From a virus (taxonomy: Duplodnaviria; Caudoviricetes), in the IMG/VR virus record IMGVR_UViG_3300022926_001762, positions 1 to 55,918 of that record: a stretch of 55,918 nt of DNA; one strand, 5' to 3'. The position numbers were made by a program, and so were the translations under genes. Below are positions 1 to 55,918 of this stretch, one piece after another; the first letter of the stretch is position 1, and the number at the start of each line of letters is the position of its first letter. The notes beneath the pieces were generated by a model that had not been told where the DNA came from, ran no database searches, and saw nothing but the letters and a program-made list of their open reading frames with translations.

Positions 1-278
1 CATGCAGAAACTATAATGTACATTCGCTATATTAATTAAACATAGAGTCCTTGATTATTTATTATCATAGCGTACTGTTGTACGTATCATGATAGTGAAC
101 CGTACATAATCATATAGGCAAAGACTGGTGTGTAAACTCTGTCATCATTCTATTCAATGCAACGCATTGACAATCACACATTAAGCCCGTGTTGTTGATA
201 GTGATGTAGCTTTAGAATAGAGAGATATGACGGCAGGTATAACCCCTCCTCTCCGTGTGTGTGATAACAAAAGGAATG

Positions 279-457
279 AGCGATAGCGAATACCTATAAG
301 CGAGCGAAGCGAGCGGTAAGGGGGTGGGTACACAAAATACCTCAACGAACAACCGTAAAATAAAACGTAAAATGAATGCAGCTGTATATCTCTACAGTCT
401 GTAAGTAAAAGCTAAAAAAATCTGGACAGCAAAGTACGAGAGCAATGGGGGTGGGTA
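279..457. repeat. GAGCG(A) short repeats and a direct repeat GGGGGTGGGTA (320-330, 447-457) in the non-coding left region
   Basis: GAGCGATAGCGAA...AAGCGAGCGAAGCGAGCGG precedes the first of two exact 11-nt G-rich copies in otherwise AT-rich DNA. Confidence 0.6.
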
Positions 458-581
458 AATGTAAAACGTTTTCCATACGATGATTGTGATCTCAGAATCT
501 TATAGAACCCAATACCTCTTCATATGTGCCATTTTTTAAAATAGTCTTACTAACCTAGTAAATGGTATACAGGGGTTTTTA

Positions 582-640
582 TATATTTGCCACATATAAA
601 CAAGGAATATTGTTTTTCTGCCACATAAGTTGTATATTTG
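582..640 (+). promoter_or_regulatory. Two Bacteroidota-type -7 boxes (TATATTTG) upstream of groEL
   Basis: TATATTTG at 582-589 and 633-640 matches the TAnnTTTG consensus. Confidence 0.45.
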
Positions 641-666
641 ATCAAACACAGGCGTTATGAGAGGTA

Positions 667-885
667 TTGTCCACAAAACTACACAGGTATTCACACAGTC
701 AGAAAGGCTGTCAGCACTAGATTTGGTAGGGTCTGCGAGAACTAATGAGTGGAATTCTACACAGCAATTCACACAGAGATCTACACACTGGATATATTCG
801 GTTGTAATAGCTATTGTATTTACAGTTATTGTAATAGCTTGTATATAGCTATTGTATAATATATATATATATATAATAAAATATA
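667..885. repeat. Iteron-like direct repeats followed by an AT-rich/(AT)n tract; candidate replication origin or regulatory region
   Basis: CTACACAGgtATTCACACAG (679-698) and CTACACAGcaATTCACACAG (757-776); TTGTCCACA (667-675); TTGTAATAGCT at 802-812 and 829-839; (AT)n at about 859-875. Confidence 0.45.
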
Positions 886-907
886 ATATAATAAATAACA
901 TAAACAA

Positions 908-2500
908 ATGATTGAGAAAAAAATTTACTTTGGAGAGGACGCTTGGGAGAAAATCGTAAGCGGAGTACAGAAATTAGATGAGGCTGTTGGGTCTACTTTG
1001 GGTCCAAATGGTAGAACGGTTATCCTAGAGGACGACTTTGGCAATCCTCATGTAACAAAAGATGGTATTACTGTAGCTCAGAGCTTGGTGCTATCTGACC
1101 CTGTTGAGCACTTAGCAATGAGTACTGTTCGCCAGGCTTCTAAAAAAACAGCGCTTCGCGCTGGAGATGGAACTACTTCGTCTATAGTTTTGGCTCATGC
1201 ATTATTACGGATCATTGGAAAAAACCAAAGCGAAAATGCTAGTGTCCATGAAATCAAGAAGGGGGTTTACGACTGCATGAAGGAAGCTGTCAAGAGAATT
1301 AAAGAAGTTAGTCAAGACATCGACAATACAAAATTGAAGCAAGTTGCTACTTTATCGGCAAATGGCGATGAGTTTATCGGAGGTCTTATTGCTTCTGCAT
1401 TTGAAAAGGTTGGTAAAGACGGTGTTGTTTCGGTTGAGGAATCGTACAACGAAGAGTCGTACATGACTTTGAAGGAAGGAACTAAGATTGACAGAGGGTA
1501 TGCTTCTCATCACATGGTTACAGACCTCAACAAAAGAGAATTTTCAGTTAAAGATCCGCTTATTTTAGTTTGTGCTGCCGAAATTCAGGGACCTCAACAG
1601 ATTTTGAGTGTTCTTGAGTTTTGTGCAAAGAACAACTTTCCAATCATTATCGTAGCAAACACAAGTGACGAGTTTGTTGCTACAATGATCTTGAACAATA
1701 GACAAGGAAGATTTAAGTCTTGCGTGGTTAATCCTCCTGGAATAGGATACAAGAGAGACGAGCTGCTTCAGGATCTAGCGCTTATGACAGGGGCTGAGTT
1801 TATCAGCGAAGACATGGGAACTGACCTAGGGTCTATAACTCCTGATATGCTTGGTAGAGCCTCGAAGGTTGTTGTCAAGGAAGGGGAAACCGTTCTATTT
1901 ATCGACGAGCAACCAGAGGAAGTTGACCAAATCAAAGCTCATTTACATGAGATGATGCAGGATATTAAAAACGAAGACCAGATGTGGCATTTAAGAGATA
2001 GGCTATCTAAGCTTACTGGAGGTGTGGCGACGATAAATGTTGGGGCTTCGACAGAAGTAGAGATGAAAGAGAAGAAAGACCGAGTGGATGACGCAATATC
2101 AGCCTCCAGAATAGCCTTAAAAGAAGGTGTTTTGCCAGGAGGAGGGGCTTTCTTGCTAAAATTATCGAAAAGACTAAAAAAAGCATGGGATAAAGAAGCA
2201 AATTTAACAGATTCTTACAAAGAAGGATGGGGTTTTATGTGTAAATCGTTAGAAGCTCCTGTTAGAAGATTGCTAGATAACAGCTATTACGATGAAGATA
2301 CTAAAAAAACCATCTTAATAAAGGTTTCAAGCTCAGATAACTTTATCGGATACAATGTTAAGAGCGAAAAAATAGAAGATTTGCTGGAAACTGGAATAAT
2401 TGACCCTACGGCAGTTACCATAAACGTGTTAGAAAACGCCGTAAGTGTGGTTTCTGAGCTAATAACAACAGATTGTGTAATAACAAACGTAAGAGCATGA
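908..2500 (+). CDS. groEL: Phage-encoded chaperonin GroEL (Cpn60)
   Basis: TLGPNGR, VTKDGITVA, AGDGTTS, EMKEKKDRVDDA, GVLPGGG and GIIDP motifs; 530 aa; lacks the GGM tail. Confidence 0.97.
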   Translation: MIEKKIYFGEDAWEKIVSGVQKLDEAVGSTLGPNGRTVILEDDFGNPHVTKDGITVAQSLVLSDPVEHLAMSTVRQASKKTALRAGDGTTSSIVLAHALLRIIGKNQSENASVHEIKKGVYDCMKEAVKRIKEVSQDIDNTKLKQVATLSANGDEFIGGLIASAFEKVGKDGVVSVEESYNEESYMTLKEGTKIDRGYASHHMVTDLNKREFSVKDPLILVCAAEIQGPQQILSVLEFCAKNNFPIIIVANTSDEFVATMILNNRQGRFKSCVVNPPGIGYKRDELLQDLALMTGAEFISEDMGTDLGSITPDMLGRASKVVVKEGETVLFIDEQPEEVDQIKAHLHEMMQDIKNEDQMWHLRDRLSKLTGGVATINVGASTEVEMKEKKDRVDDAISASRIALKEGVLPGGGAFLLKLSKRLKKAWDKEANLTDSYKEGWGFMCKSLEAPVRRLLDNSYYDEDTKKTILIKVSSSDNFIGYNVKSEKIEDLLETGIIDPTAVTINVLENAVSVVSELITTDCVITNVRA

Positions 2501-2751
2501 AAGCATTAGGATTATTTGTGGTTATAAAGCCAATTTCAGAGAGAATAGAGTCTAAAGGAGTCATTTTATCGGCTCAAACAGAGAAAAACGTTAGATATCT
2601 TCCAGGAGAAGTCATTACTTGCGGAAGCGATGTTAAAATGCTAGAACCAGGCGACGAAATATACTACGATAAGATGGCTGCAAGCGATATTAGAGTAGGT
2701 GAGGACAAATATCTGGTTCTTATGGAAAATGGATGCGTTGTTAAAAAATGA
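2497..2751 (+). CDS. groES: Co-chaperonin GroES (Cpn10)
   Basis: ATG at 2497 overlaps the groEL stop (ATGA); MKALGLFVVIKP...GVIL...GEVITCG..V..LEPGDEIYY pattern; about 84 aa. Confidence 0.85.
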   Translation: MKALGLFVVIKPISERIESKGVILSAQTEKNVRYLPGEVITCGSDVKMLEPGDEIYYDKMAASDIRVGEDKYLVLMENGCVVKK

Positions 2752-3488
2752 AAAAAATCCCTTTATTTGATTATGAAAGGGATAGGATAATAATGGAGAC
2801 GTCTTTTGTCTACAAAGGACAAGAATATTTGTTTTTCCCCGAAGGAGTTGACTTTTACTCCCTCTACAGAAGCGAGAGGAAGGTTAACTCTTTACAGGAA
2901 ATCGAATATATAGGCGAAAAATTTATGTGGCTTAACAAGGATTTTGACTTCAAGTTGTTTTGTTCGCACATGATTGAGATGACGGACAGATCAAATGGAC
3001 ATGTAATTAGAACATACTCAAAAGAAAAAATCATAACTGCTTGTGAATCAGCATATAACGGAATACTTAGCGGTAAAATTCCTTACTGCGCTAGAAGAAG
3101 AAAGGTAATTTTTAATCCTGTAAAGATGATAGAAAAAAGCGAAAAAATAAAAATAGTAAATAGTCTTTTACACCCAAGAAAAGTATTTGAAGAAAAAGAT
3201 ATTTGGGACGCTGTAGATGTTATAGAAGGTAAAATAACCATGAAAAGCCTCGGAGAGCAATTGAATTGTAGCCCTCCTACGGTAAGAAAAAGCATAAATG
3301 ACAGTATGCTATTAAAAATTAAAGAAATAAACGAGGAAAGAAAGAAGATACGTCACCAGAATCTCATTTTAAGCGCAATTAAGAGCATTATAGACGAAGG
3401 GTCTAAGGTTACCGTGCGAGAGGTGAAAAGAAGGGTTCCTGTTAGAGATCAAGCCCTTCTTCGCTGGATTGCTTACCACGAATCTTAG
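2748..3488 (+). CDS. Hypothetical protein with a C-terminal helix-turn-helix-like region
   Basis: 246-aa ORF coupled to groES by ATGA overlap; ITMKSLGEQLNCSPPTVRKSI resembles an HTH. Confidence 0.6.
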   Translation: MKKIPLFDYERDRIIMETSFVYKGQEYLFFPEGVDFYSLYRSERKVNSLQEIEYIGEKFMWLNKDFDFKLFCSHMIEMTDRSNGHVIRTYSKEKIITACESAYNGILSGKIPYCARRRKVIFNPVKMIEKSEKIKIVNSLLHPRKVFEEKDIWDAVDVIEGKITMKSLGEQLNCSPPTVRKSINDSMLLKIKEINEERKKIRHQNLILSAIKSIIDEGSKVTVREVKRRVPVRDQALLRWIAYHES

Positions 3489-3966
3489 CGTTCATCTTTT
3501 TTATAGCCATTCTATAAACTCTATCGGTGTAAGTGTCCCCTTTCATTATGGGGTTTATTCTTGGGTTTTCACTGAAGGTTTCTTTCATCAAGAGCCTCTT
3601 GTATACGTGGTTAACTATTCTCTTTGATTTTGCAGACAGCTCGTAAATAGCCTTTCTGTTTGATACCTCGTTCTTTTTTCTCCAAACAACAATGTATTCT
3701 GCTTCTCTAAGTTTCCAAAAACGATCCCTGTCCCATTCCATGATGTTTGCATAATCTTTAAATGCAGCAGAGTCGAATCTGCCTTCATCATACAAAAAAA
3801 GAAGCATTTCTAAATCTGATTCCTTCAAATCATACTTTCTTTTCACGTAATACCTTACTATTCTCCAGTATTTCAAGAAGTTATATTTTCTTTCTCTTTC
3901 GTATCCTATATGATATTTTTCCTTTTGTTTTACTCTCTTTCGGAGCATGGGTCTTTTTTTATGCAT
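3442..3966 (-). CDS. Putative winged-helix (MarR-like) DNA-binding protein
   Basis: Basic 174-aa ORF; LKESDLEMLLFLYD...LREAEYIVVW...YELSAKSKRIV fits a wHTH layout. Confidence 0.6.
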   Translation of the reverse strand: MHKKRPMLRKRVKQKEKYHIGYERERKYNFLKYWRIVRYYVKRKYDLKESDLEMLLFLYDEGRFDSAAFKDYANIMEWDRDRFWKLREAEYIVVWRKKNEVSNRKAIYELSAKSKRIVNHVYKRLLMKETFSENPRINPIMKGDTYTDRVYRMAIKKMNAKIRGKQSSEEGLDL

Positions 3967-3990
3967 ATAAAAGTGAATTTTATTTATTTG

Positions 3991-3998
3991 TATATTTG
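3991..3998 (+). promoter_or_regulatory. Bacteroidota -7 promoter box
   Basis: TATATTTG 14 nt upstream of the ATG at 4013. Confidence 0.6.
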
Positions 3999-4012
3999 CT
4001 CATGATAAGATA

Positions 4013-4330
4013 ATGATAAAATCATTAGAAATGGCATCAAAAGTAGACAAATCAAGCATGGCTTGCAACAAGCCAAGAGCTAGCACTAGACCAGGAAAGA
4101 AAAAAATGGTTAAGGCATGTTCTGGAGGTACAGAAAAAATAATACATTTCGGCGCTAAAGGATATGGTCATAATTACTCTTCTGCTGCCAGAAAATCATT
4201 CAAAGCCAGACACAAGTGTGGATCAGCTACAAATAAATTGAGCGCTAGATACTGGGCTTGCAAAAACTTATGGGCTGGAAAAGGAGGGTCCACTAAATCA
4301 TCTCCTAAATCAAAACAAGGAAAATATTAA
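4013..4330 (+). CDS. Small basic conserved phage protein (DUF6321-like); alternative start at 4031
   Basis: KIIHFGAKGY...ARKSFKARHKC...KLSARYWAC motif, recalled from phage and giant-virus small proteins. Confidence 0.65.
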   Translation: MIKSLEMASKVDKSSMACNKPRASTRPGKKKMVKACSGGTEKIIHFGAKGYGHNYSSAARKSFKARHKCGSATNKLSARYWACKNLWAGKGGSTKSSPKSKQGKY

Positions 4331-4333
4331 AAA

Positions 4334-4663
4334 ATGGATCCATTAAAAGTTAAAAGAAAAAAAGCTAAAATCAAAAGCAATCCTTCTAGTAAAGAATTTA
4401 CTGGAGTTGGTTCAACCAATTACACAGGAAATAAAAAATCAGAACAAGGTCCTAAGGAAAAACCAGCTGGCTACGGTCTAAGACCAGACAGGGCAGACCT
4501 AACTAAGCCTAGTTACGAAAACACTCCTTTCAAAAACAGAGACATCGATACGTTGATGAGTAAAAGAAAAAAGTTTGCTCCTGAGCCAGTAAAAGATGTA
4601 CAGGTTACAAACAAGAAAGGTGAAAGTAAAATGATTTACAAACCAGGAAAATATAAAAACTAA
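4334..4663 (+). CDS. Lys-rich hypothetical protein
   Basis: 109-aa ORF tightly packed in the operon. Confidence 0.7.
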   Translation: MDPLKVKRKKAKIKSNPSSKEFTGVGSTNYTGNKKSEQGPKEKPAGYGLRPDRADLTKPSYENTPFKNRDIDTLMSKRKKFAPEPVKDVQVTNKKGESKMIYKPGKYKN

Positions 4664-4831
4664 ATGGCACATCCACTAAAAGGACATAAAGGACTTGGGG
4701 ACACCGTTGAGGCTTTCACTACCGCCACTGGGATCAAATCTATTGTTGACAAAGCAGCTAAAGCTATGAATAAAGATTGCGGATGCTCGGGCAGAAAAAA
4801 AACGCTTAACGACATGTTTCCTTACAAATAA
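4664..4831 (+). CDS. Small conserved phage protein (GLGD...CGC..R...LN motif), 55 aa, absent from the ORF track
   Basis: Manual translation MAHPLKGHKGLGDTVEAFTTATGIKSIVDKAAKAMNKDCGCSGRKKTLNDMFPYK; ATG immediately follows the previous stop. Confidence 0.8.
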   Translation: MAHPLKGHKGLGDTVEAFTTATGIKSIVDKAAKAMNKDCGCSGRKKTLNDMFPYK

Positions 4832-4863
4832 AAAAATCAAAAGTATTTTTTAAAAAATAGAAA

Positions 4864-5253
4864 ATGGCTAAAAAAACAACAGAAGGTAAAACAAACCCTT
4901 CATACGAGAAGAACAATTTAAAGAACACTACTATAGATAGGCTAAGAAGGTTAGAGCCAGAAAGCAGCTTTAACACAGAAGACGCTATTAGTAGAGCTAA
5001 AACTAATGCTAGATTCCAAACATCTATAGCTCCTAAAGATACGGTAAACGTTACTGGCTATACTAAAGATGGGAAAGAATATAGAATGTTTTCTAAAAAG
5101 GGATCACCTAACGAAAAGATGCAAAAAGATATGGGAGGAATATCAAATGCTTTTAGACCTGTAGTATACGATACTCCCCAAGAAGATCCTTATTACGTAG
5201 GAAACTATAGTTACAAAAAACCAACAGAAAATAAAAAAACCACAAAAAAATAA
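4864..5253 (+). CDS. Hypothetical protein
   Basis: 129-aa ORF with an A-rich leader. Confidence 0.7.
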   Translation: MAKKTTEGKTNPSYEKNNLKNTTIDRLRRLEPESSFNTEDAISRAKTNARFQTSIAPKDTVNVTGYTKDGKEYRMFSKKGSPNEKMQKDMGGISNAFRPVVYDTPQEDPYYVGNYSYKKPTENKKTTKK

Positions 5254-5259
5254 AAAATC

Positions 5260-5385
5260 ATGAGAGGAATTAACGAAACAAAAGCTGATTATTTTAAAAG
5301 AATTGGAAAAACAGTCGAAACTCCGAAGGTAGAGGCTCAAGTAGAAACCAAGAAAGAAGTTAAGTCTTCTAAAAAAAAGAAATAA
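5260..5385 (+). CDS. Small Lys-rich protein, 41 aa, absent from the ORF track
   Basis: MRGINETKADYFKRIGKTVETPKVEAQVETKKEVKSSKKKK fills the gap between neighbouring genes. Confidence 0.65.
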   Translation: MRGINETKADYFKRIGKTVETPKVEAQVETKKEVKSSKKKK

Positions 5386-5391
5386 CATAAA

Positions 5392-5541
5392 ATGGAAGAT
5401 TTGAAGATATATACATTGAATGGAGTAGCCTTACTGTTTAGTATGTCGCAAATAAATCCTTATCTTCAAACAATTTCATTATTATTGGCGATAGTTTATA
5501 CAGCGATACAGATATATAAAAAATTATTTAGAAATGGCTAA
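5392..5541 (+). CDS. Small membrane protein, holin-like, 49 aa, absent from the ORF track
   Basis: MEDLKIYTLNGVALLFSMSQINPYLQTISLLLAIVYTAIQIYKKLFRNG: two hydrophobic segments and a basic tail, near the endolysin. Confidence 0.65.
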   Translation: MEDLKIYTLNGVALLFSMSQINPYLQTISLLLAIVYTAIQIYKKLFRNG

Positions 5542-5821
5542 AATAGATATTGACGGTGACGGTAAAGCAGACTTGAGTATATCTCTTGGTCAAATAATTA
5601 TGATTGGCACTTTGCTTGCCTCTATAATAGGCTCTTACTACACTTTAAGCGGTAGGTTAGCCATTGCAGAAGCCGAAGTATCTAAGCTAAAGTACAATGA
5701 GAAGGAATACACCTGGAAAGCTCAAAGAGCGATAGAGGCAGAAGTTGATAAAATGATGCTCGAAATGAGAGATTTTATGAAAGATCTTGAGTATCTTCAA
5801 AAAGACAAAAAAAATAGATAA
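5534..5821 (+). CDS. Single-pass membrane protein with coiled coil (possible lysis accessory)
   Basis: DIDGDGKAD loop, TM segment LGQIIMIGTLLASIIGSYY, helical C-terminus. Confidence 0.65.
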   Translation: MAKIDIDGDGKADLSISLGQIIMIGTLLASIIGSYYTLSGRLAIAEAEVSKLKYNEKEYTWKAQRAIEAEVDKMMLEMRDFMKDLEYLQKDKKNR

Positions 5822-5824
5822 GCT

Positions 5825-6073
5825 ATGGGATTAGGTAAATCTGCAAAGTATTATGCCAGCAATCCTTTAGCAAGGGCTAAGAAGCTTGCATACGACAAAA
5901 AGTATCAAAAGAAGCCAAGCGCAGTAAAGAAGCGTATTGAGTGCAACAAATGGAATAGAAAAAACGGAACCTATGGTAACGGAGATGAAATGGATTGCTC
6001 TCACAAAGACGGAACATTAATATCAGAACACAGAAAACCTAACCGAGCAAGGGGAGGCGCATTAAGAAAATAA
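5825..6073 (+). CDS. Small basic protein with a degenerate HNH-like motif
   Basis: GDEMDCSHKDG...NRARGG resembles short phage HNH-like proteins. Confidence 0.55.
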   Translation: MGLGKSAKYYASNPLARAKKLAYDKKYQKKPSAVKKRIECNKWNRKNGTYGNGDEMDCSHKDGTLISEHRKPNRARGGALRK

Positions 6074-6093
6074 ATCAACATAAAACAATAAAC

Positions 6094-6390
6094 ATGAATT
6101 TAATTTACATTACCCTAGGATTATTAATTTTATTAATAATAGTTAATATTACAGCAATCTACCTTACTAAAAAAGGTCTGACCAAAGACGAAAACAACAA
6201 TATGATTCCAGATATTCTTGAGGAAAAGTTTTCTCAACTTAAAGAGGAAGTTTCATTTAAGGTTGATCGAGTTGGTGAAGAGATGAAAGACGTTACAAAA
6301 GCAATCAAAGAAGTTGGAAGCCAACTAGGCGATGTTCCAAAAGCTATCGTAACAGGTAAATCTAGATCTGGACGCAAGCCCAAAAAATAA
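6094..6390 (+). CDS. Membrane-anchored coiled-coil protein (possible lysis accessory)
   Basis: N-terminal hydrophobic helix, DENNNMIPD loop, helical region; directly upstream of the endolysin. Confidence 0.65.
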   Translation: MNLIYITLGLLILLIIVNITAIYLTKKGLTKDENNNMIPDILEEKFSQLKEEVSFKVDRVGEEMKDVTKAIKEVGSQLGDVPKAIVTGKSRSGRKPKK

Positions 6391-6396
6391 TCTTCA

Positions 6397-6855
6397 ATGA
6401 AAATAAGCGATCACATTTCTTTTAAAGAAGCGATTAGGTCGAATACAGCTAAAAGACTAAACATAGATAATAGTCCGAATGGTTACCAGATATCAAATAT
6501 GGTGGGAATTGCTGTAAAAGTCTTTGAGCCTCTTCGAGAGTGGGTTGGGGGACCTGTCAAAATAAATAGCTTTTTCAGATGTGAAAAATTGAATCGTGCT
6601 ATTGGTGGAGCAAAACGCTCACAACATTGTGAAGGTAGAGCTCTTGACCTGGATGATACATTTGGATATAAAACAAACGCTGAAATGTTTGAGTACATAA
6701 GGAAAAACCTAAACTTTGATCAACTTATCTGGGAATTTGGAGATGACGAGAATCCAGACTGGATACACGTATCTTATGTTTCAGATGACGAAAACAGAGG
6801 AAGATGTCTTATTGCCGAAAAGATAGACGGCAAAACTAAATACAGATATATATGA
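6397..6855 (+). CDS. Endolysin, peptidase M15A family (Zn-dependent)
   Basis: INSFFR..LNRAIGG..RSQHCEGRALD and WIHVS zinc-ligand motifs. Confidence 0.9.
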   Translation: MKISDHISFKEAIRSNTAKRLNIDNSPNGYQISNMVGIAVKVFEPLREWVGGPVKINSFFRCEKLNRAIGGAKRSQHCEGRALDLDDTFGYKTNAEMFEYIRKNLNFDQLIWEFGDDENPDWIHVSYVSDDENRGRCLIAEKIDGKTKYRYI

Positions 6856-7334
6856 GCGACCAGAACCAAAATAACACTAAAAAACCCTTTAAAGACACTG
6901 GATTAGGTAAGATATTGCTTGGAATTTTACCTGGAGTTGTAAAAGGGGCTTCTAAGTTTTTGCCAGACTCAGGGATTACTGGAATCATAAAGAATCTTAT
7001 AGACAATGACCCAGACATGTCTGATGAGGAAAAGGCTGCTGCTCACGATCAGTTGGTTCAGCTTTATAAGTTAGAGGTGGAGGATAGGGATTCTGCTCGA
7101 AAGAGAGAGGCTGCTATAATTAACTCTGGAGGAAAAGACTGGATGATGTCTTTGACTGGAATAGTTGGTTTATCTGCATTTGGTTTTTTAGTTTACACTG
7201 TTGTAACTACAAATGTTCCAGAAAGCAATAAAGAGATTTTTATTCATATGATCGGTATAGTAGAAGGTGTTGCTCTTAGCATTTTTGGATACTATTTCGG
7301 TTCGGCTGTAAAGAAGGACAATAAGAGCGACTAA
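6852..7334 (+). CDS. Holin (3TM, GTA-holin-like)
   Basis: EVEDRDSARKRE followed by two TM helices and FGYYFGS; ATGA overlap with the endolysin. Confidence 0.75.
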   Translation: MSDQNQNNTKKPFKDTGLGKILLGILPGVVKGASKFLPDSGITGIIKNLIDNDPDMSDEEKAAAHDQLVQLYKLEVEDRDSARKREAAIINSGGKDWMMSLTGIVGLSAFGFLVYTVVTTNVPESNKEIFIHMIGIVEGVALSIFGYYFGSAVKKDNKSD

Positions 7335-7371
7335 AGGACCATAGCTTAAATAAGTGTGTCCTGTTATTTTG

Positions 7372-7379
7372 TAAATTTG
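7372..7379 (+). promoter_or_regulatory. Bacteroidota -7 promoter box
   Basis: TAAATTTG 13 nt before the ATG at 7393. Confidence 0.65.
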
Positions 7380-7392
7380 CATAAAAAGCAAG

Positions 7393-10017
7393 ATGGCAAG
7401 AATATCTACTTACGCTCTCGATACTACCCCTAGTTTAACCGACCTCTGGATCGGAACTGATTCTGCTACGCAGCAAACAAAGAACTTTAGCGTAGATAGC
7501 ATTGTAAATCTATTAAATGATAATTCATTAATAGATCAGTTTGATGGAGTTATATATGAGTATAAAACATTAGGCTCTGAGCCACAACCTTCTGGAATTT
7601 TAAATTTTTCTGGTCAAAACTCACTTCCCACGTCTGTAAATGCTGTAACAACAATATATCTCAGCAAGGTTAGCGGATCTGGAGATGTCGTAACTCAATA
7701 CATACAAGCATTCGACCAGCACTATATTAAAATAAACCAACAGGGTAATTTAAATATATACGGTGTTTTCCAGGTCAATTCTGTAGAGAATCACGATTCC
7801 AACTATCTTTTATTGCAGGTAAACTTTATAGAAGGAAACGGAACTTTCATTCCAAGCGAAAGATTTTTTGTGTCTAATTACCAATCTGTAATAGACAAAG
7901 ACTTTAGTGACGACTCTATAACTGAATTTGGAGATGTTACTAGTGCTGGCTCTGGAAAGATCATAACCGATCGAGAAAGAACAAACTACAACGAAATACA
8001 CACAAATGGTCTTCGACATTCTGACGTAATAGACAATTTAATCTCTATTGGGTCAGACGTTCCTTTATCAGCGAATCAAGGAAAGATACTAAAGGGCTAT
8101 ATAGACACGATAAATACGCTCTTATTAAGCGATAACGTTGATCTAGACTCATTACAGGAAGTAGTAGACTTCATTGAGTTAAACAGAGATACTCTTGAGT
8201 CATTAACCATATCTAGTGTCGCAGGTCTTCAAAACGCATTAGATGAAAAAGTAGATAAGATTGCTGGAAAGCAACTATCTCAAGAAGACTTTACTACAAT
8301 ATTAAAGTCTAAGCTAGACGGAATTGCTGCTGAAGCTGAGGTAAATGTTCAAGCAAACTGGGCTGAATCAATAATAACCAATGACGCTTATATTCAGAAT
8401 AAGCCAACAGATGTAACTGATTTATCTATTCATAATGCTACAGAGCTAAACGACATAAACAGCTCTGGTTCTGGATATATAATCACAAATGCCGAAAGAT
8501 CTAGAATAGAAGATGATTTGGTAGAAAAGACTCAAACGGTTACTGTTACTGGAACTGCTTCTGAAGTCACTGTTTCTCCAGATACACCTCAAGCATTAGA
8601 CTCTAACATATCCTTTAACGTAGGACTTCCTGATGACGTCATTATAACAAGTGATTTGTCTGTTGGAGATAATTTAACCGTTGGTGGTTCAGCCACTGTT
8701 ACTGGAGATGTTACTGGGGATGATTTAGTCGCTCAAAACATAATTAAGATCAATAACGCTCAAAATACTGAGCCAGCCATAGAGAATGGTATATATATAA
8801 AGCAAGAAGGTGTTCATGAAGAGATGCACTTCAGATACCATAACCATGATATAAGCTTAGCAACTCTTACAGAGGAGCTTTCTTCTGGTATACTATATGG
8901 AGGAGGACTAAGCAAAGCTAATGACACTCAATTTACCATACAAGCAGGTAAAGGTATTGTTGTAAATTTAAATAAAACAATTGCATCTGAGCCTCATCCT
9001 GAAATTAATTACGTTGAGTGGGATACTCAGACTATAGATGTTTTTAATTTAGATCCACTAGACCCACAACAATTGAACTCTTGGATTTATATTGATGATA
9101 GTGGAACTATTAATCAGCAATTAGATCCGTTTACAGACGCACAATATCAAAATGCAATAACCATAGGGTCTGCAATTCACTCAGAAGGAGTATTGAGATT
9201 TGCTAGAACTTTTCCTAAAACAGCTTATAGTAATTCAGATCAGTTTAGTTCTTTCATTAGAATGTTTGGTCCTATCAAAAGATCAGGTCACAAAATATCT
9301 GCAAATGGAATTAACCTTTCATTAAACAGGGCTTCTGGTGTGTCTTTTGCTTTAGGAAGAAACTACAGTGTAAATCCTAATTTTCCTTCAAATATTATAG
9401 ACGGGGCTAAAAACCTAGCTGGAATACATAGGTATTATAAAGATGGATCTGGAGGATTCGTTAGGGATGACGGTCCAACAGGGCAGGGGTATGCCGTTAT
9501 GGATCCAACCAAATTTGACAATGGGTCTGGAACTTTAGCTAATATGCCTAACAATAAATATTCCATACAGAGGGTTTATTTTTTCCCATCAACTCCAGAT
9601 TTGCTTATAGTTTATTATGGAACTGACTATTACGATAATAAGGAGGTTGCCGAGAAAAGTATATTCTTAGAAGAGTTTGTTGAGGCTAACAACACTGCCG
9701 AACAGGCTATTCATGTTGCTACAATAGTAGTTAAAAAGGAAGCTGAGGATTTAAGCGCTGCAACCGACTCACACATATATCAGGCAGGATTATTTAGAAA
9801 CCTATCCGCTAGTTTTTCTGGAGGAGTTGATGTTAACGCTGGTATTAATGATTTGTCAGACGTTTCTATAAACTCTCCGCAAGAAGGTCAGTCGTTGACT
9901 TATAACGCCGTAGATGGCGTTTGGACTAACGCAGCTGGAGGTGGAGGAGATTCTTCGAAAGAGGCGATATACCACTTGGTTGGTCTGTCGGATATGTATT
10001 ATGCACAAAACTTATAA
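7393..10017 (+). CDS. Tail fibre / virion appendage protein
   Basis: Fibre-type modules DNL...PLSANQGKIL, KVDK..GKQLS.EDFT..KSKLDGI...VQANW...YIQNKP and INDLSDVSI...LTYN...WTN; internal repeat TE..D..S.GSG.IIT..ER (two copies). Confidence 0.75.
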   Translation: MARISTYALDTTPSLTDLWIGTDSATQQTKNFSVDSIVNLLNDNSLIDQFDGVIYEYKTLGSEPQPSGILNFSGQNSLPTSVNAVTTIYLSKVSGSGDVVTQYIQAFDQHYIKINQQGNLNIYGVFQVNSVENHDSNYLLLQVNFIEGNGTFIPSERFFVSNYQSVIDKDFSDDSITEFGDVTSAGSGKIITDRERTNYNEIHTNGLRHSDVIDNLISIGSDVPLSANQGKILKGYIDTINTLLLSDNVDLDSLQEVVDFIELNRDTLESLTISSVAGLQNALDEKVDKIAGKQLSQEDFTTILKSKLDGIAAEAEVNVQANWAESIITNDAYIQNKPTDVTDLSIHNATELNDINSSGSGYIITNAERSRIEDDLVEKTQTVTVTGTASEVTVSPDTPQALDSNISFNVGLPDDVIITSDLSVGDNLTVGGSATVTGDVTGDDLVAQNIIKINNAQNTEPAIENGIYIKQEGVHEEMHFRYHNHDISLATLTEELSSGILYGGGLSKANDTQFTIQAGKGIVVNLNKTIASEPHPEINYVEWDTQTIDVFNLDPLDPQQLNSWIYIDDSGTINQQLDPFTDAQYQNAITIGSAIHSEGVLRFARTFPKTAYSNSDQFSSFIRMFGPIKRSGHKISANGINLSLNRASGVSFALGRNYSVNPNFPSNIIDGAKNLAGIHRYYKDGSGGFVRDDGPTGQGYAVMDPTKFDNGSGTLANMPNNKYSIQRVYFFPSTPDLLIVYYGTDYYDNKEVAEKSIFLEEFVEANNTAEQAIHVATIVVKKEAEDLSAATDSHIYQAGLFRNLSASFSGGVDVNAGINDLSDVSINSPQEGQSLTYNAVDGVWTNAAGGGGDSSKEAIYHLVGLSDMYYAQNL

Positions 10018-10029
10018 CAATATATTTAT

Positions 10030-10037
10030 TAAATTTG
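10030..10037 (+). promoter_or_regulatory. Bacteroidota -7 promoter box
   Basis: TAAATTTG 16 nt before the ATG at 10054. Confidence 0.6.
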
Positions 10038-10053
10038 TAAAAAATAAAAAAAG

Positions 10054-11949
10054 ATGGCGAATTCGATCACTTTAAGTCAAAGTCTAGTAGATGACATTGC
10101 ACAGAAATTAACCGATGGTACAGCTACCGCTGAGCAGGTGGTTCTGTACACAAAAGGACTAAATCAACTACAGACTGGAAATGATTTTCAGTCGGTTGTA
10201 ATTGGACTTTCTCAAGCAGCAGTTGATACAATCGACTCTGCAAACGCTCAGTTTCAAGAGGATGCACAAACAGCTCTAAACACATTTAGCCAAACAGCTG
10301 ATAATATTGACGCTAGCGCAACAAATGCTGTTTCAGCTATTAACGTAGCAAAAGATGTTCTTGTAGCTACTGACGCTGAAATTTCAACTACCATAAGTGG
10401 GTTGCCTTCCTTAACTTTGATTAGAGAAAATATACAAGGAGATAGAGATTATATTCATCCTTATGAAAGACCTTGCTTTTGGTCGGCATCGGGAATTAAT
10501 CAAGCCAACTATGAAGCTATTATAACCTGGTATAATCATTACGGAAAACAAGTTAAGAATCCAGACTGGGGGAAATCTCAGATGATTATGCATTTAAATA
10601 ATGAAGGTTATGACACGTCTAATAACTATATTAAAGATGGAAATGGTGAACATTACACGAGATATAATGGTGGTGCTATAACTCCATTTCAAGCCTATAG
10701 AACATCAAATTCCCAAACTGGATATGAATTAGGTTTTGCTATGAGTAAAAACGTTTACGGTCACGTAATGGGAACATGGAACGACAAAACGGGGGTCTGG
10801 AATGGATATAATGGAACATGGTCTGCTGACTGGATGAGAGATACTGGTATTATTGTTGGAGATGCAGACAAATCATGGTACATCGCCAGAACCAACACAA
10901 CTTTTTATCTTGGAGGAACAAGAGGTGTAACAGATTATAATAACGGTTATACCAACAGAGCTAAGCTAAGAGATAATGTAACTCAGCTTTCTGCTGTATA
11001 TAGAAAATACGAGGATCGTCAATGGGAGAATACAAGCGAGCAATTTATCTTGCCAGCACCTATTTCAACTGGATATGGTAATTTTTGTTACAACAAAAAT
11101 ACAAACCAAATGGTTGTTATGGTGTACAATGCTGCTGCTGGGAAACAAAGACCTGTTCTTTATTCATTCTCAAACGACTGGAATCTTAAAGATATTGCAA
11201 AAGGAACAACGGCTATAACTTACAACTATGATCCAATTGCTAATGGAAAAATGACTCAAGTTATAGATAGCACTGTAGATAATAGTGATGGAATGCCTGC
11301 GACACCAAATCTAAGTGAGTCTAGTTACAGGGGAACACCTATTCTATGTGATAACGGCAAGGTTGTTCACTTCATGTCAATGGGTAATAGCATATCTGGA
11401 TCCTCTTATGCTTTTAGATGGGCTCAAAATGGAGATGGAACTGATTACGTTAAAGACGCTCACTTCACTTTCGGTGGACAAACCACTAAATATGGCTACG
11501 ATCAAGGAGCTTATTACGGCGTAAGACACACCACAACAAACGACGGAAGATACGTTATCTCTTATGATGTTTATTATTATTATCATGGAGGAGCGAGAGT
11601 TATTCTCACTAGAGTTTCTGACGGAAAAGTTCTTAAATGGACGGATAACGAAACTACTTGGGGATGGAGCTACACTCCAGTTCAACGCAATAAATTAATT
11701 GTAAAACTAGAGCCACATCATCCTTATAGTAATATTTACTTGCATGATCTTGATTGGATGTTTGATAATTTCGCAGATGGTGCGGATGTAAACCTAAGAG
11801 GAGGAGATAGCCATGCTAAGCGTTGGATGATGGATATTGGTAATATACAGCCATATACAGGGTTTTGCTCTATGAATATCGATTATAGTCATGAGATGGA
11901 TTACATAAGCCCAACAGACAATCACACAGACATAAGAACAATATCTTAA
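10054..11949 (+). CDS. Putative fibre/receptor-binding protein (N-terminal coiled coil, aromatic beta-rich C-terminus)
   Basis: Ala/Thr-rich heptad N-terminus, Tyr/Trp/Gly/Asn-rich C-terminus, fibre-gene context. Confidence 0.6.
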   Translation: MANSITLSQSLVDDIAQKLTDGTATAEQVVLYTKGLNQLQTGNDFQSVVIGLSQAAVDTIDSANAQFQEDAQTALNTFSQTADNIDASATNAVSAINVAKDVLVATDAEISTTISGLPSLTLIRENIQGDRDYIHPYERPCFWSASGINQANYEAIITWYNHYGKQVKNPDWGKSQMIMHLNNEGYDTSNNYIKDGNGEHYTRYNGGAITPFQAYRTSNSQTGYELGFAMSKNVYGHVMGTWNDKTGVWNGYNGTWSADWMRDTGIIVGDADKSWYIARTNTTFYLGGTRGVTDYNNGYTNRAKLRDNVTQLSAVYRKYEDRQWENTSEQFILPAPISTGYGNFCYNKNTNQMVVMVYNAAAGKQRPVLYSFSNDWNLKDIAKGTTAITYNYDPIANGKMTQVIDSTVDNSDGMPATPNLSESSYRGTPILCDNGKVVHFMSMGNSISGSSYAFRWAQNGDGTDYVKDAHFTFGGQTTKYGYDQGAYYGVRHTTTNDGRYVISYDVYYYYHGGARVILTRVSDGKVLKWTDNETTWGWSYTPVQRNKLIVKLEPHHPYSNIYLHDLDWMFDNFADGADVNLRGGDSHAKRWMMDIGNIQPYTGFCSMNIDYSHEMDYISPTDNHTDIRTIS

Positions 11950-11958
11950 TAAAAAAAA

Positions 11959-12483
11959 ATGAAACAAGTTATATTAGACGGAAAAATAGTCACTGGAGTT
12001 AATGAGAATGCAGAAATTCCAGTAACAATCGGAGTAGGAGTGCCAGATGAAACTGTTTTATCTGTTGGTCAAATACTAGAGGATGATTTAACGGTAAGAG
12101 ATATTACTGAGCAAGAAATTGTCGACAGATTTGGCTTATTTACTAGTGTCAATAAGGGAAGTTTGTATTCAAAACTAACACAATCAGAGCTCACATCTTT
12201 TATTTCTGCTTCAAAAACCAATATTAATATCGAGGTTATTAAGGAGCTTTTAGATGCTGGAGGAACAGTTGACATGTTTCAAAATAATATTTTAGTCGAT
12301 GAAAATATTATTACAGAAGAAAGAAAAGCAGATATTTTAGGTATCACTGAAAAAAAAGAATTCATAGCTAATGGAATGGTTATCAAAGCAAATACTGCTG
12401 AGATTGCACCTTATCCATTAGAGGAAGAGGAAGTTCCTGTTACTGAAGAACAAACAGAAACAACGACTCCTGCTGCTGAATAA
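11959..12483 (+). CDS. Acidic hypothetical protein (possible fibre assembly chaperone)
   Basis: 174-aa acidic ORF directly after a fibre gene. Confidence 0.55.
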   Translation: MKQVILDGKIVTGVNENAEIPVTIGVGVPDETVLSVGQILEDDLTVRDITEQEIVDRFGLFTSVNKGSLYSKLTQSELTSFISASKTNINIEVIKELLDAGGTVDMFQNNILVDENIITEERKADILGITEKKEFIANGMVIKANTAEIAPYPLEEEEVPVTEEQTETTTPAAE

Positions 12484-12515
12484 TTTTTTTTAAAATAATA
12501 GTAAAATAAAAACAA

Positions 12516-15500
12516 ATGGCTAACAGCTTATCTGATAAGGCGGTATATATATACGATATATTTTTTAGTGCAGACATAACCTCTGGTAAGCTAGAGTCAC
12601 AGCTAAAAAACTCATCTTTAAACAGGTTAGCTTTCGAGGAAGTTATATCGTATCCAAACTTATTGGATGCAATGAAGTCGCACGATAGATACGATGAGCT
12701 TATTGGAATTGAAACGTTTGCCTATACTTTAATATCGCAAAACGTTACAAGAGAGGAGAATTCTAAGCTAGAATCTAACGCATATCTAGTAATCACAGAC
12801 ATATCTACTGATCATGATGATTTTAAAGCTTTCCTAAAAACCGTTTCAGGTCACATTGGATTTGGCTTGATAATGAATAACGTTAAGACGGCTTACGATG
12901 TAGCTGGAAACGATCATGCTGTTTCGTTGATACTTAATAATGACGAGTCTATAAAAGCCTTGTTGAATAGTGAATATGCATTAAAGGCTTTTGGTCAAAC
13001 TCCAGCAGCTTCTGCTGCTATATTTCAAAATACCGAAATATTCAAAAGTTTAAGAACTAGCCTTTTGTTCGAGCAAAAAGATGAGTTGCCATCAACTTTA
13101 GGCTCTGATACTTATGTAGAATATATTGGAGGAAGGTATTTCACAAAGCCAAACGGCAGTCATTCCTACATGTACATGTCTGAGGACATGATTAACTGGG
13201 AAACAATCGTTCATCCAGGATACAGTTTTAGTTATAGCCCTATTTTTGACACTATAGCTTACGACGAAATAAATAAAGCTTGGTTTTTCATTAGCCGAGA
13301 TTCTGGAGCACCCCCATTTTTTACAAAAGATTTTGTTACCTGGGAGAATGTAACTGCTTCTATGGGTAATGATGGATGTATATCTATAACAAACTTCAAT
13401 AATAAAATTATAGTTAGTTATAGAGCCTCATCTAATAACTGGAGAACTGGGCAGATTAGCTACGCTGAAGGTCAGGCAGGATACACGTTAAATGACATTT
13501 CTATAATGCCAAACAATCTTGGCTATTATTACTTTAGAAAAGGTCATCCCGAATATTTGTTTATGGGAGACGGAAACCACTACTACAGGCTTTTAAACAC
13601 CTCCTACGAGTACTCAACTAACTTCTGGGCTAATGACGCATCCTCAAGTTATAGGGGAATTAGAGGTATTTCTTGGGCTAATGACAGGTATTACTACACT
13701 CATTACTATTCAACTTCAGGTGACACTAGAATTGGGGTAGGGGTAATAAATCCTACCTTAGAGCATTTTCAGGGAGTCCATGATAGAAAACACTATTGGC
13801 TTCATTACGAAGGCACTGGTCATACTAGAGTTTTATACGCAAATGGAGTTTACATTACAAATGTTCCAGGTGGATATGCAATTAGTTTAAATGGTTTTGT
13901 TTGGGATAAGAAGCTCTTTGATATCACTTATTCTTATAATTTAGGGGCTGTTGATCAAAGGGGGATAGTTGGACACATACCTTCTACTAGTTTTGTTTTG
14001 ACTTCTTATGACGCAACAAGCACATTAATTGTAGAAGTTACTACAACCACAACTACGACTGCTGCACCTGCTGCTAATTTACCAGAATTCATAACTAATT
14101 TAAACTGTTTAGTTGACACTACTCAAGCTAGTGTTGTTGACTATAATGGTTTAAAAATGCTCTTCAACGGAGAGACTGAGTATAAAAACACAAATTACGT
14201 ATTGACTAATGGTCAATATAAAATATTAAATGTTCCTGAGCAATATCCTATAGCGGTATTGAATAAGGGAAAATACAATGCTATACATTACACTGGATTA
14301 AGCTCTAAAAGACACTTGATAAAAGTACGTGGAACTGAAGCTGACCAACCTTACGATTTTTTCTATGGAGACGTCACCATTAATGTCACTGGGAACTTCG
14401 GAAGGGTTAGTCTTTATTATTACAAGACTCCTGAAAACCAAGGTTATCTTGGAATGGAACAAATATTTGTTCATCAAGACTACCTTTCTAATGGAGGGAC
14501 AACAACTTCAGATGTTTTAAATACGGTTGCTAATACTAACATATATTCTTCTTCTATAAGAAACTTTGATTGCGTAGGCAATGAAGCTTTAGAGAAAGGA
14601 GAGGCTCCGTTAGTTGTTTATACCACCACAACAACAACAGCTACTCCTTCATACACGGTACTAGCTCAGGAAACAACAACCACAACAGAGGCTCCGTTTA
14701 ATTATGGAGACGAAAACTATACTACGGCTATTGATGTTTCAACATCAGTTGCTCATGATGTGGCTTTAGATGTTAATGGTAAGCTTACTTTTGACGGAAC
14801 TAGTTTGGAATCATTGTCATTGTCTGGAAGCAGACTATGTTTAGGAACTGGTACTTATATATTTAATGTGGCAGAAGACCAGCCTATAGCTATAGAAGGT
14901 GCAACGAGCTCTCCTTTTTTTGGACCTCAACACTCACGAATTAGTTACGCTGGAGACTTTTACAAAAGAAGCGTTAAATCTATAAATAATGTTCCTTATT
15001 ATTTCTACCACGGACAAGTGATCGTTATTGTTGATGATATATTTTCAACAGTAAATCTTTATAGTTTCACTAATGGCTATGCTGGAGGTGAAAATGGGTT
15101 TAGCTTTAGCCGAGTAACAACAACTACTACGGCAGCCCCAACAACAACCACAACTACAACTGATTCAAATCTTACCTACACAAGATGTCTTGATTCTGAT
15201 GTTTCGATAACTGTTGATGCAGGAAATCTTATACTAGATGGAGATCCACATAATGCAAATATTAAGTATGGATTGAACACGGGAGTAACTCTTTTAAGAA
15301 ACGTTCCTCAATCACATCCAATTGCAATATTAAACTATGGTAAGTGGGATAAGATAAAATACTCTGGAAAAGGGTTAAGTAGTGTTTCTCACATTGCTCC
15401 AGATGGAAAACAATACTCGTATTTCCATGGAGATGTATTTATAACTGTATTGGGTGATTTTGGATTAGTTAGTTTTGATTGCGCTAATGACGGATACATG

Positions 15501-16049
15501 GGGGGTGAAAATAAATTAATATTCACCGATAACTGTTTCCCAAATGTAGCTCCAACAACAACTACCACTACAACTGCTGATCCGTTATTTAATTACACCA
15601 CTACAACTACAGGCGCACCTACAACAACAACAACAACAACGGCTGCTCCTACAACAACAACAACTACTACAGCTACACCAACGGAAGCTGAGTTCTGCTT
15701 AATTAGTGGAGCTACAGGAAACACCGTTTCTTATGGAGGAGGAGAGTATGCTTTTAATGGAAATTCTGGATTATACGGAATGACCACGGGAACTTACACT
15801 TTTAAAGATGTAAGCGCTTCTCATCCAATAGCATTTTTGAATTACGGAAAAACTAGTAATGTGACTTACACTGGTCAATATGCTGTTGGAAACAAAACAG
15901 GGCTTGACGGAAATGAATATCCATATTACTATGGTAATGTTACAGTTACAGTGACTGGAGATTTTGATTTCCTTTCATACGAATGTTACTACCACGGCTA
16001 CATGGGTGGCGAAAATAATATTATCTTTGATAACACAAATTGTACGTAA
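12516..16049 (+). CDS. Virion appendage protein: beta-propeller-like region, poly-Thr linkers and four cupredoxin-like repeats
   Basis: BNR-like S.D..NW / T.DF.TW / SLNGFVW motifs; TTTTTTTAAP linkers; four repeats of (H)PIA...Y.G.V...V.GDF...GY.GGEN. Confidence 0.7.
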   Translation: MANSLSDKAVYIYDIFFSADITSGKLESQLKNSSLNRLAFEEVISYPNLLDAMKSHDRYDELIGIETFAYTLISQNVTREENSKLESNAYLVITDISTDHDDFKAFLKTVSGHIGFGLIMNNVKTAYDVAGNDHAVSLILNNDESIKALLNSEYALKAFGQTPAASAAIFQNTEIFKSLRTSLLFEQKDELPSTLGSDTYVEYIGGRYFTKPNGSHSYMYMSEDMINWETIVHPGYSFSYSPIFDTIAYDEINKAWFFISRDSGAPPFFTKDFVTWENVTASMGNDGCISITNFNNKIIVSYRASSNNWRTGQISYAEGQAGYTLNDISIMPNNLGYYYFRKGHPEYLFMGDGNHYYRLLNTSYEYSTNFWANDASSSYRGIRGISWANDRYYYTHYYSTSGDTRIGVGVINPTLEHFQGVHDRKHYWLHYEGTGHTRVLYANGVYITNVPGGYAISLNGFVWDKKLFDITYSYNLGAVDQRGIVGHIPSTSFVLTSYDATSTLIVEVTTTTTTTAAPAANLPEFITNLNCLVDTTQASVVDYNGLKMLFNGETEYKNTNYVLTNGQYKILNVPEQYPIAVLNKGKYNAIHYTGLSSKRHLIKVRGTEADQPYDFFYGDVTINVTGNFGRVSLYYYKTPENQGYLGMEQIFVHQDYLSNGGTTTSDVLNTVANTNIYSSSIRNFDCVGNEALEKGEAPLVVYTTTTTTATPSYTVLAQETTTTTEAPFNYGDENYTTAIDVSTSVAHDVALDVNGKLTFDGTSLESLSLSGSRLCLGTGTYIFNVAEDQPIAIEGATSSPFFGPQHSRISYAGDFYKRSVKSINNVPYYFYHGQVIVIVDDIFSTVNLYSFTNGYAGGENGFSFSRVTTTTTAAPTTTTTTTDSNLTYTRCLDSDVSITVDAGNLILDGDPHNANIKYGLNTGVTLLRNVPQSHPIAILNYGKWDKIKYSGKGLSSVSHIAPDGKQYSYFHGDVFITVLGDFGLVSFDCANDGYMGGENKLIFTDNCFPNVAPTTTTTTTADPLFNYTTTTTGAPTTTTTTTAAPTTTTTTTATPTEAEFCLISGATGNTVSYGGGEYAFNGNSGLYGMTTGTYTFKDVSASHPIAFLNYGKTSNVTYTGQYAVGNKTGLDGNEYPYYYGNVTVTVTGDFDFLSYECYYHGYMGGENNIIFDNTNCT
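15550..15683 (+). repeat. (ACA/ACT)n poly-Thr tandem repeats within the 1177-aa gene
   Basis: Encodes APTTTTTTTADP...TTTTTGAPTTTTTTTAAPTTTTTTTATPT. Confidence 0.85.
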
Positions 16050-16062
16050 AAAATAACACAAA

Positions 16063-16539
16063 ATGGCAAGACAAGGAATTGATTTAGGAACCGCTGGAGA
16101 CTTAAATACTGGCGACAACATAAGAGATGCATTCGATAAGGTTAACGATAACTTTGTTGAGGTTTACTCTGATATAGTCAATCTACAGAATGATGACGCT
16201 AATGACGTAACTAAGGTTAATAACAGAACTGGAGACGTTGTTTTGGATATTAATGACGCAAAATATGCAGTTTTTGTAATTAGTGCTGATACAACTGCGG
16301 TTGCTGGTGGACTATATGTTCTTACCGCAAATCTAGTGTTGTCTTTGCCTGCTTCTCCTGCTGTTGGGGATAGTGTAAAAATATCAAACTTATCTCAGGT
16401 GGATACATGTACTCTTGCCAGAAACGGACAGTTGATACTAGGATCAGGATCTGATTTAACATTAGATAACAGGTATAGCTCATTTGAGATGGTATTTACA
16501 GGAGCGTTAAAAGGTTGGGTAATAATCGGTCAAAACTAA
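16063..16539 (+). CDS. Fibre adaptor with T4 gp9/gp10-like modules
   Basis: I.LGT..D.TGD.IR.AF.KVN.NF.E.Y N-terminus and LPASPAVGD.V.I...ARNG..I.G..DL.LD...GW C-terminus. Confidence 0.65.
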   Translation: MARQGIDLGTAGDLNTGDNIRDAFDKVNDNFVEVYSDIVNLQNDDANDVTKVNNRTGDVVLDINDAKYAVFVISADTTAVAGGLYVLTANLVLSLPASPAVGDSVKISNLSQVDTCTLARNGQLILGSGSDLTLDNRYSSFEMVFTGALKGWVIIGQN

Positions 16540-16545
16540 TAAACT

Positions 16546-17454
16546 ATGGCGAATTTATCATCATTTTTTGGAGACGCTCAAGGAAGCGGAGCTGACACCT
16601 CGTTAATAACAGACCCTAGAAAATTACCTATATCTCATAATAATAACCCATTATACTATAAGTATGGAGATAGCCATACTTGGCATGGAGACCATGAAAA
16701 TGATTTTTGGTATTACTCTTATAACAACACAGGACAATCAACTAATGGGGATCCTTATACTGCACCTAGTGGGAGGACTAATACATTAGATAACGCTGGC
16801 ACTTTAGTTTCTAGTACTACGTTTCCTAGATTAGGAGCTGATTGGAATCAATACGACTCTGCAACTTATGCAGGTGAGTGGATAACGATAATGGATCACT
16901 CTAACGAGGCTGGTAATTTGTGTTATGTAAAAGGGTTTGGAGCTAATCAAGCGACTTACGATTTAACCACAGGAGACAAACCTATTTCTAAGATTAGAAT
17001 TACTGTTGATGGAAGTGCATATACATTTCAAGTTCAATTAAGAACTCATAATGACGTAAACTCTAGTACTTTAGGTTATCAGCATCCAGAATGGGGGCAT
17101 TTTGGAAAAAGTGGTGCTTGGTATACTAGTTCTTATGGAGCTAGAGTTGGTAACTTTCCAGGAGCTGCATATGGTGACTTTGTTGATAGAAACTGGTTTA
17201 ATTACGATCAAGAGGATGAATTTGGAGTTTATGACTGGAATTCTAGAGGAACTACATATCTATTACATCCGTCATGGTTTGTTGAAGGAAGAAGACCTTC
17301 TGTAAGATATGAGAACAGTATCAAAGTAGAATGTGCAATCAATAAATATACCGACACAGTTACTAACGGCACAGGGTCAGCAGGGGTTGGTACTCACAGA
17401 TACACTCATAGGGCATATGCAAAAAGAATTGTAGATCCTATAGTAATCATTTAA
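16546..17454 (+). CDS. Putative virion/receptor-binding protein, paralogue 1
   Basis: Starts MANLSSFFGDA; collinear similarity with the next ORF. Confidence 0.6.
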   Translation: MANLSSFFGDAQGSGADTSLITDPRKLPISHNNNPLYYKYGDSHTWHGDHENDFWYYSYNNTGQSTNGDPYTAPSGRTNTLDNAGTLVSSTTFPRLGADWNQYDSATYAGEWITIMDHSNEAGNLCYVKGFGANQATYDLTTGDKPISKIRITVDGSAYTFQVQLRTHNDVNSSTLGYQHPEWGHFGKSGAWYTSSYGARVGNFPGAAYGDFVDRNWFNYDQEDEFGVYDWNSRGTTYLLHPSWFVEGRRPSVRYENSIKVECAINKYTDTVTNGTGSAGVGTHRYTHRAYAKRIVDPIVII

Positions 17455-17465
17455 AAAACAAACTC

Positions 17466-18320
17466 ATGGCAAATTTATCATCATTTTTCGGAGACGCAGT
17501 CTCTTCAGGAACATCTTCTGAAATAACAGATGCGTCTAAAATACCTTTTCGAGCTACATTTACACCAAATTATGTTTTGAATGGAAGCAACTCAACCTAT
17601 CACGATGGACAAGATACTTTTTGGAACACTGCTGATTACAATGGTTCTGGAGGAGGCGCATCAAGATTGTTTCAATCAAACTTTGTTCAAGACACTGCTG
17701 GAGTTGCAGATACATGGCTAACCATTACAGACGTCACAAGCAAATCAGGATATTGGTGTTGGGCAACTGGCTTTTCTGGTCATTTAATTTCTGATTGGGG
17801 GACTACTCCTGTACACTCTTCTTTAAGAATAACTATCGATGGCACGGCTTATACTAGAGGTGCTGACTTAATTAGATCTGACTGCAACACTGCATCTAAC
17901 CTAAGCTGGTGCCGTCCTTTTTGGGGGTGGACTGCTGAAAATGATTCGAATATTCAAAATCACTACTATCAAAGTTGGGCTGCTCTATCTGGTCCATCTG
18001 GTAGAATGACTCAACCTATAATTAGGAGTGGCGAGATGTCTAATATGGTTGGAGGAACAACACCATCAAATTTAGGAACACCAGATGTTTTTTATGCTCA
18101 TCAAACTACTTATTTAAAAGGTAGGGACCATTACGAAATGTGGGGTTTGCCAAAAGTTAGGTTTGAAAATAGCTTGAAGGTAGAGGCTAAAATAAGCGTT
18201 CCACACCCTTCAATTGCAGCAGGTACAAACATTGGAGGAGCAACGCCTACCACAAATCAACATTATTATTCTGATCACGCTTATAGCTATCATTATTACG
18301 ATACACCTGTTACGATTTAA
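17466..18320 (+). CDS. Putative virion/receptor-binding protein, paralogue 2
   Basis: Starts MANLSSFFGDA; shares RIT.DG.AYT and P.VR.ENS.KVE with the previous ORF. Confidence 0.6.
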   Translation: MANLSSFFGDAVSSGTSSEITDASKIPFRATFTPNYVLNGSNSTYHDGQDTFWNTADYNGSGGGASRLFQSNFVQDTAGVADTWLTITDVTSKSGYWCWATGFSGHLISDWGTTPVHSSLRITIDGTAYTRGADLIRSDCNTASNLSWCRPFWGWTAENDSNIQNHYYQSWAALSGPSGRMTQPIIRSGEMSNMVGGTTPSNLGTPDVFYAHQTTYLKGRDHYEMWGLPKVRFENSLKVEAKISVPHPSIAAGTNIGGATPTTNQHYYSDHAYSYHYYDTPVTI

Positions 18321-18362
18321 TTTCGTAACTTGTGTAGTGTTATTTTAATTTAATATAATTTT

Positions 18363-19028
18363 ATGAAAGCTAACACTATATATTGGGATAAGTATCATGA
18401 GCATCTTGATTACGGGGTTGAAGATTTCTTTGTTAGTTGTGTAAAGAAAAAGCCATATTGGTTCTCTTCTTTAAAAAAACAGCAAATAAATGTAAATCAG
18501 AACATGAACGTCAAGACTTGTCCTTCATTTATAGATGTTTTCAAAAAAAGCATGTTATACAAGGCGCCTAGTGATCTTGTTTTTTCTATTAGAAATAAAG
18601 CTGTGACCGTTCATACGCCAGATAATTTAAACGATTGGTTTTTGGTTACAAGTCATACAAATAATGAGCATTACAATCAAATGGGTGATGAATGGAATAA
18701 AAATCTTTACAATATAAAATTAAATCCAAGTATAAAGTTTTCTAGCAAAAAACAAATTGATTTGGTTTTTATGGATTCCATTTATTATAATTACAATAAA
18801 GGAATTATGGTGGCTCCAGGGACAATGACAATAAATCCAAAGGTGGTATTGCAGCCAAACTTGAATATGTTTATTGACGTTTCGGAAGATAGAGATGTTT
18901 TAATAAAAGCAGGTGAAGTTATTTCTATGGTCTACTTTCCAGAAGGCATTCCTATTTTTGAAAAGAGAAAAATAATAGACACCCCTAAGAGAAAGTTCAT
19001 TGGAGATTACATTTATAGAACAAAATGA
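18363..19028 (+). CDS. Hypothetical protein (possible dUTPase-like beta fold)
   Basis: VKTCPSFIDVF...APSD...PG...VLIKAGEVI pattern recalled from marine phage proteins. Confidence 0.5.
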   Translation: MKANTIYWDKYHEHLDYGVEDFFVSCVKKKPYWFSSLKKQQINVNQNMNVKTCPSFIDVFKKSMLYKAPSDLVFSIRNKAVTVHTPDNLNDWFLVTSHTNNEHYNQMGDEWNKNLYNIKLNPSIKFSSKKQIDLVFMDSIYYNYNKGIMVAPGTMTINPKVVLQPNLNMFIDVSEDRDVLIKAGEVISMVYFPEGIPIFEKRKIIDTPKRKFIGDYIYRTK

Positions 19029-19243
19029 AACACATTAGAAAAATATCTGTAGGAGCAAACTACAAGGATGCTATGCATTATATGATCGACCAGCAAGTTA
19101 TGGGGGGCGATTGGACAATACACGCTGTTACACAAGACGATCTTAGCTATAATGTATGGATACAAAAAGGCGATGAAATTAAAAAATGGAAAGAATTCAA
19201 TAAGAATATGCCTATAACAATCGAATATAATGTCAACTTTTAA
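19025..19243 (+). CDS. Small conserved phage protein
   Basis: IRKISVG.NYK.AMHY; ATGA overlap with the upstream gene. Confidence 0.7.
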   Translation: MKHIRKISVGANYKDAMHYMIDQQVMGGDWTIHAVTQDDLSYNVWIQKGDEIKKWKEFNKNMPITIEYNVNF

Positions 19244-19790
19244 TCCATTACGAAAGTTTTTAATTACACCTAGCGGAAACTCAGAATACAATAGAGAAAA
19301 AAAAGGAGTAATAGTAACTTCTTCTATAGAAAATCACAAAGACGTAAACCGAATTGGTAGGGTTGAAAATGTTCCTATAGACTATGACGGAGAGATATCT
19401 ATTGGAGATCTAGTTGTTATTCACCATAACGTCTTCAGATCTTACTACGACATGAAGGGTTATGAGAGAAAAAGTAGGGAGTATTTCAAAGATAATCTGT
19501 ATCTTGTAGATTTAAACCAAATATATCTTGTTAAGAAAAATAATAACTGGAATAGTTTTGATCATTTTTGTTTTGTCACTCCGAAGAAGGAGGCGCAAAA
19601 AATGGTTACGCTAGGAGATTATGAATCTAACCAGGGCTTTGTGTCTTATTCAAATAAAGACTTAGAGGCTAGAGGGATAAGCGAGGGAGATGAAATCGTG
19701 TTTGTTGATGATAGTGAATACGAATTTGAGATAGACGAAGTAAAGATGTATCGAATGAAGACTAATGATATTTGTATTAAATTAAATTAA
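19230..19790 (+). CDS. Tandem GroES-like domain protein (second co-chaperonin-like gene)
   Basis: Two units: FLITP..GVIV...GRV..VP....ISIGDLVVI and CFVTP...G.V.YS.....GISEGDEIVF...YRMKTNDI. Confidence 0.65.
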   Translation: MSTFNPLRKFLITPSGNSEYNREKKGVIVTSSIENHKDVNRIGRVENVPIDYDGEISIGDLVVIHHNVFRSYYDMKGYERKSREYFKDNLYLVDLNQIYLVKKNNNWNSFDHFCFVTPKKEAQKMVTLGDYESNQGFVSYSNKDLEARGISEGDEIVFVDDSEYEFEIDEVKMYRMKTNDICIKLN

Positions 19791-19849
19791 AATGGATAAA
19801 GATTACTGGTACGCTACAACTACGTTCTCAGGAGGCTTTGAGTACACTT

Positions 19850-20143
19850 ATGTCAAAAGATATTAAAGAAACCATAGAAAGAGTCATTGCTGCTGGAGAA
19901 AAGGCGGTAGAAGAGCTTATTAAGGTTGCTCATGACGAAATCATTACTGACGATCCAGAACAGGATTTGGCTGCGGACAGACTTAAAAATGCAGCTGCAA
20001 CTAAGAAGCTAGCGATCTTTGATGCTTTTGAAATACTGAATAGAATTCAATTAGAGAGAGATAAGTTAGAGAATAATGATGAATCACAAGACAAAAAAGA
20101 CGTCGGATTCCAGAGCTTTGCAGAGTCTAGAGGAAGAAAATAA
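19850..20143 (+). CDS. terS: Putative terminase small subunit
   Basis: About 97-aa helical protein immediately upstream of and overlapping terL; ATG at 19850 preferred to TTG at 19838. Confidence 0.55.
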   Translation: MSKDIKETIERVIAAGEKAVEELIKVAHDEIITDDPEQDLAADRLKNAAATKKLAIFDAFEILNRIQLERDKLENNDESQDKKDVGFQSFAESRGRK

Positions 20144-22367
20144 CAATCTATTTACGTATATAGATGTTGTTTCTGAAGAGGATTTAAGCAGAAGGAATAA
20201 AGAGAAATCGTGGGATTATGGCTATGATCGAGAATCTGATCTAGTAGTTATTTCTAAGACTGGTCAAATTGGTAGGGTAATTAATATAAACGGATTAAAA
20301 ATTGCATTACCTTTGCAGCCAAAAAAAATCCATGAGCGAAGCAAGGAAAAATCCCAGCAATTCTGGGAAGAAGCAGAGTACCCAAATCAACTATTCAAAA
20401 TCAAGACCATATTCCAGTGGAATAGCATGCCGTCCTCATTCAAAGAGTCATGGATTCCTTACATTGAAGATGAGTTCGAGAGAAGAGAGAGTGGTTATTG
20501 GTTTAAAAATAATGGCACACCTACTTATATTACTGGCAGCCATTACATGTATCTACAATGGACAAAGATAGATGTAGGTAAACCCGACTTCAGGGAATCA
20601 AATAGGATATTCTTTATTTACTGGGAGGCATGTAAAGCTGATCAAAGATGCTATGGATTATGTTATCTAAAAAACAGGCGTTCAGGTTTTAGTTTTATGG
20701 CTTCTGGAGAGACCGTAAATCAAGCAACGGTTACGTCTGATGCTAGGTTTGGTATTTTATCAAAAACTGGATCTGACGCTAAGAAGATGTTTACCGACAA
20801 GGTTGTGCCAATATCAACAAACTATCCTTTTTTCTTTAAACCCATACAGGATGGTATGGACAGACCGAAGACTGAGCTCGCATACAGAGTTCCAGCCAGT
20901 AAGCTAACAAGAAAAAGCATCGAGGATATAGACAGCGTAGAGGATTTGACTGGTCTTGACACTACAATTGACTGGAAAAACACAGGAGATAACAGTTATG
21001 ATGGAGAGAAGTTAAGGCTTTTGGTTCATGATGAATCTGGTAAATGGGAAAGACCTGATAATATACTCAATAACTGGCGTGTAACAAAAACCACTTTAAG
21101 ACTAGGAAGGCGAGTTATTGGAAAGTGCATGATGGGATCTACCTCTAACGCTTTAGATAAGGGTGGAGACAACTTCAAGAAGTTATTTTACGATTCTGAT
21201 CCTCAAAACAGAAACTCAAACGGACAAACAAAAAGTGGATTATACTCTTTGTTCATACCAATGGAGTGGAACATGGAAGGTTTTTTAGACTGCTTTGGAC
21301 ATCCAGTATTTAAAACCCCAGAAGAACCCGTTGTAGACGTAAATGGCGAGAACATATTTCAGGGGGTTATTGATTATTGGGAAAATGAAGTTGATTCATT
21401 AAAGAACGATCCTGATGCCTTAAATGAGTTTTATAGACAATTTCCTAGGTCAGAAAATCATGCTTTCAGAGATGAATCAAAAAACAGCTTGTTCAATCTA
21501 CAGAAAATATACGAGCAAATAGATTATAACGATACTATTGGAGTAGAATCCCTAGTAATGAAGGGTGATTTTCATTGGGAAAATGGAGTTCGTGATAGCA
21601 ATGTTGTTTGGACTCCATCTAGAAACGGAAAGTTTCATGTAACCTGGCTTCCTCCAAAAGAGCTTAGAAATAACGTTATTCGTGAAAACGACACCTTTGC
21701 TCCAGGAAACGCACACATTGGCGGTTTTGGATGTGATTCGTATGACATCTCAGGCGTAGTTGGTGGTTTTGGATCAAAAGGAGCTTTGCACGGTCTAACT
21801 AAAATTAACTTTGATAACGCTCCTTCGGAGATGTTTTTCTTAGAGTATGTAGCTAGACCTCAGACAGCTGAGCTTTTTTATGAAGATGTTTTGATGGCTA
21901 TACATTTCTACGGAATGCCTATTCTCGTGGAGAACAACAAGCCAAGGATATTATATTATCTTAAAGAGAGAGGATATAGGAAGTTCTCGACTAACAGACC
22001 AGATAAAATAAAAAACGACTTATCGAAAACAGAAAAAGAACTAGGAGGAATACCTTCCTCTTCTGCCGTCATATCTATACACGCAGAGGCTATAGAAGCT
22101 TACATAGAGAAAAACGTTGGAGTAGATGTTCTTGGGTCCTATAGAGATCCTGGATCAATGGGTAAGGTTTATTTTATGAGAACATTAAAAGATTGGTCTA
22201 ACTACAACATATTTAACAGAACAAAATACGATGCAACTGTAAGCTCTGGCTTGGCTATAATGGCTAATCAGAGGTTTGTAAACAAGCCTGTGAAAAAGCA
22301 TAACAAAATAAGTGTTAAATTTGCAAAGTACAATAATACAGGCTTGAATAGTGAAATTTTAGGATAA
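20076..22367 (+). CDS. terL: Terminase large subunit
   Basis: Walker A KNRRSGFS, Walker B LLVHDESGK, motif III MGST, RNase H-like GFGCDSYD and ILVENN. Confidence 0.93.
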   Translation: MMNHKTKKTSDSRALQSLEEENNNLFTYIDVVSEEDLSRRNKEKSWDYGYDRESDLVVISKTGQIGRVININGLKIALPLQPKKIHERSKEKSQQFWEEAEYPNQLFKIKTIFQWNSMPSSFKESWIPYIEDEFERRESGYWFKNNGTPTYITGSHYMYLQWTKIDVGKPDFRESNRIFFIYWEACKADQRCYGLCYLKNRRSGFSFMASGETVNQATVTSDARFGILSKTGSDAKKMFTDKVVPISTNYPFFFKPIQDGMDRPKTELAYRVPASKLTRKSIEDIDSVEDLTGLDTTIDWKNTGDNSYDGEKLRLLVHDESGKWERPDNILNNWRVTKTTLRLGRRVIGKCMMGSTSNALDKGGDNFKKLFYDSDPQNRNSNGQTKSGLYSLFIPMEWNMEGFLDCFGHPVFKTPEEPVVDVNGENIFQGVIDYWENEVDSLKNDPDALNEFYRQFPRSENHAFRDESKNSLFNLQKIYEQIDYNDTIGVESLVMKGDFHWENGVRDSNVVWTPSRNGKFHVTWLPPKELRNNVIRENDTFAPGNAHIGGFGCDSYDISGVVGGFGSKGALHGLTKINFDNAPSEMFFLEYVARPQTAELFYEDVLMAIHFYGMPILVENNKPRILYYLKERGYRKFSTNRPDKIKNDLSKTEKELGGIPSSSAVISIHAEAIEAYIEKNVGVDVLGSYRDPGSMGKVYFMRTLKDWSNYNIFNRTKYDATVSSGLAIMANQRFVNKPVKKHNKISVKFAKYNNTGLNSEILG
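22316..22323 (+). promoter_or_regulatory. -7 promoter box within the terL 3' end, upstream of portal
   Basis: TAAATTTG about 50 nt upstream of the portal ATG. Confidence 0.45.
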
Positions 22368-22372
22368 CCAGC

Positions 22373-24793
22373 ATGTTAAGAAACGATTTTAAAGTAGCAA
22401 ACATTTCTTTTCCAGATCAGCTGGCTGCTGATGCTCAGAAAGAATCTAAGGAATTTGGTCTTACAGTTGGTAAGGCAATTGAGTCTGAATGGTTCAGGAA
22501 GGACAATGGAGCTGCTAGATTCTATAACAACAGGGATAATTTCCATAAGCTTAGAATGTATGCTAGAGGAGAGCAATCTGTTCAAAAATACAAGAATGAG
22601 CTTGCTATAAATGGAGATACATCATATCTCAATTTAGATTGGACTCCAGTTCCTATTATTCCTAAGTTTGTAGATATTGTTGTCAATGGAATGACAAATA
22701 GACTTTTCGATATAAAAGTCGAGGCTGTAGATGATCTTGCTCAAGGAAGAAGAGTTAACTACAGAGAAGAGATCGAAAAGGATATGCTAGCAAAACCAAT
22801 GCTTGAGGAGATATCTTCTAAAACTGGTGTAAATGGATTCGTAAATGATCCTGCAACTTTACCAGAATCAGAGGAAGAGTTAGAGCTTCACATGAAGCTT
22901 TCCTATAAGCAGAGAATAGAAGTAGCCGAAGAAAAAGCCTTAGAGGGTATATTAAATATAAACGACTACGAGCTAATAAGAAAAAGATTAAATGAAGATG
23001 CAACTGTATTAGGTATACAGTCTGTAAAGCACACATTCAACACTCACGACGGAATCAAGGTAGAATATGTAGATCCAACAAATATAGTTTTTAGTCCTAC
23101 TGAAGATCCTAATTTTGATGACTGCTATTATTTTGGAGAGGTCAAGAATGTAAACATTACTGAGTTAAAAAAGATAGACCCTTCTCTTTCTCAAGAAGAC
23201 ATTAAGGAGATATCGAAACTTAGTTCTAAATGGGATGCTTATCAAGGAATAAGAGGCGGATACAAAACCGACAACTTTGATCAGAATACCGCAACTCTAC
23301 TTTATTTCTGTTACAAAACAGACAAAGAGATAGTATATAAGGTGAAAGAAACTCCTGTTGGCGGAAAAAGAGCTATTAGAAAAGACGATAGCTTTAATCC
23401 TCCGCAAAATGAGCAGGTTAAATTTGAAAAACGATCAAAAAGAATAGATGTATGGTACGAAGGTGTACTTGTTCTCGGAACAAATTTTGTCCTGAAGTGG
23501 GACTTGATGAAAAACATGGTTCGACCAAAGTCGGGGATTCAGAAAGTTTACCCTCCGTACATTGTAAGTGCTCCAAAAATTTACAGGGGTCAGATCGACT
23601 CTCTAGTGAAGAGAATGATTCCGTTTGCGGATCAGATACAACTATCTCACCTTAAACTACAGCAAGTCATTTCCAAAATGATTCCTGATGGGGTTTATTT
23701 GGATTTAGACGGAATAGCAAGTGTTGATCTTGGTAACGGAGCTGTTTACAACCCTAATGAAGCTTTAAACATGTATTTCCAGACTGGAAGTGTTGTAGGA
23801 AGAAGCTTTACTGAGGATGGAGAGTATAATAATGCAAAAATACCAGTTCAAGAACTTACTAGCACTGGCTCAAACGCAAAAATACAATCTTTAGTTAGCA
23901 TGTATAATCATTACATGCAAATGATTAGAGACGTCACTGGAATCAATGAGGCTAGAGATGGATCAATGCCAAGCGAGAGAACTCTTGTTGGAGTTCAAAA
24001 ACTAGCTGCTTTAAACTCAAATACAGCGACTAGACATATATTAGAGTCTGGATTGGCTGTTACTTCTAAATTAGCCACAGCTCTATCTTATAGATTTTCT
24101 GATTTACTGGAATATAGCGAGATGAAAGATAGCTTTAGTTCTATCATCGGAAAAAACGCCATGAATATACTAGAGGATATAAAAGACCTTCATATTCATG
24201 ACTTTGGCATCGAAATAGAATTACATCCAGATGAAGAAGAAAAGAATGTTCTAGAGTCTATGATTCAAATTGCATTGCAAGGAGACAAAATAGACTTAGA
24301 GGATGCTATAGATATTAGAAACGTAAGAAACATCAAGCTAGCCAACGCTTTATTAAAAGTTAGAAAAACAAGAAAAGAGCAGGATGACTTGAAGATCAAG
24401 CAAGCTAATATAGATATGCAGACTCAATCTAATGTTCAATCAGCCGAAGCTGCATCACAATCAGCTATTAAGGAGATGCAATTTAAGTATCAAAACGAAA
24501 TGGAGTTTGAGAAAGGCAAATCTATGCTTGAGATACAAAGAATGGAAAAGCAAGCTGAGTTAGATCTGATGATTTTAAAACAAAAGCTACAATTTGACCA
24601 GCAATTAAAGCAGATTGAGCAAGAGGGAATATCCTCTAGGGATCAGGCTAAAGAAAAGGCAAAAGACGATAGGCTTGACAAACAAAGCACACATCAAGCT
24701 GAATTAATACAGCAAAGAAAACAAGATACTAGCCCAAAAGACTTTATGGGATCTCAAAACACAGATGAGATGATGGACCAAATTATGGGCTAA
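22373..24793 (+). CDS. Portal protein
   Basis: 806 aa after terL; PIIPKFVDIVV, IRDVTGINEARDG and a C-terminal coiled-coil barrel as in P22/crAss-like portals. Confidence 0.9.
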   Translation: MLRNDFKVANISFPDQLAADAQKESKEFGLTVGKAIESEWFRKDNGAARFYNNRDNFHKLRMYARGEQSVQKYKNELAINGDTSYLNLDWTPVPIIPKFVDIVVNGMTNRLFDIKVEAVDDLAQGRRVNYREEIEKDMLAKPMLEEISSKTGVNGFVNDPATLPESEEELELHMKLSYKQRIEVAEEKALEGILNINDYELIRKRLNEDATVLGIQSVKHTFNTHDGIKVEYVDPTNIVFSPTEDPNFDDCYYFGEVKNVNITELKKIDPSLSQEDIKEISKLSSKWDAYQGIRGGYKTDNFDQNTATLLYFCYKTDKEIVYKVKETPVGGKRAIRKDDSFNPPQNEQVKFEKRSKRIDVWYEGVLVLGTNFVLKWDLMKNMVRPKSGIQKVYPPYIVSAPKIYRGQIDSLVKRMIPFADQIQLSHLKLQQVISKMIPDGVYLDLDGIASVDLGNGAVYNPNEALNMYFQTGSVVGRSFTEDGEYNNAKIPVQELTSTGSNAKIQSLVSMYNHYMQMIRDVTGINEARDGSMPSERTLVGVQKLAALNSNTATRHILESGLAVTSKLATALSYRFSDLLEYSEMKDSFSSIIGKNAMNILEDIKDLHIHDFGIEIELHPDEEEKNVLESMIQIALQGDKIDLEDAIDIRNVRNIKLANALLKVRKTRKEQDDLKIKQANIDMQTQSNVQSAEAASQSAIKEMQFKYQNEMEFEKGKSMLEIQRMEKQAELDLMILKQKLQFDQQLKQIEQEGISSRDQAKEKAKDDRLDKQSTHQAELIQQRKQDTSPKDFMGSQNTDEMMDQIMG

Positions 24794-24815
24794 TATACCA
24801 TAAGGTATTTATAAT

Positions 24816-24823
24816 TATTTTTG
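24816..24823 (+). promoter_or_regulatory. Bacteroidota -7 promoter box
   Basis: TATTTTTG upstream of the scaffold-capsid genes. Confidence 0.55.
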
Positions 24824-24854
24824 CAACAATATAGTTTAATTAAAATCAAATAAA

Positions 24855-25979
24855 ATGGCAGAATTTACAGTTAAGTCCGTTGGGGATGAAGAACCTTCAG
24901 ACCAAAAAATAACTAAAGAGCCACAAGAGAACAAGATCGACCTGAGAGTATCGGGCAATGATGATCAAGTTCAAGAGGAGCAAGTCTCTGAGGTGGTAGA
25001 AGAAATAGTTAAAGAAGAATTGCCTGTTGATACCGTGCAGGAGTCGCAAGACGAATTATCGGGTATAGAAGATCGAGAAAAGGCTATTGAGTATTTGAAT
25101 GAAAAATACAATTTAGGCTTGAAGGAAGATCAAGACGTTCAGGAAAATAGCGGAAATGTAGAGCTTACACCAGAATTAGAAGCTCTTTTGAAGTATCAAA
25201 AAGAGACTGGTAGAGGTCTAGGAGATTATTTAGAGCTTAGCAAGGATTATAAGTCAATGGACGAGAATGAATTGCTTAGAAACTATTTAAAACAAACTAA
25301 GCCTCATTATGACGATGACGACATAAGGTATCACATAGAGAGTAATTTTCTCTCTACTGATGATGATAGTGAACAGGAGTCACGTTCTAAGAAGCTTAAA
25401 TATAAAGAAGAACTGTATAATGCTAGAGAGCATTTTGAAACTCAGAAAGAGAAATACTATCAGCCACTTGAGTCAAGTGCAGCAGATGTCCCTAAAGAGT
25501 ATCAGGAAGCCTTTAGTTTTTATAGTGATTATACAAAGGACATCGAAAGACAAGATCTAGAAATTAAGAAAAGAGGAGAGTTTTTTCAAAATGAAACTGA
25601 TAAGTTTTTTGGTCAAACCGAAAGTTTCGAGTTTGACTTAGGCGATCAAAAGGTAGCTTATAAACTTAACGATAAAGATTCATTAAAAAAACAAACTTCT
25701 GACATTAACGGATTTATTAATCGTTTCGTCGACAAAGACGGTTTAATAAAAGATCCTGCTGGATATCATCGTTCAATGGCAATGGCAAATAACCCTGACG
25801 CTTTTGCAAAGCATTTCTACGAAATGGGAAAAGCTGAAGCAGTCGATAATTTAGTTAAAGAAACTAAAAACATCGACATGAGTGTAAAACAAAATGTTGG
25901 AAGCTCAGAAGACGGAAAGGTTAAATTCAGAGCTGTTAATGATGATGGAGGTTCTAAATTGAGAATTAGAAAAAGATAA
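24855..25979 (+). CDS. Putative capsid scaffolding protein
   Basis: Highly acidic helical protein between portal and capsid; basic C-terminal tip KLRIRKR. Confidence 0.7.
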   Translation: MAEFTVKSVGDEEPSDQKITKEPQENKIDLRVSGNDDQVQEEQVSEVVEEIVKEELPVDTVQESQDELSGIEDREKAIEYLNEKYNLGLKEDQDVQENSGNVELTPELEALLKYQKETGRGLGDYLELSKDYKSMDENELLRNYLKQTKPHYDDDDIRYHIESNFLSTDDDSEQESRSKKLKYKEELYNAREHFETQKEKYYQPLESSAADVPKEYQEAFSFYSDYTKDIERQDLEIKKRGEFFQNETDKFFGQTESFEFDLGDQKVAYKLNDKDSLKKQTSDINGFINRFVDKDGLIKDPAGYHRSMAMANNPDAFAKHFYEMGKAEAVDNLVKETKNIDMSVKQNVGSSEDGKVKFRAVNDDGGSKLRIRKR

Positions 25980-26004
25980 AAACAACACCTAAAATTTTTA
26001 AAAA

Positions 26005-27351
26005 ATGGCTGTAACAATGAATCCAACTCCTTCTGGAGTTGCTATAACACCTGCTCCTTCAAAGGCAGTGTTATCAACAAACTACATCACAGATTTTGAT
26101 TTCTTAAATCAATATCTCCCTGATTTATATGAAAAAGAATTTGAGCGCTACGGAAACCGTTCTATCGCATCTTTCTTGCGTTTAGTAGGGGCTGAAGTAC
26201 CTTCAAACTCTGACTTAATCAAATGGTCTGAACAAGGGCGTTTACACGTTATCGTGAAAGCTGCTACTCGTACAGGAGAGACTATCTCTGCAACTGCACA
26301 TAGCTTTAGAGTAAATCAAACAGTTATCATTTCTGACGGAGTGACTACTGCTAAAGCTCTTGTTACTGGTGCAAACGCAGATGATATTACTGTAGCTGCT
26401 TATGGCGGTGCTACTTTAGATGCTGCTGGATTAGCTGGTACAACTGGTTTAACAGTATACGTATATGGTTCTGAATTCAAAAAAGGAACTAACGGAATGT
26501 CTGGCTCATTAGAAGCTAACTCTGACATCTTTGAGAATAGCCCAATTATTATCAAAGACAAGTATGAGGTAGCTGGTTCTGACATGGCTCAAATCGGATG
26601 GATTGAAGTAACTACTGAAAACGGAGCTACTGGATATTTATGGTATTTGAAGTCTGAGCACGAAACTCGTTTACGTTTCGAAGATTACTTAGAAACCTCT
26701 ATGGTTGAAGGAGAACTTGCTGCTTCTGGATCTGCTGCTAAAACAGCTGGATACAAAGGTACAGAAGGTCTTTTCTCTGCTATTGAGTCTCGTGGTAACA
26801 TTGCTTCTGGATCTATTTCAGAGAAGACTGACGTAGAAGCTATCGTAAAGGTTCTTGATAAGCAAGGAGCTATTCAAGAGAACGTAATGTTCGTTAACAG
26901 AGCTAAATCTTTCGAGATTGACAATATGTTAGCTGGATTGAACACTTACGGAACTTCTGGAGCTGCTTCTTTCGGTTTATTCGATAATGACAAAGACATG
27001 GCTCTTGAGCTTGGATTCTCTGGATTCAATATCGGATACGACTTTTACAAGTCTGACTGGAAATACTTAAACGATGCTACGACTCGTGGAGCTATCGAAG
27101 ATATCGATGGTGTAGTAGTACCAGCTGGTACAACTACTATCTATGACCAAGTTCTAGGGAAAAACGCTAAGCGTCCTTTCTTACACGTACGTTATAGAAA
27201 ATCTGAAGCAGAAGACAGAAAGTACAAAACTTGGACTTTAGGTTCTGCTGGAGGAGCTAGCACTAGCGATCTTGATGCAATGCAAGTACACTTCTTGAGT
27301 GAGCGTGCACTTTGTGTTATGGGAGCTAACAACTTCGTATTATTGAAGTAA
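26005..27351 (+). CDS. Major capsid protein
   Basis: 448 aa; position after the scaffold; strongly biased codons (GCT, TCT, CGT, TTC); IKWSEQGRLH, GTEGLF and HFLSERALCVMGAN; followed by a terminator. Confidence 0.88.
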   Translation: MAVTMNPTPSGVAITPAPSKAVLSTNYITDFDFLNQYLPDLYEKEFERYGNRSIASFLRLVGAEVPSNSDLIKWSEQGRLHVIVKAATRTGETISATAHSFRVNQTVIISDGVTTAKALVTGANADDITVAAYGGATLDAAGLAGTTGLTVYVYGSEFKKGTNGMSGSLEANSDIFENSPIIIKDKYEVAGSDMAQIGWIEVTTENGATGYLWYLKSEHETRLRFEDYLETSMVEGELAASGSAAKTAGYKGTEGLFSAIESRGNIASGSISEKTDVEAIVKVLDKQGAIQENVMFVNRAKSFEIDNMLAGLNTYGTSGAASFGLFDNDKDMALELGFSGFNIGYDFYKSDWKYLNDATTRGAIEDIDGVVVPAGTTTIYDQVLGKNAKRPFLHVRYRKSEAEDRKYKTWTLGSAGGASTSDLDAMQVHFLSERALCVMGANNFVLLK

Positions 27352-27359
27352 TATTTATT

Positions 27360-27406
27360 GTAGGAATTACCCTCGTTTTAATTACGGGGGTAACTCTTAC
27401 CTTTTA
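27360..27406 (+). terminator. Rho-independent terminator after the capsid gene
   Basis: Stem GTAGGAATTACCCTCGT / ACGGGGGTAACTCTTAC followed by CTTTTA. Confidence 0.7.
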
Positions 27407-27428
27407 ATCTAATTTAATTTTAATTATA

Positions 27429-28196
27429 ATGGCAACTACAAAAAAAGCGGTAAATTCCGTTAAAGAATCCTGGGTCGTTAAAGACAGAAGATACGTTCTT
27501 CTTGGAAACAAAAGTCCGATTACTTACTTACTAAGATCGTCACATCACCCAAACAAACCACTACAATATTTTGACGGAGAGAATTATAGACCTCTTCGAT
27601 ACGCTTCAAATTCAATGACTCCTTTTATGGATGAGCAAGATGGATATGTTATTTCAACTGCTATTGAATTTGAAAATGGAGACCTTACTGTCCCTGCAAA
27701 CAACACGAACTTACAGAAGTTCCTAAGCATATACCATCCTGACGGAGGAAAGGTTTATGAGGAATGGGATCCGCACAGAGATGCTCAAGATGAGCTTGAT
27801 GCTGAGGAGTTTACTTTAGATGCTCAGATTTCGGCAAGAGAAATGCCTATTGAAGATCTTGAGGCTATAGCTAGAATTGTTTTCAGAACAGATGTGTCCA
27901 AGATGACTTCATCTGAAATAAAGAGAGACATGATTTATTACGCTAGATCTAATCCAAGAGAATTTTTAGATTACGCTAATGATCCTGACATCAAACTTAG
28001 AAATTTAGCCATAAGAGCTGTTGATAATGGAATACTTCTTGTAAAAGACGACAACAGAACTGTAATATGGAATGATAAATCTCAGCAAAAAGTTTTAACT
28101 GTTAAGTTTGGAGACAATCCAATAGCTGCTTTAGCATCTTATTTTAAAACAGATGATGGGATGGACTTAATGGAAGCTATCGTTAAAAAACTATAG
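27429..28196 (+). CDS. Conserved protein downstream of the capsid gene (structural/assembly)
   Basis: 255-aa ORF in the position typical of crAss-like gene order. Confidence 0.65.
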   Translation: MATTKKAVNSVKESWVVKDRRYVLLGNKSPITYLLRSSHHPNKPLQYFDGENYRPLRYASNSMTPFMDEQDGYVISTAIEFENGDLTVPANNTNLQKFLSIYHPDGGKVYEEWDPHRDAQDELDAEEFTLDAQISAREMPIEDLEAIARIVFRTDVSKMTSSEIKRDMIYYARSNPREFLDYANDPDIKLRNLAIRAVDNGILLVKDDNRTVIWNDKSQQKVLTVKFGDNPIAALASYFKTDDGMDLMEAIVKKL

Positions 28197-28214
28197 TAAA
28201 ACCAATACACTAAT

Positions 28215-28252
28215 GAAGAGCCCCTCCCGAAAAAGAGGGGTTTCTTTTTTTT
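28215..28252 (+). terminator. Rho-independent terminator
   Basis: GAGCCCCTC-loop-GAGGGGTTT stem followed by a T-run. Confidence 0.85.
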
Positions 28253-28253
28253 G

Positions 28254-28261
28254 TAAATTTG
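28254..28261 (+). promoter_or_regulatory. Bacteroidota -7 promoter box
   Basis: TAAATTTG directly after the terminator, 14 nt before the ATG at 28276. Confidence 0.65.
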
Positions 28262-28275
28262 TATAAAAATAAGAG

Positions 28276-28980
28276 ATGATTAATAGCATCAGAAACACTG
28301 TTCTATCTATCATAGATAAAGACAATAGCGGATACATATCCCCTAGCGAATTTAATCTGTTTGCAAAAGCAGCTCAACTAGAGATCTATCAAGAGTATTT
28401 TGATAACTATAGAAAGGCGATAGCTAATAAGAATAACAGAAAAGGGTCTAGAGGGGCAGCGGATGAGGTAAAAGACATATCGCACAAACTTGATATTTTC
28501 ACCAAAAAGAGCGATTTGGCTGTTGGTGACAACTACACGTTCACTTTACCCAGTGACATGTATATTCTCAACACCGTTACTGTAACAACAGAGTCTGTTG
28601 ATGATATAGTAGAGGAGGTTGATAAGACTGAGTTTTTTTATTTGAAACAGGCTAATCTAGCCTCTCCTTCTGAGAAATATAGAATATACACTAGATACGG
28701 AAATGAAATAGATATGTTTCCTGTGCCTGAATCCGCACAAGCTATATATTATAGAACACCTTCAACACCCAAATGGACTTATTTATCAACTCCTGGAGGA
28801 GATCCTATCTACAACCCAAGCGCAAGCGATTTCAAGGACTTTGAATTGCATCCAGAAGAGGAGACACAGCTTATCGTTAAGATACTAAGATATGCTGGTG
28901 TTACTATCAGAGCAGAGGATGTTGTTAGTGTTGCGGAAGGGCAAGACAATAAGGAATACGAAAAAGAAAACTTAACCTAG
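28276..28980 (+). CDS. Head-tail adaptor / tail tubular ring protein
   Basis: GYISPSEFNLFAKAAQ, LPSD.Y and YYR.P..PKW motifs typical of P22 gp4/crAss ring proteins. Confidence 0.7.
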   Translation: MINSIRNTVLSIIDKDNSGYISPSEFNLFAKAAQLEIYQEYFDNYRKAIANKNNRKGSRGAADEVKDISHKLDIFTKKSDLAVGDNYTFTLPSDMYILNTVTVTTESVDDIVEEVDKTEFFYLKQANLASPSEKYRIYTRYGNEIDMFPVPESAQAIYYRTPSTPKWTYLSTPGGDPIYNPSASDFKDFELHPEEETQLIVKILRYAGVTIRAEDVVSVAEGQDNKEYEKENLT

Positions 28981-28984
28981 ATAG

Positions 28985-29836
28985 ATGAGCTCACAAGACT
29001 ATTATAACGATCCTACTCAATCTGGAAACTACCAGTATGTTCTTTTAAAGGACATAATCAATAATTTTATGTTGATGAATGTTGGTGATGATAAAATCAT
29101 TAATGACATTCCTAGGTATCAAGTGATCCATTACGCTAAAAGAGCTATACAAGAGCTTAATTACGATGCGCTAAAAGAGGTAAAGAAGATTGAAATAGAG
29201 CTCTCTGAGACTCTTAGAATAACTATGCCGTCTGATTATGTTCAGGCAGTTAGAATGTCTTGGGTAGATGATGATGGAAGATTGCATCCTTTGGTTGTAA
29301 ACAGAACTAATGCTATTGCTGATGCCTACCTACAGGATCAGGATGGAAACTTTTTGTTTGATGCAAATGGAGACTTGCAAGAGGCTGAAAGCCTTGCGGA
29401 AACAAGGTCTAACGTAAACACACAAAGATCTATAGATTATGACTCATTGGAAGCTGAACACACTGGTGGTCGATTTGGAATGAGCACGTCTGATTCAAAT
29501 AAAAACGGAAGCTTCATTATAGATAAGCAAGCAGGTCAAATAAAATTCAGTTCTCATCTTAGTGACGGAACTATTATTGTTTTAGAATACATATCGGACG
29601 GTCTTTCTTCTGGCTCTGATGATACTTTGAGGGTAAATAAACTTGCTGAAGATTATATATATAGTTATCTTCAGGCGGAAATTGTTAATAGAAAATTTGG
29701 AGTACAAGAATACATCGTTAGAAGAGCTAAAAAAGAGGCTTCTGCCAAACTTCGAAACGCTAAGATTAGATTGATGAATGTTAATTTTGACGACTTAGTA
29801 CAAAGTTTGAAGGGTAAAGATAAGTGGATTAAATAA
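28985..29836 (+). CDS. Second tail ring/tubular protein
   Basis: AKRAIQEL.YD, MPSDYV, IVLEYISDG; paralogous layout to the upstream ring protein. Confidence 0.65.
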   Translation: MSSQDYYNDPTQSGNYQYVLLKDIINNFMLMNVGDDKIINDIPRYQVIHYAKRAIQELNYDALKEVKKIEIELSETLRITMPSDYVQAVRMSWVDDDGRLHPLVVNRTNAIADAYLQDQDGNFLFDANGDLQEAESLAETRSNVNTQRSIDYDSLEAEHTGGRFGMSTSDSNKNGSFIIDKQAGQIKFSSHLSDGTIIVLEYISDGLSSGSDDTLRVNKLAEDYIYSYLQAEIVNRKFGVQEYIVRRAKKEASAKLRNAKIRLMNVNFDDLVQSLKGKDKWIK

Positions 29837-32800
29837 TGAAATTAAAAAATACATTTCTTTCGGGCAGAATGAATAAGGACGCAGATGAGCGTCTTTTGAA
29901 AAAGGATGAATATACTCATGCTGAAAACATCGTTGTATCTAGTATAATTGATGCTGATACTGGAGTTCTAAAAAATGTAAAATCAAATAAGTTGGCTGGA
30001 TTAACGCTAACTTACAGTGGGGATTCACCTGAAACTGTTGGAGCTGTAGCTGATGACGCTAACAATAAAATGTATTGGTTTGTAGCCACGACAACATCTT
30101 CTTACATCTGTGAGTATGATCATGTATTGGGCGTTTCGTCTATTATTTTATCAGACACTAGAGAGGCACCAGACAATGTATTGAACTTTCAAAAAAACAA
30201 AAAAATACATAGTGCAAACGTATTAAATGACACTGATCAGAATAGAGTTTATTTATTTTGGACAGACGGACATAATCCTCCAAGAAAAATAAACATAGAC
30301 AGGGCTAGATCCTGGAATATTAATGGATTTTCTGATGAAGACGTTAGTGTCATTGTTAAGCCACCATTATTTCAGCCAGAAATAGAATTAGTTAAATCTG
30401 GTAATGTAGATGAGAGTTTTATTAGAGATAAATTCATTCAATTCGCAATAAGATACAAGTATCTAGACGGCGAAATTAGCGCATTAAGTCCCTTTAGTGA
30501 GTATGCTTTTCAGGCTAAATTGTTTTTTTACGACTACGAAGAGGCTACTAATGAGTCAATGCAGAATGAATTTAATCAAGCAAACGTAACTTTCAATACA
30601 GGAGGATCAAACGTAGCTTCAATAGAGCTTATTTTTAGAGAGTCAGAGTCCACAACATTATATGTTGTCGAGACCTTTGATAAAGTAAAACTTGGTCTTG
30701 AGAATGACAAGAGTCACGTATTTCCTTTTAGAAACAGCAAAGTTTACACTACGCTTCCTTCTGATGAAATGAGCAGGCTCTATGATGCTGTTCCACTGAA
30801 AGCTCAAACTCAAGAGCTTATTGGAAACAGATTAGTTTACGGTAATTATACTGAAAACTACAACATGGTTGACTACAATAATAACGATATAAAGTTTGAT
30901 TTTACCTTAAACAAAATATCGTTCCCAGTTCAACCAGGAAATCCGTCTAGAACTGCAAAAAGCAATAGAAGTTACGAAGCTGGTATTGTATATTTAGATG
31001 ATTACGGAAGGATGTCTACTGTAATGACTTGTGAAAACAACAGTGTTTTCGTTCCTGTAAATGACTGTATAAACAGAAACACATTACAATTAGTTATAAA
31101 TAATATTGCTCCTAAGTGGGCTAAGTATTACAGGTTATTTATAAAAGAAAACAAAACTCAATACGACACTATAACCCCTATTATTTTCCATAAGGACAAT
31201 GAATTTGTGTGGGTTAAAGTAGAGAAATCTGATGTTGACAAATTTAAAGAGGGAGATTTCCTTGTTGTTAAATCAGATACTTCTGGTATAAAAAATACAT
31301 ACATAGAAACAAAAGTTCTTGAGTATGGTCAGAAAAATAGAAACTTTTTAGATAATCTAGATACAGCCTCTCCTGGAGAAATTCTACAGGAAGAAGGAAC
31401 TTATATTAAGCTGAAGCCTACGAAGTATAACATTAACGATAATGGGTATACTAAGAAATCAAGTCAAAACCACGACGACACGAAAGATAAGTCTGGAGGA
31501 AAAGATCCTAGATTAAGTGGACAAACTTTAAATGCATTTGAAGGACCTTATTACTACGCTGTAACAGAGGGTCAGAATAATGACGTAACTATAAGCGGAA
31601 CCCCTTCTGGTAGCTTCGATCAAAGGTTCGAGATCGTTATTGACGGAGTTACTGGAACAGACACTTTCAAGTGGAGATCTACTAGCGAGGAAGGGACTGA
31701 AGACTGGGTAGAAAATGTATCCACTTCTGGAACACAATCATTATCCGATGGACTTTCTATTTCTTTTGGATCAACCACTGGTCACTTTTTAGGTGAAAAA
31801 TGGAGTGTTTTGGCTAGAAAACCAATTGTTTACGATGAAGATGTAAGATGTCAGACCGTGTTACAAGGCTTTGAAGGTAGTGAAGAAGTTGGTCCAGGAA
31901 GTAGCATGAGGTTGTTTTACACTGAATATAAAGGCTCTCAATCAACTACATTTTCAGCAACATACACTGCTAGTAGATACTATCCGAATATAGAGGAATG
32001 GTGGCACGAGCAGATGAAAGAAGAGATGACCAAGGATATTCCAGAAGGAAATATCAGATGGAGAAGAGGTGTTTCAACTGACGACAATGGAACCAGAACT
32101 AGAGTTTTGGCTATAAATAACAATATTTCGGACCCTATACATTTAATAATAGAGTCTGACTTATATCAGACTGGAAGCGTTAATTTAAGTCTATTTGGAG
32201 CTACAATTATAGACACTGAGGTAGGTAAAAACATAAACGCTGAGGCTTCATGGAATATAGTATTAAAAGATAGAGATGATTCTTTACTTGTATTAGAGAC
32301 TAAGCCCAAGGTAACTAACAGCGATATTTTCTACGAAATAGGCGAAACTTATCGTGTGTCTAGTCAGGGATATCACTTGGGAGCTACTGATGATAGTGAT
32401 CAAGATTCTGAGCAAGCAGCCTTAATTACTTTAGATTTCTTTAATGCTTTTACCTGGGGTAATGCAATAGAGAGCTACAAGTATAAGGATGCTTTTAATG
32501 CTCCAGAGCTATTGCATAACGCAAGACCTTTAACTAACTATTCTGGATACGCAGAAAATAACAGAATAAGCTCACTTACCTATGGTGGAGTTTACGAACA
32601 AACAACAAACTTTAATGGATTAAATGAATTTAACTTAACCTTAGGTGGGTTCATGGATCTCGATGATAAGTATGGTTCTTTACAGAAAATAGTTTCAAGA
32701 GATCAAGATCTAATAGTTATTCAAGAAAACAAAACTAGCAAAGTAATGTACGGAAAATCAGTACTTTACAATGCTGATGGTTCTGGAAACGTGTCGTCTA

Positions 32801-35172
32801 CAAACGATGTTTTAGGGTCTCAAATTCCTTTTGTAGGAGAATATGGGATGTCTACATCTCCAGAGTCTTTTGCAAAATGGTACAATGATTTATTTTGGAC
32901 TGATGACAAGAGAGGTATCGTCTTAAAGCTGGATTCAAATGGCTTAGATGAGATTTCTCAGTACGGAATGAAAGATTGGTTTAGAACCAATATAGGAACG
33001 GCAGATTATCATAAAATTGTAGGAGGTTACGACCCTTACAATGATTTATATGTCATTAGCGTTCAGGATCCAGTTATAGAATGGAAAGAGGATGATTACA
33101 ATTGTGGAGAAGGATCCGTAGTTTGGAAGATAGGCAAGTACTATTGTGAGCAAACTGCTACTCCTGTACCTGCACCTGCGGTTATTCCTGTACCAGTTCC
33201 TGTACCAGTTCCTGTGCCAGTTCCTGTACCTGTGCCAGTGCCAGCTCCTGTAACAATACCTACCCCTCCTGTTCCAACGCCATCACCAGTAGCACCACCA
33301 GTGGCACCACCAGTAGAGCCACCAGTAGTAGCGCCACCGACCTCTGAACCACCAGTATTGCCACCAGTAGAGCCACCAGTAGCGCCACCTGTTGCAACAC
33401 CTTATGTTGATATATTAGGACCTACAAGCGGAACTACTGGATCAACAATTCAGTTGACTGGAGAGGACTATGAGTTTACTGGATCTACATGGGCATGGAC
33501 TGGAGGATCAGCAGAAGGTCTTACCAGCAAAGTGATTAATATCACAGAAAGTGTTGATGGGAATCAGGTTTATGGAGTTACCGTAGATGGAACTTACCAA
33601 GACTACCAAGGAGTTTCTTGGTCAACACCTCCTGTAATACCTCCAGTAGCACCACCATCTGTATCTTCTTTTGTTATTTACGCTAACACATCTAGCGGAA
33701 CAAATCCTTTACAAGGATGGTCTGATGGACCTACTGCGTGCGCTGCCACAGGAGCGCCAGTTACTGTTTATAGTTCTTACGGAGAAACAAGTGTAGCTTC
33801 TAGCTACAACAATGGTCATGCACTATACTTAGATGCTGGATTAACCACTTTATATAATGGTGGTAACACGCATTTTAAAGATCAATACGGAACCAACGGG
33901 AACTCATTTCAAGTAGGGACTAGTGGATTTGTATTTACTTTCACATCATGTATTACTACGCCAGTAGTACCACCAGTGGCACCACCAGTGGCACCGCCTG
34001 TAGCTTCTACACCTTGTTATACTTACTCAATACAAAACAATGATTTCAGTCAAAACTTAACTTTCCAATACAGAGATTGTGATGGAAACTTAATTTCGGA
34101 CCAAGTAGTATTAGCTGATTCTGGAACACCTGATTTCTGTGCTGAACAAGGAAGCGTAAGCAGACAGAGTGGAACTAACAGCTGGGTATTAACAACAGAA
34201 GCAACAACTTGTACCGTTGGAACTCCAACACCTCCAACAACACCTCCAACAACGCCTCCAGTATCAGGAGGGTATTGGAACTTGCGCTTATGCTCTGGAG
34301 CATTAGCAAACCAACAGATAGCTTATGATTCTAATTTAGATTTGGGAACTGTAATAAAAGCATCAAACGGAATTTGCTATGAAATTGATAGTTTCCAATC
34401 TAGTGGAGCTGCAACACAAACTGTAGTTAGTGAATATTCAGATTGTACAGATTGCGAATCTTCTACACCAGTAGCCCCTAGCCCAACTCCAACGCCAGCA
34501 CCAACAGCTTCTTATTTCTATTATTCAGTAGAAGACTGTAATAACCCTCAAACGGTTATTTCTGTAAGAAGTTCTACTAATTTAGCTGGATATTACGGCG
34601 TTTTATACAACGGAACTTGTTACGAAATACAAGGAGGTGGAAGCGATAACACAAACGACATAACATCTTTTTACATAGATTGCGTGGCTTGTCAAGATAA
34701 AATTGTTACTCCATCTCCAGCACCAGCACCTGTACCAGCGCCAGTAGCACCTAGTCCTACTCCAGCTCCAGCACCAGTGGCACCGCCTACAGCGCCACCA
34801 CCGACTGCTCCATCGCCAACGCCATCACCAGTGCCGACTGCGCCATCACCATCGCCAGCACCAGCGCCTGTATATACACCGCCACCAACTGCTGCGCCTA
34901 CAGCGTCACCAGTGCCATCACCTGTATATACAACGGTTCCAGTAGCACCGCCTACAGCGCCACCAGTACCTGCGCCTGTATTTACGACATCGCCAGTGCC
35001 GACTGCGCCATCACCATCGGCGCCGACTCCAATACCAGTGCCAGCCCCAGCTGCACCGCCACCAGCGGTTTCAGGATGGAGTTGTTTTGGGGACACTTGT
35101 TTCGAAACAACGACCAATCCTCAATACGCTACGCTTAAAGACTGTAATTTAAATTGTGGACAGATGGTTTAA
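29836..35172 (+). CDS. Tail stabilisation/nozzle protein (N-terminal ~1075 aa) fused to an extensin-like Pro-rich, Cys-module C-terminal appendage
   Basis: F.SGRMNKD.DERL, LFWTDG.NPPRKIN, GNRLVYGNY, GEYG.S..PESFA, GGYDPY; then (PV)9, PPVAPP and SPAPAP tracts separated by small Cys-rich domains. Confidence 0.85.
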   Translation: MKLKNTFLSGRMNKDADERLLKKDEYTHAENIVVSSIIDADTGVLKNVKSNKLAGLTLTYSGDSPETVGAVADDANNKMYWFVATTTSSYICEYDHVLGVSSIILSDTREAPDNVLNFQKNKKIHSANVLNDTDQNRVYLFWTDGHNPPRKINIDRARSWNINGFSDEDVSVIVKPPLFQPEIELVKSGNVDESFIRDKFIQFAIRYKYLDGEISALSPFSEYAFQAKLFFYDYEEATNESMQNEFNQANVTFNTGGSNVASIELIFRESESTTLYVVETFDKVKLGLENDKSHVFPFRNSKVYTTLPSDEMSRLYDAVPLKAQTQELIGNRLVYGNYTENYNMVDYNNNDIKFDFTLNKISFPVQPGNPSRTAKSNRSYEAGIVYLDDYGRMSTVMTCENNSVFVPVNDCINRNTLQLVINNIAPKWAKYYRLFIKENKTQYDTITPIIFHKDNEFVWVKVEKSDVDKFKEGDFLVVKSDTSGIKNTYIETKVLEYGQKNRNFLDNLDTASPGEILQEEGTYIKLKPTKYNINDNGYTKKSSQNHDDTKDKSGGKDPRLSGQTLNAFEGPYYYAVTEGQNNDVTISGTPSGSFDQRFEIVIDGVTGTDTFKWRSTSEEGTEDWVENVSTSGTQSLSDGLSISFGSTTGHFLGEKWSVLARKPIVYDEDVRCQTVLQGFEGSEEVGPGSSMRLFYTEYKGSQSTTFSATYTASRYYPNIEEWWHEQMKEEMTKDIPEGNIRWRRGVSTDDNGTRTRVLAINNNISDPIHLIIESDLYQTGSVNLSLFGATIIDTEVGKNINAEASWNIVLKDRDDSLLVLETKPKVTNSDIFYEIGETYRVSSQGYHLGATDDSDQDSEQAALITLDFFNAFTWGNAIESYKYKDAFNAPELLHNARPLTNYSGYAENNRISSLTYGGVYEQTTNFNGLNEFNLTLGGFMDLDDKYGSLQKIVSRDQDLIVIQENKTSKVMYGKSVLYNADGSGNVSSTNDVLGSQIPFVGEYGMSTSPESFAKWYNDLFWTDDKRGIVLKLDSNGLDEISQYGMKDWFRTNIGTADYHKIVGGYDPYNDLYVISVQDPVIEWKEDDYNCGEGSVVWKIGKYYCEQTATPVPAPAVIPVPVPVPVPVPVPVPVPVPAPVTIPTPPVPTPSPVAPPVAPPVEPPVVAPPTSEPPVLPPVEPPVAPPVATPYVDILGPTSGTTGSTIQLTGEDYEFTGSTWAWTGGSAEGLTSKVINITESVDGNQVYGVTVDGTYQDYQGVSWSTPPVIPPVAPPSVSSFVIYANTSSGTNPLQGWSDGPTACAATGAPVTVYSSYGETSVASSYNNGHALYLDAGLTTLYNGGNTHFKDQYGTNGNSFQVGTSGFVFTFTSCITTPVVPPVAPPVAPPVASTPCYTYSIQNNDFSQNLTFQYRDCDGNLISDQVVLADSGTPDFCAEQGSVSRQSGTNSWVLTTEATTCTVGTPTPPTTPPTTPPVSGGYWNLRLCSGALANQQIAYDSNLDLGTVIKASNGICYEIDSFQSSGAATQTVVSEYSDCTDCESSTPVAPSPTPTPAPTASYFYYSVEDCNNPQTVISVRSSTNLAGYYGVLYNGTCYEIQGGGSDNTNDITSFYIDCVACQDKIVTPSPAPAPVPAPVAPSPTPAPAPVAPPTAPPPTAPSPTPSPVPTAPSPSPAPAPVYTPPPTAAPTASPVPSPVYTTVPVAPPTAPPVPAPVFTTSPVPTAPSPSAPTPIPVPAPAAPPPAVSGWSCFGDTCFETTTNPQYATLKDCNLNCGQMV
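33160..33402 (+). repeat. Pro-rich coding repeat 1, including (PV)9 from a 12-nt tandem CCTGTACCAGTT
   Basis: 33187-33240 encodes (PV)9, followed by PPVAPP/PPVEPP units. Confidence 0.9.
34708..35067 (+). repeat. Pro-rich coding repeat 2 (about 120 codons of S/T/A/V-Pro) with internal duplications
   Basis: Exact 27-mer at 34828-34854 and 34993-35019; exact 21-mer at 34780-34800 and 34945-34965; both pairs 165 nt apart. Confidence 0.9.
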
Positions 35173-35223
35173 GAAATTGTGATTTTTAAAATTTTATTCG
35201 TAATTTTATTTTAAATAATAATC

Positions 35224-36150
35224 ATGAAGTATATAAGCTGTCAGCCAGAAATAAAATATTTCGCTTGGCAGATTGATGTTATGCTTTTCTCTTTTGAGAA
35301 AGTAGGCGTTAATTTGTCTGATGTGCAAATACTTTGTTCTATAGCCTCTGACAGAGTTAGCGAAAAGTTTTGTTTTTCTTATTTAGAAGAAAAGTATCCT
35401 GGAGTATCAGTATATAGATATGAAGACGATCGTCCAGACAAGACGTACATACCTAGTATTAAGCATCACTTACTATACAAGCACTATGAAAAATATCCTG
35501 AACTCAAACACGAAAGCATTTTTTTTCATGATAGCGATATCATTTTTACTAAAAATCCTGGGTTAGAAAAGTACGAGAATAGCGATATTTGGCATTTAAG
35601 TGACACGGTTAGTTATCTTGGGTACGAATACATAATTAGCAAGGGTAGAGACACTTTGGAAACGATGCTGATAACGGCAGGAATGGAAGAGGATCTTGTA
35701 AAGAGAAATCAAAAGAATTCAGGAGGCGCTCAATACGTTTTAAGAAATGTTGACGCTGAGTTTTGGAGGGAATGTAGAGATATGGGAGTTAATTTATATA
35801 AAATGACTAACGTATATGAAAGAGCCAAACTCAAGAATAATCCAGAGTATCATATGCTTCAGGTTTGGACTGCTGAAATGTGGGCTACAATTTGGAATGC
35901 TTGGAAGAGAGGTATATATACTAAGGTGGAAAAGGAATTAGATTTTTGCTGGGCTACAGACGCTTTAAATCGATGGGATGAATGCTCAATATTTCACAAT
36001 GCTGGAGTCACTGACTCGTCTAGCGGAATGTTTTATAAAGGAGCATACATAAGCAATTCCCCTTTTGATACAGATTTAAAGTTAGACGAAAAAAGATGTT
36101 CATTTTTGTATTATGAAACACTTAAAGAAGCGAATCGTAAAAATCATTAA
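35224..36150 (+). CDS. Glycosyltransferase resembling plant/algal GT95/GT96 (Hyp O-arabinosyl- / peptidyl-Ser O-galactosyltransferase)
   Basis: YFAWQ..MLFSF, Y.P.IK, DxD motif (FFHDSDIIF) and W.AEMW in the same order as the YFDWQ, YP..NKP, DADM and W..EMY motifs recalled for SERGT/HPAT. Confidence 0.65.
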   Translation: MKYISCQPEIKYFAWQIDVMLFSFEKVGVNLSDVQILCSIASDRVSEKFCFSYLEEKYPGVSVYRYEDDRPDKTYIPSIKHHLLYKHYEKYPELKHESIFFHDSDIIFTKNPGLEKYENSDIWHLSDTVSYLGYEYIISKGRDTLETMLITAGMEEDLVKRNQKNSGGAQYVLRNVDAEFWRECRDMGVNLYKMTNVYERAKLKNNPEYHMLQVWTAEMWATIWNAWKRGIYTKVEKELDFCWATDALNRWDECSIFHNAGVTDSSSGMFYKGAYISNSPFDTDLKLDEKRCSFLYYETLKEANRKNH

Positions 36151-36155
36151 ATTTG
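36148..36155 (+). promoter_or_regulatory. Bacteroidota -7 promoter box
   Basis: TAAATTTG 16 nt before the ATG at 36172. Confidence 0.6.
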
Positions 36156-36171
36156 CATAAAGTAAAAAGTA

Positions 36172-37068
36172 ATGGCTAATTCGGGTGTCGTTGTAGTGAC
36201 GGAATTAAGAAAATTTGTTAACGGTGTAGATACTGGTCAGGTAAAACCAAATGTTGCTGGTGATCCTGATTATATTGCTCCATATCTTGATATCTTAACA
36301 TGTCTACCAAACATAGACCCAGTTACTACTACTACTAGTACATCTACTACCACAACTACGTCTTCTAATGTTTTATCTGCGTTTACACTATCTGTACACA
36401 GTCACAACTCTACAATTGATGCTTGTGCTCATGCTACAGATGGAGGTGCTAATGCTGAATTTTATTTCCTTCCAGGAAATTCAAGTTTACCTGTTGTAAA
36501 CGATGTTTTCTATACTGACATGAATGCACAGAACTTATTATCGGATGGAATATATTATTCTATAATAACATCTTCTGCATATACTGTAAACTCATCAGGT
36601 AAAATAACTAGTATATTTGCTTGTGCAGCACCAACTACTAGCACAACAACTACCACAACTCAAGCGACCACTACAACAAGCACAACCACTACAACTACAG
36701 AGCTTGTATACGATTACTCTTGTAATGGAACTTCTGTTACTGAAGCCACTTTAGATCTTTCATACGGAAGCTATCCTGCAAAAATAATAAACCCATCTGA
36801 CACGTCTACAAACGTTTTTAATTGGGTTGCTTTAGATAGACCTAATAGATTTAACGTTTACAATAATGGAAGCTTAATATCTACTAGTGGATGGGTTGGA
36901 ACAGCAAATTATCCAGGTCCTTGGGGAATGTCATTAAGCACTCCAGGAAGCGGAAGCTTTTCGTTCTCTTGGACGTCTACATCTAATAGAGAGGTTAGAA
37001 TCGAATACGGAGCTTCTGACCCGAATAATGCAATAGGAGACGGAGCAGAATGGTCCTTATCTTGCTAG
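36172..37068 (+). CDS. Mucin-like Thr/Ser-rich virion appendage protein
   Basis: N-terminal motif shared with 41891; TTTTSTSTTTTTSS and TTSTTTTTTQATTTTSTTTTTT linkers between Cys-bounded domains. Confidence 0.75.
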   Translation: MANSGVVVVTELRKFVNGVDTGQVKPNVAGDPDYIAPYLDILTCLPNIDPVTTTTSTSTTTTTSSNVLSAFTLSVHSHNSTIDACAHATDGGANAEFYFLPGNSSLPVVNDVFYTDMNAQNLLSDGIYYSIITSSAYTVNSSGKITSIFACAAPTTSTTTTTTQATTTTSTTTTTTELVYDYSCNGTSVTEATLDLSYGSYPAKIINPSDTSTNVFNWVALDRPNRFNVYNNGSLISTSGWVGTANYPGPWGMSLSTPGSGSFSFSWTSTSNREVRIEYGASDPNNAIGDGAEWSLSC

Positions 37069-37104
37069 AAGTAATGAGAATTAAATTTAATAAAATACAA
37101 AATA

Positions 37105-38322
37105 ATGTTAGTAGAAATTCCAAACTTTTTATCGTACGAGGAGTGCGATAAACTAATCGAAAGAATCGACGAATCAAACACAAGATCTAGTGTTGCTGGT
37201 TCTGGATCAGATCAATCAAAGTATGATTCAGCCAGAACATCGTCAACATCCAACTTAGGAAAAGAAGAACTTTCTGTATTAATACAGACTAGAATAGCAA
37301 AAGAACTTAATATAGATCTGATTAGAGGAGAGGATCTTCAGGGGCAAAAATATGATCCTGGTCAGTACTTTAGACCTCATAATGATTTTTTTGAAGGAGA
37401 TTCATACACAAATCATTGTCTACACTCTGGTAACAGGACTCACACATTCATGATTTATTTAAATGATGATTTTGAAGGAGGAGAAACTAATTTCCCCAAC
37501 TTGGAAGCTTCTGTAAAGCCAGAAAAAGGCAAGGCTGTTTGGTGGTATGACATGAAAGATGGTGAGCTGCAAAGAGACACGCTTCACGAGGGTTCAGATG
37601 TTATTTCTGGATCTAAATACATAGTGACTTCCTGGTGGAGAGAAAAGCCATGGAATAACACTCTTGATTCTCAATTAGCTTCAGTTCATCACAGAAACAC
37701 TGCTCCCCCTGCTAAAACATTTAGCAATTGGGAGGACTTGCCCAAGATAGATCCAGTAGGATTTAAAGTTGTAAAAGTTCCTGAAGAAGCCTGGAGTATT
37801 ATACAGGAGATGTATGCTGAGGTTAAGGAAAGAGGCGTTGAAGAAAAATTTGAAGGAAAGGAGTCTATTATTCCAGGAGAAGGAATAACTAGCTATATAA
37901 TGGATATAAATAGTCTTCCAGAAAAAAGACTTATGGTTCATAATATGTTACTTCCCTTGCATCAGGAATTCGCAAAAGAAAGTATAGAGCCAACATTTAT
38001 ATATGGAATAAGATCTTACATGAGAGGTGCTGCTCTTCAGTTTCATAGAGACAGGATAGCTACTCACCACATATCATCAATAATTATTGTAGATAAAGAC
38101 TTGGCTTGTGGATGTGTAAATAAGCCAGAAGCAGATGATTGGGGATTAGACATCCAAGCACACGATGGCAGTTGGCATAACGTAACTGCTGAGGTTGGAG
38201 AAATGATATTATATGAATCAGCTACCTGCCAACATGGTAGAAACACAATATTCCGAGGTACTAGCTTTAATAACATGTTTGTTCATTATAGACTAAAAGA
38301 CTGGGAGTATGTCGGAAACTAA
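37105..38322 (+). CDS. Prolyl 4-hydroxylase-like 2OG-Fe(II) dioxygenase with a second 2OG-Fe(II) domain
   Basis: Domain 1: NFLS.EEC, RTS, E.LQ..Y..GQYF.PH.D, R..TFMIYLND..EGGET.FP, TLHEG..V..G.K. Domain 2: YGIRSY..GA.L..HRD...HGR. Confidence 0.9.
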   Translation: MLVEIPNFLSYEECDKLIERIDESNTRSSVAGSGSDQSKYDSARTSSTSNLGKEELSVLIQTRIAKELNIDLIRGEDLQGQKYDPGQYFRPHNDFFEGDSYTNHCLHSGNRTHTFMIYLNDDFEGGETNFPNLEASVKPEKGKAVWWYDMKDGELQRDTLHEGSDVISGSKYIVTSWWREKPWNNTLDSQLASVHHRNTAPPAKTFSNWEDLPKIDPVGFKVVKVPEEAWSIIQEMYAEVKERGVEEKFEGKESIIPGEGITSYIMDINSLPEKRLMVHNMLLPLHQEFAKESIEPTFIYGIRSYMRGAALQFHRDRIATHHISSIIIVDKDLACGCVNKPEADDWGLDIQAHDGSWHNVTAEVGEMILYESATCQHGRNTIFRGTSFNNMFVHYRLKDWEYVGN

Positions 38323-40876
38323 GTACATATCTTTTGATCCTTGGTGGGGAGGATACTCGAACATAAGGATGACCTATGAGATAGTAGCTGCTATATCTGT
38401 AATAACAGGAAGAAAGCTGATCATACCTCCAAAAATATACTGTTTATTTCTTTCTGAATGGGAAGATAAGTCTAGTTGGTTTGACATGTTTTCTACTTTA
38501 GACAAGGATCTTTTTTATGAGAATTTTGACTGTATTGATTATCATGATGTTCCAGAATACGCTTCGCTAGAAAACGAAACCCAATACTTTGAAAACGTAT
38601 CTAGTATTGCCAAAGTAATTACTTTTGGTGATCAAGACGACAAATTTGGTCCTATGAATGGTCCAGACCGTGATTATTTCATGTATTGTGGCATTGATGA
38701 TCAAAACGATTATAATTCTTTCGCACAAGGAAGAACTGGTATAAATCTGGATGTTGAGGATAAATTTTTGCACTTCCCAAGAAACCTTTTTGGACATTAT
38801 TATTATCACGTATACGGAAAGAATATTTCTACAAGAAACAAGGTTACTCATAAAGTAAACTTAGGAGTACAGTACAAGAAAAAATATTTCTATATCGCTA
38901 AACAAATCGTAGATGATTTAGGAGGTGAATTTGATTCCTTACACATAAGACGAAATGATTTTCTTCAAACAAGAAAAGACCATTCTGAGGCGCAAACAGA
39001 AAATCTGCTTACTGACATTGCAAATAGAATCAGAACAGACGTGCCAACATATGTTGCTACAGATGAAAAAGATAAAAACGTTTTCTCTGACCTACAAAAA
39101 GAGTACGACATACGATTTCTTAGCGACTTTAATTTAGGGCTAGATAGCCACGAAGAGTTAATGGTGGATCAGATAGTATGCTCCATGGGAGAAACCTTCT
39201 TAGGGAGCTTCTTATCTACCTTTTCGGACTATATAAACATACTTAGAGGGCAGTCTGGAAGGAAAGATATGCATAGAGAAGGAACTAATTTCAATAGAGG
39301 TGCTTTGAACTATGATACATTTCCTTGGCTAGCAGAGTCGTGGAGTTGGGACAAAACTTGGGACTACCACTGGAAATATGAGAAAGAAGGTTTTAACATA
39401 GGGATATATGGGTCTCACAACGCTTCTCTGTGTATATCAAAAGGAGGTGATGTATTGGAGGCTGTGGAGGTCGAAAGATGGACTGACATTAAAAACGCTG
39501 CATTTTGTTGTCATTTTCCGCTAAAAAACCCGACTAAAGTTTTAGCTGAGATAATAGATTACTTTAGAGACAAATATGGAGCATATAGATATGACAATTG
39601 TATAAACAATAGTTGTCCTTCAGAATTAAAGCTACTAGAAGAGATTCCAGCAGATAATTTTATTTGGATGCCTCATCATAAGGCTCATGTTTACAACGCT
39701 CTTTACCAAACTGATTTCGAAAAGTCTCTTGTAGTTACATTTGACGGAGGATCTGATGAGGGTCACTTCAATATATGGTTGGCAGAAGGAAAAGAGATTT
39801 CAAAAATACACACAACAACTCAGGACATTTGTGTTCCATATGCTGCTGTCGGTCACTACTTATCTCCTATAAAAAAAGAATTTAACTGGTGGTGGGGTAA
39901 CCTAATTTACGCAGGAAAAGTCATGGGGTTATCTGGATACGGAAAGTTTGATCAGGATATTTTTGAAAAAATGGATTCCTATTACAAACTACAGCAATCC
40001 GATTGTGCTAACAAAGCTCACGAAAACTTTCAAAAGACATTTAATCTTAATGGGGAGTCTAGGTTGGACGAAGAATTATCTAAAGATTTTGCATATATAA
40101 ATCAATATACGTTTGAATCTGTTTTCAGAGGGGTGGTAATGCCTTATGTTCGTAAATACCCAGATCACAAGCTAATATTTGCTGGTGGAGGCGCTATGAA
40201 TATAATAAACAACACTATTTGGGATGCCTACGTTACTCCTAATCCAGACGACAGGGGTCTTTCCTTTGGATTACTTGCAGGTACAATTAAACCAAAAACT
40301 ATTGATACTGCTTATTTGGGGTCATACCCTTTTGATGAGATAGGCTCTACAGAAGATATATCCATGGATGAATTGATACAGTCTTTAGACGAAGGTAGGA
40401 TTATAGGGATGATACATGGAAGGTCTGAGTATGGAGCTAGAGCATTAGGTAGGCGTAGCATAATTTGTATGCCAAGAGAAGGAATGAAGGATAAGCTCAA
40501 TGCCCAAGTAAAGCATAGAGAGTATTTTAGACCGTTTGCTCCAATATGCAGAGATGTTGATGTAGATGATTATTTTACTGATGTTCCATCGAACTTAAAG
40601 TACATGACTCACAACGCAATGTGTTCGGATAAAGACCTAGCTTCTGTCATACACGAAGATGGGACTTCAAGGCTTCAAATAGTATCAGAGGAATCTGAGC
40701 CGTTTGTGTATTCTATATTGACAGCTATGAAGGAAAAAGGTTTAAAGCCAGTTATATTAAATACATCATTTAATGTTATGGGTAAACCGATAATCAATAG
40801 GTACTCAGATGCAAGGGTTATGTTGAATAGCGGAGAATTGGATATGGTAATCAGTAATTTAAAAAAGTTAATATGA
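38309..40876 (+). CDS. Fusion of an O-fucosyltransferase-like (GT-B, POFUT-type) domain and a NodU/CmcH-family carbamoyltransferase
   Basis: N-terminus: GGYSNIRM, R.L..PP, SLHIRRNDF, YVATDE, VDQIVCS..FLGS..STFS. C-terminus (from about 39390): GSHNAS, HHKAH, DGG, GRSEYGARALG.RS, VKHRE.FRPFAP, LNTSFN. Confidence 0.85.
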   Translation: MSETKYISFDPWWGGYSNIRMTYEIVAAISVITGRKLIIPPKIYCLFLSEWEDKSSWFDMFSTLDKDLFYENFDCIDYHDVPEYASLENETQYFENVSSIAKVITFGDQDDKFGPMNGPDRDYFMYCGIDDQNDYNSFAQGRTGINLDVEDKFLHFPRNLFGHYYYHVYGKNISTRNKVTHKVNLGVQYKKKYFYIAKQIVDDLGGEFDSLHIRRNDFLQTRKDHSEAQTENLLTDIANRIRTDVPTYVATDEKDKNVFSDLQKEYDIRFLSDFNLGLDSHEELMVDQIVCSMGETFLGSFLSTFSDYINILRGQSGRKDMHREGTNFNRGALNYDTFPWLAESWSWDKTWDYHWKYEKEGFNIGIYGSHNASLCISKGGDVLEAVEVERWTDIKNAAFCCHFPLKNPTKVLAEIIDYFRDKYGAYRYDNCINNSCPSELKLLEEIPADNFIWMPHHKAHVYNALYQTDFEKSLVVTFDGGSDEGHFNIWLAEGKEISKIHTTTQDICVPYAAVGHYLSPIKKEFNWWWGNLIYAGKVMGLSGYGKFDQDIFEKMDSYYKLQQSDCANKAHENFQKTFNLNGESRLDEELSKDFAYINQYTFESVFRGVVMPYVRKYPDHKLIFAGGGAMNIINNTIWDAYVTPNPDDRGLSFGLLAGTIKPKTIDTAYLGSYPFDEIGSTEDISMDELIQSLDEGRIIGMIHGRSEYGARALGRRSIICMPREGMKDKLNAQVKHREYFRPFAPICRDVDVDDYFTDVPSNLKYMTHNAMCSDKDLASVIHEDGTSRLQIVSEESEPFVYSILTAMKEKGLKPVILNTSFNVMGKPIINRYSDARVMLNSGELDMVISNLKKLI

Positions 40877-41862
40877 AAACAGCTTTAGTTTTAGGTGGCG
40901 GAGGATTTATTGGTGGTCATTTAGCTAAAAGGCTAAAGGATGAGGGATTTTGGGTCTGCATCATTGATATTAAAGAAAAGCCTGAGTTTTTTAACGAAGA
41001 AGACATTTGCGACTTGTATGTTTCTTATGACTTGAGGTTGAATTCATCTCCTTGGTTTCTTGCTCCAGGTCAGCACAGTTTAGATGATAGTGAAAATTCA
41101 TTTGACGAAGTTTACAATTTAGCAGCTGACATGGGTGGCGCTGGGTATATATTTTCAGGAGAAAATGATTTTGAAGTCATGACTAACTCTGCATTAATAA
41201 ACATAAACGTAATAAAGAACTGCATTAAGTTTAACGTTAAAAGAGTTTTCTTTTCTAGTTCAGCCTGTGTTTACCCAGAATACAATCAGTTGAATGCGGA
41301 CAAGCCAATCACCAAAGAGGACACTGTTTATCCAGCAGCTCCAGATTCCGAGTACGGATGGGAGAAGTTGTTTTCAGAAAGAATTTACTTAGCTGCTGCA
41401 AGGAATTTAGGCATTAAAGTAAGGGTAGCTAGATATCACAATGTATATGGACCTAATTGCTCTTGGAATGACGGAAAGGAAAAAGCTCCTGCTGCTATGT
41501 GTAGAAAAGTGGCTGAATCAAAAGACTCTATAGAGGTTTGGGGTGACGGAGATCAAACCAGGTCATTCCTGTACATAGACGATTGCCTGGAGGCAACCAC
41601 AATGTTCATGAGAGGAGAAGAGTTTGAGGGACCAATTAATATCGGATCAGAAGAAATGGTGTCTATAAACGGTCTGGCAAATACGGTTATGAAAATAGCT
41701 AATAAGGAATTGGAAATAAATCATATAGAAGGACCATTAGGAGTTAGAGGTAGATCTTCTCATAACGATTTAATTAGATCTATTTTTAACTGGGAGCCAA
41801 AGTACAAACTTGTTGATGGTCTGCGTCCTACTTACGAATGGATAAAAAAGCAAATCTCTTAA
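40873..41862 (+). CDS. GDP-mannose 3,5-epimerase-like extended SDR
   Basis: GGGGFIG, NLAADMGG.GYI, SSSACVYPEY.Q, YGWEK, GKEKAPAA.CRK, WGDG.QTRSF and GVRGR motifs characteristic of GME. Confidence 0.85.
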   Translation: MKTALVLGGGGFIGGHLAKRLKDEGFWVCIIDIKEKPEFFNEEDICDLYVSYDLRLNSSPWFLAPGQHSLDDSENSFDEVYNLAADMGGAGYIFSGENDFEVMTNSALININVIKNCIKFNVKRVFFSSSACVYPEYNQLNADKPITKEDTVYPAAPDSEYGWEKLFSERIYLAAARNLGIKVRVARYHNVYGPNCSWNDGKEKAPAAMCRKVAESKDSIEVWGDGDQTRSFLYIDDCLEATTMFMRGEEFEGPINIGSEEMVSINGLANTVMKIANKELEINHIEGPLGVRGRSSHNDLIRSIFNWEPKYKLVDGLRPTYEWIKKQIS

Positions 41863-41867
41863 TTTAC

Positions 41868-41875
41868 TATCTTTG
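41868..41875 (+). promoter_or_regulatory. Bacteroidota -7 promoter box
   Basis: TATCTTTG 15 nt before the ATG at 41891. Confidence 0.6.
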
Positions 41876-41890
41876 TGAAAAATTCTGGCA

Positions 41891-43003
41891 ATGGCAGAGA
41901 ACAGTGGTATAAAGACGGTAACACGGCTAAGGAAATATATTAACGGAAAACCAACTAGGGACACTAAACCCAATACAGCTGGAGATCCTGATTATATTGC
42001 TCCTTATACTGATAATATAAGTTGCCCAATAACACCTCCACCTGTAGCTCCACCGCCACAAGTCGTTCCATCTGCACCTCCTCCTGTGTTCGTTGTAGAG
42101 GAAGAGCCTGGTCCAGATCCAAACTCATGTTCTGAATGTTCAACAACTGTTGTTGAGGATAAAGTGTGCTTGAGCTATCAAGTTTACAATTTATCTACTA
42201 AATATCAGCTTTCATTTCAGTATCAATCTTGCTTAAATGGAGAATGGATTTCAAGAGAAATGCAGCCATCAGAAGAGATGGTCGTTAGTAGTTTGTCTGA
42301 GCCTAAGTACAATTCAGGTCAAGGATCAGATCAGCTGGAGATTTATGAGGAGGCTATAATTCAAGGATTCAACGATATTGATATAAATAAATATCACTAC
42401 ATAACATATAACTGTTTTAATAACAAGGAAAAAAGATACGTTAGACACACCAGCCAATTAAATCCAGGAAACGTCGTAAAGACCGAACATAGCACTTGTT
42501 GCTGGCACGTTGATGAGCAAGTTTCTCCAAGAAAAGCTTTTGATATTATTGTAAATGAAACTAGCTCTATATATAATAACTGTAACGATTGTTGTACTGG
42601 AACAGCTACATTGCCAAGCAAAAACGCTGTACTTACAGGAACATTAAACTCATCAGCTAATTGCTCTAATTCAGTCATTCAAAGTTCTGTTTTTAACGTG
42701 ACTTCACCTGGGAACGTTAAGTTTACTTTTACTGTAAACACTAGTACTGGAGAATACACTAGAGGAACTGGACGAGTATTAAAGGTTGGAGACGGTCTAA
42801 CCGAGAAGGTTGCAAGCTTCCCTTTAAATCCTTATGGATATCCTCCATACGTTCAGAATGGAAAAGAAACTGCACTGCCTACAGAGGTTATTAGAATAGT
42901 AAATTTGAAAGTGGGTACATATAGATTAGAAATAGACCCCTTGACTTGTGCTTCTGGAGCATTTGGATTTGCTTCTTTAACTGCTGTTCCGCAAATAGAT
43001 TAA
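41891..43003 (+). CDS. Pro-rich, Cys-module virion appendage protein
   Basis: N-terminal motif shared with 36172; TPPPVAPPPQVVPSAPPPV linker; Cys modules similar to those in the 29836 C-terminus. Confidence 0.75.
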   Translation: MAENSGIKTVTRLRKYINGKPTRDTKPNTAGDPDYIAPYTDNISCPITPPPVAPPPQVVPSAPPPVFVVEEEPGPDPNSCSECSTTVVEDKVCLSYQVYNLSTKYQLSFQYQSCLNGEWISREMQPSEEMVVSSLSEPKYNSGQGSDQLEIYEEAIIQGFNDIDINKYHYITYNCFNNKEKRYVRHTSQLNPGNVVKTEHSTCCWHVDEQVSPRKAFDIIVNETSSIYNNCNDCCTGTATLPSKNAVLTGTLNSSANCSNSVIQSSVFNVTSPGNVKFTFTVNTSTGEYTRGTGRVLKVGDGLTEKVASFPLNPYGYPPYVQNGKETALPTEVIRIVNLKVGTYRLEIDPLTCASGAFGFASLTAVPQID

Positions 43004-43012
43004 ATATAAAAC

Positions 43013-43762
43013 ATGGCTAAAACTTTATCATATAAAAAAGACGCAAGAGGATGGACTTCATTTTATTCATATGAACCTGAGTGGATTGAAAATTTAAATG
43101 ACGATTACTTTACGTTTAAGGATGGTCAGATTTATATTCACCACCAAGACAAAGAAAGCAGAAATACGTTCTATGGCGAATCATCTCCATCTAAAATTGA
43201 GGTTGTCGCTAATGACGGACCTTCTGAAACTAAAATGTTTAGAGCCATCAAGCACGAAGGCAATAGCGGTGAGTGGAGCGTTAATGTAGAGAGCGAAATA
43301 GACAAAGGATATGTAGACGCTTCTTCTTTTCAAAAGAGAGAAGAGATGTATTATTCTTATATTAGAAATGACAACGGAGTTGTTGATACAAAAAAACTTA
43401 CAGTTCAAGGAATTGGAGTTGTTACTTCTGTGTCTCAAAACAAAATATATTTACCCAGCATAAGCGAATCTACTTGCTCCGTGGGAGACAGAGTGTTCAA
43501 GGCTTCTGTGAACGAAGAAACATCTGAAATTGGTGAAATGATTTTAGTTGGAGAAATACTAAGCATTGAATCAGACTATTTAGACACTACGAATGTGGTG
43601 TCAAATCCTGATGCTGGAGATTTTATTCTTATTGCTAAAAACCAATCAGCAGAATCTGAGGGAGTGAGAGGGTATTACGCAAAAATCAGCATGACTAACT
43701 CAAGTACCAGTCCTGTTGAGCTTTACGCTATAAACGCAGAAGCAACGAAGAGCAACTTGTAA
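43013..43762 (+). CDS. Tail protein, probably the separated C-terminal part of the stabilisation protein
   Basis: TLSY.....GWTSFYSYEPE...N..YFTFKDG.IY.H...RNTFYG and G.RGYY...ELYA motifs, recalled as following GGYDPY within single proteins of related phages. Confidence 0.65.
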   Translation: MAKTLSYKKDARGWTSFYSYEPEWIENLNDDYFTFKDGQIYIHHQDKESRNTFYGESSPSKIEVVANDGPSETKMFRAIKHEGNSGEWSVNVESEIDKGYVDASSFQKREEMYYSYIRNDNGVVDTKKLTVQGIGVVTSVSQNKIYLPSISESTCSVGDRVFKASVNEETSEIGEMILVGEILSIESDYLDTTNVVSNPDAGDFILIAKNQSAESEGVRGYYAKISMTNSSTSPVELYAINAEATKSNL

Positions 43763-43768
43763 AATTTG

Positions 43769-43776
43769 TATATTTG
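43769..43776 (+). promoter_or_regulatory. Bacteroidota -7 promoter box
   Basis: TATATTTG 16 nt before the ATG at 43793. Confidence 0.6.
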
Positions 43777-43792
43777 TTAAAAATTAGATAAC

Positions 43793-44458
43793 ATGGATCC
43801 ATTTACCGCAATTTCAATGGGAATAAGTGTTGTTGGAGGCGTCACCAAGATGATTGATGGCTTTTCCAAGAAGAAAGCAGCAGAGGAAAGAATGAGAAAG
43901 CTTGAAGCTGCTCCACTGCCTCTCAACGCCTACGAAGCACTACAATTACCTACAGAAGGAACTAAAGCTAGAACAGAAGCTTTAGAACGTCAACGCATGG
44001 ACACAACTGCTACTTTACAGCAAGCTGGAACAAGAGCTATGGGTCAAAGCTTAGGTAAGCTCAACGAGCAATCTATTGAAGGAATGAGAAAGATTGGAAT
44101 CGATACAGACGAGGCTATATTCAAAAAAGATCAAATGATAGCTGATGAACAGGCTAATATTTATGACGTACAAGAGCAAAGATTGTCTGGAGCTATGGCT
44201 TCAGCTTCTGCTGATATCGCATCTGGAACAGAAGCTTTGTACGGTGGTATGTCAGACATAGCGAACGTTGGATTGGCTATAGGTCAAAACAATGAAGCTA
44301 ATGCTGCATCAGAATTTGGCAGTCAAACTCCTTCTGCTATGAGGCAAAAAAATAGAATAGCTCAAAGAACCGAAAGAGGGGGCTCGAAAGTTAAGGTTGG
44401 ACTAGAGAATATAGGCGGAAGCGTATTCAGGGGAGTAAAGGGCTTATTTAAAAAATAG
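43793..44458 (+). CDS. Putative internal virion / ejection protein
   Basis: MDPFTAISMGISVVGG Gly/Ala hydrophobic N-terminus and Ala/Gln-rich helices typical of podovirus ejection proteins. Confidence 0.65.
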   Translation: MDPFTAISMGISVVGGVTKMIDGFSKKKAAEERMRKLEAAPLPLNAYEALQLPTEGTKARTEALERQRMDTTATLQQAGTRAMGQSLGKLNEQSIEGMRKIGIDTDEAIFKKDQMIADEQANIYDVQEQRLSGAMASASADIASGTEALYGGMSDIANVGLAIGQNNEANAASEFGSQTPSAMRQKNRIAQRTERGGSKVKVGLENIGGSVFRGVKGLFKK

Positions 44459-44461
44459 AAA

Positions 44462-46249
44462 ATGGCTAGACAACGAAGAAGACAACCCTTGACTTATGAT
44501 TCTAGAAAGGCTGGTGGATTAAACCAAACCAACTTTGGAGACATAGCAAAGACCTTTACAGAGGGGCAAAGATATATAAGAGAGGTAGCCGAAAGAACCG
44601 ACAAGAAGATTCAAGAGAATGTCAATCAGGTGATGGAAAGCACCGATTACAAGTATATTGGGCAAGCAGACATAGACTCAGCTTCAGCTGATGTAATGAA
44701 TGGAATAAGAAACGATCTTTTCGCAGAAAAAGCAAAGATTGGAATAGACGGATACACTGTTAATGACTTTAATAAAGTTTATAATAAAGCCATGAATAGC
44801 GCAAAAAGCTTTGGAGGTGTCCAAGAGTTTGCTAAGACGCAGTTAGAGGCGATAGAGAAAAACGACAAGCTTTCCGATATAGTAAAAGATGGCTTCATAA
44901 ACAATATTGGAGCTGCTTTTAGTAAGGACGGTAAATATCGAGTTGATTTCAGACAAGGTGATATAATAATGACCTCATATCAAGAGGACGAAGATGGTAA
45001 TGTAACTGAAGTTCCTACTGACATGAAGAGATTTATGATCAATGGACAGGATGAGATTGAGAAGTTTGATGCTTTAGGATCTGTTTCTGATATTCAAAAA
45101 ATATACATGGATCGTCAAAAAGATTATTTAGGTGTTGATTTTCAGCAAATACAGGGAAATCCTGGTTTATGGGCAGAAACACTTACTACTAGTGGCGAAG
45201 GACCTAAATTTAAAGCGTTCTTGGACTCTCACATAGAAAATTTCTCCAAGTCAGACGAAGCTATTGCTTATGCTTATGATAGTATGGGAATGAAATTAGG
45301 TAGAGATATATCTCAGAGAGATGGTAAATTCCTGTTAAGCAATGAGCAAAGAAAGGAAATAGGAGAGAACTACAGAACTATGATCGAAGGTCAGATGGGA
45401 ATTAAGCAGGATGGTCAAGGAAGATACATCGCTGCACCATCTGTTTCTGGAGGATCTAGCAAGGCAGCTCCATTTCAAACTACATTTTCTTATAATCCAT
45501 CTGTCCCTATGGCTGATGGTGTAGCTACAGCAGGATGGAATTCGAAAGTTATGGCTGCTTCATTAACATCAAGCTTGTTGCCAAAATCAGAAAGATCAAG
45601 CATAAGCTCAGAAGACACTAATATTGCTTTACAGAGTAAGATTAAAACTATTTTTGAAAATGATCCAGCTCAACTTGCTGCATTTGAAAACAGAAATAGA
45701 GACATGTATATGTATGTAGGTGGACGAGCCATTATGACTAATGATGAAGACCTAAGCTATACGCCAGTTGGTATTTCAGCTGATATGCAGAGTCAAGATT
45801 TATCTGAATTAGCAATAAGCTCATCTAACGATAGAGCATTTTCAAATATATCTGGAATAATGGTCGTTGAAAGAGAGGTAAAGGACGATGAAGGAAAAGT
45901 TAGTAAAGAGCAATTCTTTAGGCTTAGAGGTAATGTAACTTTGGAAGAAAGTCTTACGGCAAGAGAGGTTGCGTTTGAAGGGGGTAATTTAGCCAAGGAC
46001 GGATCTAAGCTTTCTGCTAGTCAAAACAGATCTCTTATGACAACGGAGTTTTCAGATCCTTTAAACGACGAAAATGTAGAGCTTGTTCTAGGGTCTATAG
46101 CTAAAGCAAACCCTTCATTCAAGACTCGATATGAAACAGCTTTATTGGTTGCTTCTAGAAATGGGGTAGATGTATATAATCCCGTAAGTAGAAGAAAAAT
46201 TCAGGCTGATTTTTTAAAATCTTTAGTAACTTCACCAGTAGCGAAATAA
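44462..46249 (+). CDS. Putative internal virion / ejection protein
   Basis: 595-aa helical ORF between the small and very large ejection-type genes. Confidence 0.55.
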   Translation: MARQRRRQPLTYDSRKAGGLNQTNFGDIAKTFTEGQRYIREVAERTDKKIQENVNQVMESTDYKYIGQADIDSASADVMNGIRNDLFAEKAKIGIDGYTVNDFNKVYNKAMNSAKSFGGVQEFAKTQLEAIEKNDKLSDIVKDGFINNIGAAFSKDGKYRVDFRQGDIIMTSYQEDEDGNVTEVPTDMKRFMINGQDEIEKFDALGSVSDIQKIYMDRQKDYLGVDFQQIQGNPGLWAETLTTSGEGPKFKAFLDSHIENFSKSDEAIAYAYDSMGMKLGRDISQRDGKFLLSNEQRKEIGENYRTMIEGQMGIKQDGQGRYIAAPSVSGGSSKAAPFQTTFSYNPSVPMADGVATAGWNSKVMAASLTSSLLPKSERSSISSEDTNIALQSKIKTIFENDPAQLAAFENRNRDMYMYVGGRAIMTNDEDLSYTPVGISADMQSQDLSELAISSSNDRAFSNISGIMVVEREVKDDEGKVSKEQFFRLRGNVTLEESLTAREVAFEGGNLAKDGSKLSASQNRSLMTTEFSDPLNDENVELVLGSIAKANPSFKTRYETALLVASRNGVDVYNPVSRRKIQADFLKSLVTSPVAK

Positions 46250-46258
46250 AAAACAAAT

Positions 46259-49200
46259 ATGGATCCAATAGAATTTAAAAAAGCATTAGGCTCTGAACCA
46301 GGACTTCTCTACAATAACCCAAATGTTGTTGGTGACGTTTATCAAAGAACTGGAATTAATTTCCGTTCAGAAGAAAGGATAAAGCTTTACATGGAGAAGA
46401 ACGAGATCAGCTTTGAAGGTTTTGATGCAAAACCATTGGTTGAAAAAAAAAATCTAGACCTGACTCAACCTCAAGAACCAAGTTCATTGGAATTACAATC
46501 ACCTGGTTCGGTAGAGAGTGGTACATCGGTTCCTACAGCTAGTGGAATAGACAGAATTGAGTCTAGAATAGCTGAATACAGGGCTAATGAATCAGAAAGA
46601 ATTAATAGCCATAGATTTAATGGAATAACAGCTGATTTTTTAGATAGAGAAGAATCCGAGGTAAAGGTTGATCTTGAAAACCTAATAAGAACCTCTAATT
46701 TTGGCGAAAGATTTGTTATTAAAGAGGCTCAGCCTGGAAGAAATGCAATAGAAGTATTGTCTAAAGATGGTTCTGATCAAATACTCATAGACCTTTCTTT
46801 AAATGGACTCATGAATACTGATGGTCAAAAGTCAGATCACTTATTGACTCAAGCCAGCAAACTAAGAGATTTTTTCTCAAAAAATACAGGATCAAGTTTT
46901 TATACTGCATTAGAGTCTTTTAAGAGAGATCCTGACATTGCTTTATATGATGTTCTGGAAAGCAATATGAATGTTCCTGGAGAATACATCAAGAGCATGG
47001 CTTTAAGTACAGAAGAAGATTCTCCTAAATCTATTTACAGTGAGGTGTTTGTTGGTGAGCCTGGGAGAAAAAGGATCTCCATGGACGGATTAAATTTAAA
47101 CCGCGAAAATATTAAAAAAGAGCTAGAAAAAGCTAGAAAAGAGCAAGCGGAAAAGTCTTCAGGATATTTACCTAGAACTGGAGTTAATTTAAAGCCAGTA
47201 ACTTCTGAGGATGCCAATTTTTTAAAAGAAAACAAAACCAGAATAGAGGAGCTTGAAAGCACATTGACTGGTCTTGACAAGATAGAAAGCAAATATCTTG
47301 TACAAAGATCTAATTTTTCCAGAAATGCAGCTCAACTAATACATTCAGGGGGCGGATTAAAAAAGTTTCTCGGAGAAGGTATGATGGCTAAATTCAAAAT
47401 GGAGTCATTGGTTAATAGTGGATTAGATCCTAGAGACATAAAGATGAAAGAAATTCAAATAGACGGCTCTGACGCTAGTTTAAATGAATTGACTCACTTC
47501 ACTCAGGACGGAACTTTAAGAGACGCTATATACAGTGGAGATATATCTGTTAGTGTCTCTGATTTCAACGAAAGTGAGGGGTATGATTTTCTAAAGCCAA
47601 TAGTTGAAAAGGCAAAGGAGACGGAGAGAGTTCAGCTAAGAGATCTTGGTAGTTTCTGGAGAGGTCTTTCAGCAATTGGATCAACAATTTTAGCTTCTGG
47701 TATGGAGGGACTCTCCAACGTTGTAGCTACAGCTCTTGATGCGCAGAGAATAACAGAAGAAGCTGTCTATGGATTGTCGCTGAACGAAGATTCGGCATAT
47801 GACATGAAAGATGTCGAGAGATTTCTTGATATGAAGTATGAATCTATTATGAATGAAGATCTTTTCTGGAAAGCTGCACAATCTATCAGAAAAGAAATTC
47901 CCGTAATAGAAGGCTCTATATCTGATGCTGAGTCTATGTCTCAGTTCTTTAGTAAGGGAGCAAAGGGCGCTGCTGAGTCAGCTCTAAATATGGGTCTTTT
48001 TATTATGGCTCCTCCAGTAGGTTTGGCTAATATTGGTATTGGAAGCTACGGCTCTACCATAAGAGAAACTACCAACATAAGAAATTATATTTCTGGAACT
48101 GGAGATCCTGATGCACAATATAGAGGATACAAAGACATGAATGTTTGGCAAGCTAGAGCTTTAGCTGGGTCAAAAGCATTGGGAGAAACACTTATTACTC
48201 GTGCCTTTACTTATAATTTTCTAAAGGGTCTTGGGAATAGCGCAAAAGCAGCTAATCTTAACCTGAACAAGGCGAATGAAATGACTGATTTTTACGCAAA
48301 GTCTTTCATTAATAACATAAATCCTATGTTTAGAAAAAGTTTTGTTAATGAGTTTAAAGAAGAAAACTTAATTACAGTCTCTCAGATGTGGACTGAACAG
48401 CTTTTTGGAACAAAAGATTACACTTTCAAGGACTACGCTAAAGCTATGGGAGACACAGCTCTTCAATTGCCATTTTTGACAATGCCAATGACTGCTGCTG
48501 GTTATAAAACAATGAGCAAAAGCTCTAAAGCGTTTACTGATCAGATGATAGTGAATGCTGTTGGAGGTAAGGATTTATTTGACCTGGAGACCAAATTCAG
48601 ACAACTAGATAGCGAGATAAGAAAGGTTGAGGAAGAAAAACTAGAAGTAACTCCTAGGTTTATAGATGATTTATATGATAGAAGAGATGCTGTTTCTGAC
48701 GCTATTGTAGCGAGAAACAATCAAGTTTTATCAGATATTCAAGAGATAACCGACAAAGGGACTCTTGTAAAAATAGCTAAGAATCAAGCTAAAATACAAC
48801 ACAACAATTATGTGTCTCGTTTAGATGAGACAAGCGACAGAAAGCGACAGCTTCTTGTAGATGATAATACTAATCTTTACGATGAAAACATAAAGCTTTT
48901 CGAGGGTATGGACTCTAAGAAAGCGCAAGAAGTTTTTGACAAAAACACTGAGGACGCAAAAAGTAAAGCTAATCAAAACGCAATAGATACAAAGGCAACA
49001 GACTTAAATCCTCAAGAGCAAACTGCTTGGCTTTTAATTTCTTCTCAATTGTCTAGCGAGGACTTTCAAAAAGAATCTTTAGCTAGAGCTGGTAAAGATG
49101 TTCCAGACTCAAAAAAAACAATAACACCGTATTCTCTTGGAGACAATGGGCTTATGGTTAAGACTACAATTGACGAAGGAGATGTTTATAAAGATACTTA

Positions 49201-52200
49201 TAATGTCTATAGAAAAGACGCTAATGGAAATGTAATCAATTCTGTTTACTCAAGCGCAGAAATTACTGACGCAATGAACGAAGAAGGTTCATTTGGAATT
49301 AACGTTAAGGTTATTGATCCATCACAAGACGCAAATTCTCCTATAGAATACTTTTCAACTTCCGTAGAGGGAGTTAACGACATTTTAAATGATTTATTCG
49401 AAAAAGTTACTGTTGATTACGAAATAAATGTGCCTGATGACGTTATTCAGGTCAATCAAAGATTAAGTGTATGGACTCCATCTTGGGCTCTTCAAGCTAA
49501 AGGAGCTAAGCTTGATCAAATGTTAAAGTCTAGTGAGCAATTAAAATCCGTATCTGATTTTTTAAATGTAGATTACGAATTAATTAACGAACAAAGCCCA
49601 TTCCATAAAGAGTACAAGGAACTCAAGAAGGCAGCTCAAAGTGATGATTTTAATGTAGTGGCTAGAGCTGTTAAAATTTTCGACCAAAAGGTTGTTAAGC
49701 CAACGAAAGTAGTTAGGGAGATTATGCTTAACAAGCCTGTAGCTGGAAAAATAAGCCCAATAACAAACTTGGAAGCTCTTTACACAGGGGTTGATGGTGA
49801 ATATACTATGGCTGATGCAGGTCACATCCTTTCTTTCTTATTGAAAAATGACAAGATGAGAACTCCTCTTCGAAATGTAAGTGGAGCAATAGACGCTACT
49901 CTTGGGAAAAATGCTGCAATAGCTAATCAGAAAATGAAAGATTACTCTACTCTTTCTTTTCTGCCTGGATTCAGAGACAATCTTGCGGTTAAAATGACTC
50001 CAAAAGCGCTTTCACAAGACAAACAGAGAAGAGAAAACTACTTGTCTTTAGAAGGGAACATAGATAGGACTGTTATCTCAATGATGGATCGATATGACCA
50101 AACATCGAAGCTCTCTCCAGAACAGCAGATTTCTAGAATGAAGCAAATCATTAAGGGCAATATTGAAAAGTTAAGCAAAGACACTAGTACTCATGGAAAA
50201 AGAAGAGCTGAGGCTTGGAAGAGGTCATACAATAATTTAGTTGAGGGAGTTTCTAATCACGATGAATTCGTAAAAAGAGCTCAAGAGGTTAGCGCAGACA
50301 ACTATTTAGGAGTAAAAGAGCTTCAGAAGATTTATACTCCTGAGCTTACCGAGAGAACATTGTCGCACATGTCGGATTACTACGGAAGAACGCCCAAAAG
50401 AATTACAAGGTATCTTCCAATGATATTGACTAGCGATAATGCAAATAACACCAATGATGCTTCTGACGAAACTATGCTTTACAGAAGCACATCTGGTCCT
50501 GCATCCATAAAGGATTTAACTGAATTTGATAATATTCTAGAGACTGATAGAACTATTTTTGGAGATAACTTTGACGCTTTGGTTTTTAGAAGTCATCAAA
50601 ACATAAACAACGAGATTGAGTCGAGAGAAAATCTAGACATCATGGCTGGTGTATTGAAGAGTCCAGAGTTTCGTGACATGTTTGACACCGAACAGAGAAA
50701 AACCATTGGAGGCGCAAAATCTGAGGCTGATTTTGATTATATGATCGGTTTGCTTAATACAAAAGTTGAGGACGTTAACTCAATGATCGGAAGCACTGGA
50801 TCTACAATGATGAGAGAAAGTAGCGTTTATAACGAAACTAAAAAGGCTTTATACGACTTTGTTTCTGCGTCAAGATTGGGATCATTTTCCATGAGGGCTT
50901 CTCAAGGGGGATCAGCTATGATTGGAGCTTCATTAAACATGTCTGTAGATGGATCAAACATGATGTATAACAGTTTGGCTAATTTCCTTGCTTTTAATTT
51001 AAAATCAAAACAGGAGTCTAACACTGAATTTATGAAGGTGTTGTCTAGGTCTGCTACAGCTGCAAGATCTGGATTAGACGCAATACCTGGTCTTGATCAA
51101 GCGGAAAGAAGAAAGGGAAATTACGTTCTTACAGAGGCTGCAATGAAATTAGCAGAGGCTTCGCAAAAAGCAAGCTCATTCATATTGAAAAAAACCGTTG
51201 CTGAGTCAGATGCGTCAGCAGGGATAGCTTCTTTTGGCGGTTTTTATTATGATAGAATGAAGCAAACTCATCCTACAGAAACCAAAGACATGAGCTATGA
51301 TGATTTCTGGAAGTGGGCTAACACCAAAGAAGGAACTAAAGCAGATATTGACGCCATTGCTTATGCTGACGAACAAGTAAATAGATCACAGTTGATTGCA
51401 GCTTCACAGAATCAAGGAAGCTTTTACAAAGACAACAAGGATGTTGCTAGAATTGTATTTCCTTTTGGAAAATTTGCGTTTAACAGAAAGGTTGGTATGG
51501 CTAACGACATATCCATTCTAAATAGTGAGTTAACTTCCGAAGGAGACAAATCAAGAGCTAGAAATAGGCTAAAGTCTGCTGCTGCTGAGATTGCAACTTT
51601 TAAATTAATACAGCCTGCTGCTGCTACTCTTGCAGCTAAAGCATCAATAGGAGCATTAGCTTCATTAGTTGGTTTTGATGACGAATATGATAGTCTTGTT
51701 AATGAAATGAACAGAAAGATAAATGCATTGAATCCAATCGGAAGAGAGGCTCTAAGACAGCCTTTTGAGGTTTCAAACTTTAGCAGAGATGTTCAAAAAG
51801 AGTTTATCACATCTTTAATTGATGGTATGTTGCCTGTACCAACGCCAGGAATTGTCAATGAGCCTATTTTTGCTGGATTAAACTCTTTAGTAATAAAATC
51901 TGGATTATCCGAAGATGAGTTTTTTAATGTTTTTTCTAAAAACATAAGAGATATGTTTGGAGAACCTGATCCGAAAAACCAAGCTATGAGTCAAAAAGAC
52001 TTTGTTTATATGGTTTTTACTGAGCTAGGGATGGCTGGAATGGCGGTTGAAGACATATACGGTATAGTTGAAACTTATGATGCTTTAATGCATAATGTTT
52101 CTGCAAATAAATATTCTGAAGTTTCAGCGGACAGAGAATACGTTCCGCAAGTACGAGATGCTGTTGTAACTTTAGCTCAACTTAAAGCATTGGAACTTGT

Positions 52201-52309
52201 TATGCCTTCAGCTGATTTGAAAAGATTTACTAGAACTCTAAAGGGTTTGCTTGACAGAAAGTACACTGTAACTATTAAAGACAAGCCTGTAGAAGAGACT
52301 GTTGAATAG
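46259..52309 (+). CDS. Very large internal virion / ejection protein
   Basis: 2016 aa, helical with Gly/Ala hydrophobic segments; last gene of the structural block; no enzyme motif recognised. Confidence 0.6.
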   Translation: MDPIEFKKALGSEPGLLYNNPNVVGDVYQRTGINFRSEERIKLYMEKNEISFEGFDAKPLVEKKNLDLTQPQEPSSLELQSPGSVESGTSVPTASGIDRIESRIAEYRANESERINSHRFNGITADFLDREESEVKVDLENLIRTSNFGERFVIKEAQPGRNAIEVLSKDGSDQILIDLSLNGLMNTDGQKSDHLLTQASKLRDFFSKNTGSSFYTALESFKRDPDIALYDVLESNMNVPGEYIKSMALSTEEDSPKSIYSEVFVGEPGRKRISMDGLNLNRENIKKELEKARKEQAEKSSGYLPRTGVNLKPVTSEDANFLKENKTRIEELESTLTGLDKIESKYLVQRSNFSRNAAQLIHSGGGLKKFLGEGMMAKFKMESLVNSGLDPRDIKMKEIQIDGSDASLNELTHFTQDGTLRDAIYSGDISVSVSDFNESEGYDFLKPIVEKAKETERVQLRDLGSFWRGLSAIGSTILASGMEGLSNVVATALDAQRITEEAVYGLSLNEDSAYDMKDVERFLDMKYESIMNEDLFWKAAQSIRKEIPVIEGSISDAESMSQFFSKGAKGAAESALNMGLFIMAPPVGLANIGIGSYGSTIRETTNIRNYISGTGDPDAQYRGYKDMNVWQARALAGSKALGETLITRAFTYNFLKGLGNSAKAANLNLNKANEMTDFYAKSFINNINPMFRKSFVNEFKEENLITVSQMWTEQLFGTKDYTFKDYAKAMGDTALQLPFLTMPMTAAGYKTMSKSSKAFTDQMIVNAVGGKDLFDLETKFRQLDSEIRKVEEEKLEVTPRFIDDLYDRRDAVSDAIVARNNQVLSDIQEITDKGTLVKIAKNQAKIQHNNYVSRLDETSDRKRQLLVDDNTNLYDENIKLFEGMDSKKAQEVFDKNTEDAKSKANQNAIDTKATDLNPQEQTAWLLISSQLSSEDFQKESLARAGKDVPDSKKTITPYSLGDNGLMVKTTIDEGDVYKDTYNVYRKDANGNVINSVYSSAEITDAMNEEGSFGINVKVIDPSQDANSPIEYFSTSVEGVNDILNDLFEKVTVDYEINVPDDVIQVNQRLSVWTPSWALQAKGAKLDQMLKSSEQLKSVSDFLNVDYELINEQSPFHKEYKELKKAAQSDDFNVVARAVKIFDQKVVKPTKVVREIMLNKPVAGKISPITNLEALYTGVDGEYTMADAGHILSFLLKNDKMRTPLRNVSGAIDATLGKNAAIANQKMKDYSTLSFLPGFRDNLAVKMTPKALSQDKQRRENYLSLEGNIDRTVISMMDRYDQTSKLSPEQQISRMKQIIKGNIEKLSKDTSTHGKRRAEAWKRSYNNLVEGVSNHDEFVKRAQEVSADNYLGVKELQKIYTPELTERTLSHMSDYYGRTPKRITRYLPMILTSDNANNTNDASDETMLYRSTSGPASIKDLTEFDNILETDRTIFGDNFDALVFRSHQNINNEIESRENLDIMAGVLKSPEFRDMFDTEQRKTIGGAKSEADFDYMIGLLNTKVEDVNSMIGSTGSTMMRESSVYNETKKALYDFVSASRLGSFSMRASQGGSAMIGASLNMSVDGSNMMYNSLANFLAFNLKSKQESNTEFMKVLSRSATAARSGLDAIPGLDQAERRKGNYVLTEAAMKLAEASQKASSFILKKTVAESDASAGIASFGGFYYDRMKQTHPTETKDMSYDDFWKWANTKEGTKADIDAIAYADEQVNRSQLIAASQNQGSFYKDNKDVARIVFPFGKFAFNRKVGMANDISILNSELTSEGDKSRARNRLKSAAAEIATFKLIQPAAATLAAKASIGALASLVGFDDEYDSLVNEMNRKINALNPIGREALRQPFEVSNFSRDVQKEFITSLIDGMLPVPTPGIVNEPIFAGLNSLVIKSGLSEDEFFNVFSKNIRDMFGEPDPKNQAMSQKDFVYMVFTELGMAGMAVEDIYGIVETYDALMHNVSANKYSEVSADREYVPQVRDAVVTLAQLKALELVMPSADLKRFTRTLKGLLDRKYTVTIKDKPVEETVE

Positions 52310-52327
52310 TGATAGTGATAAATTAGT

Positions 52328-52777
52328 CTATAAAATTGTTTTTAAATAAGCAACAACTTGATCACAATCTTTTTGATTCCTGGGCATAAATAGCTTTGTG
52401 TTTATTTCTTTCTCTATAAGATGCATTTTAAATAGTTTCCATCTTATTGGGAAGGATTCGTTTGGATTGCCTTTTGTTTCTATGATAAACCTAGGAGGAT
52501 CCTGTACGTCTATAAAGTCTGGCGTGTACTTTATTCCTAAAAGCTTTTTATTTCCTCTGTCAGTAAGTTGTTTACTGCCCTTGGTTTTTTCCCAAGAATC
52601 CATATCGAAATTACACCCTTCTACTATTTGAAATGTTTTGCCTTCGTAATGATTTTTTATTTTCTCTTTCTTGAGCTGTCTGTACATGTACAGCTCTAAT
52701 TTTGATGCGAACTGAATTCCATCCTCATTAACTTTTGTATGCCTTGTAATTTGTCTTGACTTAGTTCTTCTTCTCAT
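52328..52777 (-). CDS. PD-(D/E)XK endonuclease (T7 endonuclease I / DUF1064-like)
   Basis: FASKLE, YE, YTPDF and IIETKG motifs. Confidence 0.8.
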   Translation of the reverse strand: MRRRTKSRQITRHTKVNEDGIQFASKLELYMYRQLKKEKIKNHYEGKTFQIVEGCNFDMDSWEKTKGSKQLTDRGNKKLLGIKYTPDFIDVQDPPRFIIETKGNPNESFPIRWKLFKMHLIEKEINTKLFMPRNQKDCDQVVAYLKTIL

Positions 52778-53064
52778 AATTTTATTCTAGGGTAATCGGA
52801 TCCTTCTTCATCCATCCATTCGTTGCATATTTCTGCAACCATTTTATGATATTCTTCTGTAGTGTGTTCTGTCCCTCTGTTGCTTACAATGCATATTTCA
52901 GGTCTATTTTCATACACAGCACAGCTGTTGTCTTCATTTAAGTTTACGCAGCTACCGTCTTTTCTAGCCTTTAGGTTTACTTCTTTCAGTTGTTCTTCGC
53001 TTAGCAGGTTTAGTTTCCTACAGCAAGCACCGCAACCTACGCATGGGAATTTACTCGTCGACAT
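52774..53064 (-). CDS. YkgJ-family cysteine-cluster (Zn/Fe-S) protein
   Basis: C..CGACC...C..L.....C.VY..RP..C pattern. Confidence 0.85.
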   Translation of the reverse strand: MSTSKFPCVGCGACCRKLNLLSEEQLKEVNLKARKDGSCVNLNEDNSCAVYENRPEICIVSNRGTEHTTEEYHKMVAEICNEWMDEEGSDYPRIKL

Positions 53065-53515
53065 CTATTACGTACATTAGATCATTATACCCTATACTAC
53101 GAAACATTGACATTGCTTCTGTCTCGCCCTTAGCTATCAAAAAGTCGTTCTCAATAACTGGCTCAATCCCATCATTAGTTCTTATCTCTCCTGTACAAGG
53201 AACATATTTTTTATAATCATTTATACTATTCCAGTATAGTACTTCTCTTAATTCTTGAAAAAACTCAAACGAATTAAAACAATACAATACAGCTTCCTCA
53301 ACAGTAAGCAAGTATCTGTCGCATAGATAATGTATTTTACTGTTTTTTATCATCCTATACATTACGCTTGAACTTAGAGCGTCGTCAATTATCTCAACAT
53401 ACATGTAATTATAATAAAGCTTATCGTAAACATTTATTTCTTCTAAATATTCCACAAAAAGATCTATTTGTTTTTCGGAAAGGACTTTGCTAAATAGTAT
53501 TTTATCTTTAAGCAT
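53051..53515 (-). CDS. Hypothetical protein
   Basis: ORF in the minus-strand block; ATG at 53515 preferred to TTG at 53530. Confidence 0.6.
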   Translation of the reverse strand: MLKDKILFSKVLSEKQIDLFVEYLEEINVYDKLYYNYMYVEIIDDALSSSVMYRMIKNSKIHYLCDRYLLTVEEAVLYCFNSFEFFQELREVLYWNSINDYKKYVPCTGEIRTNDGIEPVIENDFLIAKGETEAMSMFRSIGYNDLMYVIDVDE

Positions 53516-53528
53516 ACTGTAAAAATAC

Positions 53529-53562
53529 AAAAAAAACTCCTGGCGAATTAATCAACCAGGAG
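53529..53562 (-). terminator. Rho-independent terminator (minus strand)
   Basis: CTCCTGG...CCAGGAG inverted repeat with an A-run on the + strand (U-tract on the minus transcript). Confidence 0.7.
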
Positions 53563-53592
53563 CTAAACAAAAAAAACTAATTATAAACTAAA

Positions 53593-53796
53593 CTATGCCT
53601 GTTTATACCAGATGAAAGATATTCCACCTACGAAGATTAATAGCTGTATCATATGTACGCTCTCGCCTTCTTCTTGCACTTCTTCTGCATCAAAATCCAT
53701 ATATGAATCCCAGTAATTAATACCAGCAGCTAATCCGTATATTGGGAAAAATCTAATTTCCAACATTTTCATTTGATTCTTTAGCTTGATCAGCAT
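53593..53796 (-). CDS. Small hypothetical protein (true start probably internal)
   Basis: 67-aa ORF overlapping the upstream gene; hydrophobic C-terminus. Confidence 0.55.
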   Translation of the reverse strand: MLIKLKNQMKMLEIRFFPIYGLAAGINYWDSYMDFDAEEVQEEGESVHMIQLLIFVGGISFIWYKQA

Positions 53797-53989
53797 TTTG
53801 AGCAGCTAATTCTTTAACTTTTTCTAAAGACTCTTCGTATCCGTCAAGGTTTCTGGTGATTTGATGCACTGTAACGACCATTGCATGAAGCTCTTGAAGA
53901 TTGGAATTTAGACCAATCAAGTTGGCTTTTAAAGTAATTAATTCTTTTTGTAAAGAATCTAGTCTTGATTTTTTTTCAGTTGTTGCCAT
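53753..53989 (-). CDS. Small coiled-coil protein
   Basis: Heptad pattern LDSLQKELITLKANL. Confidence 0.65.
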   Translation of the reverse strand: MATTEKKSRLDSLQKELITLKANLIGLNSNLQELHAMVVTVHQITRNLDGYEESLEKVKELAAQNADQAKESNENVGN

Positions 53990-53992
53990 GAT

Positions 53993-55135
53993 TTAAAATA
54001 AATGTGTTAGTCGAGCTAATTGCCCATGTTCTTTTGAGTGTATAAAGCCCTCAACGGCTTTAGGTGCGTGCTGGTATCCGTTTCTGTGATGCCAAGAGTC
54101 TGTGCCTGAAGGAGACCTTAAAGCCTCTACAGTGACTCCTATGTAGTCTTTCGACACTTTGTGATGAACGTGATGCGTGTAAACGTATCTGTGTTTTGTT
54201 TTTGACCACTCTTCCTTAGCTTCTTGAGCCATTAATATTGGAAGATCTTGCTGTTTAGCTCCATCTCCATGAGTGGTCCCAATAAGATTATTGTGATACC
54301 TATAATACTTTCTATGAGATATAGATGTATCGAACGTAATATTCTTGCAGTCTTTGTACCAAGATTTGATTGCATCTGCCAAAAAGAAACCATTGGTATA
54401 GTCGTGGTTTGATGGGTTATACATTACATGTATATCCGCTACGCTTATCAAAGAGTCTAGCACGTCAATGTATAATTTTTTAGCAATCAAAAAGTTCTCA
54501 TACCACATTCCATCAGTATCCTGTGGAGTTCCAGCAGAGGTTTGTCTTTTGGGAGTATCTATATGCAAAATATCGTTTCCAGCGATAAAAAGTATCGCAT
54601 CTATGTTAAATCCACTAGACTTATCTAGTATGCCTTGAACACCTTCTTTTACTCTTTTAACTGCTATTTGAGAATTATAGTCCTCTCCTGTTTCAAAACT
54701 AGTTGCTAGTTTCCCAATATGTATATCAGCAGGATCAATGACAAGTAAATTAGAAGAAGGATGTTTTTCTCGTTTAATCTCCTCATACTTAAATGTGTGT
54801 TTTTTAACGTCATCAATATGGTCTTTAAGCATTTCCTCAAAGGAGGGACCTTCGTTTGCAGATGGTTTGAATTGAATTGACCATTTTTTATCTTTTTGCC
54901 AAGCAATACCAACTGTACTTATATCAATTCCTCTTTCCTGACAAGCCAAGTCAAGGGCAGGGTTATTTATTTTCCTATCCTGTTTTTGTAAATATTTGCT
55001 AATATTTCTTCTGAGTTTTTCAACGGTTGTGTCTTTCAGATTGAAATGCTTTACAGCCATTTTAGCCAATAAAGTCTTGTTGTTAAAGCCTTTATGATAG
55101 TGATCTTCTATATACTTCCAAAATTCATCACTCAT
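53993..55135 (-). CDS. Calcineurin-like metallophosphoesterase with an N-terminal HTH-like region
   Basis: ADIHIG, GNDILHID, SNHD, THGD and HHVHH metal-binding motifs. Confidence 0.85.
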   Translation of the reverse strand: MSDEFWKYIEDHYHKGFNNKTLLAKMAVKHFNLKDTTVEKLRRNISKYLQKQDRKINNPALDLACQERGIDISTVGIAWQKDKKWSIQFKPSANEGPSFEEMLKDHIDDVKKHTFKYEEIKREKHPSSNLLVIDPADIHIGKLATSFETGEDYNSQIAVKRVKEGVQGILDKSSGFNIDAILFIAGNDILHIDTPKRQTSAGTPQDTDGMWYENFLIAKKLYIDVLDSLISVADIHVMYNPSNHDYTNGFFLADAIKSWYKDCKNITFDTSISHRKYYRYHNNLIGTTHGDGAKQQDLPILMAQEAKEEWSKTKHRYVYTHHVHHKVSKDYIGVTVEALRSPSGTDSWHHRNGYQHAPKAVEGFIHSKEHGQLARLTHLF

Positions 55136-55298
55136 TGTTGTCGTGTAAAAGCTTTCTCAACTCTTGAAGCTGGTAGATAAGCTTATTAATTTTATTTTTA
55201 GCAACGTCAAATTCTTCATCCGTTATAGCCTCATAGATATCGGTTATCAGTTCATTTAGTTCTGAAAAATACCTTATAACAAATGATCCGTACTTCAT
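55128..55298 (-). CDS. Small helical protein, 56 aa, absent from the ORF track
   Basis: MKYGSFVIRYFSELNELITDIYEAITDEEFDVAKNKINKLIYQLQELRKLLHDNNE; overlaps both neighbours. Confidence 0.7.
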   Translation of the reverse strand: MKYGSFVIRYFSELNELITDIYEAITDEEFDVAKNKINKLIYQLQELRKLLHDNNE

Positions 55299-55549
55299 TA
55301 CTCCTCAACAGTTATTATTGTTTCATCCATATGGGCTCTCAATAGAAATCCATCTAAAGAGGAAAGGTTTAAGATCATTTTATATATCTTTTTGCTCATC
55401 GCCTTTGTTTTTTTTCTTTCTCTCTCGCTTGATTCAATTCCGAGGTTGGTATACATCGTCGCATCGATCTCTAAAAGACGATCCACTTTCCTTTTGACAG
55501 TCCAAGTTTTGTAATGAAAAACCTTATTGATTTCCTCTTCTATTGTCAT
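55298..55549 (-). CDS. Hypothetical protein
   Basis: 83-aa ORF coupled to its neighbours. Confidence 0.65.
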   Translation of the reverse strand: MTIEEEINKVFHYKTWTVKRKVDRLLEIDATMYTNLGIESSERERKKTKAMSKKIYKMILNLSSLDGFLLRAHMDETIITVEE

Positions 55550-55917
55550 TTTTTTATAATTTTTTCTATTTCAGGCTTAAAGAAATTTTTACCCTTTAGA
55601 ACTTTTCCGTCTTGTCTTTTTAAAACCTTGCCGTTTTCAAGCTTACTCATATTGCTATTATGAACCTCATTAAACAATTCATTGAAGTGCTTTTGAAGTC
55701 CATGAGCAACTATAAATCCATTCAAAACGTATTGCATGTCTACTATAGCATCAACAATCTCAACAAGATCATTGTTCTTACATGCCTCCAAATATTCAGA
55801 AAGCTCCTCCAGCATCAGATTATACCTCATGGTGTATTCTGATTCAGAAAGAGCTCTAGGCTTTTTTCCTATCGTTATTCCAAACGATTTATTGAACTGC
55901 TCTACTAGTTCTATGTG
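55546..55917 (-). CDS. MazG-like / PRA-PH-family nucleoside triphosphate pyrophosphohydrolase (5' end beyond the window)
   Basis: EEL.EY....D.VE..DA..D..YV..G and EVH.SNMSK...DGKVLKG; the frame stays open upstream of 55830 to the window edge (HIELVEQFNKSFG...). Confidence 0.85.
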   Translation of the reverse strand, partial: HIELVEQFNKSFGITIGKKPRALSESEYTMRYNLMLEELSEYLEACKNNDLVEIVDAIVDMQYVLNGFIVAHGLQKHFNELFNEVHNSNMSKLENGKVLKRQDGKVLKGKNFFKPEIEKIIKK

Positions 55918-55918
55918 T

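Follow-up and report, generated by a model that had tools for sequence, protein, structure and literature searches.

A glycosyltransferase gene set among the genes for a phage's own particle raises the question of which molecule its product would decorate. Such a gene lies in the virus record IMGVR_UViG_3300022926_001762 (Caudoviricetes), whose whole stretch of 55,918 nucleotides was analysed and is referred to here as the window. The gene (35224..36150, + strand, ATG start) encodes a soluble protein of 308 amino acids that belongs to PHROG 4417 and is remotely similar to the plant HPAT enzymes, and it is located inside a structural operon with terminase, portal and virion protein genes. Predicted promoters and terminators between 29 and 44 kb were no commoner than in shuffles, so the scan is uninformative on operon structure. 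The original prediction assigned the protein, from the order of five motifs, to the plant hydroxyproline and serine O-glycosyltransferases of families GT95 and GT96. The evidence assembled here suggests that its probable task is the O-glycosylation of threonine-rich tracts in virion proteins.

The open reading frame is present as described, and its product contains all five motifs: YFAWQ...MLFSF (residues 12-25), ILCS (residues 36-39), Y.P.IK (residues 75-80), HDSD (residues 102-105) and W.AEMW (residues 215-220). In an alignment of 31 relatives spanning 41-86% identity, Q7, P8, Y12, W15, Q16, Y75, D103, D105, Q213, W215, M219, W220 and H258 are invariant, while ILCS shows no conservation. Nine of these positions, W15, Q16, Y75, D103, D105, W215, M219, W220 and H258, stay at or above 90% in a set of 150 sequences that samples 50%-identity clusters. 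Since the motifs are conserved across relatives, they exceed chance. HDSD (35527..35538, + strand) contains a DxD motif, D103 and D105, which by analogy with GT-A enzymes in general is presumed to form the metal and nucleotide-sugar site. The helix motif WTAEMW (35866..35883, + strand) falls inside the HPAT-matching region, and HNAG (residues 258-261; 35995..36006, + strand), with H258, A260 and G261 invariant and N259 nearly so, would supply H258 as the presumed third metal ligand; this region may resemble the HxxG...K motif of GT8. The expected absence of a Golgi membrane anchor is borne out by an N-terminus, MKYISCQPE, that is not hydrophobic and by a structural model that puts a beta-strand at residues 2-8. 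PHROG 4417, annotated as "unknown function", is matched over its full length (E 2.8e-77, residues 1-304 to profile positions 1-292 of 293), and the family comprises 826 clusters at 50% identity; NCBIfam gave no match for the enzyme.

The AF2 model of the enzyme (pLDDT 94.8, pTM 0.92) supports its identification as a soluble phage GT-A glycosyltransferase with a DxD motif. Foldseek returned 286 PDB matches at E <= 0.001, and among the matches listed all are GT-A enzymes, including UGGT (GT24), WbbM, LARGE1, GTA/GTB (GT6), XXYLT1, XXT1 and Gat1, with the top matches at E 2.6e-6 to 5e-5 and probability 1.0. The nearest solved folds are retaining enzymes of GT24, GT8, GT6 and GT34, at TM-scores of only 0.37-0.51. 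With the catalytic domain of UGGT (GT24), the GT8 enzymes (the xylosyltransferase domain of LARGE1, XXYLT1, Gat1), GT6 and XXT1 (GT34), the phage protein shares the GT-A fold as well as the DxD motif and C-terminal His of retaining GT-A enzymes, but its identity to them in the Foldseek alignments is just 9-15%. As every one of these nearest folds belongs to a retaining enzyme, transfer probably keeps the anomeric configuration. No GT95 or GT96 structure occurs among the PDB search matches, and the ESM Atlas yielded no structure for the enzyme. The Pfam model Glyco_transf_8 (GT8) is absent at E <= 1 from the families matched by 31 members and, for 70 further members, from the 25 families listed first out of 38. 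Used as a profile against PDB sequences, the family alignment matched only three thiol peroxidases, at E ~1.5, which were judged to be noise.

The two plant families differ in acceptor. HPAT acts on the hydroxyproline of extensins with UDP-L-arabinofuranose as donor, and SGT1 (GT96), the plant peptidyl-serine alpha-galactosyltransferase, modifies Ser in a repetitive structural protein in a hydroxyproline-dependent way. The affinity to GT95 is borne out in that HPAT is the sole Pfam family to recur among the relatives, but every member examined scores under the Pfam gathering cut-off of 23.9 bits for HPAT (PF23452). The window enzyme reaches 11.9 bits (E 0.14, residues 201-247 to profile positions 180-226), and the best-scoring relative, P0150, 39% identical to it, reaches 21.9 bits (E 1.3e-4). 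P0150 aligns in a single stretch, residues 9-242 to profile positions 9-230, and through the pairwise alignment the two HPAT matches occupy the same profile columns, which favours colinearity. The motif order of HPAT is thus probably shared, P0150 being colinear with it over 222 of the 307 profile positions and the window enzyme itself aligning at residues 201-247 only. HPAT is matched at E <= 1 by 4 of 100 distinct unfused members and at E <= 0.001 by none of 80 fused members, and in the ESM Atlas 20 of the 30 closest named clusters bear the HPAT label, though only 10% of the members do so in the best of them. Searches with the HPAT model itself returned no match at E <= 10 in the window's own record, using a six-frame search less sensitive than hmmscan; none on the family genes of five bacterial genomes that carry members; and none at E <= 0.01 in 401 Bacteroidota genomes, a scan without a positive control in which 14 control genomes also gave none. 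The single match in those five genomes lay elsewhere (E 0.36, with an internal stop) and was rejected. Taken as sequence evidence, the link of the phage family to plant HPAT appears real, though sub-threshold. The original prediction had set GT95/GT96 kinship against best matches to ordinary GT2 or GT8 enzymes, and the outcome is divided: structure leads to GT24, GT8, GT6 and GT34, while sequence affinity leads to HPAT and not to the GT8 model.

In one study GT95 is predicted to be GT-A-like and GT96 to have a novel fold (PMC8476585); one review relates GT95 to GT96 and describes HPATs as Golgi type II membrane proteins (PMC8012813). The likeness to HPAT1-3 thus consists of the colinear, sub-threshold alignment in P0150 and of action on low-complexity tracts of structural proteins, which is proposed for the phage enzyme; the differences are the Golgi anchor of HPAT1-3 against a soluble phage enzyme, and a genomic partner of the phage family that is poly-Thr and not hydroxyproline. 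SGT1, compared by description only, offers in its hydroxy-amino-acid acceptor the closest functional analogy to the proposal, but the novel fold predicted for it (PMC8476585) contrasts with the clear GT-A fold of the phage enzyme. The remote tie to GT95 is a lead on the origin of enzymes believed to be plant-specific.

The genomic neighbours of the family bear on the acceptor. The viral set consisted of the best 80 of 553 hits, which formed 46 clusters at 80% identity and, with one skipped, 45; the prokaryote set consisted of the best 80 of 138 hits, and a Ser/Thr tract was defined as at least 22 Ser/Thr in 40 residues. Such a tract is encoded by the immediately upstream gene in 31 of the 45 viral clusters, as opposed to 12 of 453 other genes (p = 9e-29), and for unfused forms in prokaryote genomes by 19 of 42 upstream genes as opposed to 21 of 359 others (p = 1e-10), Fisher values that overstate independence because the loci are mutually related. 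The upstream tract is missing from 14 of the 45 viral clusters. None of 24 fused chromosomal forms from Bacteroidota has a Ser/Thr tract within 6 kb, so the family is not tied to such tracts everywhere. The tract-bearing neighbours include major tail proteins (PHROG 88, 6686 and 238) and major head proteins (PHROG 840 and 10); as these belong to unrelated structural families, the feature they have in common is the tract and not the fold.

Gain and loss within single protein types follow the same pattern. Twelve of 27 major tail proteins of the phiFL1A type end in a poly-Thr tail and the enzyme gene comes after all 12, while the other 15 have no such tail and no enzyme gene (p = 5.8e-8); both states, tail with enzyme and neither, are present in each of two identity groups. 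Among 40 major head proteins of the Lacticaseibacillus type, 38 have both tail and enzyme, one has its tail replaced by an unrelated 372-residue C-terminus and lacks the enzyme, and one retains the enzyme with a tail that is apparently frameshifted. The family context points to Ser/Thr over hydroxyproline as the acceptor, and given the linkage to capsid, tail and fibre proteins with Thr-rich tracts, the enzyme most likely sugar-coats phage particles.

In the window, the tract immediately upstream is Pro-rich and not Ser/Thr-rich, and a near-identical locus (L003) has 17 Ser/Thr in its best 40 residues, below the threshold. It belongs to a virion structural protein of 1778 amino acids (29836..35172, + strand; PHROG 14478 'virion structural protein', E 2.9e-257), and 37 of 80 related viral loci encode a homologue of that protein upstream of the enzyme gene. 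The C-terminal third of this protein consists of small Cys-bearing domains with Pro-rich linkers between them. Linker 1 (residues 1105-1196; 33148..33423, + strand) has 38 Pro in 92 residues, with VP, PP and AP repeats. Tract 2 (residues 1620-1751; 34693..35088, + strand) is the Ser/Ala/Thr-Pro tract noted in the original prediction; it measures 132 residues, with 52 Pro, 24 Ala, 16 Thr, 15 Val and 13 Ser, and is a possible hydroxylase substrate and glycan acceptor. Directly downstream of the enzyme gene, a protein of 298 amino acids (36172..37068, + strand) is encoded that carries an N-terminal module of ~45 residues and two poly-Thr/Ser tracts, one of 14 residues (52-65; 36325..36366, + strand) and one of 22 (155-176; 36634..36699, + strand). 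The module is 62% identical to residues 4-45 of a protein of 370 amino acids (41891..43003, + strand; E 6e-15), is kept in 15 of 80 enzyme loci, and makes the 370-residue protein, for which no Pfam, PHROG or PDB match was found, a probable second appendage. The 298-residue appendage protein is the leading candidate acceptor in this phage.

The preferred explanation, judged somewhat better than even, is that the phage enzyme initiates O-glycosylation on Thr and Ser of disordered, Thr-rich virion tracts; guilt by association would make these tracts the acceptor and a common host nucleotide sugar the donor. As a cytoplasmic, metal-dependent GT-A enzyme of the large PHROG 4417 family, it would hold a metal and the sugar diphosphate with D103-x-D105 and H258, thread the unstructured tract into its acceptor site and transfer the sugar, probably with retention. 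The likely acceptors here would be the two poly-Thr tracts of the 298-residue protein; the 29 Ser and Thr of the Pro-rich tail in the 1778-residue protein are further possible ones. Particle appendages would thereby acquire a mucin-like coat of sugar. The fused forms of the family agree with this explanation, since their partners are other glycosyltransferases, such as chain extension would call for (among 80 fused forms, Glyco_transf_7C in 10, GT2 in 7, GT6 in 3 and GT29 in 1).

It counts against threonine that the nearest named family, HPAT, targets hydroxyproline and that a genuine prolyl hydroxylase lies 1 kb downstream of the enzyme. This is the N-terminal half of a two-domain dioxygenase of 405 amino acids (37105..38322, + strand; Pfam 2OG-FeII_Oxy_3, E 2.3e-15), which matches the prolyl 4-hydroxylases (P4H) of B. 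anthracis (5iax, 3e-28), Chlamydomonas (2jig, 2e-20), PBCV-1 (5c5t, 2e-19) and human (C-P4H alpha-2, 7zsc, 7e-18). It is followed by an 855-residue fusion (38309..40876, + strand) of an O-fucosyltransferase-like domain with a NodU-type carbamoyltransferase (Pfam O-FucT 5.7e-13, Carbam_trans_C 1.7e-46, Carbam_trans_N 8e-11), and by a 329-residue homologue of GDP-mannose 3,5-epimerase (40873..41862, + strand; Arabidopsis GME 2c59, E 3e-84, residues 6-328; Pfam Epimerase 2.4e-38), which, on homology, would produce GDP-L-galactose. The 11-kb cassette had no megablast match among 50,697 phage records.

It is accordingly conceivable, although unlikely, that the enzymes of this clade O-glycosylate hydroxyproline: P4H would hydroxylate (Ser/Thr/Ala/Val)-Pro tracts, and an HPAT-like addition of sugar would follow. 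HPAT as the one recurring Pfam family and the 132- and 92-residue Pro-rich tracts of the upstream protein are consistent with this, and the enzyme loci that have a hydroxylase (5 of 80) coincide exactly with the loci that have 18 or more Pro in 40 residues upstream, their enzymes forming a single clade (SH-aLRT 100). Yet P4H and Pro-rich tract behave as a module of their own: a tract holding 14 or more Pro within 40 residues occurs in 44 of 80 viral P4H loci, but just 1 of these 80, among which 51 extend 3 kb or further upstream, has the enzyme. P4H is instead accompanied by the O-FucT-like part in 19 of 80 hydroxylase loci, a part that among enzyme loci is restricted to the five of the clade, and by the epimerase in 8 of 80. 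Furthermore, 75 of 80 enzyme loci lack P4H, the window enzyme and its clade differ from the rest of the family at four conserved columns only, none within the motifs, and the poly-Thr protein still adjoins the enzyme gene. The hydroxyproline acceptor of the original prediction is thus disfavoured: pairing with P4H is limited to one clade, and across the whole family it is poly-Ser/Thr tracts that go with the enzyme. P4H, the O-FucT-like/carbamoyltransferase fusion and the epimerase are most likely a second module, inherited separately and aimed at Pro-rich linkers.

This module of hydroxylase, O-FucT-like protein and GDP-L-galactose synthesis recurs in marine phages, adjoining Pro-rich linkers; passages of one marine phage proteomics paper (PMC12014285) are silent on phage glycosylation and hydroxyproline. 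It is improbable that this marine phage clade possesses an extensin-like pathway composed of P4H, the HPAT-like enzyme and the fusion protein. In such a pathway, P4H would hydroxylate the (Ser/Thr/Ala/Val)-Pro linkers of the 1778-residue virion protein, the HPAT-like enzyme would add sugar to the hydroxyprolines or, as in plant SGT1, to Ser/Thr in a hydroxyproline-dependent manner, and the fusion would elaborate the glycan, fed with GDP-L-galactose by the plant-type epimerase. If true, a bacterial virus would for the first time be seen to make a hydroxyproline-linked glycoprotein, and a prokaryotic-virus branch of the GT95/GT96 lineage would come to light.

Initiation, as opposed to the choice of acceptor, has its own competitor, in that the enzyme might instead lengthen a glycan whose first sugar comes from another enzyme, either of the host or the O-FucT-like protein, a reading that also seems improbable. 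Its near folds include UGGT, LARGE1, XXYLT1, GT6 and Gat1, which act on glycans and not on peptides, and in many members of the family a second glycosyltransferase is fused on. However, the family domain is mostly N-terminal in these fusions (residues 1-300 in most rows listed), and in the Bacillota phages and prophages examined the enzyme is the lone phage-encoded glycosyltransferase beside the poly-Thr tail, with tail and enzyme gained or lost together. Phages are known to encode glycosyltransferases for host cell-wall polymers and for DNA bases, and glycosylated 5-hydroxycytosine is reportedly the subject of a paper (PMC13326640). An acceptor of this kind outside the virion, with cell-wall polymers modified in lysogenic conversion, would suit the 24 fused chromosomal forms that lack a nearby Ser/Thr tract, but it is very unlikely for a gene placed between structural genes and not in replication or lysogeny modules, and it leaves the perfect co-variation with the poly-Thr tail without explanation.

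Glycosylation of a phage's own virion proteins by phage-encoded glycosyltransferases is reported for mycobacteriophages Che8, Corndog and Myrna (Freeman et al. 2023, cited in PMC12363180). In the present family the enzyme gene is likewise linked to the virion protein that it would modify, and a glycan on virions is predicted, but the mycobacteriophage enzymes represent a separate family by sequence, with no mycobacteriophage among the 77 phage records that match the enzyme at E <= 1e-5. A full-text literature search returned nothing on self-glycosylation in phages other than mycobacteriophages or on the PHROG 4417 family. If poly-Thr tails on major capsid and major tail proteins are indeed glycosylated by the enzyme, a mucin-like coat would be carried by many phages of dairy, gut and marine origin; it could influence stability, adhesion, immune recognition and host range and would be invisible to standard proteomics and, on disordered tails, to cryo-EM. 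The compact cassette of enzyme and tail may serve as a tool for glycan display on phage particles. Cultured relatives include Enterococcus phage phiFL1A, in which gp50 is the poly-Thr-tailed major tail protein and gp51 the enzyme, Chryseobacterium phage MA9V-3 and Lacticaseibacillus phages. The hosts of the phages and prophages that carry the family are lactic acid bacteria, enterococci, staphylococci, clostridia, Bacillaceae and Bacteroidota.

The 308-aa enzyme encoded at 35224-36150 (+ strand) is read here, with moderate confidence, as a Thr/Ser O-glycosyltransferase for virion tracts, a reading in which we infer acceptor, donor and stereochemistry alike. Its gene lies within the structural gene block of a 55,918-bp virus record, estimated to be 91% complete, in which the + strand holds nearly all genes. 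The block begins with the terminase (at 20076) and the portal (at 22373), continues through virion proteins, and reaches a 1778-aa virion protein of PHROG 14478 (29836-35172) immediately before the enzyme gene. Immediately after it come a 298-aa Thr-rich protein (starting at 36172), a 405-aa dioxygenase (37105-38322), an 855-aa O-FucT-like/carbamoyltransferase fusion (38309-40876), a 329-aa epimerase (40873-41862), a 370-aa protein of unknown family (starting at 41891), and a protein with a crAss muzzle C-terminal domain. Elsewhere in the block, a 234-aa protein (28276-28980) gives weak N-terminal EF-hand matches (E 4e-4, under the Pfam cut-off). In its C-terminal third, between residues 1200 and 1620, the 1778-aa protein carries several small modules, each of about 40-90 aa and containing Cys, set between Pro-rich linkers in a beads-on-a-string arrangement. 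A 141-aa Gly/Ala-rich ORF on the minus strand (34692-35117) mirrors the Pro-rich tract, with CCN read as NGG, and is almost certainly no gene.

The original prediction described a plant-type Hyp/Ser O-glycosyltransferase with five motifs. The ORF is present and contains all five, of which four are conserved; ILCS is not. Across 31 relatives, D103, D105, W15, Q16, Y75, Q213, W215, M219, W220, and H258 are invariant, and all except Q213 retain at least 90% conservation across 150 sequences taken from 50%-identity clusters. The one strong match in the sequence libraries is PHROG 4417, annotated "unknown function" (E 2.8e-77), and NCBIfam returned no match. A 90%-clustered collection gave 1178 matches to the family among 1398 candidates, none of the 120 family matches listed carrying a precomputed Pfam domain, while HMMER, run in full over 1.84 billion representatives, gave 826 family clusters at E <= 0.001. 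An AlphaFold2 model built from the 31-sequence alignment (pLDDT 94.8, pTM 0.92) obtained 286 Foldseek matches in the PDB at E <= 0.001. The top matches are GT-A enzymes, including the UGGT catalytic domain (GT24), WbbM, LARGE1, GTA/GTB (GT6), XXYLT1, XXT1, and Gat1, with probability 1.0 yet TM-scores of just 0.37-0.51 and identities of 9-15%. The nearest viral models belong to an uncharacterized phage protein (TM 0.94) and to Orf49 of Lactobacillus phage LP65 (TM 0.74). Together, the sequence-library, AlphaFold2, and Foldseek results make the enzyme a GT-A glycosyltransferase of a separate family, similar in shape to the retaining GT8/GT24/GT6 group.

In Pfam, the sole match of the enzyme at E <= 1 is HPAT, the plant hydroxyproline O-arabinosyltransferase family (PF23452; CAZy GT95), at E 0.14 and 11.9 bits, aligning aa 201-247 with profile positions 180-226. 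Among 31 close relatives, the window's own protein alone matched HPAT; among 70 unfused representatives, four did, the window's own included (best E 1.3e-4), amounting to 4 of 100 distinct sequences when both sets are pooled; no other Pfam family matched more than two members in either set. Because about 180 sequences were scanned, chance would yield a single E of 1.3e-4 some 0.02 times, and a second match to the same family would be rarer still. The strongest scorer, the relative P0150 (21.9 bits against a cut-off of 23.9), aligns in a single stretch, aa 9-242 onto profile positions 9-230 of 307. It shares 39% identity with the window protein across 303 columns, and the window's short match, transferred through this alignment, falls on identical profile columns. 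The ESM Atlas agrees loosely, HPAT accounting for 20 of the 30 nearest named clusters and DUF7164 for six, with 10% of members labelled HPAT in the best such cluster. According to a review, GT95 is related to GT96, the plant peptidyl-serine galactosyltransferase (PMC8012813); a deep-learning survey predicts a GT-A-like fold for GT95 and a novel fold for GT96 (PMC8476585). A distant kinship with the HPAT lineage is likely, but it does not establish membership. The plant-type label finds partial support in this remote similarity, every score being under the Pfam cut-off.

The genes beside the enzyme point to a target. The best 80 of 553 viral loci and the best 80 of 138 in prokaryote genomes were taken; viral enzymes more than 80% identical were merged into 46 clusters, one of which was skipped, and a tract was defined as 22 or more Ser/Thr within any 40-aa window. 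In viral loci, the gene just upstream carries a tract in 31/45 cases, against 5/44 downstream genes and 12/453 other genes of the loci (Fisher p = 9e-29, a significance that, like those of the other associations, is overstated by counting related loci as independent). With the tract defined instead by 10 or more Ser/Thr in 12 aa, the counts are 31/45, 6/44, and 13/453. Unfused enzymes in prokaryote genomes show 19/42 upstream, 0/44 downstream, and 21/359 elsewhere (p = 1e-10). The tract-bearing neighbours span more than one protein family: the annotated major tail protein gp50 of Enterococcus phage phiFL1A ends in a run of 23 Thr/Ser directly before the enzyme gene gp51, and C-terminal poly-Thr tails also occur on other major tail proteins (PHROG 88 and 6686) and on major head proteins (PHROG 840 and 10). 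The best match from a cultured phage, at 42% identity, is in Chryseobacterium phage MA9V-3, where the upstream neighbour is a 428-aa protein with an internal poly-Thr tract.

The strongest evidence for the poly-Thr tract as the enzyme's target comes from joint gain and loss. Viral homologues of the phiFL1A tail protein, collected with a query lacking the poly-Thr tail, number 27 (65-100% identity). Of these, 12 have a poly-Thr end (14-23 Ser/Thr in the last 30 aa), in every case followed directly by the enzyme gene. In the remaining 15, which end with 4-6 Ser/Thr, no enzyme gene lies within 1.5 kb (p = 5.8e-8). Both states, tail with enzyme and neither, are found in each identity group (79-100% and 65-68% to the query), and therefore the pairing changed at least twice. 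Less can be learned from a second family, 40 major head proteins of the Lacticaseibacillus type (82-100% identity), owing to its uniformity: 38 have both tail and enzyme. In one of the others, the tail is exchanged for an unrelated 372-aa C-terminus and the enzyme is absent; in the last, at locus L308, the enzyme is kept and the tail is exchanged for an unrelated Pro/Leu/Arg-rich end, suggestive of a frameshift within the ACN repeats, through sequencing error or real slippage.

In the window phage, the likely acceptor is the 298-aa protein just downstream of the enzyme, with two poly-Thr/Ser tracts, one of 14 aa and one of 22 aa; upstream, the Pro-rich tail of 132 aa has 29 Ser/Thr on offer. 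The 298-aa and 370-aa proteins have a common N-terminal module of about 45 residues (36172-36310 and 41891-42030; 62% identity, E 6e-15), which also heads Thr-rich proteins in 15/80 enzyme loci. One N-terminal module on otherwise unlike proteins would be typical of interchangeable virion appendages, for which it is probably a common docking domain. In related loci, L009, L024, and L166 among them, the module also stands at the head of two or three paralogues in tandem.

Long forms of the enzyme, above 420 aa, make up 80 of the 149 family representatives listed. Their extra domains include Glyco_transf_7C (10), GT2 (7), GT6 (3), and one each of GT29, GT32-type, GT25, radical SAM/SPASM, and methyltransferase; in the rest, the extra part had no match at E <= 0.001. 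These glycosyltransferase-rich fusions fit an initiating enzyme with chain-extending partners, an order of action not proven thereby. Fused forms of 500-900 aa are chromosomal in Chitinophaga, Pedobacter, Mucilaginibacter, and Sphingobacterium (L088, L101, L102, L105, L109, L119, L124, L125, and others). The 24 fused forms in genome loci (Chitinophaga, Pedobacter, Mucilaginibacter, and others) have a Ser/Thr tract nowhere within 6 kb (0/24 clusters), and their acceptor may therefore differ.

Phage self-glycosylation is known from mycobacteriophages, as cited in PMC12363180; none of the 77 phage records matching the enzyme is a mycobacteriophage. A full-text search, with most subscription journals outside its scope, found nothing published about PHROG 4417, about poly-Thr tails paired with a glycosyltransferase, or about a P4H-glycosyltransferase system in phages.

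The hydroxyproline mechanism of the original prediction would draw on the 405-aa protein, whose N-terminal half is a true prolyl 4-hydroxylase (P4H), matching those of B. anthracis (3e-28), Chlamydomonas (2e-20), chlorovirus PBCV-1 (2e-19), and human C-P4H alpha-2 (7e-18). Co-occurrence gives this mechanism no support: P4H is present in 5/80 enzyme loci (L003-L006 and L008; L007 ends just past the enzyme gene), and the enzyme in 1/80 viral P4H loci found with a P4H alignment (L164; at least 3 kb upstream of P4H is available in 51/80). The P4H-linked enzymes form one clade (SH-aLRT 100) in a tree of 56 enzymes that excludes near-duplicates and L053 and includes 10 hand-picked genome copies, and exactly these five loci have at least 18 Pro in 40 aa in the upstream protein. 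Among the viral P4H loci, 44/80 have a tract with 14 or more Pro in 40 aa, usually in the form of TP, SP, AP, or VP repeats, and P4H is accompanied by an O-FucT-like domain (19/80), a carbamoyltransferase (11/80), or an epimerase (8/80), all three restricted, among enzyme loci, to the five clade loci. By these counts the hydroxylase module is separate, and the window therefore unites two cassettes: poly-Thr with the enzyme, and a Pro-rich linker with P4H, O-FucT-like domain, and epimerase. The window enzyme differs from the rest of the family in four conserved columns only (R65, C184, G188, V214), none within the motifs, which gives no sign of a changed acceptor.

The 329-aa epimerase is closely homologous to the GDP-mannose 3,5-epimerase of Arabidopsis (GME 2c59; E 3e-84, aa 6-328) and would feed GDP-L-galactose, a near-analogue of GDP-fucose, to the O-FucT-like domain. 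With the adjoining O-FucT-like/carbamoyltransferase fusion, it suggests phage-made GDP-L-galactose and a carbamoylated L-galactose glycan. A two-domain P4H of about 390-436 aa recurs in marine viral contigs (L163-L242), the second, C-terminal dioxygenase-like domain being present in 56/80 of these loci, and the Pro-repeat tract often lies in the gene adjoining P4H.
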